A stretch of 64,000 nt of DNA from Squalus acanthias. Taxonomy: Eukaryota. Positions 1 to 64,000 of the stretch are shown here, piece after piece (the first letter of the stretch is position 1; every line of letters begins with the position of its first letter). The notes below the pieces were generated by a model. It worked only from the letters and a program-made list of their open reading frames with translations. It was not told where the DNA came from and did no database searches. The stretch is from assembly GCA_030390025.1 (NCBI GenBank), contig CM059431.1, forward strand, positions 122,700,001 to 122,764,000, in the 5' to 3' direction. The translations under genes and the position numbers were made by a program.

Positions 1-452
1 GCAAGCATCCAACAGCACTCCCTGCACACTTTAATAACTTTTCAAATGGCTTACACCAAGCCACTACTCAAATAAACTGGACAGGAACCAGTACAAAAGC
101 AAAAAGCAACTTACCTCAAAGTTGCATGTGTCACTTTAAATAGTGCTGGTGGGGTGTTCCGTCACGCATCTCAACACCCGTTCAGCTGTGAGTGTTTAGG
201 AGAGGGCATACAGTGGGGTGGTGACGTCCAAAATGGCAGGTTGTGTGGCAAATCAGTGTTACACACTGATTGATGTTACAATCTGCCTTTTTTGAATTCG
301 TCCATTGCACACAGGCAACGCTTGTGTTGTTGCCCTTCCCAAGATGACGACCAGTGCGGTCCGTGCCGGAAGTCGGTGGAACCGTGGCGAGCGCCATTTT
401 ATTCTTCAAACTGGCCATAACAGCCGGCGCTAAGCACGGGAATTTTGCGGCC
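1..452. mobile_element. Harbinger terminal fragment
   Basis: Shares TTTAAATAG.GCTGGTGGGG with 26730 and 52990; ends AATTTTGCGGCC. Confidence 0.65.
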
Positions 453-1109
453 ATGTGTCCATTTTTTTGTGCATTTTGGCTACTGATCTGGTCCCAAGCT
501 CATTACTTCTATCTTCTTTTTGTTTCTCTTGATCCCTCTCAGCTGCTTCTCTCCTGTCTCCTCCCCTTCCTGTCACCCAGTCATGATTCCTTTCAATTAT
601 TCCCTCCCAGGTACTTTGCCCCTCCAATCTCTACTCCAACTCATCATGACTTTGCTGCCTTCCAACTCTGTGGTCACCGACCCAGGTTTGAATCCCTCCT
701 GCATAAGCCTGCAGCTACACTCTGTATCTCTCTCGGCTTTCTATTGAGGGGCCACCGAGGCACTCGTCATTGTCTCTTTACAAACAGTAATCCCAACTGC
801 CCCATTAACCTCTCTCACAGACAATGTTCCCTCTCATTTTTTTGTTGGGTTCACGGCCCCTTTATCAGGCTGAGCGGCCTATTCAAATTTGCGCACATGT
901 GCGGTTTTTCCATTTAAAAGGCGATGAACTGGCGTGCACGGTACCTCCAGACTTCCGTGCCGCAGCTTAATGGGAACATTGCTTGCAGAGCTTCCCACGC
1001 AACCTCCTCTCACTCATTCCACCCACAACTGCTTTCTCAGACTCTGCCAGCAGATCAGCAATCTCCACCCACCTTCGCATTTCTCTCTAGAATGTCCATT
1101 CAGTCACGA

Positions 1110-1435
1110 ACAAGGCCCTTGCCATCTTCCTATCGATGACTTTATTGTGGACAATTGCATAATCATAGTTTTGATTGAATCTTGGCTCACAGGTGGCCTC
1201 ATTGAAGCCTCCCCACCGGGCTATAGTTGTGACCACCTGCCCTGCCCATACTGGCCTAGTAACGGTGTGATGCTTTTCACCAAATCACATCATCAGGCAA
1301 ATAATATCCTCTGTGATTGCATTTTTCCTCCTCATCCTCCTCAACCTCTCTGTAGAATTAGACACGGTCGCCATCCCATCCTCCTCCAACGCCTCTCCTC
1401 CACTGGCCTGCTCATTGGGACTTCCCTCGCTTGGT
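1110..1435 (+). mobile_element. L2 fragment, internally deleted
   Basis: Similar to 22990-23180 and 24590-24710. Confidence 0.7.
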
Positions 1436-1480
1436 AGGGAGAACCCGAGAAGACGATGCTTAATGGTTGCCTCATTTCAT

Positions 1481-1770
1481 TAGAATCATTGAATCATAGA
1501 ATCATAGAATGGTTACAGCATAGAAGAAGGCCATTCAACTCGTCGAACCCGTGCCGGCTCTTTGCAAGAGCACCTCAGACAGTCCCAATCCCCTGCCCTT
1601 TTCCCGTAGCCCTGCAAAAGTTTTTCTTTCAGATACTTATCCAACTCCATTTGAAAGCTGTGATTGAGTCTGCCTCCACCATCCTTTCAGGCAGTGCATA
1701 CCAGATCCTAACCACTCGCTGAGTAAAAGTTTTTTCTTATGCCGCCTTTGGTTCTTTTGCCAATCATTGT
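1481..1770 (-). mobile_element. CR1 3' fragment
   Basis: (ATAGAATC)n tail and reverse CR1 3' end. Confidence 0.8.
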
Positions 1771-2092
1771 TGGTAAAGATTCTGCTGTTGCCATTTACAC
1801 CTCCTCCAGACCCATCTTTTGTTTCTTTACTAGTCCCATTACCACCCCCTTTGCCTTGCACCATCATCCCTTTTGTCATTTAATCTCTCTTGCCTTCCAC
1901 TCTATCACAGACCTTCCCTTTTGTGCTTTCCTCCCCACCCCCTTTCCCTGCATGTGTACTTGCTTAAAACCGATTACATCTCTAATGTTTTCCAGTTCTG
2001 ATGAAAGGTCATCGACCTGAAACATTACCTTTGTTTCTCTCGCCACAGATGCTGCCTGACCTGCTCAGTATTTCCAGCAATGTTCTGTTTTT
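1771..2092 (+). mobile_element. Penelope-like element terminal (pLTR) fragment
   Basis: CTGATGAAAGGTC...GACCTGAAAC hammerhead-like core, then the GATGCTGCCTGACCTGCT tail seen many times in the window. Confidence 0.75.
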
Positions 2093-2149
2093 AAAGACAA
2101 TATTATGTTTGGTGCGCATGATATGCTGAAATTATGGCACTGCTATTAC

Positions 2150-2720
2150 TTTCTTGAAGAAAGATACATTTCTGCTCACTTGATGGAAACCTATTTGAGT
2201 AGCTAAAATTATCTGCAAATCACGGAGGAGATGACTGGTTTGTGTGAGGAAAGGTATTTGCTTTCCTCCCTGTTAGTTCTCACTCGGATTTGGTGATGCA
2301 GTTGATTTCACCAAGCTGGGCATGACACTTTCGATCATGATATCATCCTCAGTGACAGATAGTTCATGTCAACCTACCTGTAGTTGGCCTTCAATTTGTG
2401 CAATTGATTTGCGCGAGCATGCTACTTGCAGGGTACGATCCTGCTGTCTGGTTCGCTTGACATCAGCTCGAGTGATTGCCTGGGCTACACAATGTTGAAT
2501 TACAAAGTGAATGAATTCCTCAGCTCTCTCCGAATCATATGTTGTGACAGCAACTGGTGATTTAGTCAGTAGGATTATCAGAGTGAGGGAGATAGTCAAC
2601 AATCATGTTGTAAGACTGGACTTTCTCAACCAGAATTGAAAAAGGTTTTGGCAGTGACTTGGGGAATAAGGGAATCAAAGGCTTGTGTTCTGTAAATTGT
2701 CATGCACCAATGTAGAGATA
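2150..2720 (-). pseudogene. Ancient Ty3/Gypsy pol relic (RNase H end, linker, integrase C-terminus)
   Basis: TEHKPL...YNMIVDY..DNPTD*; AEEFIHFV..AIT..VK..D.TLQ; HELSVTED; SRNVSFFKK. Confidence 0.7.
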
Positions 2721-3832
2721 AAATCAGTGTCCAGCTAATATAATGTTGGGTCTAGTAGTACCAAGACCATCTTTTTATATACGGATTCCTTCTAATCTTA
2801 ATAGTCATAGATCTCCATGTGTTTTGTTATTTGTTCTCTGTAAATGGCAAGACCACATTTATTGCCCATTCCTAGTTACCCTAAGAAGTACACTTAACTG
2901 ATTGCCAGCTGGCATTTTCCAGAGGCCGGCAGCCGCTTCCCGCCACTTTCTGCCTGTTCCAGGTGGGAAGTGGACCAGCGGCATATTAAAGAGGCCCTGG
3001 GGGTTCAAACCATCATGGCCTGATACTGCCGCTGGCCAATGGGAAACTAACTGAACTGAGCGGTTGCCCTCCAGAAACCCGCTGGCAGTTAAAATCCCAC
3101 CTATGTCTGCGACCAATGGCAAGAGAAATCAACTGGTAACATTGAAGACAATTAAAGTCCCACAAAACAAGGTTTTGGACAAAGTTGTTCCATTGGATTT
3201 GCCCTCACATTCACCAAATCTTCAGCTTTTGTTAAGTTTCATTTCACAGTTGTTAATCCTATCATGCCAATTGCTGTCTGAAAACATCAAATACATGTCA
3301 TAGCTGGTAACGTATTGCAATGCACATAAAGATGCTCAGGTCCCACTTTTATTTTGAACCCATAGCCTTTTGCAAATAAAGAGCTGGGAATTATGTGCTT
3401 AACATAGTCATCAAATGCTCTCCGCTACTTTAACAGAATTTTAACAGAATTTAAATGGGTTAATGCCTTCTTAAAACAAAAGAGAGGAATTTGATATGAG
3501 TGTGATAACATCAACAAGAGTGATTTCCTGGGTATAGATCAATGTATGATGTAGTAGCCTTGGAAAATAAGTGAAATAGTCTCTTTTTGGCAGTCAGAGG
3601 GAAAAAATCTGTCTGCTTTGTGCCAATGACACTGTAAACATAGTAAGAACATTTCTGTTGAACATTATTACTGGCAAAATTGTACACGCATCTAAAAGAA
3701 AGTGGTTGCAAATTAGCTACAGATCATGAATACAGAGGAAAGCTCTCTACCGAACTTATGCCAATTCTGGCGTGACATCTGTGCACCAAATTATATGCGC
3801 TGGAGAATAGCGACATAAGCAAATTCATTACC

Positions 3833-4110
3833 TTGATTACATTTCCTCTCACCTCGCTTCCTGTAAGGACTCTATTCCATTCTCCCAGTTTCTCCGTCGC
3901 ATCTGTTCTGACAAAGCCACCTTCCATACCATTGCTTCAGATATATCTTCCTTTATCCTCAACCGAGGATTCCCCTCCACCGTAGTTGACAGGGCCTTCG
4001 ACCATGTCCGTTTCATTTCCCGCACTTCTGCTCTCACCCCTTCCCCTCCCTCCCAGAACCACGATAGGGCTTCCCTTGTCCTCACTTTCCAGCCCACCAG
4101 CCTCCCAGCT
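3833..4110 (+). mobile_element. Penelope-like ORF fragment
   Basis: CKDSIPFSQFLRRICS...RGFPSTVVDRA, typical of the PLE RT thumb/linker. Confidence 0.75.
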
Positions 4111-5510
4111 GCTACTAGCAACAAAACTGCAAGTAGTAGATGATCCCTTTAAATAACACTGGTGGGGGTCCTTCATGCCATTGAATGTGTGTTCAGCCAT
4201 GTGAGGTTAAGAGATGGAGTAGACTGGATCTCCAAAATGGCAGCACTGGCAGCAAAACAGCATTACACGTTGATTAACATCACGATCTGCCTACTCTGCA
4301 TGCTGCTGGCAGCCATTCGATACATGCGAGCAAACCCCTTTACAAATATGGTATCCGGCACACTTCCTGTTGGAAGTGTGTGTGCGCATCATGGACGCCA
4401 TTTTGGTAGTTTAATAGTCTTCATAGCACCCAAAAAAGGGCGCTACAGAGTCCAATTTTGCAGCTGTTAAATCTGTTTCTTCTCCACAGATGCTGCCTGA
4501 CCTGCTGAGTGTTTCCAGCATTTTCTGTTGATATTTCAGATTTCCAGCATCCACAGTATTTTGCCTTTGTAATCAAATTAATCTATTTGCTAACAGGTTT
4601 AATTGGATGATTGGAAATTATTGCCCATAGATTCCTCTTTCAAATGAACCCATGTATGTCACCCTGCACTAATATTTATTGCTCTATAGTTGATAATTCC
4701 TCAGTATAATCAATGCACATTTTATCCCTAAAATGTATAAATATAGGTTTAGATTAGTCAATTTATCTTTGATTATGATCCTCCGAAGTGCCTTGGAACA
4801 TTTGACTATGTTAAAGGCACTATATAAATGCACATTGTTGTTTTTGTTGGATTACAAATCAGGCAATAGTTGCTGCAGCTTCTCGATTCTTGCACATAAG
4901 GCTCTGAAATTGTGAAAAACAAGACCAGAAAAGTAAATGAGGTAATGATGGATCTATCATGGCCTTATTGAAGTCTTGGGCCTTGTGCATACAGTTATAA
5001 ATCATAATTTGATGATTGCAGATGATTCAAATTCAGTCGAATGCTCAGTAGACTCCATTACACTGTAGGCCCCATTTAATTGTCTGAGCACGAGGAGGTA
5101 AAAGTGGACAAAAAAGAAGTGAGGTGGAGATGATTGGTACAGTGCAATGTCAGCCAAAATCCAAGTGGCACAACTTAGATGATAAAAGAGAAAGCTTGGA
5201 GGAAGGCACGCCACTTTTAGGATTGTTCACAAGGCAACCTCACAAAATAACTTTGTTTTCCTTCACTGTACCTGGAAAAAAGGACACAAGGATGCAGAGC
5301 TGTTCCCTCAACCTCAGCCCTACTAACATCTTGAGATAATGGGAACCCAGGGGTTTCCCAAAGGCTCGGGGCACTAAAACTGTTTCTGATATTGTAGAAA
5401 CTGGTTTCTATATGCTGTACAATGACATTCCATCATTTCATCACAGTAAACAAGTTGGCTAGGCATAGTTAACAGAGCAGATTGTCTCTGTCATCAATGT
5501 GCTGACTCCA

Positions 5511-7244
5511 TGGCCGCAAATTTAATTGTGGATGCGCGATGGGTGCGGGTCAGCTGGTTTCCGGGTTCTAGTCCCGCCCCCAGCTGCCTCGGCTCTGCAG
5601 ACGTGATTTACCCTTGATTGGCCTTGGTAAGCCGACCCCTGCGGGCTTACCGGCCAATTAACAGGAAGCGGGTCTGATGACGTCATTTGATGACGCATCA
5701 TCTGCCGGTTTCCTTAAAGGGACCATGCATAATTTTATTTTGACAGTTGATCTGTCAGTGTTTGACAGTTGTTCTGTCAGTGTTTGACAGCATTGAGGTG
5801 CTGCAAACACTGACAATCACTGCACAAACGTGAACTCTTGCACCCAGGCTCTCCAATGACTCCCTCCATACGCTTATGGAGGGAGTCACAGCATGCAGGG
5901 AGGTTCTCTTCCCTTCCAAGGGTGGAAGAGACCTCCCCAGGAAACCAACTTACTTTGAACCTCCACCCAACCCTCTCTATCTACTTTATCACTTCCCCAT
6001 CTCACTAGCCACAGCTCACACTCACCCTCATCCAACTGCAAGCATACCAACTAACAACACACAAGGGTAGGCACTTGAGAGGTTTAGCCAATGTCCATGT
6101 GAAGTTTCTGGTAATGTGTTGTCATACAGCATAATATCTTTTTCCAAAACTGCCCCTTAATGGACAGAGCTGAGCGCACATTGAGAAGTGTCTTACTGAG
6201 TTCCAGTGATTGTTCAGTCATAACTCCAACCCCCCCCCCGCAACCCCCGCCCTGCTATAGTAATGCACCTGAGGAAGGAGCGATAGCTCCGAAAGCTTGT
6301 GATTTCAAATAAAACTGTTGGACTATAACCTGGTGTTGTGCGACCTCTCAATTTTGTCCACCCCAGTCCAACACCGGCATCTCCGCATCATAGTAATGTG
6401 TGTGCATGGAATGGCTTGGACATTAAAGGGATGCTTTACGGTGCTGGTGTGGGATGGTGTCAACCTGGTGCATCATGTGGCAGCCAGGGTTTACCGCATT
6501 AAGTGAAGAAAATCTGGCCATGGTGATGCCATCGCTGGCCTCCTGGCCAGCAATTTTGTCAGGGACTGATGCCCTGTGTCCAGTGCAGCATCAGGTGGGT
6601 GAGGAGGAGGTTGGCACTCCTGGTGCTGGTGCTACTGTTGTGGCGCTGCCGCAGCTGCTCTTCCTCCCAATCTGACGACAGGATGAGAGGATGTAAATGG
6701 TTCCCATGCCGTTGTAACAGATTTCAGTTGAGGCAAGAAGCTTGCAAGTGCACACTTAAAGTGGCCTGAAATTATTCCAATCAGATAACACTGCAGATGG
6801 GTGTCACCTTGAACAGTCACAAGGTCAGTAGATTTGCAAAATCTTATCCCAAACCTCCAATAACAAAGCTGCTGCATTTGAATGTCAGCCATGTTACAGA
6901 GCGCTTTTAAAGTGCTGCACCAATGACTACAAATCATGTCCTTGAGAAACTCGTCTCCTTGAAGGTGGCGTGTCTCTGACAAGACGGGAAACAGGAGCCA
7001 GAAGCACGAAAATGGGAAACCTCTATAAAATTAGGATTAGCAAGGCTGGTAACAGGCTCTTAACTGCCTTAACTACCTGTCCCATTGGTTCCCATCGGGT
7101 CAGTTTGGGAGCGGCTGACCCGACACTCACGTAAATCGCGTAGGGGTGGGATGGAGGCGGGTTGGGTGTCTGAAGCCATTTTTTCCGATTTTCGCTGCTG
7201 ACCCGCCTCCAAACTCGCCTCCTCAGGGCTATTAAAATCGAACC
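5511..7244. mobile_element. Non-autonomous Harbinger, same family as 53995-55774
   Basis: Collinear similarity (GGAAGCGGGTCTGATGAC...TGATGACGC, degraded Myb exon); starts GGCCGCAAATTT. Confidence 0.75.
6266..6390 (+). mobile_element. Short Penelope-type terminal insertion with a minimal hammerhead motif
   Basis: CTGAGGA-A-GGAGC GATA GCTCC-GAAAGCTT; flanked by duplicated TAGTAATG. Confidence 0.7.
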
Positions 7245-7467
7245 ACCTGAGTCACCCACCTGTCACCCTCCTGGCCAGCACATTATGGTTGTTGTGGGAT
7301 CTTTGACTATCGGTGAGGTTGATGTGCTGCTCCTTTCAGAGGCTGAGTCTGACTAATCCTTCTAGTAATGACTCCCCCCAGTGCTTTGCATTAAGTAGTG
7401 ATTAGACATTTTCTTTGAACTAATATAATCACTTGCAAAAATGGCAGCAGATCTTTAAAACGTTTTT

Positions 7468-7740
7468 TTAATCTATTGAGGTGGAATTTCCCTGGGTTGT
7501 TCCGATCCCGAGTTGTTTAAGATGATTAAAGGATTTGATGGGGTAGCTGGAGAGAAACTCTTTCCTTTGGTGGGGGGATTCCAGAACAAGGGGGGCATAA
7601 CCTTAAAATTAGAGTTACACCGTTCAGTGGTGATGTCAGGTAGCACTTCTTCACACAAAGGGTAGCGCAAATCTGGAACTCTCTCCCCCAAAAAGCTGTG
7701 AGGCTCGGTCAATTGAAAATGTCAAAACTGAGATTGATAG
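7468..7740 (+). mobile_element. CR1 3' fragment
   Basis: FKMIKGFD...FFTQRV..WNSLP. Confidence 0.75.
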
Positions 7741-8513
7741 GCCTAGAAATTGGAGGTGTTAGCGCTGGCCGTTAAGGCCTGTTTTAGAAAAAAATGGCGG
7801 CCACCTCACTTCCGCCCACTGCCGGTGGATCCTGCGGCAGCCGCCATTTTCGACAGGTCGGCAGCACTGCTGTTGCCTGCGCTTGCGGAAAGTATTTTAA
7901 TTAATTGAAGCGTGTCGAATTGAGGCACGCTCACCATTTGGAGCTCACCACTCCTCTTACCGCACTCGCTAAAGCACGCCTGTGCGTGCTGCCATTGACA
8001 GTGAGGAGGGGCAGGAGACAGCAGCAGTGAGCTAGAACCCATACTGTACACAGCTGCTGGATAACTGTTAACTATGGAGAGCTGTTGGAGTGAAAGCTGC
8101 TTCCACTGAGATGCATCAAATCTCCCCCCCCCCGGTCAGTCAAACCGTATAGGAGATACTTTTGAAATAAGTTGTACTGTACTACAGTTGTAATAATCTC
8201 AGGAAAAAATCAAAGCTGCATGTCCTTAAATTTGATACATTGGGGTTTTCTAGTTTAGGAACTGATAAAATGACATGCAAAGTTTGGAAATCTTTTAAAA
8301 GGCTTGACAGCATATTCTCACCAAGTGTTCTTCAAAGGTCTGCTGTTGTTAAAAATGTAATTGAACTCTCTTCTACACCAGTAAAGTCCTGACCAAGAGT
8401 TCATGTTCTCCATTTTTTAAATTTATTTCTATTGCTGTCTCTTGCAACAGTTTAAGGACATAGAATCATAGAATCATAGAAATTTACGCACAGAAGGAGG
8501 CCATTCGACCCAT

Positions 8514-9375
8514 GGGGGGAATTTTGCCAGCGCTCAGGGGGCGGGTTTGGAGGCGGGACATCCTTAAATTGCAAAGATTGACAGCGGGTTGAAAACTCGC
8601 TGTCAACCCACCTCCAGACAATCTTCCCAGGTGTCGGGTCCCTGATTTGCGCAGGGACCCGACACCTAGTGGCGGGAAGAGGATTAGAGGCACTTAATTG
8701 CTTGTTAAAAGGTTGTTAACAGGCAGTTAAGAGGCTTTTTGCAATTTTGACAGGTCTACTGCGGGCTTCCCGATGTCCGGACACCATGCCAGGTAAGTGT
8801 GGCGTGCTGTGTGTCTACTGTAATGTTGGTGCACTGATGACAGTTGCAGAAGTGGTGTGAAGGATCCAATGGTACACTGGTGAGTTTCAGAGGTAAGGAC
8901 ATGTTGGGAAAATCATTTTTAATATATTTAAACTTTTCTGTAGGTGACAAATTTTGAATTGTTTGTGTAGTCCCACCTCATTGGGAGAACCCCTCTCACC
9001 AGTGACAGATCGCTTCTGTAACCTCACCTGCAACTGCCATCTGTTCTAGCCGAAGGAGGGAATCACTGGAGAGCCTAGGTGCAAGGGCTCACCTTTGTAC
9101 AATGATTGTCAGTGTTTGCAGCACCTCAATGCTGTCAAACACTGAAAAACCATCTGTCAAAAAAAATTGTGCGTGGCCCCTTTAAGAAAACCGGCAGATA
9201 ACGCATCATCAACTGACGTCATCTGACACCGGCTTTCTCTTAATTGGCCAGCAAGCCTGCAGGGCGGGCTTAACAAGGCCAATTGATGCAAAATCGCGTC
9301 TGTGCATCGGACGTCGTTGGGGGCAGGATTAGAGCCTGGAAGGCAGCTGTACCGCCCCCAAGCAGCATCGAGAGG
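8514..9375. mobile_element. Harbinger-derived element, inverted relative to the 5511 family
   Basis: Reverse-complement similarity to 5600-5820; starts GGGGGAATTTTGCC. Confidence 0.6.
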
Positions 9376-9401
9376 AAAAATCATGGGCTCCGTGTCTGTG
9401 C

Positions 9402-9735
9402 CAGCCAAAAAAGAGCTATCCAGACTGATCCCACTTTCCAGCTCTTGGTCCATAACCTTGTAGGTTACGGCACTTCTGGTGCACAACCAAGTACTTTTTA
9501 AATGTGATGAGGGTTTCTGCCTCTACCATCCATTCAGGCAGTGAGTTCCAGACCCCCACCAAACTCTGGGCGAAAAAAGTTCACCTCGACTTCCCTCTAA
9601 TCCTTCTTCCAATTACTTTAAATCTATACCCCCTGGTTATTGACCTCTCTGCTAAGGGAAATAGGTTCCTCCTCTCCACTCTATCTAGGCCCCTCACAAT
9701 TTTATACACCTCAATCAAGTCTCTTCTCAGCCTCT
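9402..9735 (-). mobile_element. CR1 3' fragment
   Basis: RLRRDLIEVYKIVRGLDRV. Confidence 0.8.
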
Positions 9736-10819
9736 GTTCCACAGCCTTTATGTGGCCTTTCCAGGAGTCCCACCAGATCTGAGCCTGTACTTTAAGACCC
9801 ACTCACCAGGGAGTGAATCCCTAATGCAATCTGCAGGCTAATGCACTGTTACTGCTGGCTGCAAGATGGTACAACCCCATCCCCCTCCCCCTCCAGCACC
9901 ATGGTGCAGCACAAATCTCCACACAGGAAACATCTGAGTGAAAGATCTCTGGACCTATGGCAGCCAGTGAAGGTGGGGGTACCAGGCACTCTGGCACCCA
10001 TTTGTGGACCCCACACAAGACCCAGAGAAATGGCCGCGCAAGTAAGAGGGGAACCGTGGACAAACAACTGCCTCCTGACTTGTCAGAACGCACATTGTTG
10101 CAACCCTACAAGGGCCATCAGCAGACTCGATATTAAAACCCAGGAGCCGTCACCAAATGCTCCGACACAGCTCATTGTCCGAGAATGGTGCCCCGAGCCT
10201 TCAGACGCGATCTTCGGCCTCCTGCTGAGGTTAGCTCCGCTGATGTAAATTAGCAGACAGCGTCAAAATACTGGTGCTGCCTGCGCTCTTTCTGCAGGTG
10301 GCCACTAGCCTTGGCCGGCATTGTTACCGGGAGGTTTCTGGCCTACTCGAATTTCTAGGACATAGACTTTCATTAGGCAAGGGTATTAAGGCATATGGAG
10401 TTAAGATACAGATCAGCCATGATCTAATTGAAATGCAGAACAGGCTCGAGGGGCTGAAAGGCTTCCTCCTGTTCCTATGTTCTTTTGATTTCCTGCTATA
10501 ATTTTGATGGAATATTGTTGAAATCCCTGGAGAGACAAACTTTCTGTCAGCTATAAGGTATTTGTTATTTCTATGCTCAGAGAATCTGTTATAAATGCTT
10601 CATCATGGTGAACTGACAGTTCTTGTGAGAATATAGGGGCGGGAGGCTTGAAATCATATCAGGTGAAATGTCGACAATTGGACAGCATGCAAAATCCTTA
10701 GATAATGCCTGGTTAGTTATTATTTCAGAGGAAAGCGGTGTTTGTCTCTGTTTGCTAGGAATTTACATATATTCCTGTAATCTGATAATCCTGTACATAC
10801 AAGATCCTCATTTAATATT

Positions 10820-11072
10820 GGCCCTGAATTTGCGGTCGGAGGGAAATGCCTCTGATCCGCAAATAAAATGCCCGCATACCTGGTGGTCCGGGAGGTACAG
10901 AGACACACAGTCCCGGGCCTCCCCGGATACGCGCGGACAGATGCCCACGTATCCCAGGAGCGCACACGGTTCGCAAGCGCCCCTGGGATCATGTGGGCCG
11001 GCCCAACGAACAAAAGAAGGAAATCCCCATTCATACTTATCCCGTTTGCTGAGCGCCGGCAAAATTCCGGCC
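10820..11072. mobile_element. Short Harbinger-type MITE
   Basis: Ends GGCCCTGAATTT / AAATTCCGGCC; shares CCCCTGGGATCA.GTGGGCC with the 16262 MITE. Confidence 0.7.
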
Positions 11073-12294
11073 ATGGAGTGGACAATATGTATCTTTAATT
11101 AGAAAAGACTATTCCTGCTGTTATTATGTGGTTGATGGATTTGCACAATATGCTGGGGCACAAAACACAATAGACTGAATCGACAAAACATTGACATATC
11201 ATGAATTAAGTGTAAATTTTACAAAGCCCCTTCTTTGGAAATGTAATCTTCCATACAGCATTTTACTAGCAGATATTCATCAGAACTTGCAACTTTGGTG
11301 GGGTTGTAATATCGGGGTGGGCAACATCGGATTGGCTGCCTGTTATACACCCAGCCTGATTTTCCTTTCCAATGCACAGGAAAAATGGGTGAGGTGTATA
11401 ATGGGCGACCGATCCTAAATTGTTCACCTTACAGCCCTAATGAAGTTAAAATTTTCATCAAATATATCACCGTCTACTTACTTATTCATTAAGAAAAATA
11501 ACTCACTGATGTCAAGTGACATAACAACCATGCATATGACACTCTTGTATCGCCATTCAATATTTTCTCCTTTATAATCCACTGCACTTTGCAGTTAATT
11601 TGTTTATTACAGGTACTTTAATGAATAATTCTTCTATTTGCAATGGTAGGGTCTCTTTGACCCTCTCGGGAATAACAGACCTTGCTGGCACAGCTAATAA
11701 ACATAACAAGCTATCCCACATGCTGCTTGGCTAGGAATTGGCTGGAATGACGTAATCGGCAAGTTATGCCGTAAGTCACATTGGTTCGCACACCATTTTC
11801 CTGATGTGAACTTACGCCATAATTTCCGAGGAATCTAATTTGCATATGCTGCAGTGAACTTAATGCCCCAGACCTCAGATTTGGCGTGACCAATGGTGGG
11901 ACCTAGGAACTTGTGGTTGAAACGTTACAAAATACCCAGAAAAGATGTCTCCTGCCATGGTACCACACGCACCTCCTACCTCTGCTCCTACTCCAGAATA
12001 ATAACGATGGTGAATAAGGCAATGCCTAATGTGACAACCATTGCAACTACTTTGCCCTTCTGAACTTGTTGAGAAGTGTAGGGGTCCTCCAAATATTGGC
12101 TTCAGAAAGTCACAGGACCCTGGTCAGGAAGAGACAAGATAAATAATACCTGGAAATAATCAATTCCAAACTGCAGGATTGAAGCTGCAATGCTTGAATA
12201 GTCCTCCCAGGCTGAGAATCGTGTGAAAGCCTTAAATTACAGGGCTAACAGGTGACCTCGGAGCCAACTTCGCCTAGATTTCTCAGTGTAACAG

Positions 12295-15127
12295 GTGGCA
12301 GGTCAGAAGATTGGACAGAATATAAAAAACAGCAAAGAATGACTAAAAGATTAATAAGGAGAGAAAAATTAGAGTACGAGAGAAAGCTAGCTAGCAATAT
12401 AAAAACAGATAGTAGGAGTTTCTATAGATATTTAAAAAGAAAAGAGTTAACAAAATGAGTGTTGGTCCTATAAAACGTGAGTCTGGGGAACTAATAATGG
12501 AAAATAATGAGATGGCAGTTGAATTGAACAGGTATTTTGCATCGGTCTTCACTATAGAGAATACAAGTAACATCCCAGAAATAGCTGTAAATCAGGAAAT
12601 GGAAGGGAGGGAGGAACTCAAGAAAATTGTTGGAGCTGCGGGCTGACAAGTCCCCGGGTCCTGATGGACTTCATCTTAGGGTTTTAAAAGAAGTGGCTAG
12701 TGAGATAGTTGATGCGTTAGTTTTAATTTTCCAAAATTGCCTAGATTCGGGGAAGGTTCCATTAGATTGGAAAATAGTGAATGTAACTCCTTTATTCAAA
12801 AAGGGAGGGAGACAGAAAGCAGGAAACTACAGGCCAGTTAGCTTAGCATCTGTCATAGGGAAGATGTTAGAAGCTATTATTAAAGATGTTATAGCAGGGC
12901 ACTTAGAAAAGTTCAAAGTAATCAGGCAGAGTCAACATGGTTTTGTGCAAGGGAAATCATGTTTAACCAATTTATTGGAGTTCTTTGAGGAAGTAACATG
13001 GGCTGTGGATAAAGGGGAACCAGTGGATGTACTGTACTTAGATTTCCAGAAGGCATTTGATAAGATGCCACATCAAAGGTTATTGCGGAAAATAAAAGCT
13101 CATGGTGTAGGGGGTAACATATTGGCATGGATAGAAGATTGGCTAGCTAACAGGAAACAGAGAGTAGGCATAAATGGGTCATTTTCTGATTGGCAAGATG
13201 TAACGAGTGGTGTGCCACAGGGATCAGTGCTGGGGCCTCAACTTTTTACAATTTATATAAATGACTTGGATGAAGGGACCGAAGGTACGGTTGCTAAATT
13301 TGCTGATGACACAAAGATAGGTAGGAAAGTAAATTGTGAAGAGGAAATAAGGAGGCTACAAAGGGATATAGATAGGTTAAGTGAGTGGGCAAAGAATTGG
13401 CAAATCGAGTATAATGTGGGAAAATGTGAAGTTGTCCATTTTGGCAGGAAGAATAAAAAAGAAGCATATTATCTAAATGGTGAGAGATCGCAGAGCTCTG
13501 AGATGCAGAGGGATCTGGGTGTCCTAGTGCATGAATCGCAAAAAGTTACTATACAGGTACAGAAAGTAATTAGGAAAGCTAATAGAATGTTATTGTTTAT
13601 TGCGAGGGGGAATTGAATACAAAAGTAGGGAGGTTATGCTTCAGTTATACAGGGCATTGGTGAGACCACATCTGGTGTACTGTGTACAGTATTGGTCTCC
13701 TTATTTAAGGAAGGATGTAAATGCGTTGGAAGCAGTTCAGAGAAGGTTTACTGGACTAATACCTGGAATGGGCGGGTTGTCTTATGAAGAAAGGTTGGAC
13801 AGGCTAGGCTTGTATCCGCTGAAGTTTAGAAGAGTAAGAGGTGACTTGATTAAAACATATAGGGGTAAAAATTCAGTTGGTTGCACTTCCCGTTAGCGCC
13901 TTAAGAGGGCGCTAATGGGGCGCAAAGCCGCTAACGCCCGGGCGCAGCGATGTTTGCGCCGCTCGGGAACTTAACTAGAGATTGTGCGGCGCCGCTAAAC
14001 TTTACCGCTGCGACCACCTGCGCGCGCAGATTGTGACGTCATTCCATGGTGCAACGCCCTTGTGGCGCCCCGGAGCGGAAATTGAGTGGCGCCCCCTGCC
14101 TTACCGCCTGGCGCATCCAACGACCAGAAGACTGGAACGCTATCAATCGCTGTGGGGCTGGGGGGGGGCGCTATTTAAAGGGTGCCTCTTCCTGTCTTTT
14201 ATTGTTGGTGGCATTTTTGAACTACGCATTCTGAGAGAGAGAGGGAGAGACTTCTGGAGAGATTCAACGTTGTGTGAAGGAGTTTTGGGTACTGAGCAGC
14301 ACTTTGCAGGTTCATTTTGATTTGCCATTCCTTGTATCGATTTAGCAGAGACTGTGGGAGCTGCACTCTGAGCTCTTTGCCTGGTACTCTCCATTGTTCG
14401 TTCCAGCACATTTGATGTGCAAGTCTCTCCAGGCCGAGATTCAAGGCTGCAATGAACAGGATGTGGATGGAAAGCAAGATTAACCATCCCCTTTAAGAAC
14501 TGGCCCGTGCCATTGTGTGTGTGTTCCATTGCTGACAGACATTACATGAGCATCGCCAGAGCTCTGAGTTAGCGCCTCACTCCTTGGCCTTTGCGCCTTA
14601 AGACAGGTGTGCAGCACCTGATTTAGCGCTCCACTCACTTCCCGGGGCGGTAAAAGTGAAGTTTCCAGTCAGTGCCGATAATTAGCGCCAGGCGCTAATA
14701 TTTGCGTCCAGACGATATTTGCGCCCCAAATGGGGCGCGACCTAATTTTTACCCCATAAGATCCTGAGGGGTCTGGAAAGGGTGGATGTGGAGAGGATGT
14801 TTCCTTTTGTGGGAGAATCTAGAACTAGGGGTCACTGTTTAAAAATAAGGGGTCACCCATTTAAGACAGAGATGAGGAGAATTTTTTTCTCACAGAGGGT
14901 CGTGAATCTTTGGAACTCTCTTCCTCAGAGGGCGGTGGAAGCAGAGTCTTTGAATATTTTTAAGGCAGAGGTAGATAGATTCTTAGTAAGCAAGGGGTTG
15001 AAAAGTTATCGGGGGTAGGCGGGAATGTGGAGTAATCGGATCAGCCATGATCTTATTGAATGGCGGAGCAGGCTCGAAGGGCCGAGTGGCCTACTCCTGC
15101 TCCTAATTCGTATGTTCGTATGTTTGT
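12295..15127 (+). mobile_element. CR1 LINE, 5'-truncated, frameshifted
   Basis: RT motifs KSPGPDG, YLDFQKAFD, GVPQGSVLGP, FADDTK; 3' UTR with microsatellite tail. Confidence 0.95.
13862..14755. mobile_element. Harbinger-type MITE inserted in a CR1
   Basis: Perfect 12-bp TIR GGGGTAAAAATT; TSD ATA; removing it restores the CR1 frame KTYKIL. Confidence 0.92.
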
Positions 15128-15291
15128 AACTGGCCGCCATGAGAAAACAAGCGTGAATTCAGGAAATGTTGTGAATGGGGCGAAGCAGTGTTAATGAGCT
15201 TTGGAGGGTTTTGGCAAAGGGCTCAGCAAAGCAGCACAAAAGTTTCAGGAAATTACGGAAATAACTCACTTACACTCAACACAGCTTGTGA

Positions 15292-15745
15292 GCTGTGGCT
15301 CAGTTGGTTGCATTCTTGCCTCTGAGTCAAAAGGTTGTGGGTTCAAGTCCCACTCCAGAGACTTGGGCACAAAATTCTAGGCTGACACTCCAGTGCAGTA
15401 CTGAGTGAGTGCTGCACTGTCGGAGGTGCCGTCTTTTGGATGATACGTTAAACCAAGGCCTCGCTCTGCTCTTTCAGGTGGACGTAAAAGATGCTAAGGC
15501 ACTATTTTAAAGAAGAGCAGGGGATTTATCCCTGGTGTCCTGGCCAATATTTATCCGTCAATCAACATCACTAAAATAGATTATCTGGTCATTATCACAT
15601 TGCTGTTTGTGGGAGCTTGCTGTGTGCAAATTGGCTGCCACCTTTCCTACATTACAAAAGTGACTACAGTTCAAAAGTACTTTATTGGCTGTAAAGCACG
15701 GTGAGACGCCCGGTGGTTGTGAAAGGCGCTCTATAAATGCAAGTT
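15292..15745 (+). mobile_element. tRNA-derived SINE (DeuSINE/SacSINE1-like)
   Basis: A box TGGCTCAGTTGG, B box GGTTCAAGTCC; L2-like tail ATAAATGCAAGT; family name is tentative. Confidence 0.8.
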
Positions 15746-16261
15746 TTTCTTTTTACTTTATTTTCCTCGTGCTTTTTATTGGAAAACGCCATTGTCATGG
15801 TGAAAGTTTCCAGGAAATTCATGGCCATTACCTCTGTTTGGCCTGGCACTAAATCAGCAAGGGCTCAAAAGAACTCCAGGTGGATTGATAGACCAGTGAG
15901 TATCCTTACACATTGGGCTAAAGAATTGTGTACAGTCACCAAACGTACTCAATTCTGGGGGAAATTACGTTTGTAATTTTAGTAATGTTTTGAAGTGGGA
16001 AGAAAGACAAGTCCAAAAAGGGCAAGTTTTGGAACATTTAAGTCACTTACTCTAGTTCTCCATCTCCAGCATCTGTTATCACTGCAGATTCACACCCTGT
16101 TTGTTAGTGTGCAGTAGGATCTATCAGTCTGAGTTGGGCATTAAAAATTCCTCCTACGGATTTTACTCCATCTGTGATAGGTGATAGCTAAACTGCGGAT
16201 CAAGATCAGTAAAAGATTGAAATGCTGAGAGAGGAATATCCCAAGCTTGTCAGAAAATAAT

Positions 16262-17026
16262 GGGCCAGAAATTCGGCTCCCTGGCTTCCCGCGGGTGCAA
16301 GGATCACGCGCGCACCTACCTACCGCGCCTGCCGTTGACCCCTGGGCCCGCGGGGAATTCCGGTCCTGGGCCTCCTCCAACTGCCGGCGCGCAGTGCTTG
16401 CATATCCCAGGGGCGTAGTTAGTACGATGCGTCCCCTGGGATCACGTGGGCCATGGAGAGCCAATGGCAGCAGACCATCTTTCATTCATAGATTTGACAG
16501 GAAGACCTGTCAAATCTATGAATACAGATCGGCCCCAAAACATCCCTAAAACTACAAATAATTTTTTTTTTTAAATCACATTTTTAAAATAACTATAAAT
16601 TACATTAATTAACTATTTTAAACAAAAATTTAAATTTTTGAAAAATGTAATTACACTTTTTAACGGGGCTAAAACTAAACTTACCTTTCTTTAAAGTAAT
16701 TAAAAAAGATAAATCTGTGAAAAAAATGTTTAAATTTTAATAAAATCAACACTTACCTTGTTAAAAGAAGGCCTTGCGCCTCCTTTTTCAATGTGTATCT
16801 TCTCCGTGCTTACCTTCACGGAGGAACCTGTAAAAAAAACCGAAGTGCGAGGTGAACGCGCTGGCCCTCCGGCGTGCGCATTCGACCTCTGAACCCCTTC
16901 CTTCAGGGGAACGGAAGTGCCGGTTTCCCGCGCATGCACAGTGCATGCAAGAAACCGGCACTTTCGTTCCGTCCACGGGTGAGTACACAGTGCGTACTCA
17001 CCCGTGGCGAGCCTAATTTCTGCCCC
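16262..17026. mobile_element. Harbinger-type MITE
   Basis: TIR GGGCCAGAAATT / AATTTCTGCCCC; TSD AAT. Confidence 0.88.
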
Positions 17027-17242
17027 AATAGATTTTTGAGCCTTCATTTTTCTAAGTAAATATTGCTATTTCATTAGCTCCCAATGTATAAATTCCTTGC
17101 CCAAGGATTAGTTAGGTATAGTTCTTTGTTGTACATGTCAATAAAGCTGATTATCTTCCATATAATAAGCAAGCTTAAGAGAAAGAATGATTTTTATGGT
17201 GCTATTAGTAAACAGGTCAGAAACATGCTTGATTCCTTTACC

Positions 17243-17410
17243 TTATCACATTGCTGTTTGTGGGACCTTGCTGTGCGCAAATTGGCTGCCGCGTTTCCCA
17301 CATTACAACAGTGACTCCACTTCAAAAGTACTTCATTGGCTGTAAAGTGATTTGAGACGTCCGGTGGTCGTGATAGGCGCTATATAAATGCAAGTCTTTC
17401 AAGTCTTTCT
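17243..17410 (+). mobile_element. SINE 3' fragment
   Basis: Matches 15590-15745. Confidence 0.75.
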
Positions 17411-19474
17411 TTACCTTTCCAATCTTTCAAGGTAAGTTGAATGCTTTCCAATTGAAGCAGAATCCTAGCACAGCTGGCGTTTATAGGATATTAATCCATT
17501 GTTTGTTTAATCGAAAATAATCTGAACGTGTTTCTGTATTATCATGACTCATGTGTTCTTATTTGTGAGGCCTGTATTGAAGTTCTTTTATATTTAGCTA
17601 TGATTGCCTGGGATACGCTGACAGATGAAAAAGCCAGAGTAATGACAATCCATTTAAATGCAAGATATTAGAATTAAGCTCATCCTCTCTCTAATTTCTT
17701 GCCAATCGGGTGATCATATTCTTTCGTTAAGATGAATTATTAAAACATTTTATCTGTTCTGAAGAAGAATGATTTTGGGACTCTTAGGAGGATTGCTGAA
17801 AATAGGCAATTTAATCTTGGTTTGACTGACATTTTGATAGCATCTACTTTGCCTCATAGGAATAATGAAAGAAAGTTTCATCTCCACAGGTCACTTTCAA
17901 TTTTGTCGAGAAAGACTACTATCATTGATTTTAATTGTGCAAATAGGATGGAAGGGACTATAATTCTCAGATGTTTAAGAGTTATTTTAGACCTTTGAAA
18001 AAGAGGGGAAATATGGTTAAAACACATTTTTAAGATTTAAGAGCATCAGATTTATCTCAATTAATGGACTCAAAAATAGCTAATGATACTAGCAGTCTCC
18101 ATGGCTTTACTCATGGTGAGTTAGAAGATAGCTTACATAATGATAAAAACATGCTACCACATACCACAAGTATATAATGGGGCACGAGTAGTTAAGTGCT
18201 AAAGTGTATGATATTCCTTTCTCCACTATTTTGTTATTTTCATGGATAAAAAATCATGGGCAGCATATCCGCAATTTCTCAAAATGTGTGGCTGGTGAGG
18301 GAGAGTCCCCCCCAGTATCATGCATCAGTAAAATTAACCTTTCAATCTCTCTTCCTGCTTTTTTCTACTGTTTACTTTTTGTTGCTCTTTGCATCTTTAT
18401 CTTCCACCCTCTCTCTGTCTCTGTCTCCATGGCTGGCATACATTTTCACACCTATGTATCATTCTGTCCAATTTTTTTTTCAATATCTCTGTCTCATCCT
18501 TTCCATAAATCTTCCCTCTGTTTCCCTTTCTCTTTTTGTCTGTATCTAATGTCTTTGTATGGTTCTCACATATGTTCCTTTACTGATGTACTTCATATCT
18601 ATCTCTTACTTTTTTAAAGGCCTTGGGTATAAAGGAAGATTAAATATTCAGTTACAGGTGGAGGTGGGAAGAGGCTATCAGAGAGATGTTGCAACATGGG
18701 CCGTTGAGAAAAAAAAGGGGAGGTTGGGGGCCAGGCTAGGAGAATTGGTGGGAGAAATGCTGCGGCCTGGAGGAAGCAACAAAGTTGGGATTGGATCATG
18801 GGAGGAGATAAGTGGAGGAACTGGGAAGAGGAAAGTACCTGCGAGTCATCATGGTGGAAGTTTGGGGTCTGGCAACATTCAGTGGGACATTCAGGAGGAT
18901 GAGATAAGTTGGGGTGATTGAGTTGTGGCAGCACTGATGGGGCAATGTCAGCTGGAGTATGAGATTGTTTGTGAGGCCTAGAGTACTGGGGAGAGGAGGC
19001 TAGTGTTGGAGGTCCTGAGTGGACAGGAGCTTGGAGATCTGGGAGAACTAGAGGAGTTGGAGTCCATGAGCAGTTATACAGAGCTTGGGGGCTGGGAACA
19101 CTGTGAGGGGCTGAGAGATGGGACCAATACAGGTGAGAGACAGGGACTGAGACTACTAAGGGATAGAAAGAGGTTGGCAAATGCAGTCCAGGACACATGG
19201 CTGGGCCCTGATTACTGGCCCGTGTTTGGTTGGGCCCACACCCAGAAATAGACCACAGTTGTTGACCAGAAGCTAGGTACATAGAAGTGACATTCTAGAG
19301 CATGGAGTAGTGTTGGATAGTGTGCAAGAAGCACCACAGGGAAGACACAGCTAAAGAGGTTTTTCAATGGAGAGTGGGGCAGAGGCCACCTCATCTCTTG
19401 GGAGGGGCTAACCGGTAAGCACAACTAATTTTGTGGAGCAAAATCCTAAATGGAAATGGAAAATAAAATGGAAA

Positions 19475-21350
19475 ATCTCATAAAAACTGACTGTAAAAGC
19501 TTCTACAGATATGTGAAGAGAAAAAGATTGGTGAAGTCAAACGTAGGTCCCTTGCAGTCAGAATCAGGGGAATTTATAATGGGGAACAAAGAAATGGCAG
19601 ACCAATTAAATGCATACTTTGGTTCTGTCTTCACAAAGGAAGACACAAATAACCTCCCAGAGATGTCGGGGAACATAGGGTCTAATGAGAGGGAGGAACT
19701 GAATGAAATCAGTATTTGTAGGGAAATGGTATTAGGGAAATTGAAGGGATTGAAGGCCGATAAATCCCCAGGGCCTGATAATCTACATCCTAGGGTACTT
19801 AAGGAAGTGGCCCTAGAAATAGTAGATGCATTGCTGGTCATCTTCCAAAACTCTATAGACTCTGGAACAGTTCCCATGGATTGGAGGGTAGCTAAAGTAA
19901 ACCCACTATTTAAAAAAGGTGGTAGAGAGAAAATGGGGAATTACAGACCGGTAAGCCTGACATCGGTAGTGGGGAAAATGCTAGAGTCCATTACAAAAGA
20001 TGTAATGGCAGAGCACTTGAAAAACAGTGACAGGATCGGACAAAGTCAACATGGATTTACAAAAGGTAAATCATGCTTGACTAATCTACTGGAATTTTTT
20101 GAGGATGTAACTGGTAGAATAGATAAGGGAGAACTAGTGGATGTGGTGTATTTGGACTTTCAGAAGGCTTTTGATAAGGTCCAGCATAAGAGATTAGCGT
20201 GCAAAGTTAAAGCACATGGGATTGGGGATAAGGTACTGACTTGGATAGAAAACTGGTTGGCAGACAGGAAGCAAAGAGTTGGAATAAACGGGTCTTTTTC
20301 CGAGTGGCAGGCAGTGACTAGTGGGGTACCGCAGGGATCGGTGCTAGGACCCCAGTTATTCACAATATATATAAATGATCTAGACGAGGGAACTAGATGT
20401 AATATCTGCAAGTTTGCAGACGACACAAAGCTGGGTGGGCATGTGTGCTGTGAGGAGGATGCAGAGAAACACCAGTTTGATTTGGACAGGTTGGGTGATT
20501 GGGCAGATGCATGGCAGATGCAGTATAATGTGGATAAATGCGAGGTTATCCACTTTGGTGGCAAAAACAGGAAGGCAGATTATTATCTGAACGCCAATAG
20601 ATTGGGAAAAGGGGAAGTGCAGCAAGACCTGGGTGTCCTTGTGCACCAGTCGCTGAAGGTAAGCATGCAGGTGCAGCAGGCGGTTAAGAAGGCAAATGGT
20701 ATGTTGGCCATCATAGCGAGAGGATTCGAGTACAGGAGCAACGATGTCTTGCTGCAGTTGTACAGGGCCTTGGTGAGACCACACCTTGAGTATTGTGTGC
20801 AGTTTTGGTCGCCTTATCTGAGGAAGGATGTTCTTGCCATGGAGGGAGTGCAGCAAAGATTCACCAGACTGATACCTGGGATGGCAGGAATGACGTATGA
20901 AGAGAGATTGGGTCGATTGGGCTTGTATTCGCTAGAGTTTAGAAGAATGAGAGGGGATCTCATTGAAACTTATAAAATTCTAACAGGACTAGACAGACTA
21001 GATGCAGGCAGGATGTTCCCGATGACGGGGGAGTCCAGAACCAGGGGTCATAGTCTAAAGATAAGGGGTAAACCATTTAGGACTGAGATGAGGAGGAATT
21101 TCTTCACCCAGAGAGTGGTGAACCTGTGGAATTCTCTACCACAGAAGAGAGTTGAGTCCAATTCATTAAATATATTCAAGAAGGAGTTAGATATATTTCT
21201 TAATGCTAAAGGAATCAAGGGATATGGGGAGAAAGCAGGGACAGGGTACTGAATTTGGATGATCAGCCATGATCGAATTGAATGGCGGAGCAGGCACGAG
21301 GGGCCGAATGGCCTACTCCTGCTCCTATCTTCTATGTTATGTTTCTATCA
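19475..21350 (+). mobile_element. CR1 LINE, 5'-truncated, with uninterrupted RT ORF to 21252
   Basis: ~590 aa open RT and C-terminal domain, no endonuclease; CR1 3' UTR and CTATG-type tail. Confidence 0.96.
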
Positions 21351-22969
21351 TGGGTTATGCATCCAAATTGCTGATGTGTGCTCCCAATGTGCAAAGTATA
21401 AAATGTTATCCCTTCGTTTTTATATTTTTCTCACAAATTGCTCAAGCAAGATGTCTATTTTGCCAGTAAAAAACACAAAAAATTTACAGAAAGTCAATAT
21501 TTCCCAGACTTTTTCGGAACAAACTCCCCAAAAATGTGTTCAGCCTCTCATGCTTCTCCAGTGAAACATGTCGTTCTCGTAAATTTGTAGGAAAATCTCC
21601 TTCTCTCACTCCTGTTTTGCTTTTTTCTCTTTCTCTCCTCGTACTTCCTTCAATATCTCCTCTTCTTTCTATTCCTCCTTGTCCTTCACTTGCAAGTCTC
21701 TCTTTCCATTCATTTCTGTCTTTGTCCCGTTCCATCTCTTCATTCCTCTTCTTCCACTCTGTCTCTCTCTTCTATGCCACTTCTCTGTATAAGACTAGAA
21801 TTTTATTCTGAATTCTTTATTTTTGTATAGATTTCCTAATTGTAATTTTGCTAATTGTACAGACAAATTTGTAGGTAGGTGAAAAATTCAAGATTTTGGC
21901 TGAAAACAATTTCACAAAATTATTTGATTGGTTTCTTGCCACTTTGGGATTGGTAACTTTGAAAAAAAATAATTTGATTGTTCAGTTTGTTATTGTTCAC
22001 TTGTTCCTCATTGGCAGTTGCCAAGCGAATCGAAATACTTTGACTTGTTCATGTTTAGTCATGTGATATTTGACAGGCACAGAACCGCTACAGAGGGACC
22101 GTCCGCTAAATTGGACGAGTCTTTTGCCAATTCCTTTCTGGACTGTAAATTCAGTGTACTTCCGCTCTTAATGAGGCTAAGGCATGAAATGGCTACAAGT
22201 CTTGAAGTGTTTGAGCCTATTGTGTGCCAAAGCCTCATTAAGTCTCAGATGTGATGAATAAATAATTAAATGAACACCTGTAAAATTACTTTCCTCTCTT
22301 GTTCAGAATAGAAAAGGCTAAGAAATCAAGCGACACACTGTAGTTATTTTCTAACTTTAAAGAATTGACATTTGACATACAACATTGTTTGTACCAGAAA
22401 GAAAGCAGTAACTTTTCATACAACCTTTTCTTTTTAACGAGCATAACTCAAGACAAAGAATTGATAATCAGATTCTTTGTCTTGGAGAAAACAAAAGTTC
22501 CTTTCCTACAGCGTCTTGTTTGATGTTATCCGTGGTTCTCCTGAAAACCGCCATAGAATTAGCTGTTTTATATGGTTTCCTTTCCAAACTCTGCTGTTTA
22601 ATTATTAAACATCAAATAATCTCTTGTCAGTTTGCAGGCCTTGCTTCCTTATCTCTGCAACAGTTTGCATTGCTTCTTCATATCAGTTACTTCAGGTATA
22701 ATCTTATGAAGGCTCCTTTTCGTCTGGCTAACACTTAGGTTTCTCTCTCTCAGCATCCTGGACAATATACATCCTGACTTCGGTCAAGCTGACATCTGTG
22801 TTCTTTACCAAGAAAGCGAGAGTTTCATCTTAAGTCCATTATTTTAGACTTCTCGAAAACAAGTATCAAAATTCCAAAATCCTCCACACCAAAGTCAGTT
22901 TTGCAGGATTTGTGCTTGTTGGCTCTTTTCTCCTTTCTTTTCCATTTGGAATGGGAGAAAGGAAGAGCC

Positions 22970-25770
22970 AGGAGTGCAAAAGCTCCTTGTGAACAAGGCC
23001 CTTGCCATCCATAAGCTTATTGTGGATGATTGCATCAACATCATGGCCTTGACAGAAACCTGGCTGAGAGGTGATGACACCGTACACCTAAATGAAGCCT
23101 CCCTACCTGGCTATACGTTCCACCACTTGCCCTGCCCAGACTGTCGTGGTGGCGGTGTGGTTTTCATCACCAAATCACACCTTGGTGATGAGAGCCTCTG
23201 GCACCTTCTCCTCCTTTGAGCATCTCACTTTGTTCCACCCCTCTCACCTCATTTAAAATTCTCCTTCTTTAACGCCCACCCAAATTTTCTCACTGAGATA
23301 TCTTCACTGCTTTCCTCCCTCAGCCTCTGCACCGAGCGACTTCTCATCCTCGGTGATTTCAACCTCCATCTCAATTAATCATGCTCTTTCTCCTCTGAGT
23401 TCACTGCCCTCCTATCCTCCCTGAACCTCTCCCTCCATGTAAGCTCCCCAACCCATATTCACAGACACCCCCTTGACCTTGCCATCCCATGTGGCCTCGC
23501 TACGCCCATCGTGTCAATCACAGATAAGGCCATCTCTGACCACCCACATCTCCCTTCCCCCCACCAACCCTACTTCCTTTTGTGTCCGCTCTGGAGAAAA
23601 CCCTTTCCCAACTCATTTATAACGGCATTTACGAAATCGCAACTGTCCAGCCTTTGGCCCTCCATTCACCACGACATTTCTGCAGCTATTGATCTGCTCA
23701 ACCACACCCTCGCCACCACCTTTGATGCCCTAGTCCCTATTAAAACAATTACTCTCTCTCACCCTCGCTGTTCCCCCGGTACGGCCCTCATCTTCACTCA
23801 CTTAAGTCCAAGGGACGCAGACTTGAACGGATATGGCAGACATCTGGTTTAGCCATTCACCGCCAGTTCTGGCTGGACCACATAAAGCATTATCAGGTCC
23901 TGCTGTCATCAAACTGCTCACTATTCCAAATCATTCTGGAATGCAAAGATAAACCCCAGATTCTTTTCTCTACTGCAAACCGTCTTCTTAAACTGCTCTC
24001 CACTGTCTCCTCCATCCTCACCTCCGACAACAAGTGCGAGGAGCTCATGGACTTCTTTGTCTCTAAGATTGAGACCATCCGATCAGCTGCCTCTGTCACT
24101 TCCCTTCCTTCCCCATGCCCACCGGGCCAAAGTTCATCTAAGATTCCCCCCTGTCCTAGCCCTGAACTCACATCTTTCTCCAGTTTCTCTCTGATCTCCC
24201 CTCATCCCCTCTCCACGCTCATTTTGTCAATGAGACCCACCTCCTGCTCCCTCAACCCAATTCCCACTAAACTGCTGAAAACCCAACTTCCTTTTCTGGC
24301 TCCCTTGTTAGCTGATATTGTTAACGGTTCTCTCTCCTCAGGTACTGCCACCCTCTCCTTCAAATCTGCCGTCATCACCCCGCTCCTCAAAAATACAACC
24401 CTTGACCCCTCCGTCCTTGTAAATTACCACCCCATCTCCAACCTGCCTTTCCTCTTCAAAGACCTTGAACGTGTTGTCACCTCCTAAATCCGTGCCCATC
24501 TTTCCCGGAACTCCATATTTGAATCCCTCCAATCAGGTTTCCGCTCCTGCCATAGTACCGAAATGGCTCTGATCGAAGTCACAAATGACATCCTATGTGA
24601 CTGTGACAAAGGTAAACTATCCCTCCTCGTCCTCCTCAATGTGTCTGCAGCCTTTGACACAGTTGACCACGCCATCCTCCTCCAATGCCTCTCCACCGTC
24701 GTCCAGCTGGGAGGGATTCTTATCTGTCTAATCGTAGCCAGAGAATCAGCTGCAATGGTGTCTCTTCCTGCTCTCACATCGTTACCTCTATCTTTGGCCC
24801 CTTCCTATTTCTCATTAAGATACTGCCCCTCGGTGACATCATCTGAAAACACAGCATCAGTTTCCACATGTACGCTGATGACACCCAGCTCTACCTCACC
24901 ACCACTTCTCTCGACCCCTCCACTGTCTCTAAATTGTCATGATGTGGAGATGCCGGCGTTGGACTGGGGTGGACAAAAATGAGAAGTCGCACAACACCAG
25001 GTTATAGTCCAACAGATTTATTTAATTTTACAAGCTTTCGGAGCTGTCGCTCCTTCTTCAGGTAGGGTAGCTGTGAGAGAATCTCCCAGAATTCACAATA
25101 TAAACACAGAAAAATGTATTCAAATCTTTCCCTACATCAAAGACACACTAAGAGCACAGCCAAGACAATGAGATGTGTCCCAGGGGGTCCAACGTGTCAA
25201 AACACCTGCTGGCTGCATATCCTCTCCATTTGTGTTAGTTCTTGTGTTAGTTTTTTTTTTAAAACCTGGAAAGACCGGCCATGATGTCAAGTCACGTTCT
25301 GTATCGTGACATGAACCCGATATCGCGATTGAGGCCATCCTCATGAGTGCATCTAAATTGTCAGACTGCTTGTCTGACATCTGTACTGGATGAAATGAAA
25401 TTTCCTCCAATTAAATATTGGGAAGACCGAAGCCATTGTTTTCGGTCCCTGCCACAAACTCTGTTCCCTAGCCATCGACTCCATCCCTCTCCCTAGCATC
25501 TGTCTGATGCTGAACCAGACTGTTCGCAACCTTGGTGTCATATTTGACCCTGAAATGAGCACCATAACAAAGACCACCTATTTCCACCTCCGTAACATCG
25601 CTCGTCTCCGCCCTTGCCTCAGCTCATCTGCTGCTGAAACCCTCATCCATGCCTTTGTTACCTCTAGACTTGACTATTCCAATGCACTCCTGGCTGGCAT
25701 CCCACATTCTACCCAACATAGACTTGAGATCATCCAAAACTCGGCTGCCTGTGTCCTAGCTCTCACCAAG
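22970..25770 (+). mobile_element. L2 LINE, degraded (APE endonuclease plus RT)
   Basis: MALTETWL, GDFN, SAAFDTVDH, YADDTQLY, HAFVTSRLDYSNALL. Confidence 0.92.
24939..25351 (-). mobile_element. Insertion in L2 containing a second copy of the same hammerhead-bearing element
   Basis: 12-bp duplication TCTAAATTGTCA on both sides; 24939-25064 is the reverse complement of 6266-6390. Confidence 0.75.
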
Positions 25771-27042
25771 GCCCATTGGTTGAAGAGGTGGAATGGAGGA
25801 GAGATGTCCTATACCCTCAGGGGAGCCAGAGGACGTCCGGACACATGCTCAGAAGGAAGTGGCAAGAGATAGCGGCAGAGGACAATGCCAGGAGTATAGC
25901 TCCAAGAACATGAATGCAGATGCACTGCCTATGGTCACACACCAGCTGCACGTTGAGGGACTGGAATCCCTTTCGTTCAGGCACATGGCAGAGTTAACAT
26001 GAGGTGCACGCAAAGCAATGTGCGTGCAGTCAATGGCACCCTGTACCAAGGGGAAGACTGCAATCCTTGCAAACCCTCGTGCTGGCTCCATCTGCTTCTC
26101 TCTGACAAGAGGTAATGAAATGAAGTTACCTCTCTTTGCATAGAGAACCTCAGTGACCTCCCTTATGCAGCAGTGCACTGCAAACTGAGATGTCTTGCTT
26201 ATATTTCCAGCAGCAGCCTAGAAGGAGCCAAATGCATAAACGTTCAGTGTCACCTTGACAGCCACTGGCAATGCAGTCCTTCCTCTGCTCTGAGTTTGTG
26301 CTGTGGCTGCACCAGATGGCAGATTTCAGTGACAACTTCTTTAGTGAAGTGCAGACATCTCAAGTATTGATTGTTGCTGACGTTTAGCTAAGAGAATTGC
26401 TCCCTAAATACCCTCTGTGATTGGCCTCCTACTGAGAGCCCTTCTCCCCCTCCTTCTCCCTCTTCTAGCAGCTTGTCCTGATCTGCGTAGTCTCTATTCA
26501 TTCTCTCAGTCATTTTCAATGCCAAGAGGAAGCCCTACTAGTTCACCCATGTCTCGGAGCATCTGGTTTGTGCAGAAGCCATTTAAGTCAGTAAAAAAGG
26601 ATTTCAGCACCTATCACATCACTCCCTGTACACTATTGAAAATTTATTCAACTATAGAAAGAACCCAAAACTTGTACAATTGCAGCAACAGCAAGAAGAA
26701 ATAAACCAGTAACTAACCTGTAAGTAGTTGAGCCCTTTAAATAGCGCTGGTGGTGGGTCCTTCATGCTGTGTAATGTCATGTTCATCTGTGTGAGGTAAA
26801 GAAAGGGTGTAGGCTGGAGGGTGGAGCTTCAAAAGGGCAGCACTGGCATCAATTCAGCATTACATGCTGATTGACGTCATGATCTGCCTGCTCTGCATGC
26901 TGCCAGCGGACATTAGGTGCGCGCACGTTAATCCCTTTCTAAATATGGCGTCTGCCGCACTTCCAATTAAGTGCCCGTATGGACGCTTAAGGGGCCTCAT
27001 AGCGCCCAAAAAACAGGCGCAACCAAGCCCAATTTCACCCCC
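25770..27042 (-). mobile_element. Harbinger fragment with transposase remnants
   Basis: GFARIAVFPLVQGAIDCTHIALRAP; terminus AATTTCACCCCC. Confidence 0.8.
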
Positions 27043-28559
27043 AGGTTGTTTGAAGGATGGCATGGAAATATATAAATAGGTTGACAGGCAACAATTTGTG
27101 GCTTGGACTCCTGGACCATGTACGTGGTACATCATATTGTTGGATAATCTTACCATATCAGATTTCTTAAAGTGCAGCATCTTTTCCTGCAGGTATGTAG
27201 ACTGCATTGGGTCTAGCTGCTGCCTCCTGTCCAGTATGGTGAGCTGTTGTCCTCTGAGGATTGTGCAGTGGAGTGCCAAATAGACCAATCTTCCTTGCAC
27301 CAGCAATCTATCCATTTTGCCAACCACCACACAGAGGATTGGGGTTTCACTGGTCTATCTCTTGCTTACAGACTTTGTTTCATGCCTCCGTGTTTGTTTT
27401 TCTCTCCTTATATTTCCTGTACCGCACAGCTTTTGCAAAAGTCTAACAACGTTCTTGAGTTTTTAAAAAGGCTCCAACAATTTATTTTATCACCATGTAT
27501 CTTTGATTTTGAGCAGAGTCCTTTAGGGGTTGTATATTCATGTTAATCTGCAGGGGTGCCTTCATATCACTTCATGCACAAAGCTCAAGCTGCAGACGGA
27601 GCATACTTAAATAATATTCTTGAGCTTGCCTTGCAACATCTGGCAAGGCCAGCTCATTACTCTGCCAGCACACACCTCGGATCTCGTTCTGCAGTCCCAG
27701 CGGTTTTTTAGCCGCATACTTCTTCAATATCTTGACATAAATTAGTAGCCTTAGCTGATGGCTCAAGTGCAACAATAGTACTCAGGGGGAATGGACACCT
27801 TCATCTAGCTTCACATCATAGAGTAAAAATGGAAAAAAATAATCTCATTTGGTATGATCCATCACTTCAGGATCATGAAGTACAAAGTAACATTTTTTAT
27901 TTTGTAACAGACAGGTACTTCAATGTTTTTTTCACAATTTTCAAGCTCGATCGGTTTCTTATTCCTACAAGTTTTTAATGAGACATGTGAGGAAGAATGA
28001 ATTAATAGACAGTTTCCTGATGTGCAGTCGTGGTAGGCTCGATTCTGCACCATGAAAGCCAAAGTGGAAAATTCACCCTATAAGGTATGAAACAATTGGA
28101 TGAGGCTGGTCTTCAATCCCATTTCTCTGGGGGTTCTACCGGTCTCCCACTGGAGATAATGGCAGAAGACTGGTAAACCCCAATGGAATTGTAGGGTCGA
28201 TGGGAGAGAAATTTGTTTTAGCCAGTCAAGTTGCCGGTGTCACAGGCAACTGGAGTTAACGGCCGCTGAAAATGGCCACAACGCTAACAGAGCAAAATTC
28301 GTCCAGGGGGTTGGAGATTGTTGGCGCAGCGCTTACCTGCCATGCAATGTTGTCCTGATGGTGTTACTGGAGGTTCATGTGCAAGTGAGGCTGTGGAGCT
28401 CGCAAGGAATTGTGGGCAATGAAGAGGCCTGAGAATTAAAGGGGCCATGCACACTGAAACAATACAAATTAAAATGAAGTGAAACAATGCATTTTTCAGC
28501 CTTTTCTGCCTTAAAAAAAACTTAACATTGAAAGGTCCAAAATTCAACTCTTAAAGCTG

Positions 28560-29846
28560 AATTTCCTTCCTAACATCAAAAAATGGGAAAAATGCCTCAC
28601 CACTGTCACAAATGGCTCAGCAAGCCATGGAAGGGGCACCCAGGGTCTCACACACAGCATGCCAGCTTTGTGCAAGGAGTCAACACTGCAAGATAGGCCC
28701 TCTGCACACAGGGACCAGGAGGCCCTGCAGAAAGAAGGATGTGCAAGTACATCACCGAGGCCATCACTGCCAGCAGTGTCGCCTCCACCACTTGGCTCCA
28801 GTGCCCAAAGAAGCACCTCAAAGTCAACCAGCAAGGACATTTTCAATGTCCCCCACTGAAAGTCAGCAGCCTTCCACCAGCCATGCTGCAGTCACTGGGG
28901 TAGCACTGCGTGGCATTAGTAGGAGAGGCAAAGGCACAGAAGACACTCACGAAGAGAATGCATATGGATGATGAGTTGATTTCTTGATGTCACATTGGAT
29001 AGATAGACGTATAGAGGTGGATTGGAAAGTTTGCTTTGTGGTGGCCTTTAGTTAAGCATCGTGGCCAAGAGGACATTGTGATGGTCAGTAACAGATGGAA
29101 GGTAAGGTGTGGGACTAATGTTGAAAGGGGAATTGGGGTTGTGGCCACTGGGACTGTAGGCAGATGATTCCATCCCGGATATCCCGGTTACAAAGGGGCT
29201 GTCTGGGATGCATCCTTCCATCTGCTTCCTCCTCTTCTGCTTCCTCCTCTTCTGTGTCTTCCTCTTCACTCTGCAAGCAGACACTGTAAATGTGAAATGA
29301 CAGCATAAACTGCTGGAAATACTCAGCTGGTCAGACAGCATCTCGACCTGCGATGTGAACTCTGATTTTCTCTCCACGAATGTTGCCTGACCTGCTGAGT
29401 ATTCGCAGCATGTTCTGTCTTCTCAAAGGCCTTCATTTACTATCCGAACCCTTGCAAGTGTCCAGTAGCACTCCCTACACACTTAAAAAAACTTTTCACA
29501 TCTATTGCAGCAAGCCAGCACTTCAATAAAATCAAAAAATAAGTCCAAAACCTTAAATCCAAACTTACATGAACGATGTGTGTGTCCCTTTAAGAGGTGC
29601 AGACATCGCCACTGCCAGCCTGCTTACACACCAGGTTAACCTAGCGTGCTTAGGATTTGCCGATTTCCGTCACAACACCACTATTTTGTTGGAGATGATG
29701 CTGCCAGTTACTGGCAACGCAAAAGTAGGGACAAAAGTGGTGGCCACCAAGGGACCCGTCAGCAGCTGGCGAAAGAGCAGTGGCCGCCGTTTTAGCGCCA
29801 TTTAATGGCACTACGGAATGGCGCTCAGGCCATAAATTTCTCGCCC
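28560..29846. mobile_element. Harbinger-derived fragment
   Basis: Similar to 51200-51800 (QQPSTSHAAVTGVALR; acidic transposase tail); terminus AAATTTCTCGCCC. Confidence 0.65.
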
Positions 29847-29926
29847 ATGTCTAATATACACTATTAAATCCTTTTTTCAATATTGAGAGAGATCACTGCC
29901 ACTGAATCCAAAAACATTCACACTAT

Positions 29927-32572
29927 GGCCTCGATTTTGCCATTGGGGTCAGGCTGGGCGTGTCAGGTGGTTTTCGTGTCAGGACCCCGACTCCGATGTG
30001 AAGTGGGAAAAAAGTGCGATTTTCCCCTAATTGGGCACTTGATTTCCAGCGTGTGGGAACCCCTGGCCCAATTAGTCTTTCCATCCTGAAAGTCGCCTCC
30101 GATGATGTCATCAGTGTTGCTGGATTTAAGGCCTGCAAGCACCTTGCTTCTACTGGAGACTGGAAACACTTTGGACATTGTATGAAGGACTTAATTTACC
30201 GACCATGTCCACCAGCAAGCAAAAGTGTGCACCTCGCTTTGATGAGCCCTCCCTCCAAGCTCTGGTGCAGGGAGCAAGATCTAATAAGGAGGTGCTCTTC
30301 CCTTCCTCAGGGAGAAAAAAGCCACCACAACAGACTAAAGCTGTGTGGCTGCAAGTGGCCCAGGAGGTCAATGCCATCTCTATGTGCCGCAGAACCTGGC
30401 TGCAGTGCAGGAAGAGGTCTCATGACCTTCTCCGCATAGGAAAAGTGAGTATGACTTTCTCATCACCCTCAATCTCATCCCCATCGCCTCTCCTCACCAG
30501 CACTCTGCTTTGCCAACCTCTTCCTCCACATCCCACTTGACACTGACATCCCTGCACCCTTACCCATTTCCTCTCTCTATGGTCACATTCACTTAACTAT
30601 TCGACCATGCAGCCCTCACACTCCCTATCACTGTGACACAATGACAACAACTTACAACACACAGAGAGGGCCCTTTGTCTCCTTCTAAGCATCTATGCTA
30701 TGGATTCTCTACACTCACTCCTTCATTCTCACTCAAACTCCACTTGTGTCCCTCATTGCAGGAAAAGAGAGCCCACAATAAGAGGGAAAGAGCGAGGACA
30801 GGAGGAGGGCCACCCTCAGTAGCCCAGCTCACCACCTCGGAGGAGGCGGCCTTGGAAATTGCCGGGATCGAGGAGGATTCCCAAGTGGGGGACGGACAGG
30901 CGGGCGCATCGCAGCAAGCTGGTGACAGAATAGTTTGGCATCTCTTTCATTGACATTGCATGAGTCACTGATAATGATTCTGATGCTCTAACAGATTGAC
31001 TTATGATCATCTGCACAATTCAATGTGCATGCAACCTTTACCTCACATCTCTAGCTCTTTCCTTTACTCCCCCACAGGACCATCGAAAGCCCCCATCCCC
31101 ACTATCCAGGAGGAAGAGCCTGAGCGTCCAGAATCCCCAGAGGAAGCTGCAACCTCTGAGGGCGCTCCGTCAGCAGAATTAAGCGCACTCAGCACCAGCG
31201 CAGACACTCACACCTCGGTGGGACCTTCGGGACATAGAGTAGAGTTGTCACCTGGTGTATCACAGCTTACAAGTAAGCATCAGCAGATGGTAGAGATAGG
31301 GACAGCAGTGGAGAGTCCTCGTCGCAGTGGAGAGGATGCTCCCAGCTCGGCTTCGCTGCATGTCGACCCTGTGCCTCCGGGTCCATCCAGGAGAGCGGTG
31401 CTGGAACTCCAGGAGGAGATGCAGGAGTCTCTGGCAGGTTTTGTCTCCAGGGTCGCTGCGAGTGTGGAGCGAATGGAGGAGTCCATCGCTAACATGAGCA
31501 GAGCCTTTGTGGAGGCGTTGGCGCATGAACGCATCACCACGGAAAGGATGGCTACCTCCATGGTAAGGCTGGCTACCGTAGTCACTTGGGTGTAATGTTG
31601 TGTTTAATTTTGAAAAGCCATCAGTTGCTTATTGTCATAAAAAATTCTGATGGCAAACTGTTGCAGTTGTGGCGTGTGTCATTTCGCTAATGGGACTTCC
31701 AGTTTGAGGGCTTAGGGCGACTTGCAATTGTCAGTATGGTGGTCAGAATGATAGGAATCTGCAGGTTCTTGGCCATTGTCGATGGTCTGATAAGAAGGTG
31801 CGAGGCAAAAATGTTTGATTGTGCAGGCTAAGCAAATCTGGTCAAGCTGAGTGCGTCCCTTGCATCCCAGGCAGCAATGTGGTCGCGCGCTGACGCCTTC
31901 TGGCCTGTGCAGCTTCAGGTGGGTGAGCAGCAGCTTGGCGCTCCTGTTGTTGCTGCTGCTGTTGGTGCTGCTGTTGTTCATGGTTCTGCTGCTGCCATGG
32001 CTGGTCTTCGTCCAAATCTGATGTCCAGGAGGAAAGGAAATAAATGGTTCCCATGCTTCTGATATATGCCTCAGTTGAGGAAGCACTCAGTCAAGGTGGC
32101 GAGAGGGGTTTCCCAGGAGGTCACACTGGAGATGGGTGTCAGGCTCCAAACTTCCACAACAATGGGTATGCCTGCTAAAAGTTCCCCCAGACCTGAGACA
32201 ACAAAGTTCTGCCACCTGCAAATGATGATTGCTGAAAACTCCTTTTGAATGGTGGAGCTGCAGCTGTTAGTAAGCAGTCCACTTGTGTGGCCGCCAGGAT
32301 TCACTGGCGTGTTCCAGAGGAGACGTGCAGGACGTGGGCAAAGTGGTAAAATCAGAATGGCCTCTCAAAATGGGATTATAGAGGCACTTAACTGGTTGTT
32401 AAGGGCCTTAAGGGCCTATCCCGCCTCTTGGAGGCGGGATGGAAACAGGGTCAGAAAACACGCATTTGGGAAAATTGCTCGGAGGCGGGATCGGTCCCGC
32501 CCGCCATTTTTTGCAATTTTACCACCTCACACGCCTCCAATCCCGCCTCCTCGGGCCTGGCAAAATCGAGCC
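29927..32572. mobile_element. Harbinger element with transposase largely deleted
   Basis: Terminal inverted repeats share CTCGATTTTGCCA; carries a Myb/SANT gene. Confidence 0.85.
30205..31595 (+). CDS. Harbinger Myb/SANT-like DNA-binding protein, 3 exons (30205-30444, 30762-30921, 31078-31595), 305 aa
   Basis: APRFDEPSLQALV...W..VA.EVNA...RTWLQCRKR..DL; GT-AG introns in compatible phases (0, 1); EKRAHNKRERARTGGG motif. Confidence 0.75.
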
Positions 32573-32838
32573 TTCTGTCTGTACCACATCTTCCTTTAAG
32601 GAGTCTCAACTGGTCAAGTCAGTAACGCCTCCATTTCAGTTTTTCTTCATGTATTCATGTCTTTGGCCTCTCCTCGGTCCACATAAATAACTCTTACATC
32701 TCCTCTATTGCTAAAGCTGCCCTGAAGACGCTCTGTTTCTTCTTTCTTTTCCCTCAACAACTCTCAATTTGCTATACCACAAAGTCTATTCAAGACCAAA
32801 GTATTGCTGCCATATGTGGGCTAGCACTCCAAACACTT

Positions 32839-33245
32839 CTGTGGCTCAGTGGGTAGCTCACTCGCCTCTGAGTCAGAAGGTTGTGGGTTCAAGGCCTACT
32901 CCACAGGACTTAAGCACATAAATCTAGACTGACACTCCTTTCGGATGAGACATTAAACCACGGCCCCGTCTGCTCTCTCAGGTGGACGTAAAAGATCCCG
33001 TGGCACTATTTCAAAGAAGAGCAGGGGAGTTATCCCTGGTGTGCTGGCCAATATTTATCCCTCAATCAACATAACAAAAACAGTTTACCTGGTCATTATC
33101 GCATTGTTCTTTGTGGGAGCTTGCTGAGCACAAAATTGGCTGCCATGTTTCCCACATTGCAACAGTGACTATACTTCTATTGTCTGTAAAGCACTTTGAG
33201 ATGTCTGGTGGTCATGAAAGGTGCTATATAAATGCAAATCTTTCT
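32839..33245 (+). mobile_element. Same SINE, second copy
   Basis: Collinear with 15292-15745. Confidence 0.8.
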
Positions 33246-36079
33246 CTTGCACTGGTGGACAGAGTACAAGGTAAAGCAATTCATTTGATAGCTGATCCCT
33301 CTCCCACCTCTAGCCTATAACCTCTGTTATATTACTTTATTTCCCCTTATTTTATCAGTATTACTATAATCAGTGTTCCTTACCTCTCATTCCTGTTATG
33401 CTCCAAATATACTATCCTAGACATTCTTCATCCTCTCTGCATCCTGACTGTTTAGAAATCAAGACTGGATGTACACTCTCCTGCTCTGAGTCGGCATATT
33501 TTGACTTTCGGCGGGAATGGAAGACTGGTGATGGTAACCCGGCTACCCATTATACACCCCGCCAAATTTTCCTTCCTAGAAGTCGATGGATAGGAAGATT
33601 AGGCTGGCTGTATGACGGGTGATCAATCCGCAACCACCAGTTTTCCATCACCAACGAAATTGAAATTCTATCCCATTTTTCTCAGGACCTCAAATCTGTG
33701 GAACTTCTTTCCTCTTTCAGTTTCTTGTTCTTCCTGTAATCTTCAAGCTTTTTATGACCTAAGCTTAGCAGCACATAATCAGAACGTCCTAAGGAATTTG
33801 AATTAGTAATTTCACTGTTGCGCTCGCCCAGTGACCTCACCCCTTTCAAAGTTGGTGGAGTCCAGCTAGACTGCATATGGCGACTTAACCGAGACAAGAC
33901 AAAAGAAGACATTTACCTCATCTTTTTTACGCTTTCAGCCTTGGTGATGTCATACACTATTAGTCTCAGTCCTTCACCTTGTTTTCTCAACAAAAAATAA
34001 CTGAGCTGTTAGAACTGCAAATAATTTCTAGTTACTATCTGTGAAGAAGATGGGATAATAGCAAATAAAAAAATGTCTGGCTTTACAGAAACTAAAGTTG
34101 ACATCAAGTGGATTGATTCAGAAGGAATTATTTCTCCCATGCCTCATTGAAAACTTATGGAGATAAGGAACCAATTGTGTTTCAAAAGTCTGGCAAAACA
34201 ATCAAGTATTTGTTACAAGAACATTTTTGACAGGAAGGGGCCTTATTGCTTTTCCAGTTCTTTTAACATCAGTTGGACCATTTCATATTTGCTGTTATTA
34301 TAAATTATTTTGGGAAGATTATAGCCTGGAATTTCTGCCATGGTCCACCCAATTTTGTGGGGTAGGTCTCACCTGATTTTCAACCTTCATTTCTGCTGAC
34401 CATTCATCTATTTTTGGTAGGCATGTGTAAATGAGGTGTTGTCATACTTTGGGATTTTGGATATTTTTTCTTTACAGAAAAGATTTGGGATTGAGTTATT
34501 ATTAAATGTTGTGTTTTGAAACAACATACGCTCAGACATATTTTTAAAGCAATAGGCTGCAGGCATTAAAGATGTGTATTGAAGTTAGATCAGCCAGTTT
34601 GTGTAATGACATAACTCACAATGAATTTCAAGCTGATGCAACAATGATTGTCTTATCCCAGGCTCATTAGCTAGGCTGACCAGAGATGTTAAGCCATTCA
34701 TCATCTTGTCTCAGGTGGCCAACCAAATGTATGCTGAGAATTCAAGAAGTCATTTTTTGCAGTTAGAAGTAAGGTAATGACAATAACAAGTAAGAAAGAC
34801 CATGAAAGGGAAAGCAAGTGTGGTTTATTATTTTTTCCTATATTTTCAAGAAAAGATGTATGATTGAGCTAAATAAGTAAGCGTTGCTTTGATGGTTATT
34901 CTCTATGTACACCAGCTGTTTGTGAAATAAAGCACCTTAACGTCTTACCAAATGTTTCGTAGGCCGTCTTTAAAAAGATTGGAGGAATGCATGTCCGGGC
35001 ATGTGCAAGAGACACAGGCCTAGAAATTGGATTCGACCCGAAAACAGGTGTGGGGATTGCGATCTGCCCTGCGCCCATTGAAAGTGGTGCAGGCAGCACT
35101 CAAAATTCATGCTGCTTGCTCATTTGCATGATTGGAGCGCTGAGCTCAGCGCTAAATGCACTGCTGGTTGGCTCATTGCTCAACATCAGGTGCAGTCTAA
35201 TGGCTAATAAAATTTTGCCTAGGCTCTCTACACTTCTTAAAGGGGAGGTGCTTTGTTGCAGAAGCACTTCATTCTCACTCTGGATGCAGCTGAGGCTCAA
35301 CAGGAAGATAAAGGGCAAGGCGATTGTCTGATGCAGCACTGGAGGCCTTGGTCCTGGGGGTACACAGAAGAAGACAGGTACTCTATCCTCAGAGAGGCAG
35401 GGGGCCTTCCAGGCAGAACACTGGAAGGCAGTGGGAGGAGATAGCACAAGCCGTCAGTGCCACGTGTGTTGCCACCAGGACCTGGATCCAGTGCCGCAAG
35501 AAGTTTAATATGACCTCACATGAGTGGCCAAGGTGAGTGAATGCATCTTCAAATGCGATATCCCACTAACTGCACCACTAGCCTCACACACTGCTCAATG
35601 CACCATACCCTCATCACTCACCTACCAACAATCTCTAGCAATTACGACTCATACCTTACAATCATAGCTTCACCTTACCCTCACACACTTACCACTGCTG
35701 CAAGCCTCACACCCACATCTCACACCTTCCACACACTGCCAGCTATTCAACCATGATAGGAACACCACACAAACACATTGCACCACATTCACTGAAACAC
35801 TTCCCTTTCTCTTGGAGGCCAAGGTGGCTCACAACCACCGTGAGAAGCAGCAGACAGGCGGAGGGGAAGCATGTCTTCAAAACCTCACTGCGCTGGAGGA
35901 GACGGTGTTGGGGATCATTGGACGCACCGTCATTGAGGCTGTGGCGAGCGGCGAGGATGAAAGTATTGCTTCTCCCTCATGGCACAATCTCTTCTCACTT
36001 ACAAGCTAGTGTAAACATGTACATCTTGCTTTCCCCCCTCCTCTCATCACAACCTGAACCTAATGCGTTTCTCCTTTCA

Positions 36080-37695
36080 AATACCCAAGAAATAAAATTA
36101 ACGTAAGTAAAATAACAATAATGAAGAAAATAATGGCACTAAAGAGTGACAAACCCTCAGGACCAGATGATTTCCATCCCAGGGATTTAAAGGAAGTAGG
36201 TGAGCACATTGCAGATCCCCTAAATATGACCTTCCAAAGTTTTCTCAATTCAGGAACCGTTCCTTTAGATTGGAAAATTCCACATGTCACTCTGCTATTT
36301 AAGAATGGTGAGAGAGGGAAACTAAGGAATTATAGACCAGTTAGCCTTACATTTGTTGTCGGGAAATTACTAGAGTCTATAATTAAGGATAGAGTGACTG
36401 AAAACCTTGAAAATTTTCAGTTGATCAGAGAGAGCCAGCATGGATTTGTGAAAAACCTGATTGAATTTTTTGAAGAGGTGACTAAAGTAGTAGACAGGGG
36501 AAAGTCTATGGATTTTATTTATATGGATTTCCAGAAGTCATTTGATAAAGTCCTGCATAAGAGATTGTTAACTAAGGTTGAAGCCCATGGAATTGAAGGC
36601 AAATTATTGATCTGGTTAGAAAATTGGCTGGGCGGCAGGGGATAGAGAGTAGGGATAATGGGCAGGTACTCTAATTGGCAGGATGTGACCGTGGTGTCCC
36701 GCAGGGATCTGTGTTGGGGCCTCAACTATTCACAGTATTTATTAAGGACTTAGATGATGGCATAGAAAGCCACATATCTCAATTTGCCGATGACACAAAG
36801 ATAGGCAGCATTGTAGGCAGTGTAGATGAAAGCATAAAATTACAAATGGATATCGATAGATTAAGTGAATGGGCAAAACTGTGGAAAATGGATTCCAATG
36901 TAGGCAAATGTGAGGCCATCCAGTTTGGACCCAAAAAGGATAGAACAGTGTACTTTCTAAATGGTGAAAAGCTAAAAACAGTGGAGGTCCAAAGAGACTT
37001 GGGGGGTCCAGGTAAATAGATCATTAAAATCTCATGACAGGTACAGAAAATAATCAAAAAGTCTAATGGAATGCTAGCCTTTATATCTAGTGGACTAGAA
37101 TACAAGGAGGTAGAAGTTATGCTGCAGCTATACAAAACCCTGGTTAGACTACACCTGGAGTACTGTGAACAGTTCTGGCACCGCACCTTAGGAAGGATAT
37201 ATTGGCCTTAGACGGAGTGCAGCGTAGATTTACCAGAATAATACCTGGACTCCAAGGGTTAAATCACAAGGAGAGATTACACAAATTATTCCCTAGAATT
37301 TAGAAGGTTAAGGGGTGATCTGATCGAAGTTTTCAAGATATTAAAGGGAACAAATAGGGTAGATAGAGAGAAACAATTTCCGCTGGTTGGGGATTCTAGG
37401 ACTAGGGCGCATAGTCTAAAAATTAGAGTCAGACTTTTAAGAAGTGAAATTAGGAAACCGTTCTACACACAAAGGGTGGTAGAAGTTTGGAACTCTCTTC
37501 TGCAAATGGCCATTGATACTAGATTAATTGTTAATTTTAAATTTCAGATTGAAAGTTTTTTGTTAACCAAAGGTTTTAAAGGATATGGGCCAAAGGCAGG
37601 TATATGGAGTTAGGTTGCAGATCAGCCATGATCTCATTGAATGGTAGAACAGGCTAGAGGGGCTCAATGACCTCCTCCTGTTCCTATGTTCCTAA
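36080..37695 (+). mobile_element. CR1 LINE, degraded, nested in Harbinger
   Basis: RT motifs across frameshifts; tail TTCCTATGTTCCTA. Confidence 0.92.
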
Positions 37696-37990
37696 CTGGC
37701 AGCAGCCCTGACCTAGTAGAGGTGAAGAGTGATGAAGAAAAGGCACTGTCACTCGATCTGACACTCCCAGGCACGAGCTCAGAAAATGGCAGTGTGTGAA
37801 TTTTAGATGGTAGTATAGAGATGGGATATGCACGTGATGTGGCACTGGGCATGAGTTGGCTGTAGCCAGGCCAGGGGAAAGGGTAGCACGGGTGCCAGCT
37901 CCCAAGAGGCGAGTTCGCATGCAAGCTCTGCTGCACAGGACTCAGAGGATGACTTTGATGGGAGCCGTTCAGAAGAAGGGTGATGGCCAT

Positions 37991-39714
37991 TGTAAGGGAT
38001 TCCTGACCCTGCGTGTCTCGCAGCCTGTGAGATTCACGCGGCTCTGTGCAGCCTGTATGTCAGTGCGGGTCTAGGCCTGGTTGCCTGTTCTGGTCTCCAG
38101 CCAGTCTGGGAACACTAGACACACCTGTGAGTGGTTCGAATCACTCTCCCTTACGGTTCTAGACACTGGACTTAGATGCGAGAGCAGTAATGGAGATAAA
38201 ACTCATGTAGACTCGGTTTGAATGGTACGAAATGGAAAATCTTTATTGCATGATACTTAAAATTATGAAATACATGTCATAAGCACAGATTAATGACAGT
38301 ACAATCTTACAAACAGTTATATAGTCGATCTTAGGGAAACGAGGAACGAACGGCACAACGTAAATAGGGGCACACATTACAAATATCCTTAATCTTTAAA
38401 CCCTCCCCTATCAATATCTATCCTAAACTAGCTTCGTAGGATCTCGAGACTCATGCTCACCACTCGTGATAACTCGGAGAAATTCCGAATAGCTGATCGG
38501 ATGTTTTTCACCGCAGCACCCACGTGTCGGTCAGGAGATCTCCTGGTCCCACTTGTTTACTTGCTTCTGCTGCTTCGGCTAGTAGGCTGGACCGTCTGCT
38601 GTGATGAAGACCTGTGTTGGTTGGTTTAACAGGTACTCTTGGAGCACCGTTGTCAATATCATCGATACGATGTGTTTTCACGTTCCAACCTCCTTAGACA
38701 CAGTCCCGTTATCGTCGATGCAATATGTTTTGTTAGAAGTTTAAAGAAAACTTCCTGGCGAGAAACTTGGCTGATCGACCTACAGGCGCGGTCGGGATTT
38801 ACTGACCGTGGCGATGGATATGGTCTTCTTCTCTTCTCCTCTCATCTCATCTCATCTCATCTCATCTCGGGCCTTTGGTTCCGCTGCCAGTTACCAACAT
38901 AGGTCTTCGTTACGCGACATGAGGTAGATCCGAACGGATCAGAAAGTTCAACAGTCTTTTTCAGAAGAGGCAACAGGCAAGCAGAAGCCCAACTACGAGT
39001 ACACAGGAGCAGCCACGAGGTTACGAATCGACCGGATAAAACACAGGAGCAAGCGAGCGAACGCAGGAGCAAGAGCAAGAGAGAGAATGGACGGTTTGGA
39101 GCCTGCAATTATAGTGCAAAAATCTTCCATTTCCCGCCCAACTATAATGTCCATTCTTTTGTTTAGGGTTTGGCGCCCAAATGTCTTGTATGGGTGATCT
39201 CCGTTCTTAATGGGTTTCGGGGCTACTCATGAATGTTTGAGTACCCGTTAATATTTCTCCCATTGTTAAATCGGTCGGTGTTCTCCCTGGAGGGGTTTGG
39301 GGCTTCCAAGTGTCCTGTATAACTACCTGCTAACGGCTCTCTCATCGTAGAGTCGTTGGGAGTTTACATATTAATGTCCTTTGGATGGGCCCTTGAGTAC
39401 TCGGTACAATGGCTTTCCTTTGTACCTGGGAGACCGATTCCAGTATCTATGTTTATACTGCAAACCCATAATGTCTCGTGTATTATCTTCACTGTGCTGA
39501 ATCGTTATCGATCTTGCACAAATGTTTAATGGAACGCCATCTTGTCTGCCTGTTGAAAAGTCTAGAATGTTCTGTCACGAGGTGCGGCGGCCATTTTACA
39601 GGCTGCTTGTGTCCAATTTAAACCTGCCAGCATTCTGCTGAAATAAAAGCTGTTTGAACGAAACTTTGTGTTTTCTCCTTATTAATCAAATCGCGATATA
39701 TTGCGAATTCTACA
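37991..39714 (-). repeat. 3' LTR (1724 bp)
   Basis: Matches the 5' LTR except at 38920/50006 and 39092/50178 (by eye); preceded on the minus strand by a purine-rich tract. Confidence 0.97.
38242..38247 (-). promoter_or_regulatory. Candidate polyadenylation signal in the 3' LTR (5' LTR copy at 49328-49333)
   Basis: AATAAA on the minus strand, ~250 nt before the LTR end. Confidence 0.6.
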
Positions 39715-39726
39715 GTCCCTCCTGTT
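39715..39726 (-). promoter_or_regulatory. Polypurine tract
   Basis: AACAGGAGGGAC directly abutting the TGTA start of the 3' LTR. Confidence 0.7.
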
Positions 39727-40138
39727 GATGCGAATAACTCCGCTTATCGTATCAAAAATCACAGTGGTGAGCAATCTTATCTCGATTTCACTCCGAATCC
39801 AGTAAATTAATCCCATAATTTTTAACTTAACTAGGGTCTCTGTGTCGTCCTTATTTCCCAAGAAAATCACATTTTATATCACCGTAGGCATCATTTGCCC
39901 TTAAACTTACACCACTTGTTTTCCTTCCCGGCGTAACCAGGCCGATACCTCACGCATCACCTGTATATTTGTCTTTTATTCAGGGAAAGGAAAAAACAAA
40001 ACCCAAAACCAAACAATCAACACCATCACCAAAATAATCAAACCCCAACTCTTAAAACATGTCGAGTTTCCAACGTATTTACAATGAGTACAAACTTCCG
40101 CGGCGCACGCGGCGAGCGGGAGTGACGCCATTTTCCGA

Positions 40139-42490
40139 TTACACGGTGCTCTCATCGTGCACGCGCACGTAACGTTCTCGCCACTCTCCCGTGTTTTCAT
40201 GCTTGGTGAGGCGCTTGTCTCTTTTACAATGTATGACCAATAGGTACACTACAATAAACACTTGACAGACGACTAAAATGTGGGAGGCTATTCTGATCCA
40301 TGAAGGCACTTCAATATTCGTGAACAGATTCCACCACGGTGGAACCACTATGTCCAGAATGTCTGTTCCTATTTCGACAGTTTTCTGCTCTAATGTATAA
40401 AAATGTTTCTGTGATACCGCGACGGCTTTCAGAAGTTTGGTTAAATGCTCAGGGAGAGGGGGAATGAGGTATCCAAAATGCGCGACAAATCGCTGCAAGT
40501 CGGTGAAATTCTCTTTTACTGTGAGATGAACAGTGGATGGTTCAGGGATTGGGATAATTCGCTGTTGTGCTACTTGAACTTCAGCCCTGGGTTTAAAACA
40601 GAAACTGCTGTCACTCACCGGACACCGGCTACGGTTTCCATGCTGGTAGTGTTGCGCTGCAGTGGTAACACAATATGTTCCACCCCCGATGTATGCTACC
40701 TGCGGAGGCACATGATCTTGTGCCATTGCCTCCATGGTGCAATTCATGGACTTGGCGCCAGCCGTTCTGAACCCGCACTGTGGTGTTAAAAAGGCATTCA
40801 AGTGCTGGGGGCACAGTATTATGTGTGCTCCCCTGCCACGACAACCAGAGAGATCTGTACCTGTCATCGTTTGCTCCCAGCGGATGACGTAAGGTGGAAC
40901 TGCTGCATAACGAATGTGGGCTCCCCCCTGAATGACACCAATGTTCTCTACCCGATACACCGGGGCGGGCTTTGCTGTGTTGCCCAAAACCGGCATGCGT
41001 AATACTATTCCCATAATAGTATGGTTTGAACGTCCGCAGTCCACGGGGACTGGGTAAGCTTCTGAAGCTAGCCTGAGCTGGCACGGACTTAATGCGTTCT
41101 GAAAAGGGTGGAGCGCCCGCAGGTGTTTGTTACTTATCCAGGACGGAACCAAACCTTGTTTTAAATCCTCCAAATTACTGCGGCCCTCGCCCAGTAACCA
41201 CGCCCCGTAAAGCACGCACACCTCGTTCTGCGCAGCTTGATCGGATGCATTCCGATCTTCCCTGATCAGGGCATTTACCGTACGCGCATGTTTCTCCAGC
41301 TCTGCTATAATTTCCTTTAAATGGAGAGTCATGGCTTGGTCCTCGTGTAGACCTGACCCTACCACTTTATTCTCATCTGTTAGAATGTCTTTTAACTGTG
41401 TTTTTAAACCATTAATCTGGGTCTGCAGCTCCACACTGTCTAGAGCGTTGACCACAGATGTCCCTGTGTTAAAAGCAGTGAACGCATCGTTCACCAAACC
41501 CCTTCTTTGCCTCCCTACTTGATCCAAAACTTCCTGCGGTGCGGTGTACAAACTTGTCTTATCAATTTCTGCAAAATCAAACTCGTAAAATTGTCTGAAC
41601 ATCTTGGTCAACAGGACCTGATACAACTGTTCCGTCTTTTTGGGGCACCACTCTGGTAACCGCACCTCAGTGAGATTTAAAATCACCGAGGCCACCGCGT
41701 AATGTACCCCCTGAAATAGTATCTGGTCTGTGGGGACCAGTACCAAACCGTTCCCGGGTCCCTTACTAGTTTTAGGGCACCCTTCTTCCTCAGCTAGAAC
41801 CACCGGAATCGTGGGCGGGGCTTTGCGTGGGCGCGTAATGAGCTCAGTGGCATTTACTGGGATCGGGGAGAATGGGGCTCCGCACCCCCTGGTGCTCGCA
41901 TCCCACCTCATCCCCTGTCCGTTATCCTGCCATTGATTAATAAAAAATATGGAGATGCCTTTGGGGCAAACGTACTTTGACCCCCACATACATACATAAA
42001 TCCCCTCATCCGGTTCCCACCATTTGTCCCAACAGACTTTCACTTGTCCGTCTGTCCCCGTAATTGTCCGATGGGTATTATTACCCAGTCGTTCCCACTC
42101 GACCGAAGAGTTTCTCATAGTTTTGCTCAGCTTTCGCAGCCACCACCATCGGCTCAATGGGACATTCCCACTACAGGTCAAACAAATCCGTTTGCCGACG
42201 GTGACGCTGATCCTGGGTGCGATGATCCTTACTTTGGGGCACATTAAAGAAGTCTCTTTGTAGGCAAACCCCGATGTGCTGGAATACTCCGTTGAGTTCG
42301 TTCCCAGCCATCCTGGCCACCTTCCCTTGTGGAAATAGGTGCTGGTCCCCTCTGCCTTCCGTCTTCCGGTCCCATCCACCGCGATGGGGGCCGTGTCCCC
42401 GGAACATCCAAACACCACGACATCCTTGGTGTGGCCTCGATAGGCCAATCCACATCCGATTGCCACGAGCAATACTAGAATTCGTTCCAT
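40139..42490 (-). CDS. env: Env, class I fusion glycoprotein (783 aa from the signal-peptide Met)
   Basis: Signal peptide MERILVLLVAIGCGLA with strong Kozak context (AGGATGG); furin site RQRR (41501-41512); fusion-peptide-like segment and heptad repeat; Cys-rich region; several NxS/T sequons; transmembrane helix ~40227-40290; short tail. Confidence 0.92.
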   Translation of the reverse strand: MERILVLLVAIGCGLAYRGHTKDVVVFGCSGDTAPIAVDGTGRRKAEGTSTYFHKGRWPGWLGTNSTEYSSTSGFAYKETSLMCPKVRIIAPRISVTVGKRICLTCSGNVPLSRWWWLRKLSKTMRNSSVEWERLGNNTHRTITGTDGQVKVCWDKWWEPDEGIYVCMWGSKYVCPKGISIFFINQWQDNGQGMRWDASTRGCGAPFSPIPVNATELITRPRKAPPTIPVVLAEEEGCPKTSKGPGNGLVLVPTDQILFQGVHYAVASVILNLTEVRLPEWCPKKTEQLYQVLLTKMFRQFYEFDFAEIDKTSLYTAPQEVLDQVGRQRRGLVNDAFTAFNTGTSVVNALDSVELQTQINGLKTQLKDILTDENKVVGSGLHEDQAMTLHLKEIIAELEKHARTVNALIREDRNASDQAAQNEVCVLYGAWLLGEGRSNLEDLKQGLVPSWISNKHLRALHPFQNALSPCQLRLASEAYPVPVDCGRSNHTIMGIVLRMPVLGNTAKPAPVYRVENIGVIQGGAHIRYAAVPPYVIRWEQTMTGTDLSGCRGRGAHIILCPQHLNAFLTPQCGFRTAGAKSMNCTMEAMAQDHVPPQVAYIGGGTYCVTTAAQHYQHGNRSRCPVSDSSFCFKPRAEVQVAQQRIIPIPEPSTVHLTVKENFTDLQRFVAHFGYLIPPLPEHLTKLLKAVAVSQKHFYTLEQKTVEIGTDILDIVVPPWWNLFTNIEVPSWIRIASHILVVCQVFIVVYLLVIHCKRDKRLTKHENTGEWRERYVRVHDESTV

Positions 42491-42775
42491 CCTTCCTTGG
42501 TTCCTGTGATCAGATAGAATGAGGTAGCCAGCCTCGCAAAAGTCTCTGGCTTTTGTGAAGGGTGAGCGGGTCCCCTGACCTCGCCTCACGTAAACTTCAA
42601 CGTTCGCTGCATAGACTTCCTCTAAACCTAGCCTTAAAACTCCCATCATTTTATCGTTTTCTGTTAAAAACACTACAAACTTAGCCTTATTAAAACTTAA
42701 AACTTAACCTTGACACTACAAACTTAAACTTAACCTAATAACTTTACAGTGCCGCCCGTTCTCAGGGCGGCCCCT

Positions 42776-45700
42776 TTAAACTCTGAGAAGGCTGCTGCGA
42801 GCTCTTCCCGACGGTGGGAGGGCACTGACCCTTCCCTCTGATCTGCCGCAGCCTGTTACTGCTGCGATGTGGCCTGTCTGTACCCGGGTTATCTTAACCT
42901 GAAGTCTACGCCTTGGGGCAGTCTGGGGACATGACCACATCCTCCTGGGCTGGGGTTCTCTACTTGACCTACGGGGAGTTGCTATGGGCGGGGGTTCCGT
43001 GACGGACGGACCGGGTTCCGAGACCTCCAACGGGATGACCTGGGGTTCCATCACAGTCGCCGGCTCCGCCTCCGCTGACTCCGCCTCCCTAACCTCGGGG
43101 CTGGCAGTTCGTGGCTCCGCCCTGCTCGGCCCAGCAGGCGGCCCTTCACTCGTGATCTCTGCCTCCCCTGAGGACTGGACGTTCAAAGCGGGCGGCCACA
43201 TCTCTGGGAGCCACATTGGTACTCTCTGTGCTCCTATAGCGGCTGGCCCTGCCTCCTCTAGCTCCTCTCTCCTGTCCTCGGGACCTGCAGCTTGTGTGTC
43301 CACCCTGTGTGGATCTCTACCTATAGGCCCCATTCCCCCCAGACCGTTCCTCAGGAACCACCCGTCATCATCACTATGCTCATCTGCACTATCCTCATCT
43401 GACCAGGGTACCCTGGGTTCTTCCTCATCTAACCCCCAACTCCAGAAAAACGCTGCATGATCGTCCGGGATGTCCCTTCCCCTGATGCAAGCTGCTATGC
43501 CTGCCTGTGTGCCTTGTGGTCCTACCTGGGGCTGTGCTTTCCCATTGGCGGGATTTGCCCCTGTAGTTTTCCCCTGCGCACCCGGCTGGTACAGTTTGCA
43601 TTGATTTATGTGGAACCACTTAGTGCGCCGAGGTACTTTTACGGCGTAAACCATGGGACTCGCCTTGTCTACAATGTTGTAGGGTCCCATATACAGTGGT
43701 TCCAGACTCCCTACTCTGGCGTAGTTTCTGACCATGACCTGGTCTCCTACTTCCCACTCCCGCGTTTTGCGGGGTTCCAGCAACAAGCGATTGCCCTGAT
43801 GCTGCCTTCCCATGTTCCCAGCCGCCTGCTCATAAACTTGCTTCAGGCGCTCCAAGAGAGTCTGGGCGAACTTGTCCCTGCTTATCTCTTGGAGCTGACC
43901 CTCAGTGAGCACCGGGGCTAGCACATGGGTGGGGGTTCGCATGAGCCTGCCGGTCATTACCTCGTGCGGGGAGTACCCCGTACTTTTTGACTGACTGGCC
44001 CGGACCCCCATGAGGACTAAAGGCAGAACTTCCGCCCATTTTTGGGGCGAGTTCCTAGTCTCTTTCCTCAATTTCTCCTTCAGGGTCCGGTTCATACGTT
44101 CAACAATCCCGGATGACTGGGGATTGTGTGCTACGTGCCACTTCCCTTCAATGCCCAAAAGCATGAGGGTGTTCTGCATCACCTGGCCGGTGAAATGACT
44201 CCCTTGGTCTGACTCCACGAAACGGGGGAGTCCCCACCGCGAGAACACTTCCCGGACCAAGATTTTTGCTGTACCCAGTGCCGTAGCTGTTCGACAAGGG
44301 AAGGCTTCCACCCACTTGGAAAACACATCCACCAGGACGAGGCAGTACTTATAACCTCCCTGGGTGGTGGGCAGGGGTCCTATATAGTCGATCTGTATCG
44401 ACTGCCATGGTCCCTCTACCCTTCTTACGTGTCCCATGGGCACCTTCCTTTTCTGGGGGTCTGGGTTGTTTGCAGCGCACACAAGACAGTTTGCACAGAA
44501 CTCGCGGACTTGTTCCCTGAGCCCTGGCCACCATCCCGCTTGCTCTACCCGTTGCCAGGTAACCTCGGGCCCGGGGTGCCCTGCCCCTGGTCCCTCGTGA
44601 GCCAACTGGAGGAATTCCCTCCTGTGCTGCTGCGGCACAACCCACTGCTCCCCGCGGAACAGCATGCCTTCCTTAACTGAGAGGGTTGCCGTACTGTACG
44701 GACCCTCTACCTGCCTCCCCTCAGCAATCGTTTTTAGGACTGCTTTTAGGGCGGGATCCTGGGCTTGGACGGTCTTAAGGTCTAGGGGCAATGCTACCCT
44801 GGTGTTCCCGGTATTCCCGTCCCCGCCTCGGACCGCTGCTATGGGTCCGGTCCTATAGGGGTTCCAGAAAGTGCCGTCGCGGGCACCCTCCCTGGCTAGC
44901 GCATCCGCCTGCCGGTTGCCCTCCCCACGGGGCTCTGTGGAGGAGTGAGCTTTCACCTTATGGATGAAAATCTCTCCTTCCTCCCCTACTGCTGCTGCTA
45001 AGATCTTTTCCAGCAAGGGCTTCACCGTTAAAGGTCGCCCGTCCGCGGAGGTGTATCCGCGGCGGGACCAAATGGCCAGGTATTCCGTACACGAATTGCA
45101 GGTGAACATACTGTCCGAGCAAATCGTGTATGGGGTTGGGAAAATGTCTGGGTGGGTCACCACGTACACCACGGCAGACAGCTCAGCCTGCTGCGCACTC
45201 ATGGTGCTAGGGAGCTTGATCGCCAGGGCAAGGTCTGCCGCAGGGTCATAAACTCCACACCCTGTGAGTCGCTCGCCAGCAGACACTGTGCTAGACCCAT
45301 CAACATAAATCTCGCGCCCAGTGGGATGTATCCCGGCCCGTAAACCTATGTTGACGTCCCACACCCCTTCCACTGAACACCGGTGGGCTGTACCGGGGTA
45401 TACCAAATTGGCCGCAAGCCTGGGCTCGCAAAGACCTTTTACTCTAAGATCCAACTGGGAGAGAAGAAGGGTCCAACGCGCAATGCGTGCGCTGCTTACG
45501 GTCCCGTCTTTAATCCTCCCATCCAGAAGCATCTTAGTTGGTGTGTGATGTGTGAGGAGAGTGATGGGAGAGAGCCCTGTGAAGATCGCTGATCTTTTCA
45601 CAGCCCAATGCGTGGCTAAAAGGTGCCTTTCGCAATTGGAGAAACTTCTCTCCACATCCGTTAATACCCTGGATGAATAGACAACCGGCCTCAGCTTGCC

Positions 45701-47260
45701 GTGACGCTCTTGGAGCAGCACGGCGCTTAAGCTGTCTCCGCTGGCAGCTACCTCCAGGAAAAACTCCTTCCCCCCATCTATGGCCCCTAAGGCTGGCGCG
45801 GTCTGCAGATCCCTTTTTAACTTCTCGAAGGCTGCTTGGCAGCCCTCGTCCCAAAGCCACTCCACCCCCTTATGGAGGAGTCGGAGGAGCGGCGCCGCTG
45901 TGGCCGCATAATCTTCGATAAAATCCCTGCAGTAACCGGTCAGTCCCAAGAAGGACCTCACACCCCTTACGTTGTTGGGAATCGGTAATTCTTGCACCGA
46001 CTCCCTCCTTGCTTTGTCTATGGCTCTTTCCCCAGCGCGTAGGGTCAGTCCCAGGAATTTTACTTCCTGCTGACCGATACGTGCTTTCTTAGGGTTTACT
46101 TTAAAACCCTTTCTCGCTAACAGCTCCAATAACTCGTCCAGTAGTGGTCCGTGCTCCTCCCTTGAGTCCGTAAATAGGAGCAAATCATCCACATACTGTA
46201 CTATCTGATTGGGCTGACTAAACTCCTTTAAACTTCCTGCCATACACTGATGAAAAATACTGGGGCTATTGTGGAAACCCTGTGGCAAACAGTTCCACGT
46301 GTACTGTTGCCCTTTGAACGTAAAGGCAAACTTGTACTGGTCCTCTCGCCGCAGCGGGATGGACCAAAAACCGTTCGAGATATCCAGCACCGTGAACGTG
46401 GTCGCGGACGCTGGGATGCTCCCTATTAGGTCAGCAACTGCTGCTACTGTGGGCGCGCAGGCGGGAATGTTACTGTTAAGGACTCTGTAGTCCACCGTGG
46501 CTCTCCACGAATTATCCGGCTTCCTAACCGGCCATAATGGGGAGTTCACGTGTGTGGCTATCGGCCTCAACACGCCCTGCTGCACCAAGGAAGACATTGC
46601 TGTCTCCATATCGGGTTCTGCTTCTTTGGGGAAGTTATACTGCTTTTGGGGTCGGGTCATGGGGTCCCCATCTACGCTGACCTCAAACCCGACCACTCTC
46701 CCACAATCGTGCTTGTGGGTTGCAAACGCGTGCATATTATCTGACACGTACGTTTGCATGTCCGTTGGGACATCTGCGACCATAAGCCTGAGGTCGTAGC
46801 CTCCAGATGGCTGTACGGTACACAGGACCCCTGTTTCTTCCTCCCCCGGAATCACCATTACCTCGCCTTTTTCACCTTTAGCCCCCCAGAGACAGTGATT
46901 TCTGAGGTCCACGAGGATCCCGTGTCCCGCTAGGAGATCGGACCCGAGAATACCTCTTCCACCCCCCTTTTGCCATGCCATCAATATGCACTTCCACTTA
47001 AGGCGAAGTGTTCCTAAACGAATGGATAGCGGAAGGGAAAACGTGCCAGCCTGTTCTTTTCCTGTGAACCCTGCCAACGTGAATGGGACCTTGGTAGATA
47101 GCGGCGAGTCAAAAGGGTTATCTGTATGGATTATGGTGCAAGAAGCTCCCGTGTCCAACAAATAACTGCCCTTCTGTTTCTCTACCTCCATCTCCACCAC
47201 AGGTCGCCTCCACGCATCATAGCTGAGCGGACACAGGTAGACGGGCTGTGCTGGTTCTAG
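42776..47260 (-). CDS. pol: Pol: protease - RT - degenerate RNase H (tether) - RNase H - integrase - C-terminal extension
   Basis: LLDTGAS (~47150); LPQGFHNSP and YVDD (46184-46195); tether EVAAS...VVYSSRVL; RNase H YVDGS/AQQAEL/SDS/KVKAHS/NRQAD; HHCC zinc finger; IDYIGP, SDQG, VERMNRTLK; GPY. Confidence 0.97.
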   Translation of the reverse strand, partial: LEPAQPVYLCPLSYDAWRRPVVEMEVEKQKGSYLLDTGASCTIIHTDNPFDSPLSTKVPFTLAGFTGKEQAGTFSLPLSIRLGTLRLKWKCILMAWQKGGGRGILGSDLLAGHGILVDLRNHCLWGAKGEKGEVMVIPGEEETGVLCTVQPSGGYDLRLMVADVPTDMQTYVSDNMHAFATHKHDCGRVVGFEVSVDGDPMTRPQKQYNFPKEAEPDMETAMSSLVQQGVLRPIATHVNSPLWPVRKPDNSWRATVDYRVLNSNIPACAPTVAAVADLIGSIPASATTFTVLDISNGFWSIPLRREDQYKFAFTFKGQQYTWNCLPQGFHNSPSIFHQCMAGSLKEFSQPNQIVQYVDDLLLFTDSREEHGPLLDELLELLARKGFKVNPKKARIGQQEVKFLGLTLRAGERAIDKARRESVQELPIPNNVRGVRSFLGLTGYCRDFIEDYAATAAPLLRLLHKGVEWLWDEGCQAAFEKLKRDLQTAPALGAIDGGKEFFLEVAASGDSLSAVLLQERHGKLRPVVYSSRVLTDVERSFSNCERHLLATHWAVKRSAIFTGLSPITLLTHHTPTKMLLDGRIKDGTVSSARIARWTLLLSQLDLRVKGLCEPRLAANLVYPGTAHRCSVEGVWDVNIGLRAGIHPTGREIYVDGSSTVSAGERLTGCGVYDPAADLALAIKLPSTMSAQQAELSAVVYVVTHPDIFPTPYTICSDSMFTCNSCTEYLAIWSRRGYTSADGRPLTVKPLLEKILAAAVGEEGEIFIHKVKAHSSTEPRGEGNRQADALAREGARDGTFWNPYRTGPIAAVRGGDGNTGNTRVALPLDLKTVQAQDPALKAVLKTIAEGRQVEGPYSTATLSVKEGMLFRGEQWVVPQQHRREFLQLAHEGPGAGHPGPEVTWQRVEQAGWWPGLREQVREFCANCLVCAANNPDPQKRKVPMGHVRRVEGPWQSIQIDYIGPLPTTQGGYKYCLVLVDVFSKWVEAFPCRTATALGTAKILVREVFSRWGLPRFVESDQGSHFTGQVMQNTLMLLGIEGKWHVAHNPQSSGIVERMNRTLKEKLRKETRNSPQKWAEVLPLVLMGVRASQSKSTGYSPHEVMTGRLMRTPTHVLAPVLTEGQLQEISRDKFAQTLLERLKQVYEQAAGNMGRQHQGNRLLLEPRKTREWEVGDQVMVRNYARVGSLEPLYMGPYNIVDKASPMVYAVKVPRRTKWFHINQCKLYQPGAQGKTTGANPANGKAQPQVGPQGTQAGIAACIRGRDIPDDHAAFFWSWGLDEEEPRVPWSDEDSADEHSDDDGWFLRNGLGGMGPIGRDPHRVDTQAAGPEDRREELEEAGPAAIGAQRVPMWLPEMWPPALNVQSSGEAEITSEGPPAGPSRAEPRTASPEVREAESAEAEPATVMEPQVIPLEVSEPGPSVTEPPPIATPRRSSREPQPRRMWSCPQTAPRRRLQVKITRVQTGHIAAVTGCGRSEGRVSALPPSGRARSSLLRV

Positions 47261-49072
47261 TCATGGGGCACTATTAGACGGTCCTGCGGCACCTACGGGG
47301 CCGGTTGCGACCGCCACCTGTCCACGCGCATTCAAAACCAGCTTGCGCATGGCTCCTAACACTGCTTCGAGGTCGTCGGGAGGGGTGGGTGCCTTGGCTT
47401 CCTTAGCCGGGACAGGCGCCTGGGCTCGGACCGCGGGATTTTTATCCTTGGAATCCTTCCAAGGGTTCCTGCAGTGCTTGCGCCAGTGCCCTGTCTTCCC
47501 ACACCCGTAACAAGCATTACTGGCTTGTGGGACGCGATTTCCCTCCTGATGCCACTCCTTTTGAGCCGGGGCTGCGGGTCGTACCTCATGTACTCTTCCC
47601 TTAAAGGGACGTGTCGTCATACCCCTTATATTACGATAACCTAACGTGAGTCGATTCAAGACCGACTCTTCCGTAAGGTTGAGGTCATTGGGATCGAACC
47701 AGGCTTTTGCCCGCTCTCTAACGGCTGGTAAACTGTTGGCTATTATGCACCTAAGCCAATGAGTTAGAGCGGCGCCTTCCACATCTTCGCGCTCGGGCGC
47801 ACCTAGACAGCTGCGCTCATATACTGGCCACAGCCTGTCGGCAAAAACCTTCGGGGGTTCTCCCTCCATCTGCACTGTCTGTCCCACTCTAGCAAACGGA
47901 CCTCCGTCGTTCGCCCCCAACACTTCTAGGACCTCATTTTTTAATTCCTCATAACTTTTGTTTCCCCTCTTGCTCTCGCCTGAGAGACACTGAAGGACCG
48001 AGCTGTCTAATGAGAACAGCAGCATTTTTGCTGTCTCCCCATCATCGCAGCCGTTAATGGCTGCGGCTTGCTCAACTTCCCTGAAATGTACGGAAGGGTC
48101 GTCTATCTCGGTCAGCTTCCGTACGTGATTTATCATAGCTCTCAGCTGATGTGAACTGTGAGGCAACACCAGCTGTCCGAGGAGATCCCCCGGTTCTTCC
48201 CCACCGTTTCTGCTTGGGCCCCTTTTAATACCCGTTACTGGATACAACGATCCCTTTTCTGCTTCCTTTTCAATGGGCCTTTTCGTTTCTTCCATTGCTT
48301 CCTCCCTAACCCAGGTTTCTGAATAGCTGGGTGGCGCGGAGGGCGCAGTGGCTACTACTTCTTCTGCTTTACTTGGTGGGGATTTTCTAAATCTCTCATT
48401 TACTAGCGGCTGGTGCGCCGACGGATTGATAAGGCACACCATGCCGTTCGCATTGTTCACGGCCTTTTTGAGGCTCTCTATCTCCCTTTGGCAGGCGCTA
48501 TGGTCGGCTCCCTGAAACTTATCCTCAAGGGCCAACTTATACGCCGACCTAACCCCCATTAAGCTCTCTTCTTGAGTTCTTATCTGGGCAGCTTGGCGGT
48601 TACATCTTTCCTTTAACCTGCTCTCATTCAATTTTGCCTCAGTGACCTGGCACTCGAGATAATCTATCCTTGTCTTAAGGTGACTGGAGACTTCCTGGCT
48701 TTCCTGGTGTAACTCATTTAAATTCTTAATGAGCACCTCCCCTCCAGAAACCTTCTCCTCCATTTCTCCCTCTAAATGACTGATTCGAGCTGTTAGCGCT
48801 GTAATGGTCTGGTTTGAAATCTGAACCTGCCTTTTGTAGCACATAAGCCAGACTGCTTTCTCAACTGTCTTTTTATGTTCCTTACTATCTGTCCACCTTT
48901 CAGCTGCCTCTAGTGGGCTCTTATCCGCTAACAATTCACTTATCCACTTCTTAGTTAGATTAACCTTTCCAAACACATAATCCGCTATCTTTTCCTGCAT
49001 AACATTTCGTACAGTCATTCCAAAATCTAACACACTACCCTCTCGCTGCCAGTGTCCTGCCGCGGTCGCCAT
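47261..49072 (-). CDS. gag: Gag (603 aa from the first ATG): coiled-coil N-terminal half, late-domain motifs, capsid-like region, one CCHC zinc knuckle
   Basis: Open ORF; CYGCGKTGHWRKHC at 47471-47512; PSAPPSY at 48323-48343; position between PBS and pol. The ORF-track start at 49123 is a GTG inside the LTR. Confidence 0.92.
   Translation of the reverse strand: MATAAGHWQREGSVLDFGMTVRNVMQEKIADYVFGKVNLTKKWISELLADKSPLEAAERWTDSKEHKKTVEKAVWLMCYKRQVQISNQTITALTARISHLEGEMEEKVSGGEVLIKNLNELHQESQEVSSHLKTRIDYLECQVTEAKLNESRLKERCNRQAAQIRTQEESLMGVRSAYKLALEDKFQGADHSACQREIESLKKAVNNANGMVCLINPSAHQPLVNERFRKSPPSKAEEVVATAPSAPPSYSETWVREEAMEETKRPIEKEAEKGSLYPVTGIKRGPSRNGGEEPGDLLGQLVLPHSSHQLRAMINHVRKLTEIDDPSVHFREVEQAAAINGCDDGETAKMLLFSLDSSVLQCLSGESKRGNKSYEELKNEVLEVLGANDGGPFARVGQTVQMEGEPPKVFADRLWPVYERSCLGAPEREDVEGAALTHWLRCIIANSLPAVRERAKAWFDPNDLNLTEESVLNRLTLGYRNIRGMTTRPFKGRVHEVRPAAPAQKEWHQEGNRVPQASNACYGCGKTGHWRKHCRNPWKDSKDKNPAVRAQAPVPAKEAKAPTPPDDLEAVLGAMRKLVLNARGQVAVATGPVGAAGPSNSAP
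49054..49071 (-). promoter_or_regulatory. Primer-binding site, tRNA-Arg(UCG)
   Basis: Minus strand TGGCGACCGCGGCAGGAC, 5 nt after the 5' LTR; complementary to the 3' end (GUCCUGCCGCGGUCGCCA) of vertebrate tRNA-Arg-TCG as I recall that sequence. Confidence 0.88.
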
Positions 49073-49076
49073 TTTC

Positions 49077-50800
49077 TGTAAGGGATTCCTGACCCTGCGT
49101 GTCTCGCAGCCTGTGAGATTCACGCGGCTCTGTGCAGCCTGTATGTCAGTGCGGGTCTAGGCCTGGTTGCCTGTTCTGGTCTCCAGCCAGTCTGGGAACA
49201 CTAGACACACCTGTGAGTGGTTCGAATCACTCTCCCTTACGGTTCTAGACACTGGACTTAGATGCGAGAGCAGTAATGGAGATAAAACTCATGTAGACTC
49301 GGTTTGAATGGTACGAAATGGAAAATCTTTATTGCATGATACTTAAAATTATGAAATACATGTCATAAGCACAGATTAATGACAGTACAATCTTACAAAC
49401 AGTTATATAGTCGATCTTAGGGAAACGAGGAACGAACGGCACAACGTAAATAGGGGCACACATTACAAATATCCTTAATCTTTAAACCCTCCCCTATCAA
49501 TATCTATCCTAAACTAGCTTCGTAGGATCTCGAGACTCATGCTCACCACTCGTGATAACTCGGAGAAATTCCGAATAGCTGATCGGATGTTTTTCACCGC
49601 AGCACCCACGTGTCGGTCAGGAGATCTCCTGGTCCCACTTGTTTACTTGCTTCTGCTGCTTCGGCTAGTAGGCTGGACCGTCTGCTGTGATGAAGACCTG
49701 TGTTGGTTGGTTTAACAGGTACTCTTGGAGCACCGTTGTCAATATCATCGATACGATGTGTTTTCACGTTCCAACCTCCTTAGACACAGTCCCGTTATCG
49801 TCGATGCAATATGTTTTGTTAGAAGTTTAAAGAAAACTTCCTGGCGAGAAACTTGGCTGATCGACCTACAGGCGCGGTCGGGATTTACTGACCGTGGCGA
49901 TGGATATGGTCTTCTTCTCTTCTCCTCTCATCTCATCTCATCTCATCTCATCTCGGGCCTTTGGTTCCGCTGCCAGTTACCAACATAGGTCTTCGTTACG
50001 CGACACGAGGTAGATCCGAACGGATCAGAAAGTTCAACAGTCTTTTTCAGAAGAGGCAACAGGCAAGCAGAAGCCCAACTACGAGTACACAGGAGCAGCC
50101 ACGAGGTTACGAATCGACCGGATAAAACACAGGAGCAAGCGAGCGAACGCAGGAGCAAGAGCAAGAGAGAGAATGGATGGTTTGGAGCCTGCAATTATAG
50201 TGCAAAAATCTTCCATTTCCCGCCCAACTATAATGTCCATTCTTTTGTTTAGGGTTTGGCGCCCAAATGTCTTGTATGGGTGATCTCCGTTCTTAATGGG
50301 TTTCGGGGCTACTCATGAATGTTTGAGTACCCGTTAATATTTCTCCCATTGTTAAATCGGTCGGTGTTCTCCCTGGAGGGGTTTGGGGCTTCCAAGTGTC
50401 CTGTATAACTACCTGCTAACGGCTCTCTCATCGTAGAGTCGTTGGGAGTTTACATATTAATGTCCTTTGGATGGGCCCTTGAGTACTCGGTACAATGGCT
50501 TTCCTTTGTACCTGGGAGACCGATTCCAGTATCTATGTTTATACTGCAAACCCATAATGTCTCGTGTATTATCTTCACTGTGCTGAATCGTTATCGATCT
50601 TGCACAAATGTTTAATGGAACGCCATCTTGTCTGCCTGTTGAAAAGTCTAGAATGTTCTGTCACGAGGTGCGGCGGCCATTTTACAGGCTGCTTGTGTCC
50701 AATTTAAACCTGCCAGCATTCTGCTGAAATAAAAGCTGTTTGAACGAAACTTTGTGTTTTCTCCTTATTAATCAAATCGCGATATATTGCGAATTCTACA
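49077..50800 (-). repeat. 5' LTR (1724 bp)
   Basis: Direct repeat of 37991-39714 at offset 11086; followed on the minus strand by the PBS. Confidence 0.97.
50194..50265 (-). promoter_or_regulatory. Candidate LTR core promoter (GC box plus TATA-like element)
   Basis: Minus strand GGGCGCCAAA...GGGCGGGAA...CTATAATT followed by a pyrimidine-rich, initiator-like tract. Confidence 0.45.
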
Positions 50801-51759
50801 CCATACACACAGAAATGCTTGGTGCAATGGCAGGCCTGCCAGAGAGCCTCTTGTCAGTGTCAAGGAGCATGGAGGAGTCCAGCTCCAACATTGTATGGGG
50901 CTTTGTGTGGAGCTTGGAGCCCCTAATTTCCAGGATGGAAGTGATTGACAACTCCATTAGAACACTTGTGGACCCAACCCTGATGCAGGGTCTGATGGCC
51001 AATGTCTCAGCTTCCATTGCAGCATAAGCAGAAGCAACCCAGCGTCTGAGTGCTGCACTGGAAGCTCAGGTTGCTCTCATGCAGTCTCAGCTTGCTGCCA
51101 CGCAAGCTCAGACTGATGCCATCATGGCTGGGCTTATGCGTATGGAAAGGGGCTTGCAGGGTCTCACAGCAGTCCAGCAATATGTGCACTAACAGATGGC
51201 TAGGAATGCTGAGGCACTGCCCCAGGGGAGTGGCAGTGGGTCCGACAGCATTCGTACTCCCTGTCACTCTGCCAGTGCCCTTGCTCCTGCCTGTCAGCCA
51301 GCCAGCCCAGACAGCTGCCACCCATGCCGAGGTGGTGCAGTCTATAGCCGGGCCTTCTACGCCCAGAGTTGCTCGAGGTCGTCCTGCAAGACCATCTGCA
51401 GTCTCGCCCATGGAAACTCAGCAGTCTTCCACAAGCCATGCTGCAGCCACTGGGGTAGCACTGCGTAGGAGCATTAGATTAGGCAAAGAAACATGAAAGA
51501 CAGACAATTAAGGGAATGCACAAAGGTGGTTTGTTGACTTTGTTATTGCCTTGCTTCATTGATAAATTGTGTTTGGAAAGTTTGCTTTGTGTTGGCTCTC
51601 ATTTCAACTTTGTGCCCAAGAGGATGCTGTGATATTCCGTGACAGAGGGACGGTAAGGTGGGGAAGTGTTGAGCAACAGGGATCTGGGGTTTTCATTCAG
51701 GGGTACTGGATACTAATGAAGTGCTCACGGACAGCCCATCCAGAACGAGGATTTGCTGC

Positions 51760-52800
51760 CTGCCTCCTCCCTTCCTCCTCCTACTCCTACTCCTTTTCCT
51801 TCTCCTCTTCTTCCTCCTCCTCCTCAGGTGATTGAGGAACCCGTGGTGGCAAGGGCTGTGCCCTCATGATGGCCAAGTTGTGGAGGATGCAGCAGACCAC
51901 GACAAAATGGGACACCCGCTCCGGCGTGTACAGGACGGTTCCCCCTGAGCTGTCAAGGCAGCAGAACCAATGCTTTAGCACCCCGCTGGTCTGCTCAATG
52001 AGGTTCCTTGTGGCAGCATAGCTCTCATTTTATGATTGCTGGCCATGAGTGGTGGGGTTGTGGAGGGGAGTGTAGAGCGGAAAGCCCTTATCTCCGAGCA
52101 GCCATGTTGTGGCTGGAAGATTGCTAGCACACCAATCCTGGAGTAGGATGAAGGCATGATGACTGCTGCCAGGATACCAGGCATTCACCATCATGTTGTG
52201 CTGGATATGGTCGCACACCAACTGCACATTAAGTGAGGAGATGCCTTTGCGGTTGCGGTACATCTCAGAATCGATATGCGGCGCCCGCAAAGCCACGTGC
52301 CTGCACCATGGGGAAGCCCGATATCCACATGCGTGTTCCTCCGGCTTCTCTCTGTTCAGAGAGAAGGCACTGACGTCCCTTCTCCTGGAGTACAGAGCCT
52401 CTGTGGCCTCCCAGATGCAGCGATGGACGCTGAACTGGGCGATTGTTAGCTATGTCTCCTGCTGCAGTCTGGAAGGATCCGGTGGTGAAAAAATTGAGGC
52501 CACGGTAACCTTGAGGGCAACTGGCAGTGCCGACATCGCCCTGCTCTGAGGTCTGGTTCCAAGAGATGGCAGATTTCTGTGACCACCTCCTTGGTGAAGC
52601 AGAGCCTCCGAATACACTGCTCCTGGCTTAACTGCAGGTAGCAGAAGTGCTCTCGGAAGACACTAGGTAGGTAAGGCCTCCTGTTGAGAGCCCTCCTGCC
52701 CTTCCTCCTCCTCCTCTGCGAGCAGCTTGTCCTCTTCTTTGCTGCCTCTGCTCCATCTCCCTGTCATGCTCCAGTGTGAGGGGAACTGCAAGTAGAGCCT
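51760..52800 (-). pseudogene. Harbinger (HARBI1-like DDE) transposase, frameshifted
   Basis: ALRAP..YRNRKG..SLNVQLVCD; WLLGDKGFPL; CLDSSGG..YTPERVS..CCILHNLA. Confidence 0.9.
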
Positions 52801-53994
52801 ACCATGACTGGGAGCAAGTGGTCTGAGCAGAACCCTTGAATTCAGAAGCAAGGCCTTCTCCACTTGCAGCACCACTCCCTCTCACCTCACCAACTTTAAA
52901 TAACTGTAGAAAGTGCCAAACGGTTGCACAAACTTACACAGAGCCTGTAGAAAACAAAAAGTAAGTCACCTACAAGTTTTTGATGATCCCTTTAAATACT
53001 GCTGGTGGGGGGTCTCTCGTGCAGCTGAACGCACGTTCTGCTGTACGTGATTTGGAGAGGGCATGCAGTTGAGCGGAAACGTCCAATATAGCAGGCAGTG
53101 CGTCAAATCAGCGTTGCATGCTGATTGAGGTCACGATCTGAATGATTAGCATTTTTCCAGCGAGCAATGGCTGCGCTGACGACCTGCCCAAAACAGCGGC
53201 CACTGCGGAACGCACCGGAAGTGGCCGGAAGCGAGGCGGCCGCCATTTTTTGGGCGAAACCGGCCTTAGCAGCCGGCGGTATTAGGAGATTCTCACGGCC
53301 ACAATATCTATTCCAGATCACAAGGGGATTCTATTGTTACACCCGTGGATTATGCAATTATATAGTTAAATATTGGGCAGTAAAGGGCGCACCCCGAATA
53401 CAAGCTAATTAGAATGCTTATGGGAGTGGACAGCACTGATGTGCCGAAGAGAATATCTATGAAAGACCCTAAACAGATAGTAATCACATGGTGCCATCAT
53501 GCATGCAATTTAACATCATTAACACATCATTTACACTTATTCAAAACCATGGCTGTATAAAACTTATGTCCAGGGCTGTTAGTTGCCATCCCAAAGCAAG
53601 AAGTAAGTCAAGCATTTTAACACAGCATGAGGGAACATAACTATATGAGGCCGCCTTGCTTCGTACAGTGCATTGTTAGAAAGCGTAGTTGAAATTTCTT
53701 ATCTTGGTGGACATGGTAAGGTCATTAAAGATTTTCCACACGTGGGGCGGTTGAGGTGGCATTGACTGCCCTGGCCTCTCCTGTTGCTGTGTTCCTCTCC
53801 ATGTGGCCTGTGCCAGAATGCCCCACTTATGTATTTAACTTCATGCAAAAATACGACAACTTCAACTCTGACCCAGGGCTCTGGTCCTGCCTATAGATAT
53901 TGCAGATCTGACAGACAATCTTTCAAAACAACAGAAAATGTTGGAAACACTCAACAGGTCAGGCAGCATCCGTGGAGAAAGAAACAGAGTTAAC

Positions 53995-55774
53995 GGCCGC
54001 GATTTCACCGACCGAGGCGAGTCCGGGGCGGCCGGGGTTGTTGTCGTGGTCCCAGCCCGCTGCCTACTGCAGCCCACACTCTCCAAGTGATTTTTCATTG
54101 ATGGGGCTTGTTAAGCCCGCCCTGCGAGTTTCCCGGCCAATTAATAGGAAGCGGGTCTGATGACTTCATTTGATGACGCGTCATCAACTGGTTTCCTTAA
54201 AGGGGCCATGTCCACAATGATTTTGACAGTTGTTCTCTCAGTGTTTGACAGCATTGAGGTGCTGCAACCACTGACAAACACTTCATAAAGGTGCACGGCT
54301 GCACCCAGGCTCTCCCATGGCTCCCTCCATATGCTTATGGAGGGAGTCACAGCACGCAGGGAGGTCCTCTTCCCTTCCAATACCAGAAGAGACCTCCCCA
54401 GGAGATCAACACAGCCTGGCTGCACATTGCACAGGAGGATACAAGCAGGGATGTCATCAGGAGGACCAGGCTGCAGTGTTGCAAATCTTTCAATGATCTG
54501 AGCAGATCATGAAACGTTACTGCCAAGCCACACTCAACCTCATCCTGCTGTGCCACTCATCACATCCACATCACTCTGCCTTCCCTACCTTACTCCTGCA
54601 CATCTTTACTCACACCAACTTACCTTGTACCTCCAACCATCCCTCTCTATCTACATTATCACTTCCCTATCTCACTAGCCACCCTTCACACTCACCCTCA
54701 ACCTACTGCAAGCATACGAACTAACAACACACAAGGGTAGGCACCTGGGTGGTTTAGCCAATGTTCCTGTGAAGTTTCTTTTAATGTGTTGTCAAACATT
54801 GAAAGCTATATTTTCAACACTTTACCTTATTGGACAGATCTGTGCTCACCTTTGGAAGTGAATGTTGCATTCCAGTGTATGTTGAGACATAACTCCCCCC
54901 CACCCCCCCTCCCCAATGGTGATGAGTGTGAAAGGAATGGCTTGGACATTGTAGGAATGCTTTATGGTGCTGGTGTGGGGTGGTGTCAACCTGGCGCATC
55001 ATGTGGCAGCGAAGTGAAGTAAATCTGGCCATGGTGATGCCATTGCTGGCGTCCCGGGCAGCAATTTTGTCAGGTGTTGATGCCCTGTGTCCTGTGCTGC
55101 ATCAGGTGATTGCAGAGAAGGTTTGTATTGTTGTTGGTGATGTTGGTGTGCCTGGTAATGTTGTTGCTGGTGCTGATCGTGAAGGGATTCAGAGGACGAA
55201 AGTGAGATTTTTTCAAGGGCACCGATGTTGCTGGAATGGATGGCAGCTGAATTGAGATGACAGAAGTAATCTGTCAGTGGTGAGAGAGCTTGCTCCAAGG
55301 AGGTGACAGTGGATAGAGAGATTACTCCAAACTCTTCCAAACTGCATACAGCTCAAAAGTGTCTTCCAAGTCCTGAAGGCTCAAGCTTCTGACATTGGAA
55401 AGTGACCAGCTGTGAAATGGTAGCTTTCATACCACTTTCGCAGCTGTCACCGATTCACAGCAATGGGAAGACATAGAGAACCCGACCTACTTACCTGGCG
55501 TGATCTCTGAACGACATGAACCCCGTTAAAAAAGTGTGAAAATAGAAATAGGCTGGCAAAATAGTGGTTAACAAGCATTTAACAAGCATTTAACTATCTT
55601 AAACACCTCCCCGCCGCTTGGTGTCGGGTCTGTTCTGAAATCGCAGACCCGACACTTTGGAAACTTACATGGAGGCAGGTTCGGAACGGCTTCCCAACCC
55701 ACTGTCAATCATTTCAATTTTGAAAGCGGACCCGCCTCCGAACCTGCACTCTGAGCGCCGGCAAAATCGCAGCC
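53995..55774. mobile_element. Non-autonomous Harbinger
   Basis: TIR GGCCGCGATTT / AAATCGCAGCC; 3-bp TSD AAC; degraded Myb exon. Confidence 0.85.
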
Positions 55775-56299
55775 AACATTTCAGGTCTGTGACCCTTCGT
55801 CTGACGAAGGGTCACAGACCTGAAACATTAACTCGGTTTCTCTCTCCATGGATGCTGCCTGACCTGCTGACTGTTTCCAGCATTTTCTGTTGTTATTTCA
55901 GATTTCCAGCATCCTCACTATTTTGTTATTGTATTCTTTCAAAACAATTTTTCTAGCATGACCACCTTAAACTGCTGCAGGCTTTTCACTTCTGCACCAG
56001 CAGGCTCGATGTTCCCGCTCAAACTATAAGCTCCCAGTGACTGATGTACATAACACCAGTGAAGTTACAGTTATTATTTCAATTAGGCTGACCCCAAAAC
56101 TGTTGCGGCAACAGTTTACTTCTCATTGGTCTGGCTAGAATCACACTCCACCATACTTCCAATCGAGACTGTGCTTGAGTGGAAAATCTAGGCTGAAGAG
56201 CTTCAAAGAAATCTTTGCACAAGCTCTGTAAGATCTTTCAAGTTAAGAAGGAAGATTGGGAGAAGAGAAAGAGTGAGGGAATGAAAAGGAACTTTCTAA

Positions 56300-58647
56300 G
56301 AGGAAACAGGTGGTGAGAGAACCAATCCGAGGGAAAAATCTACTTGACCTTGTCCTCACCAATCTACCTGTCACAGATGCATCTGTCCATGACAGTATTG
56401 GTAGGACTGACCACTGCACAGTTTGTGGAGACAAACTCCCATCTTCGCACTGAGGACCCTCTTCATCGTGTTGTGTGGCACTACCACCGTGGTAAATGGG
56501 ATGGATTCAGAACAGATCTAGCAGCTCAAAACTGTGCATCCATGAGGCGATGTGGGCCATCAGCAGAATTGTATTCCATGACAATCTGTAACCTCATGAC
56601 CCGACATACCCCTCACTCTACCTTTACCATCGATCCAGGGGACAACACTGGTTCAATGAGGAGTGTAGAAGAGCATGCCAGGGGCAGTACCAGGCATACC
56701 TGAAAATGAGGTCCCAATCTGGTGAAGCTACAGCAGAGGACTACATACATACTAAACAGTGGAAACAGCATGCTAAAGACAGAGCTAAGTGATCCCACAA
56801 CCAACGAATCAGATCAAAGCTCTGCAGTCCTGCTATATCCAGTTGTGAATGGTGGTGGACAATTGAACAATTAACGTGAAGAGGAGGCTCCTTGAACATC
56901 CCCATCCTCAATGTTGGCTGAGCCCAGCACGTGAGTGCAGAAGACAAGGCTGAAGCATTTGAAATCATCTTCAGCCAGAAGTGCCGAGTGGAGGATCCAT
57001 AGCGCCCTTTCCTGAGGTCCCCACCATCACAGAAGCCAGTCTTCAGCCAATTCGATTCACTCCGCATGATATCAAGAAAGGGTTGAGTGCACTGGATACA
57101 GCAAAGGCTATGGGCCCCGACAACATCCCAGATGTCATGCTGAAGACTTGTGTTCCAGAACTAGCCGCACCTCTAGCCAACTGTTCCAGTACAGCTACTA
57201 CACTGGCATCTACCCAACAATGTGAAAAATTGCCCAGGTATGTCCTGTCCAAAAAAAGCAGGACAAATCCAATCCAGCCAATTACCGCCCCATCTGTCTA
57301 CTCTGAATCATCAGCAAAGTGATGAAAGGTGTCATCGATAGTGCTATCAAGCGGAATTTACTTACCAATAACCTGCTCACTGATGCCCAGTTTGGGTTCC
57401 GTCAGGACCACTCGGCTCCAGACCTCATTACAGCCTTGGTCCAAACATGGACAAAAGAGCTGAATTCCAGAGGTGAGGTGTAAGTGACTGCCCTTGACAA
57501 CAAAGCAACATTTGACCGAGTGTGGCATCAAGGAGTCCTAGTAAAATTGAAGTCAATGGGAATCAGGGGGAAAACACATTACTGGCTGGAGTCATACCGA
57601 GCACAACGGAAGATGATTGTGGTTGTTGGAGGCCAATCATCTCAGCCCCAGGGCATCGCTGCAGGAGTTCCTCAGGGCAGTGTTCTAGGCCCAACCATCT
57701 TCAACTGCTTCATCAATGACCTTCCCTCCATCATAAGGTCAGAAGTGGGGATGTATGCTGATGATTGCACACTGTTCAGTTCCATTCACAACTCCTCAGA
57801 TAATGAAGCAGTCCATACCCGCATGCAGCAAAACCTGTATAATATTCAGGCTTGGGCGGATAAGTGGCAGGTAACATTTGCACCACACTAGTGTCAGGCA
57901 TTGACGATCTCCAACAAGAGATAATTTAACCACCGTCCCTTGACATTCAATGGTATTACCATTGCTGATTCCCCCACCACCAACATCTTGGGGGTTTCCA
58001 TTGACCAGAAACTTAACTGAACCAGCCACATAAATGCTGTGGCAACAAAAGCTGGATATTCTGCGGCAACTGTCTCACCTCCTGACTCCCCAAAGCCTTT
58101 CCACATCTACTAGGCACAAGTCAGGAATATGATGGAATACTCTCCACTTGCCTGGATGAGTGCATCTCCAACAACACTCAAGTAGCTTGACAACATCTAG
58201 GACAAAGCAGCCCGCTTGTTTGGCACCCCATCCACCACCTTAAACATTCGCTCCCTCCACCACTGGCGCACCATGGCTGCAGTGTGTACCATCTACAAGA
58301 TGCACTGCAGCAACTCGCCAAGGCTTCTTCGATAGCACCATCCAAACCTGCGACCTCTACTGCCTAGAAGGACAAGGGCAACAAATGCAGGGGAACACCA
58401 TCACTTCCAAGTTCCCCTCCAAATTACATACCATCCTGACTTTGAAATATATTGCCAATCCTTCATCGTCGCTGGGTCAAAATCCTGGAACTCCATCCCT
58501 AACAGTACTGTGGGAGTACCTTCACCACACAGACTGCAGCGGTTCAAGAAGGAGGCTCACCACCACCTTCTCAAGGGCAATTAGAGATGGGCAATAAATG
58601 CTGGCCTTGCCAGCGATACCCACATCCCATGAACTGCTAAAAAAAAT
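56300..58647 (+). mobile_element. CR1-clade LINE (second family), degraded
   Basis: KAMGPDNIP, FDRVWH, GVPQGSVLGP, YADD with stops; AATAAA and A-tail. Confidence 0.88.
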
Positions 58648-59739
58648 GCCAATGAAAGAAACAAAAAAGAAGGAAACAACAGGTATGATTGCAGAATTGG
58701 ATTATTTTAAATGTTTGATAAAATTGTGCAGTGTGTCAGAATGGGTGAGGTTCCCAGTCGGATGAAAAGTCAGAAAATTAGCCCTATAAGTGTACAATAT
58801 AACCTTTTTAAGTGGTTTTCCCTTTTTGTTGCCGTTTCACATTAATGCTTAGAAATGACTGATATTAGCAGATAAATACTTCACAGATTCCTATGACATT
58901 CTTCCGTCAATTATTTTAACAAAGGTATTAAACTATTTACAATAAATGGGTTAACACCTCTGTTAAAATAGTGGGCAGGTGAATGTCATATGAATGCCAT
59001 AATCATTCATCCATTATCATAATCAACAGTAATTTCCAGGCTAATATACTTTTATTTGATCTATTGTATTTTATAGCTTGATAGTTTCTGCTTTATTTTT
59101 CCTGTCATCATTGTTTTTGTCCATTAAAATTAATTAATTGTGTTCGTAAAAAAAAAAAAAATCCTTGCCTCACTTCATTGGGTGGGAGAGGAGGATAGCT
59201 GATGTGACCTTTATGATTTAGCCTTTCCGGAGACTCATTTTCCTCTCACTAAGATTGTGATGTGCCAGTGAAATTGAATGGGTCAGGTGGTTTGTGCCCC
59301 TCCACCTGCAAGCAGCTGGTGTAACCATTTTGATACACTGGGAGCTCAGTCTCAAAAAGTATAACTGCTTTTGGTGATAAAGGCCACAATGTGCTGGAAT
59401 CTGCCCACATAGCAAATTACTTTCTTAATGATGGTTTACCAAATACTGTTTCTCTCAACTTTATTACAGGAATATAGATAATCTACTTGGCAGCATCTTC
59501 ATTCTCAGAATGGAAACATCCCCGACACACTGTAAGAGTTCATCCCTCTTTTTGATGCTCCTGGGGAGTCATGTGTTTGACATGTGAAACAAGATGTCAT
59601 AATCATCAGTGTTGATCAGTACCCTCACAAAACACAAAAGCAAAATACTGCGGATGCTGGAAATCTGAAATAATTACAGAAAATGCTGGAAATACTCAGC
59701 AGGTCAGGCAGCATCTGTGGGGAGAGAAACAGAGTCAAC

Positions 59740-60572
59740 GGGCTGGATTTTGTCAATGGGGACGTGATGGAGGCGGGACTCCCACTTTTTGGGTTGTAGT
59801 CCCGCCTCCATCGACTTGTGGCCAACCCACTCGATTTTCCCTTGATTGACCTTGTTCAGCCCGCCCAGCTGGCTCAGCAGGCCACTTAAGGGCCACCCGG
59901 CAACAGGTGACCTCACAGATTGACATTTCATCTGTCAAGAGCTTTTGACAGATGATATATTAGCGTTTGACAGCTCCTTGAAGCTGTCAAACACTGACAA
60001 TCTGTACTCTAAGTTAATTCCTTCCTCTCAGGCTGATTTAGAGATCTCTGCAGAACAAAAAGCAGAGGCTGCAGCTTTTGACAGCTCAACGGCCATTCTG
60101 CTTTCTGTGCTGGTGAGATTTCTGACTCCCGAGACCTGAAGGGCTGACACCTGCAGGAGGAAGTTAAGGTAAGTAAAACTTTTTTCCACACTTTACACTT
60201 ACCTTACACACTTACCTCTGCACACATGCACCCATCACTCACCAGCCCACCGGACATCTCGACCCCTCCAAGCCCTCCAGACCGACGGTCCGCCTCGCTA
60301 GAACGGCGTGGTTCGGACCTGTCGGGAAGCCCACACTTCAGGGCTAAAAATAGGGATTAGGCAAAAAACTGCCTGTTAACTATCTGTTAACAGGCAGTTT
60401 ATTGGCACTAATCCCCTTCCCACCTCGGGGAGGCGGGTCCCAGCACAGGTCGGGTACCCCCCTCCTGTGAAACTGGCATGGAGGCGGGATGGGTTCGGGA
60501 CACCCGAATCTGCAATTTTAACCACCCACACACCTCCAATCCCACCTCCACGGGTCAATGAAAATGTTGCCC
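59740..60572. mobile_element. Harbinger-type non-autonomous element
   Basis: Ends GGGCTGGATTTT / AAAATGTTGCCC; TSD AAC/AAT; splits a Penelope end. Confidence 0.75.
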
Positions 60573-61128
60573 AATGTTTCAGGTTGATGACCCTTCGATC
60601 AGTACCCTGCTACTCCTGTTACTTATAACAAGCTGCCAGCATGTGTGAGTGACAGTTCATTTTGACCTATGGCTGCTATAACTAGCTGACTAATGCACCT
60701 TCATCTCCACATGGAAAAGCTCAATAAGAGTTTGCAGGGGTGAATGAGTGGCGTTGCGGTGAGTTGAAAATTCAAAGAAGGTAGGGTCTGAAATACTAGG
60801 CGATCCATCTTCTTTATTCATTCCACATTATTCACAAATTGCAGGAGTACTGTAGTCATATAATTTAAGATAAAGAAGGACTCTGCAATGGGATGTGTTG
60901 TTACGCGCCATGTTCTGAGCAAGTGACAGATCTAATGAGTAGTGTTAATGAATATGTGAGGGGTGCTGCATGCAGTGACCTTATAAATGTTATCAATCAG
61001 GACTTGGTTAAGGATGGCTGGGACGCGACTGTGGAGTGAGTGGATTGGCCTTTGACCTGCACTCTAGAATTCCTACATATGAGATGTTAACAGTTGGTGA
61101 TGCACTCAGCTATCTATTTAGCTATTCT

Positions 61129-61793
61129 GGGGTAGAATTTCCACTTGTTTCCGTTAGTTTTGCACCCAGATTCCAACGCAATTGGCGAATCAGGGCAAAA
61201 CATTGGGGAACTTTAAATGTAAGAGAGTTACGAGCAAAACTACTTATGATGAATCAGGCTGCGGCCCCAGGTCGAAATTGTGAGTTTCTGCCGATTGCGA
61301 TGGTTCTGGAAGGCTCTTCAAATTGCGTTCATTTGTTTAGGCACACGGGCATGTTACCAAAGTTTTTTCATAATCACAAAATATTTAATTTACTATGAAA
61401 CTGACTGAGTATGCCAATGAAACTATTAAATGGTTCAGTATAGATTTTAAAATAATTTTTAGTGATTTTAAATCAGGTTACTCACAGGTGGAGGGGCTGG
61501 GCACTCATTAAATTTTTTTATTGTTTTGTGATAAAGCCATTTTCCAGCTGTGTTAATAAAACTGCACCAGGTTACCACTCCTAAATATATCAATAAATAC
61601 TTCTTAATGAAAGAAAAAAAGAAACAATTACATTCTATTACGCTGCCCAATTGTGCTGGTTCATGGAAGATTTTAAGTTTGTGATTATGCAAATTAATTT
61701 TAGCAGAAGCTTGAACTGTAACCTAACCAGTGCAATTTCAAGCGCATTTTGGGCGCAATTTCCAGATTTTGTCCAAAGCAGAAACTCTACCCC
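61129..61793. mobile_element. Harbinger-type MITE
   Basis: TIR GGGGTAGAATTTC / GAAACTCTACCCC; TSD TCT. Confidence 0.8.
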
Positions 61794-62979
61794 TCTCTGT
61801 TGTGCCTGGGCCCTTCACCTTACTAGAAACAAATCATTGGTAAGACTTCCAAAAGGCATCTGGACAATGAATCTGATACTCTAATTTTGACTTAGGGTGT
61901 GTTGAATAAAAAGATAAAATAATGTGTCCAAAATGAAACTTCAGTGGGAACTGTTGACTCCAATTTACTAAGAAACCTGAAGCTAGCTGCCAACTTGAGA
62001 ATGTGAAGAGGGGAAGATCATGAAAGCCATTGAGGGGCATCGATTCAGGCAGCATCCGACCAGAAATGTCCAGAAGAGTGAGATGGGGAGAATAGGATAG
62101 TCTGGTGTTTGAGAGGACAACAAGATAGATTAATTGACAAATGAACAACAAAAGTCGTTATAGCAGAGATACCAATTAGTCATCTTTCTGAGCTCATGCA
62201 TAGCTATTAACAAAATAATATTACATTCGACTTTGTTTATTTTTGAAAAAAGTGTTTTTGCCATGCAAATACATATTTGCAGCAAGTGCTCTGATTCTGC
62301 TGTTCCATATCACGTGCATGGGCAGCCTGATCCTGTACCTTGACATCTATATGAGCAGGCAAAGGAGGGGGATGACTAGAAAAATCACATGAGTGGGCAC
62401 CAGGAGACAGGATGATATCATGAACTCAGACTCTATGAATATCGAAAAATGACAGACAGAAAAAGACCCACTGGTCCATCTAACCTGTCAAATAAATCCT
62501 GGATCCTGCATATGAGTGCCCACTGATCAGCAGGAGTGCAGACCTGATGGTAATCAATTAGATCTTGCAGACCCTGTCACCCCAAAGTACTTGCAAGCAC
62601 CTTTATATTACTTCTCTCCAAATATTTGCCCAAGGACAGAAGGCTGGTCATCAAAGTATGCACTCTGGGTGAACTCACTTGTCTGGAGGCTTCCCTACCA
62701 GGGAGGGTAGATATAAAAAATTGTGGTGCCACTACCGCTCCAGGTAGTACTGCATTGTGTTGAAACCTTCCCAAATATTGGCACTAAGGATGGCATCAGA
62801 CTTCAGCATAACTCTTGTCATCTGTCCCACCATGGCTGAGATAGTAATCAGTGTCTCCACATGAGTATGGATGCTTATGAAGCATCCTTCTTTTTTGAGC
62901 AAGACACCAGATCTCTGAGACCACAGGCATGGGAGTGACTTCTACAGAGCTACTCCCCATGGTCAGATTCCACTTTCAT

Positions 62980-63430
62980 TTCTGCAATGCTGCCGTTGCC
63001 TGTCTTCCTGCCTCCATCCTCCATAAACTACAACTTATCCAAACACATGTCTTCATCCACACCAAGGCCTCCACACCAAGGCCTGCATACCTATCATTAA
63101 GCCTCCACTGGTTCCCCATGCCCCAGTGAATTAACTTCAAAATCTTTGCTTTTAGCATTACATTTTCCCATGCCTTTGCCCCGCCCTATCTTCTCCAACC
63201 ATATCTTCCTGTGCTTGCCCTTCATTCTTCCAAAACCAACTTACTTCTTATTCCTTGCTCACTCCACTCCATCACCTTCACTCTCTGGATCTCCCTCCCT
63301 TAGCACATTCACCTAATCAACCCCATCCCTGCTTTCAAAAAAAATCCTGAAGGCCCTCCTCTTTGATTGTGGTTTAGCCACCCCACACCTCGCCCCCAAC
63401 CTTCTTTACCTGCTCTCCTTCCTGCTCAGT
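62980..63430 (+). mobile_element. Old L2 3' fragment
   Basis: LHKLQLIQ...LHWFP.PQ.INFKI. Confidence 0.65.
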
Positions 63431-63445
63431 ATCTATCAACACTCT

Positions 63446-64000
63446 GGGTTTAGAAATTGGGTACCTAGCGACTCCAGTTCATGCCTCCGGGGGGTGCTAA
63501 CAGGGCGCTAACGACTTACTGCCTGGGCATGGCGATGTTAGCGCCGCTGGGGAAATTCAGCTGGCTGTTTGCGGTGGCACGAACCATGCCCGCCTGCGGG
63601 CGGAGATCGTGATGTCATCCGGCCGCACATCGCCCCGGTAGCACTCCAGACCAGAAATTCATTTTCGCCCCCTGCCTCAGCGACTGCCGTTAGGAACGAC
63701 AGGTAGAGGAGGCGGTTTGCGGTCAGCTGGGAGTTGCAGGAACTCTATTTAAAGGTGTGAACTTCCAGGTTTCTTTTTAGTCAGTAAACAATGCTGCCTT
63801 GTCAGTTTGACAGAAGCAGACAAGCGTTTTGACCCATTTGAGCTTTTATTACTTGAAGAAGTTTTGCTCCTCAGAAAAATCTATCACTTTCATTTGGGTT
63901 ACATTTGATAGTGCAACATTTCCAACACTTAACGGGGCTGTACTAGTACTGGACCTCGCCCTCCAGCGTCAACATCGGAGGCAGCGGGGGCAGAGAGAAA
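63446..64000. mobile_element. Harbinger-type element, left end
   Basis: GGGTTTAGAAATTGG start; similar to the 13862 MITE. Confidence 0.65.

What the first reader, a model, noticed from the sequence alone, without database searches (positions are those of the whole stretch)
41975..42240. Immunoglobulin-like domain in the Env surface subunit
Seen: ISVTVGKRICLTC-SGNVPLSRWWW-...-PDEGIYVC, i.e. B-strand Cys, C-strand Trp and the D-x-G-x-Y-x-C F-strand motif, with the two Cys 61 residues apart. It lies between the signal peptide and a Pro-rich linker (RPRKAPPTIP) that precedes the F2-like part. Known: Ig domains occur in large DNA virus glycoproteins, and F-type fusogens usually depend on a separate attachment protein. 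Inference: a captured Ig domain may act as a built-in receptor-binding or immune-decoy module, a combination I do not recognise as described.
Basis: partly seen in the sequence, partly recalled or inferred. Interest (0 to 1): 0.9.

Follow-up and report, generated by a model that had tools for sequence, protein, structure and literature searches.

The report
Ig-like head on a retroviral envelope
A very young endogenous retrovirus in a cartilaginous-fish genome has an envelope protein whose outer part probably folds like an immunoglobulin domain, a conserved feature of this virus lineage that most likely binds the host cell.

Summary
In Env (783 aa, minus strand 40139-42490) it runs B-strand Cys106, Trp115-117, DEGIYVC ending at Cys167, with 61 residues between the cysteines.

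It is the only DxGxYxC in all six frames of the window. It is kept in relatives from a skate, a sawshark, a whale shark and a second subfamily in the same genome.

Every test points to an Ig-like fold, but each is weak:
- Pfam Ig_3 matches 7 of 12 relatives, all below the cut-off.
- hhalign against a host Ig profile gives P=0.0027, and 0 of 100 column permutations reach the score.
- AlphaFold2 puts strands at the expected Ig positions, but mean pLDDT is only 38.
- The structural neighbours of that model are Ig domains, at Z about 6.

The fusion core is related to foamy-virus Env (profile E=2.6e-6), which is F-like and already carries a built-in N-terminal receptor-binding domain.

Distant Env relatives in sharks and frogs also have Ig-like N-terminal modules, and no host donor gene was found. 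So this is an old, inherited module, not a recent capture. It is most likely the receptor-binding head.

I found no paper describing it. It is a new variant of a known kind, of moderate interest.

The parts
37991..50800 (-). Complete LTR retrovirus-like provirus (5' LTR, gag, pol, env, 3' LTR), flanked by a 4-bp direct repeat CCAT
   Evidence: Two 1.72-kb direct repeats lie 11086 bp apart with 2 mismatches, have TG...CA ends and are flanked by CCAT on both sides.
37991..39714 (-). 3' LTR
49077..50800 (-). 5' LTR, followed on the minus strand by a PBS-like TGGCGACCGCGG...
47261..49072 (-). gag open frame. The first ATG lies inside the PBS-like stretch, so the true start is probably further downstream. 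It ends at a single stop in the same frame as pol.
   Evidence: Pfam gives only a weak zf-CCHC match, E=0.31.
42776..47191 (-). pol: protease (DTGA), RT, degenerate plus intact RNase H, integrase
   Evidence: Pfam RVT_1 9.6e-36, RT_RNaseH_2 1.9e-21, RNase_H 2e-19, Integrase_H2C2, rve. Best PDB matches are Ty3, MLV/XMRV and foamy PR-RT, and PFV integrase.
40139..42490 (-). env from the Met before the signal peptide: 783 aa plus stop. The open frame also holds an ATG 53 codons upstream, at 42649.
42434..42490 (-). Signal-peptide-like hydrophobic start, residues 1-19
   Evidence: Read from the sequence. No predictor was run.
42239..42433 (-). Conserved N-terminal segment, residues 20-84, with the invariant GRWPGWLG.NS..SS..F.Y block and C29 and C84
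   Evidence: Invariant columns of alignment A1; coordinates.
41936..42238 (-). Ig-like domain, residues 85-185. Strands are at about 89-97, 101-107 (C106), 115-120 (W115-117), 132-135, 141-145, 149-155 and 164-168 (C167). A probable G strand is GISIFFIN.
41786..41935 (-). Linker, residues 186-235, with C203, the N213 glycosylation sequon and the Pro-rich RPRKAPPTIP (41804-41833)
41501..41785 (-). Segment in the F2 position, residues 236-330. It starts at the family-wide CP....GP.NGL motif and ends at the furin-type site RQRR (41501-41512).
   Evidence: Distant relatives begin to align at about residue 221-235. Consensus of A2. RQRR at 327-330. 'F2-like' is inferred from position only.
40142..41500 (-). 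Fusion (TM/F1-like) subunit, residues 331-783: fusion-peptide-like GLVNDAFTAFNTGTSVV, heptad regions, Cys-rich core, membrane anchor 731-753 (40232-40300), cytoplasmic tail
   Evidence: The family profile hits foamy-virus Env 8rm1/8rm0 at E=2.6e-6 and 1.6e-5. Coordinates.

Best explanation
**What the element is.** The window holds a very recently inserted retrovirus-like provirus: LTR-gag-pol-env-LTR on the minus strand.

**What Env is.** Its Env is a class I fusogen of the foamy-virus / paramyxovirus-F type.
- The precursor is probably cut after the signal peptide and again at RQRR330.
- The outer subunit (residues 20-330) then consists of a conserved N-terminal segment, one immunoglobulin-like beta-sandwich (residues about 85-185) with the canonical Cys106-Cys167 pair, a Cys- and Pro-containing hinge, and a short F2-like strand region.
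- The inner subunit (331-783) is the fusion machine.

**What the Ig-like domain does.** It is an inherited part of this Env lineage, not a fresh host exon. It most likely forms the membrane-distal head that binds a cell-surface receptor and so triggers refolding of the F-like core. This is the role the unrelated receptor-binding domain plays in foamy-virus Env.

**Shown:** the sequence motif, its conservation, the weak but consistent Ig signals, the homology of the core to foamy-virus Env, and the position of the module.

**Inferred:** the fold (about 80% likely), the two cleavages, the location at the tip of the trimer, and receptor binding.
For: **Motif and spacing.** Exact and unique in the window.

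**Conservation.**
- 11 relatives at 48-71% identity keep C103, C106, W116/117 and GxYxC.
- They come from Rhinoraja longicauda, Pristiophorus japonicus, Rhincodon typus, two unnamed records and a second subfamily of the same genome.

**Ig signal.**
- Pfam Ig_3 is the only family matched by more than one member: 7 of 12 members, best E=0.0085.
- hhalign against a profile of 30 host Ig exons gives 74 collinear columns at P=0.0027, and 0 of 100 permutations reach the score.
- For the language-model look-alikes, 9 of the ten best hits with a family are of the Ig clan, at scores 0.88-0.91.
- The AlphaFold2 model from a 12-row alignment has seven strands at the expected A-F positions, and its best pLDDT (50-61) lies there.
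- Foldseek's best rows are antibody V and other IgV-type chains, at E 0.03-0.19.
- The VIA-align wide search's top 50 are mostly Ig domains (titin, obscurin, CD79b, a skate IgNAR V, LAG3, NCAM2), at Z 5.2-6.2 with 70-93 residues aligned at 2.4-3.7 A.

**Lineage feature.**
- N-terminal modules of distant relatives also align end to end with the host Ig profile: shark group B at P=0.0063, frog group C at P=0.0028 and P0034 at P=5.4e-6 with probability 86%.
- P0013 is named 'Ig-like domain-containing protein' by UniRef.
- Module A aligns with module B over 99 columns at P=0.0027.

**Core type.**
- A profile of 14 family members hits foamy-virus Env gp130 (8rm1, 8rm0) at E=2.6e-6 and 1.6e-5.
- PMC11468914 describes that protein as F-like, with a receptor-binding domain in N-SU (passages).
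- A relative in the same genome gives a weak PF00523 match, E=0.036.

**Rate of change.** The Ig region is 60% identical to the second subfamily, against 74% for the fusion subunit. This is the usual pattern of surface against transmembrane parts.

**Function still needed.** All 57 scored copies of env in the genome are open and 99-100% identical.
Against: - No Pfam Ig family reaches its gathering score: 11-17 bits against 30.
- A profile of the 12 close relatives found no Ig chain of the PDB in the Ig region at E <= 10, and phmmer of whole Env found nothing at E <= 1.
- Both structure predictions have low confidence, with mean pLDDT 33.4 and 37.7. The fold searches therefore rest on an unreliable model.
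- Foldseek gave no match at E <= 0.001. All VIA Z values are under 8, which the tool says can reflect only a common arrangement.
- hhalign probabilities are low for groups A to C (11%, 6% and 11%), although the P-values are small.
- Receptor binding rests on position and analogy alone. No receptor, binding test or expression data exist here.
Confidence: 0.55

Rival explanations
1. The domain is Ig-like but does not bind the receptor. It could shield or clamp the prefusion trimer. It could also engage a host immune or adhesion molecule as a decoy or modulator, while another part of the outer subunit (the conserved segment 20-84 or the Cys-rich linker) binds the receptor.
For: - The segment 20-84 holds 10 of the 15 invariant columns of alignment A1, against 5 in the Ig part, so it could be the functional surface.
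- Ig domains in viral proteins often act in immune modulation (recalled, not tested).
- Nothing here shows binding.
Against: - The module sits in the same place as the receptor-binding domain of the related foamy-virus Env.
- N-terminal modules differ between clades while the core stays alignable, as expected for the part that sets receptor use.
Confidence: 0.2
2. It is not an Ig fold. A Cys/Trp-rich beta-rich domain of another kind carries a sequence pattern that merely resembles the Ig signature.
For: - All family-level scores are below threshold.
- The models have low confidence.
- Z is under 8.
- The region has eight cysteines, more than a plain Ig domain needs.
Against: - Five different kinds of test all point to Ig and to nothing else.
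- The alignment to the Ig profile is collinear over all strands.
- Three other, very divergent modules of the family give the same result, one of them at P=5.4e-6.
Confidence: 0.15
3. The domain is a recent capture of a host Ig-superfamily exon by this particular element.
For: The canonical Ig sequence signature is unusual for retroviral Env proteins (recalled). It suggests an ultimate cellular origin at some time.
Against: - It is present and collinear in relatives from four chondrichthyan sources and in a second subfamily at 48-71% identity.
- There is no host Ig-superfamily hit among the 49 matches in 1.84 billion representatives.
- The score against host Ig exons is only 19.5, with about 30% identity.
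- The identity profile is like that of the flanking Env parts.
Confidence: 0.05

Closest known systems
Foamy-virus Env gp130 (PDB 8RM0/8RM1; PMC11468914, passages read)
   Same: - The fusion subunit is sequence-related: the family profile hits it at E=2.6e-6 over about 180 positions, including the CC...C.C...CG Cys pattern.
- The outer subunit carries its own N-terminal binding module upstream of the F2-like part.
- It is cleaved at a furin-type site.
   Different: - There is no sign of a foamy-type leader peptide. The only two R-x-K/R-R sites are at 327 and in the tail.
- Pfam's foamy Env family did not appear at E <= 1.
- The N-terminal module is Ig-like and about 100 aa. From recall, not from the passages read, the foamy receptor-binding domain is larger and has a fold of its own.
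Lokiretrovirus Env (Wang and Han 2020, PMC7947760; passages read)
   Same: - It is a retrovirus-like element with a dual RNase H.
- Its Env has a signal peptide, a furin-type site, a fusion peptide, coiled coil and an anchor.
- It shows distant likeness to paramyxo/pneumovirus F0 (PF00523), seen here only in the relative L026 at E=0.036.
- Relatives occur in frogs.
   Different: - The window's own Env does not match PF00523 at E <= 1.
- The passages read name no cartilaginous-fish host and no Ig domain.
- The RT phylogeny that defines the group was not done here.
Host immunoglobulin-superfamily domains (Pfam Ig_3 / I-set / V-set)
   Same: - It has the B-strand Cys, C-strand Trp and DxGxYxC, with 61-residue Cys spacing.
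- It aligns collinearly to a profile of 30 host Ig exons.
   Different: - Scores are far below family thresholds.
- There is a 10-residue insertion between strands C and C'.
- There are extra cysteines (C103, C153, C175).
- No identifiable donor gene was found.
Ig-like receptor-binding parts of other viral glycoproteins (gammaretrovirus SU receptor-binding domain; herpes simplex gD core). Recalled, not tested here.
   Same: A beta-sandwich of the Ig type serves as the attachment module of an entry glycoprotein.
   Different: As far as I recall, those lack the canonical Cys-Trp-DxGxYxC sequence signature, and they sit on other kinds of fusion machinery.

Membership tests
Immunoglobulin-superfamily domain (Pfam clan Ig) | Cys on strand B and Cys on strand F about 55-75 residues apart | tested here: met
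   C106 and C167 are 61 apart. They are kept in 11 of 12 rows and in 9 of the 10 rows that cover them.
Immunoglobulin-superfamily domain (Pfam clan Ig) | Invariant Trp on strand C and D-x-G-x-Y-x-C on strand F | tested here: met
   The motifs are WWW115-117 and DEGIYVC161-167. W117 is invariant. GxYxC is kept in 9 of 10 rows, and the first position is D or E in 9 of 10.
Immunoglobulin-superfamily domain (Pfam clan Ig) | Score over the curated threshold of an Ig family model | tested here: not met
   Ig_3 scores 11.6-17 bits against a cut-off of 30. It matches 7 of 12 members at E <= 1, best 0.0085.
Immunoglobulin-superfamily domain (Pfam clan Ig) | Two-sheet beta-sandwich fold | tested here: inconclusive
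   AlphaFold2 places strands at the right positions, but mean pLDDT is 37.7. Foldseek E is 0.03-0.19 to IgV chains. VIA Z is 5.2-6.2 to Ig domains.
Foamy-virus Env (Spumaretrovirinae) | Homologous fusion subunit | tested here: met
   Profile A2 against 8rm1 and 8rm0 gives E=2.6e-6 and 1.6e-5.
Foamy-virus Env (Spumaretrovirinae) | Cleaved N-terminal leader peptide and a match to the foamy Env family model | tested here: not met
   There is no furin-type site upstream of residue 327. No foamy Env family appears among the Pfam matches at E <= 1.
Lokiretrovirus | Dual RNase H (degenerate tether plus intact RNase H) in Pol | tested here: met
   RT_RNaseH_2 scores 1.9e-21 at residues 447-535, and RNase_H scores 2e-19 at residues 627-770.
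Lokiretrovirus | Env with detectable similarity to fusion glycoprotein F0 (PF00523) | tested here: inconclusive
   The window Env has no match at E <= 1. The relative L026 in the same genome matches at E=0.036, with 12.8 bits against a cut-off of 29.8.
Lokiretrovirus | RT groups with lokiretroviruses as sister to the other retroviruses | not tested
   No reference lokiretrovirus sequences were at hand. By PDB matches, Pol lies about equally far from Ty3, MLV and foamy RT.

The most novel reading that the evidence does not exclude
An ancestor of this foamy/F-like Env lineage captured a cellular immunoglobulin-superfamily domain long ago and made it the receptor-binding head of the outer subunit. 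The head has since diversified in sharks, rays and frogs, and may have degenerated in one shark clade.

The lineage is still spreading by reinfection in a cartilaginous fish. This would be the first retroviral Env whose attachment module is a canonical Ig-superfamily domain. It would probably dock on an Ig-superfamily adhesion or immune receptor through Ig-Ig contacts.
Probability: 0.3. Interest if true: 0.7.

Novelty: new variant of a known kind. Interest (0 to 1): 0.55.

Why it matters
Little is known about how the deep-branching retroviruses of fishes and amphibians enter cells. Their Env proteins have so far been compared only through the fusion part.

If the outer head is an Ig-superfamily domain, three things follow:
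- It gives a concrete handle for finding the receptor: a small, soluble module that can be expressed.
- It adds a third kind of attachment solution to the foamy/F-type fusogen family. The other two are a separate attachment protein and the foamy receptor-binding domain.
- It documents an old exchange between host Ig genes and a retrovirus.

The element is also notable for being so young. Dozens of identical, open env copies suggest a lineage that was infectious very recently.

Tried and rejected
**Searches that found nothing useful**
- phmmer of Env against PDB sequences gave 0 hits at E <= 1.
- A profile of the 12 close relatives against PDB gave only a nanobody fragment, at E=0.25. It aligned to residues before the Ig region and I judged it chance.
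- The word-indexed homologue search added only 3 proteins, and its region search only 1.
- Earlier findings of this scan held nothing.

**Weak or failed tests**
- Single-sequence AlphaFold2 of residues 1-251 failed, with pLDDT 33.4.
- An HMM built from 30 host Ig exons gave only 2-12 bits on the Env modules. I used the profile-profile comparison instead.
- The alternative Cys-rich N-terminal module of Mustelus and Pristiophorus relatives (group E) shows no significant Ig signal, P=0.2. It does keep ICFTC...SLYVCF at similar spacing, and against module A it scores P=0.018. I therefore do not claim it is unrelated.
- Modules A-C, A-D, B-C, B-D and C-D are not detectably related to each other, P 0.13-0.41. 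A single origin of all the Ig-like heads is not shown.

**Expression**
- No RNA holder is listed.
- The one true RNA run laid (X15) placed 0 reads, which is no test.
- Contigs of X1, X3 and X10 cover the stretch, but their library type is unknown and no splice joint was seen.

**Not attempted**
- dN/dS was not computed. Close copies are identical, the next subfamily is too far for synonymous sites, and no DNA of the other species was at hand.

**Papers**
- PMC9972966 (cartilaginous-fish endogenous foamy virus) is not held. I saw it only as a reference in PMC11468914.
- I did not open the supplements of PMC7947760, and those of the bioRxiv preprints are closed. They could list cartilaginous-fish hosts or Env domain maps that bear on novelty.
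Full report
**What is there.** The finding lies in the env gene of a complete LTR provirus on the minus strand (window 37991-50800).
- Two 1.72-kb LTRs differ at 2 positions, end in TG...CA, and are flanked by the 4-bp repeat CCAT.
- Between them lie a gag frame (47261-49072) and then pol in the same frame behind a single stop.
- Pol carries protease, RT, a degenerate and an intact RNase H, and integrase.
- The env frame is 40139-42649, and its signal-peptide Met is at 42490.
- By PDB matches, Pol lies about equally far from Ty3, MLV/XMRV and foamy-virus RT. Its integrase is nearest to PFV integrase.
- The genome (3.7 Gb) holds many copies. All 57 env matches that were scored, out of 12,921 first-look candidates, are open and 99-100% identical over all 783 residues.
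- The nearest named proteins come from the skate Rhinoraja longicauda (75% identity) and the sawshark Pristiophorus japonicus, so the host is a cartilaginous fish.

**The observation.** It holds exactly.
- Residues 84-172 of Env (P0001) read CPKVRIIAPRISVTVGKRICLTCSGNVPLSRWWWLRK...VKVCWDKWWEPDEGIYVCMWGS.
- C106 and C167 are 61 residues apart. The signal-like peptide lies upstream and RPRKAPPTIP (220-229) downstream.
- DxGxYxC occurs once in all six frames of the 64-kb window, at this site.

**Is it an Ig domain? The sequence tests are weak but agree.**
- Pfam gives only Ig_3: E=0.029 on a 133-aa piece, 0.078 on residues 20-235 and 0.43 on whole Env, at 11.6-15.3 bits against a cut-off of 30.
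- Across the 12 members of alignment A1, Ig_3 is matched by 7 (best E=0.0085). No other family is matched by more than one member.
- I built an Ig profile from 30 Ig_3 exons of the host genome itself and compared it with the Env module alignment using hhalign.
  - 74 columns align collinearly from strand A' to strand F.
  - P is 0.0027 local and 0.00085 global, although hhalign's own probability is only about 10%.
  - None of 100 column permutations reached the observed score: 19.5 against a mean of 11.1, SD 2.6 and maximum 18.0. The reversed alignment scored 10.8.
- Language-model look-alikes of residues 80-185 are Ig clusters. Of the ten best hits with a family, 9 are of the Ig clan, at scores 0.88-0.91. 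That is a lead only.
- Against the Ig reading:
  - A profile of the 12 relatives found no Ig chain in the PDB for this region at E <= 10.
  - phmmer of whole Env against the PDB found nothing.

**Is it an Ig domain? The structure tests are also weak.**
- AlphaFold2 failed on the single sequence, with pLDDT 33.4. With the 12-row alignment it stayed poor, with mean pLDDT 37.7.
- The second model places seven strands at the positions expected for strands A to F, and its best confidence (50-61) lies there.
- Foldseek found no match at E <= 0.001. Its best rows are antibody V domains, NITR and CD79b, at E 0.03-0.19.
- The search that does not rely on Foldseek gave no Z of 8 or more. Its top 50 (Z 5.2-6.2, with 70-93 residues aligned at 2.4-3.7 A) are mostly Ig domains: titin, obscurin, CD79b, a skate IgNAR V domain, LAG3 and NCAM2. 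The tool warns that such Z values can reflect only a common arrangement.
- Taken together, I put the Ig-like fold at about 80%.

**Conservation and age.**
- The module is present and collinear in 11 relatives at 48-71% identity.
  - These are two Rhinoraja proteins and Pristiophorus and Rhincodon typus gene models.
  - They also include two unnamed records and five copies of a second subfamily in the same genome, where env follows integrase as it does here.
- Region by region, the Ig part is 73% identical to Rhinoraja, 65% to Pristiophorus and 60% to the second subfamily.
- The F2-position segment is 66-76% identical and the fusion subunit 74-84% to those relatives that cover most of each segment. 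The module therefore evolves with Env, somewhat faster than the fusion subunit.
- The exhaustive search of 1.84 billion representative proteins gave 49 hits at E <= 0.001.
  - Eight of them cover the N-terminal module. All eight are Env copies or gene models fused to Env.
  - No host Ig-superfamily protein appeared.

**Distant relatives.**
- Full-length relatives at 19-28% identity align only from about residue 221-235 onward. They are from Chiloscyllium punctatum, the frogs Pelodytes ibericus and Mantella aurantiaca, one unnamed record and one intact copy in this genome.
- Their own N-terminal modules also align end to end with the host Ig profile:
  - shark group B at P=0.0063;
  - frog group C at P=0.0028;
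  - P0034 at P=5.4e-6, with probability 86% and a Pfam V-set match at E=0.045.
- UniRef names the Chiloscyllium protein 'Ig-like domain-containing protein', and its look-alikes are again Ig clusters at 0.85-0.87.
- Module A aligns with module B over 99 columns at P=0.0027. The other pairs are not detectably related.
- A Mustelus/Pristiophorus group (E) has a Cys-rich head without a significant Ig signal, P=0.2.
- I built a tree of the Env core from 7 full-length rows. It left out the other proteins, most of them fragments.
  - The window's Env groups with the Mustelus protein (100/100) against groups B, C and D.
  - Ig-like heads therefore sit on both sides of the deepest split.
  - The Mustelus and Mantella branches are long, so this is only indicative.

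**What kind of Env.**
- A profile of 14 family members hits foamy-virus Env gp130 (8rm1 at E=2.6e-6, 8rm0 at E=1.6e-5) over about 180 positions of the fusion subunit, including a shared cysteine pattern.
- In the passages I read of PMC11468914, 8RM0 and 8RM1 are the pre- and post-fusion foamy Env. Its shaft resembles the F protein of paramyxo- and pneumoviruses, and its receptor-binding domain makes up much of the N-terminal part of SU.
- The window's own Env gives no PF00523 match. The relative L026 gives a weak one, E=0.036.
- Wang and Han (PMC7947760; passages) describe lokiretrovirus Env as F0-like. Their Env has a signal peptide, a furin-type site, a fusion peptide, coiled coil and an anchor. 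Their hosts run from lampreys to reptiles. The words cartilaginous, shark and immunoglobulin do not occur in that text.
- Here the furin-type site is RQRR327-330, followed by GLVNDAFTAFNTGTSVV, and the anchor is at 731-753.

**How it most likely works.**
- The outer subunit (20-330) is built from four parts:
  - a conserved segment (20-84);
  - the Ig-like domain (85-185);
  - a hinge with C203, a glycosylation sequon and the Pro-rich stretch (186-235);
  - the short F2-position segment (236-330).
- The inner subunit is the F/foamy-like fusion machine.
- By position, and by analogy with foamy Env, the Ig-like domain is the membrane-distal head that binds a receptor and releases the fusion subunit.
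- The position, the module's exchangeability between clades and its faster change are shown. The cleavages, the trimer-tip location and the binding are inferred.
- Rivals are a shielding or decoy role, a non-Ig fold, and a recent host capture. The evidence speaks against the last of these.

**Novelty.**
- I found no paper describing an Ig-type domain in such an Env.
  - No paper holds both 'lokiretrovir' and 'immunoglobulin'.
  - Two broader searches gave nothing pertinent in the 12 listed papers of each.
  - Neither 'immunoglobulin' nor 'Ig-like' occurs in the texts searched. The text was searched only for env, host and LTR terms. In the paper the Ig-like domains are those of CD4, not of Env.
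- The library lacks most subscription journals. I did not see the supplements, and PMC9972966 is not held.
- A database name ('Ig-like domain-containing protein') already marks one homologue.
- A built-in attachment module on an F-type core is known from foamy viruses. The Ig-type head on this core appears to be a new variant of a known kind.

Noticed in passing
window 37991-50800; G000-wide: The provirus is extremely young: 2 LTR differences in 1.72 kb. At least 57 env copies across many contigs are open and 99-100% identical. This points to very recent or ongoing amplification of an env-bearing element.
   Followed up: partly
window 47192-47263 (minus strand): gag and pol are in the same frame, separated by a single stop. 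23 codons then precede the first pol ATG, which itself lies 13 codons before the protease DTGA. This suggests Gag-Pol by stop read-through.
   Followed up: partly
window 49037-49076 (minus strand, next to the 5' LTR): A PBS-like stretch TGGCGACCGCGGCAGG... lies here. The first ATG of the listed gag frame lies inside it, so the true gag start is probably further downstream. The matching tRNA was not identified.
   Followed up: no
window 42491-42649 (minus strand): The env open frame holds an ATG 53 codons upstream of the signal-peptide Met. In the second subfamily (L013 and others) the frame opens only shortly before the hydrophobic start, so the extension is probably not used.
   Followed up: partly
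window 42356-42433 (Env residues 20-45): The segment right after the signal peptide (consensus TEESVVYGCSGG..PIVTTGGG) gave the only PDB profile hit. It matched the strand F / CDR3 / strand G end of a nanobody at E=0.25. The VIA alignments include model residues 11-19 in the sandwich. This may be chance, or a strand that completes the Ig-like domain.
   Followed up: no
P0012 (Mustelus asterias) and P0023 (Pristiophorus japonicus), N-terminal 130 aa: The alternative Cys-rich head still shows ICFTC ... SLYVCF at about 63-residue spacing, and P=0.018 against the window's module. It may be a degenerate Ig-like head and not a replacement.
   Followed up: partly
window 40100-49300 in runs X1, X3, X10: Near-identical contigs occur in runs labelled with five organism codes. 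In X1 and X3 (library type unknown) depth over env is about 3-6 times that over pol, and highest at the LTR edge. In X10 it is roughly flat. No splice joint was seen. This is not evidence of expression.
   Followed up: no
window 12864-13616 (+) and 19450-21252 (+): Two further open frames with reverse-transcriptase domains (RVT_1 at 1.5e-27 and 4.9e-33) belong to other retroelements. A 222-aa frame at 18614-19282 (-) has no Pfam match.
   Followed up: partly
L026 (G000:C4:121881432-121886423), positions 1189-3540: This is an intact 784-aa Env of the distant Chiloscyllium-like group in the same genome. Most other copies of that group carry stops. Several Env lineages with Ig-like heads therefore coexist in this host.
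   Followed up: partly

Follow-up and report, generated by a model that had tools for sequence, protein, structure and literature searches.

In an intact provirus of Squalus acanthias, gag ends at a UGA codon beyond which pol continues in the same frame, and we consider it probable (roughly 0.7) that this codon is an inherited gag terminus past which pol is translated by readthrough at a level of a few per cent, likely aided by the CUA(G) that follows and by a predicted RNA stem. The TGA lies at 47263–47261 on the minus strand of the window, by which we mean the whole 64,000-nucleotide stretch of DNA that was analyzed. Most ribosomes would stop at the TGA and release Gag, whereas in a few per cent a near-cognate tRNA would insert an amino acid and translation would continue to yield Gag-Pol. 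Occasional readthrough would thereby fix a high Gag:Pol ratio, and the leaky CUA(G) context and a predicted stem of 220 bases would likely promote it. Retroviral readthrough has so far been understood from one model, the UAG and pseudoknot of murine leukaemia virus. If our reading is correct, the junction described here represents a third layout in the Retroviridae, convergent with that of alphaviruses and of human UGA-CUAG genes.

The provirus and its gag-pol junction

The provirus that carries the junction (50800–37991, minus strand) is bounded by LTRs of the form TG...CA (5′ LTR, 49077–50800, 1724 bp; 3′ LTR, 37991–39714) that differ at 2 of 1724 bases and are flanked by a 4-bp target-site duplication, ATGG. 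It belongs to a retrovirus family that is young and present in many copies in this genome. Within the 5′ LTR are an AATAAA near 49336 and the env splice donor (G/GTGAGC, 49541–49547), and just downstream is a primer-binding site (49054–49071) that is complementary to the 3′ end of tRNA-Arg(UCG), matches tRNA-Arg(TCG) genes of the same genome and overlaps the first ATG of gag. The gag gene (47264–49072; 603 codons from the ATG at 49072) gave no match in a Pfam search; a single zinc knuckle, CX2CX4HX4C, was read from the sequence at 47471–47512, and a coiled coil at the Gag N-terminus was judged by eye only. The pro-pol frame (42776–47260; 1494 codons) encodes protease, reverse transcriptase (RT), tether, RNase H, integrase and a long C-terminal tail. 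An env-like open reading frame (40139–42490; 783 codons) begins with an ATG 13 nt past a splice acceptor at 42504. It has relatives among skate and sawshark gene models, had no Pfam match and was assigned by Atlas to one unnamed cluster (0.84); its single-sequence fold (pLDDT 34) was unusable. The sole accessory-type frame listed, in a scan that took in the 3′ LTR and the 5′ LTR only to 49500, was one of 74 codons at 39976–40200. A purine-rich stretch read from the sequence at 39715–39726, likely the polypurine tract, precedes the 3′ LTR.

Gag ends CCA TGA CTA GAA CCA, and past the TGA the frame is open for 1494 codons, to a TAA at 42776. The reading in the initial annotation of a gag TGA followed by CTAG (47257–47263) with pol in frame was thus borne out, on the minus strand. 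That annotation had also counted 20 open codons into pol; the openness stands, but 20 codons end at a GTG at 47200, and the first ATG is codon 24 (47191). Its Gag-Pol of 2098 amino acids is arithmetically right (603 + 1 + 1494, from the ATG at 49072) but is an upper figure only, because the primer-binding site overlaps that ATG and it is a methionine 24 codons further on that sister family B has in common. Of the 169 TGA triplets on the sense strand of the provirus, only that of the gag stop lies in TGACTAG, as do 3 of 2398 in the window on both strands, and the presence of this heptamer at the gag stop exceeds chance.

To follow the stop among relatives we compared top-scoring matches only, comprising 115 distinct loci of the same family (family A), 85 of them found by protein queries located 3′ of the stop, and loci from six sister families. 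Within family A the site reads TGA-CTA in 114 copies and TAA-CTA in one. A sense codon in sister copies, which the initial annotation had regarded as telling against readthrough, was found in none of the 115. The base before the stop is A in all 115 copies, and the fourth context base varies, 13 copies having CTAA instead of CTAG. The invariant CTA is weak evidence by itself, because 61% of four-fold pol codons are likewise invariant. An in-frame TGA stands at the matching place in family B (20/20 loci), C (18/20, with a sense codon in one copy), D (20/20), D2 (10/10) and E/F (4/4), 28–33 codons upstream of the protease motif; pooled over seven families it is present at 186 of 189 loci. Since TGA is kept in 114 of 115 family-A copies and in six further families, the stop is inherited and is not damage. 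The context is less constant. Family B has TGACTAG in 18 of 20 copies and D has TGACGGG in 17 of 20, and the TGA is followed by AGAG in family C, CGGG in D and AAGG in E/F, with CTGG also present among the sister families. Hence, where conservation of TGACTAG had been proposed as a check, TGA proved to be kept but CUAG was not universal, with TGA-AGA, TGA-CGG and TGA-CTG also occurring. In snakehead retrovirus (SnRV) and in three metagenome loci the corresponding codon is TAG; metagenome loci L130–L132 ended before the protease, and L133 and L134 (24–26% identity) were excluded from the count.

Protein-level selection and a predicted stem after the stop

Selection on the protein is evident immediately past the stop. 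The pN/pS ratio is 0.12 for codons +1 to +23 and 0.14 for the protease, as compared with 0.58 for the tail of gag and 0.05 for RT. Residues 16–48 past the stop align to residues 5–37 of HIV-1 protease, placing the ATG at 47191 at residue 13. Families B, C, D and D2 lack this ATG and indeed have no methionine between the stop and the protease active site. Judged from these ratios and alignments, the 23 codons that lead from the stop to the first ATG (47192–47260) are the N-terminus of the protease and are under purifying selection, and therefore Pol cannot simply start at the ATG at 47191. No dip in synonymous variation was found over codons +1 to +20 (rank 500 of 978 windows).

The roughly 220 bases past the stop likely form one long stem, which is predicted to start 4 to 9 bases after the stop. 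The 234 nt past the stop fold at a z score of −5.14, none of 200 shuffles being as good, and the junction fold is the lowest of 75 windows over gag-pol-env, two others of which fold nearly as well (z −5.38 and −4.85, from 15 shuffles each). Among alignment segments, the one at the stop ranks first of 31 (z −10.7), or first of 13 when each family is represented by a single copy (z −7.5), and the junction segment of families D and D2 ranks first of 14 (z −3.6). With the U of the stop as +1, the predicted basal helices have their 5′ arms at +6 to +20 and +27 to +32 (47232–47258) and their 3′ arms at +198 to +203 and +213 to +226 (47038–47066). The predicted helices +16..20/+213..217 and +27..32/+198..203 are common to families A, B and C, which are 59–64% identical there, and core pairs from +13 (a 9-nt spacer) can form in all 115 family-A copies. 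The support from pairing comes mostly from invariant positions or one-sided changes within protein-coding sequence: two-sided covariation was found at 2 of 16 named pairs, a number matched in 92 of 500 shuffles. The folding programs we used are blind to pseudoknots. Shorter folds were rejected as drawn from too short a segment and not conserved: one of 154 nt (z −2.96) and those of 90 nt, which gave z of −1.5 to +0.8 in family A and were equaled by 7–16 of 17 control windows.

The predicted long stem displaces the hairpin GCACAG/CTGTGT of the initial annotation. That hairpin is present 9 nt past the stop, but by itself it contributes only −4.8 kcal/mol, its pair probability in context is 0.000, and its GCACAG arm is altered in many sister copies. 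Of the proposed cis-signals for opal readthrough, therefore, the 6-bp hairpin gives way to a predicted extended stem of 220 nt, and CUAG becomes one of several contexts in the lineage.

Probable readthrough and rival routes to Pol

Comparison lends good support to the proposal of the initial annotation that Gag-Pol arises by programmed opal readthrough: the stop is kept, the protease N-terminus looks translated yet has no start codon, and the runs that showed an env splice showed none for pol. From the sequence comparisons, readthrough itself, its level and its stimulation by the stem are each likely. A similar gag-UGA-pol junction, that of Tca2, gave no readthrough in a reporter (PMC2194720), and UGA-CUA without structure gives about 1–2% (PMC3159437, PMC13517186). 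Readthrough here could accordingly come from the stop and the next few bases alone, with the long stem serving in shielding from nonsense-mediated decay, packaging or export, a possibility that we regard as unlikely. Its span of about 220 nt exceeds that of alphavirus stems, with loops of 101–154 nt (PMC3159437). The lowest part of the stem, moreover, differs between subfamilies, the pair +12/+220 forming in 54 of 115 copies. Rous sarcoma virus has an RNA stability element after its gag stop. Against such a separate role, every group has its own predicted stem some 4–18 nt from the stop, even where the context is poor (TGA-AGA, TGA-AAG, TAG-GG), and a predicted 7-bp helix 8 nt past the stop recurs, with compensatory swaps, in five distant elements.

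Alternatively, the stop could be an ordinary terminator, with Pol either made from its own message, by splicing of the foamy virus type or from a promoter near the junction, or started at the ATG at 47191. A splice donor is indeed present in the 5′ leader, CTAG ends in AG, there is a pyrimidine-rich CAG at 47223, and the Tca2 junction harbours a weak promoter (PMC2194720). We nevertheless consider this very unlikely. No joint with splice-type ends onto the start of pol was found in the sequencing runs (X10, X11, X16 and X17, the RNA status of which is a guess), all joints near the junction lacking such ends; sensitivity was low, since the env joint itself (42502/49546, with CT..AC ends and a 21-nt side) appeared in only one of the four. 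Of the 115 copies, 13 lack the AG of CTAG, other subfamilies and family B lack the CAG at 47223, and no TATA-like box was found in the 500 nt upstream. The ATG at 47191, as described above, lies inside the protease and is not shared. Nor would a separate message hold gag and pol in one frame across seven families. Because the runs are only guessed to be RNA, contig depth says nothing on expression.

Recoding of the UGA, by A-to-I editing beside the double-stranded rod or by insertion of selenocysteine, has in its favor that a long double-stranded predicted stem adjoins the stop and that, of three folding contexts, one places the A of UGA in a base pair. ADAR, however, disfavours an A preceded by G, editing would be copied back as proviruses with a sense codon, of which family A has none, related elements have TAG at the same site, and an Rfam scan of 37900–50900 at E ≤ 1 gave no SECIS (five weak matches, all to other families); we think it slightly less credible still than a separate message. 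Least credible of all, and improbable in the extreme, is that the stop arose as a disabling mutation, the copies being spread in trans by an unseen helper with a fused gag-pol. In a coelacanth gene model, P0005, gag and pol are indeed fused, a sense codon occupying the corresponding site, and the sense codon in 1 of 20 family-C copies, in a sample of top-scoring matches, points the same way. But each of the 32 sequences that matched this fused protein holds exactly one TGA, TGA is nearly uniform across the seven families, the low pN/pS of RT reflects strong purifying selection on pol, and the infectious relative SnRV likewise has a stop there. Inheritance of the stop and readthrough into pol thus remains our preferred reading.

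Relation to known readthrough systems

The junction most resembles that between nsP3 and nsP4 of alphaviruses, a type II signal in the scheme of Beier and Grimm, in which UGA-CUA (Sindbis) or UGA-CGG (VEEV) is in each case followed by an extended 3′ stem-loop (PMC3159437). CTA and CGG are the contexts of the two type II hexamers (PMC3159437, PMC13517186), and here UGA is followed by CUA in families A and B or CGG in D, with the polymerase downstream and a predicted basal stem of 11–13 bp with a one-base bulge and a distant 3′ arm. By sequence the elements have the features of a type II cassette: UGA-CUA/CGG, an in-frame, start-less ORF conserved as protein, and a conserved extended stem of the kind that begins some 8–12 nt past the stop, here predicted only. 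The alphavirus signal differs in serving a replicase, enclosing 101–154 nt and stimulating 3- to 14-fold (PMC3159437), whereas here the signal is at gag-pol, about 190 nt are enclosed and the stem is predicted only. AQP4, OPRK1, MAPK10 and MDH1 share the UGA-CUAG heptamer, but there it leads to short C-terminal extensions of host proteins rather than a 1494-codon enzyme polyprotein. Murine leukaemia virus likewise suppresses a stop to set Gag:Gag-Pol with a stimulator that encodes the protease N-terminus; it has UAG-G, an 8-nt spacer and a compact 50-nt pseudoknot, and the contrast drawn initially with gammaretroviruses holds, UGA-C and not UAG followed by G being present here. Foamy viruses use a separate spliced pol mRNA with its own ATG; no ATG is conserved before the protease here.

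UGA at gag-pol is already listed for three fish and amphibian retroviruses (PMC13517186). SSSV (UGAAGA, the hexamer of family C), zebrafish ZFERV (UGACGA) and cane-toad RMEV (UGAAGU) have opal gag-pol junctions in frame; they are epsilon-related, none has UGACUA, and the available text of PMC13517186 describes neither a downstream structure nor experimental verification. A 2026 review regards the readthrough signals of fish retroviruses as unverified and their cis-elements as unclear. We found no paper in the literature that describes a gag-pol junction of a retrovirus with UGA-CUA(G), subscription papers and Repbase reports lying outside the search. Five published lokiretrovirus consensus sequences do have gag-TGA-CTA(G/A) in frame with pol, on which the accessible part of their publication does not comment.

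Among named viruses SnRV has the closest RT core (44.6% identity, against 37% for simian foamy virus and 36% for gammaretroviruses). A quick RT-core tree of 26 rows, none of them ERV-L or Loki, had an 11-row group including SnRV at 97% SH-aLRT; in a longer quick tree with gypsy rows SnRV fell outside the window element's group. The SnRV sequence used (locus L096, 10,688 nt) has an RT start identical to the published one. Lokiretroviruses have an RT lineage that is sister to all other retroviruses and an Env resembling the F protein of paramyxoviruses. A lokiretrovirus identity, suggested by "NYNRIN-like" match names, was dropped on the SnRV match and on RT motifs, LPQGF in the window element and SnRV versus TPFGY in Loki-Aro (by eye, published alignment). 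SnRV likewise has gag and pol in one frame, parted by a stop at the corresponding position, together with a single zinc knuckle and a long Pol tail, and it reportedly has a tRNA-Arg primer-binding site, as here. It differs in having UAG-GGC (type III-like) and a short predicted 7-bp helix, +12..18/+70..76, where the window element has UGA-CUAG and the 220-nt rod; the signal therefore changes within the lineage. Gag is barely alignable, and the env ATG past the acceptor and the 1724-bp LTR also set the window element apart. SnRV-like Gag is characterized by a single zinc finger and a coiled coil at its N-terminus, and amber suppression has been presumed for SnRV (PMC2717909). SnRV also has accessory ORFs and a complex splicing pattern; for the window element the analysis showed the 74-codon frame and the one env splice. 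SnRV-related ERVs of cartilaginous fish are already known as elephant-shark CmiERV lineage I (PMC4422223) and clade Huo (PMC6001957); the dated CmiERV insertion is old (3.3% LTR divergence; PMC4422223), whereas the window family is young and abundant.

We give even odds to the proposal that a type II cassette was reached at gag-pol at least twice, both by the SnRV-like elements of cartilaginous fish and by the lokiretroviruses of teleosts, with stops and contexts exchangeable within the SnRV-like group (UAG-G, UAG-C, UGA-A, UGA-CGG, UGA-CUG and UGA-CUA) and the 3′ stem always rebuilt. If so, these elements would form a natural series for what a stimulator needs, and an undescribed stimulator is predicted for SnRV. 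Seven families in one genome, with varied stops and contexts and a predicted stem in each, make the trade-off between context and structure testable in simple reporters. Finally, we note a consequence for annotation: gene callers split such elements and start Pol at a methionine inside the protease.

The gag stop codon and its context

The gag-pol feature lies on the minus strand of the window. Its gag frame (603 codons, ATG at 49072) ends CCA TGA CTA GAA CCA, the TGA being read from the sequence at 47263-47261, and continues in frame for 1494 codons through protease, RT, tether, RNase H and integrase domains, bearing out the initial annotation on this point; an env-like open reading frame follows 3′ of pol on the same strand. 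The provirus belongs to a large family, A, with at least 150 matches to a 127-residue query, all of those listed being 100% identical. From four match sets (30 of 40, 30 of 150 and 30 of 150 matches, plus 25 of 30 loci after two duplicates were removed and three assigned to other families) we assembled 115 distinct family A loci, including subfamilies with 81-88% identity to the window copy. The stop context was TGACTAG in 101, TGACTAA in 13 and TAACTAG in one, and the preceding base was A in 115/115. A sense codon in sister copies, named beforehand as counter-evidence, occurred in 0/115. Given that 61% of four-fold codons in pol likewise do not vary among the nine family A clusters, the weight for the context rests on other families.

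Six such families in the same genome retain TGA in the gag-pol frame, 28-33 codons ahead of the protease motif. Family B (Pol identity 67%) has TGACTAG in 18/20 loci, family C (62%) TGAAGAG in 16/20, TGAAGGG in two, TAA in one and a sense codon in one, and family D (48%) TGACGGG in 17/20, each from 20 of 40 matches; family D2 has TGACTGG in 10/10 (10 of 12 matches), and families E and F (35-37%) TGAAAGG in 4/4. Over all families the junction is TGA at 186/189 loci. TAG takes its place in snakehead retrovirus (SnRV; TAG-GGC) and in the metagenome loci L127 (TAG-GGA) and L128/L129 (TAG-CGC). Because a stop is kept in all families, in SnRV and in the metagenome loci, the in-frame stop is, on sequence comparison, a trait of the lineage. 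Within this genome the stop is nearly always TGA, with CUAG limited to families A and B; the expected conservation of TGACTAG held for the stop and only in part for what follows it. Both textbook type II (alphavirus-class) hexamers, UGA-CUA and UGA-CGG, occur among the families, and TGACTAG is rare by chance (1/169 TGA triplets within the provirus).

Predicted structures 3′ of the stop

The 6-bp hairpin GCACAG/CTGTGT, proposed earlier as the stimulator, had a pair probability of 0.000 in context and was rejected; a larger stem is predicted instead. Short folding windows after the stop yielded no conserved structure. In windows of 230-250 nt the sequence is predicted to form a single rod from +6 to +226 (stop U as +1) of -95.4 kcal/mol (z -5.14, 0/200 shuffles as stable), the lowest among 75 windows spanning gag-pol-env, with two others close. 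Those two 230-nt folds in pol, at 46574-46803 (z -4.85) and 45539-45768 (z -5.38; 15 shuffles each), are almost as stable; the former is weakly conserved over families and the latter lies mostly past the end of the conservation scan.

Families A, B and C have predicted common helices in the same register (+16..20/+213..217 and +27..32/+198..203), which extend downward with a one-base bulge displaced between A and B/C, both arms changing. Pairs +13/+219 to +20/+213 are possible in 114-115 of 115 family A copies, and the second helix in all copies aligned there except one; the lowest rungs are variable (+12/+220 in 54 copies). Across 17 copies 92% of cells pair, as against 32-43% for slid partners, with two-sided change in just 2/16 pairs. 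The alignment window at the stop, where families are 59-64% identical, ranked first of 31 (z -10.7; next -3.35) and, with one copy per family, first of 13. Synonymous variation within family A showed no dip.

Families D and D2 have their own predicted stem (z -3.6, first of 14). E, F, SnRV, L127 and L129, elements ~35-40% identical to the window's Pol, share a predicted 7-bp helix beginning 8 nt 3′ of the stop, its partner ~55-60 nt further on (L096:2191-2270, the SnRV record; L127, L129, L136, L138); it pairs in 5/5, with compensatory swaps at two positions, and is a candidate readthrough stimulator of SnRV itself.

Probable readthrough of the stop

The 23 codons preceding the first ATG of pol evolve, by their substitution pattern, as protease does (pN/pS 0.12, with 0.14 for protease and 0.58 for the gag tail; four subfamily copies). 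Residues 16-48 past the stop align to HIV-1 protease 5-37, which puts the first Met at protease position 13, and families B, C, D and D2 have no Met before the protease active site. For splicing we searched four runs guessed to be RNA, from organisms that carry near-identical elements and are not provably the host of this provirus. One contig carried a joint between a donor at 49547 and an acceptor lying 13 nt ahead of the env ATG, both of canonical sequence, in 1/4 runs with a short side of 21 nt; in this weak test no splice-type joint appeared at the pol start in the four runs. A search for a SECIS element found none.

We favor readthrough of the gag UGA, at a probability of about 0.88. Full-length RNA would be translated from the gag start, most ribosomes terminating at the UGA and a few per cent inserting an amino acid through a near-cognate tRNA to give Gag-Pol; CUA(G) and a stem at the ribosome entry channel would favor the event. 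That a stem stimulates it is likely, if less so than readthrough itself. Sindbis and VEEV cassettes give ~7% readthrough, and 3-14-fold less without the stem (Firth et al., PMC3159437); a level in that range is our guess by analogy. The gag-UGA-pol junction of Tca2, which gave no readthrough in the reporter described in the available part of PMC2194720, is a caution. The feature is real, and the initial annotation's reading of it as programmed opal readthrough is probably correct; the stimulator predicted here differs from the small hairpin it named and is larger.

We regard the junction as a new version of a known mechanism, programmed readthrough. The accessible portion of a 2026 review (PMC13517186) lists the retroviral contexts UAGGGA, UAGGGC (SnRV), UGAAGA (SSSV), UGACGA (ZFERV) and UGAAGU, gives UGACUA for alphaviruses and one dicistrovirus alone, and calls epsilonretroviral readthrough unverified and its cis-elements unclear. 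In-frame suppression has been presumed for SnRV and Ovex1 (PMC2717909), and UGA-CUAG readthrough is established in human genes (10.64898/2026.07.14.738498). In the openly accessible literature we found neither UGA-CUA(G) nor an extended stem described at the gag-pol junction of a retrovirus. By eye, five teleost lokiretrovirus consensuses in the PMC7947760 supplement, Ofa, Cne, Pyo and Sau (CTAG) and Bsp (CTAA), have gag-TGA-CTA in frame with pol; ten other elements are annotated there as fused gag-pol, and the main text, as far as accessible, mentions no readthrough, frameshift or stop codons.

Affiliation and layout of the provirus

The best named Pol matches are frog and coelacanth gene models (45-46%). 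In the SnRV record (IMG/VR, 10,688 nt) the RT begins exactly as in published SnRV, and the length agrees with that reported for the virus (PMC12193657). RT-core identity of the window is 44.6% to SnRV, 37% to simian foamy virus and 36% to gammaretroviral matches, and a quick RT tree unites the window, B, C, D, SnRV and the frog and coelacanth rows (97%), with E, L127 and L129 outside. The provirus thus appears SnRV-like, although SnRV fell outside the window's group in a longer quick tree with its root among gypsy rows. Lokiretrovirus identity was ruled out on an RT motif judged by eye. SnRV-like elements are already known from cartilaginous fish (PMC4422223, PMC6001957, PMC4977317, PMC10435555).

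The LTRs (50800-49077 and 39714-37991, minus strand, 1724 bp each) differ at 2 positions and are flanked by a 4-bp target duplication, ATGG; the insertion would be ~2.6 million years old at the elephant-shark rate assumed by Han (PMC4422223) and a tenth of that at a mammalian rate. The very long 5′ LTR (49077-50800) holds the env splice donor, a TATA-like box near 50199 and AATAAA near 49336, which suggests that R spans ~850 nt and that the leader, longer than 1 kb, has many ATGs upstream of gag. The primer-binding site fits tRNA-Arg(TCG) genes of the same genome and overlaps the first gag ATG (49054-49072); among copies (the window's, L211-L213 and L220) either of two tRNA-Arg-type sites is present, frame kept. 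Long tandem arrays of a 1623-bp unit with tRNA-Arg(TCG) and tRNA-Ser(GCT) genes occupy G000 C26:39.0-42.2 Mb, and a 21-base tRNA pattern has 427 exact matches across the genome.

Copy pairs ~11.0-11.1 kb apart (G000 C6:53079654/53090779, C1:103331049/103342166, C3:90695461/90706543, C10:89092343/89103378) are spaced by one internal region plus one LTR and are therefore likely tandem proviruses with a common LTR. Among runs X1-X20, those of six coded organisms contain at least half of the junction words sampled, which places near-identical copies in several species or labels, as recent shared ancestry or cross-species spread would give.

Past integrase, Pol has ~290 low-complexity, proline- and acid-rich residues (42779-43650), a tail whose length differs among copies (open frames of 1494-1533 codons). 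In Env (40139-42490) an RQRR motif resembling a cleavage site precedes a hydrophobic stretch and helices; a Pfam search gave no match, and the three relatives found are gene models from skate and sawshark, pointing to a cartilaginous fish as host. Around the provirus lie repeated fragments resembling LINEs and SINEs (12591-14933, 19450-21332, 36064-37691 and scattered others), among them a 600-codon frame at 19450-21252 that is probably a LINE reverse-transcriptase remnant.
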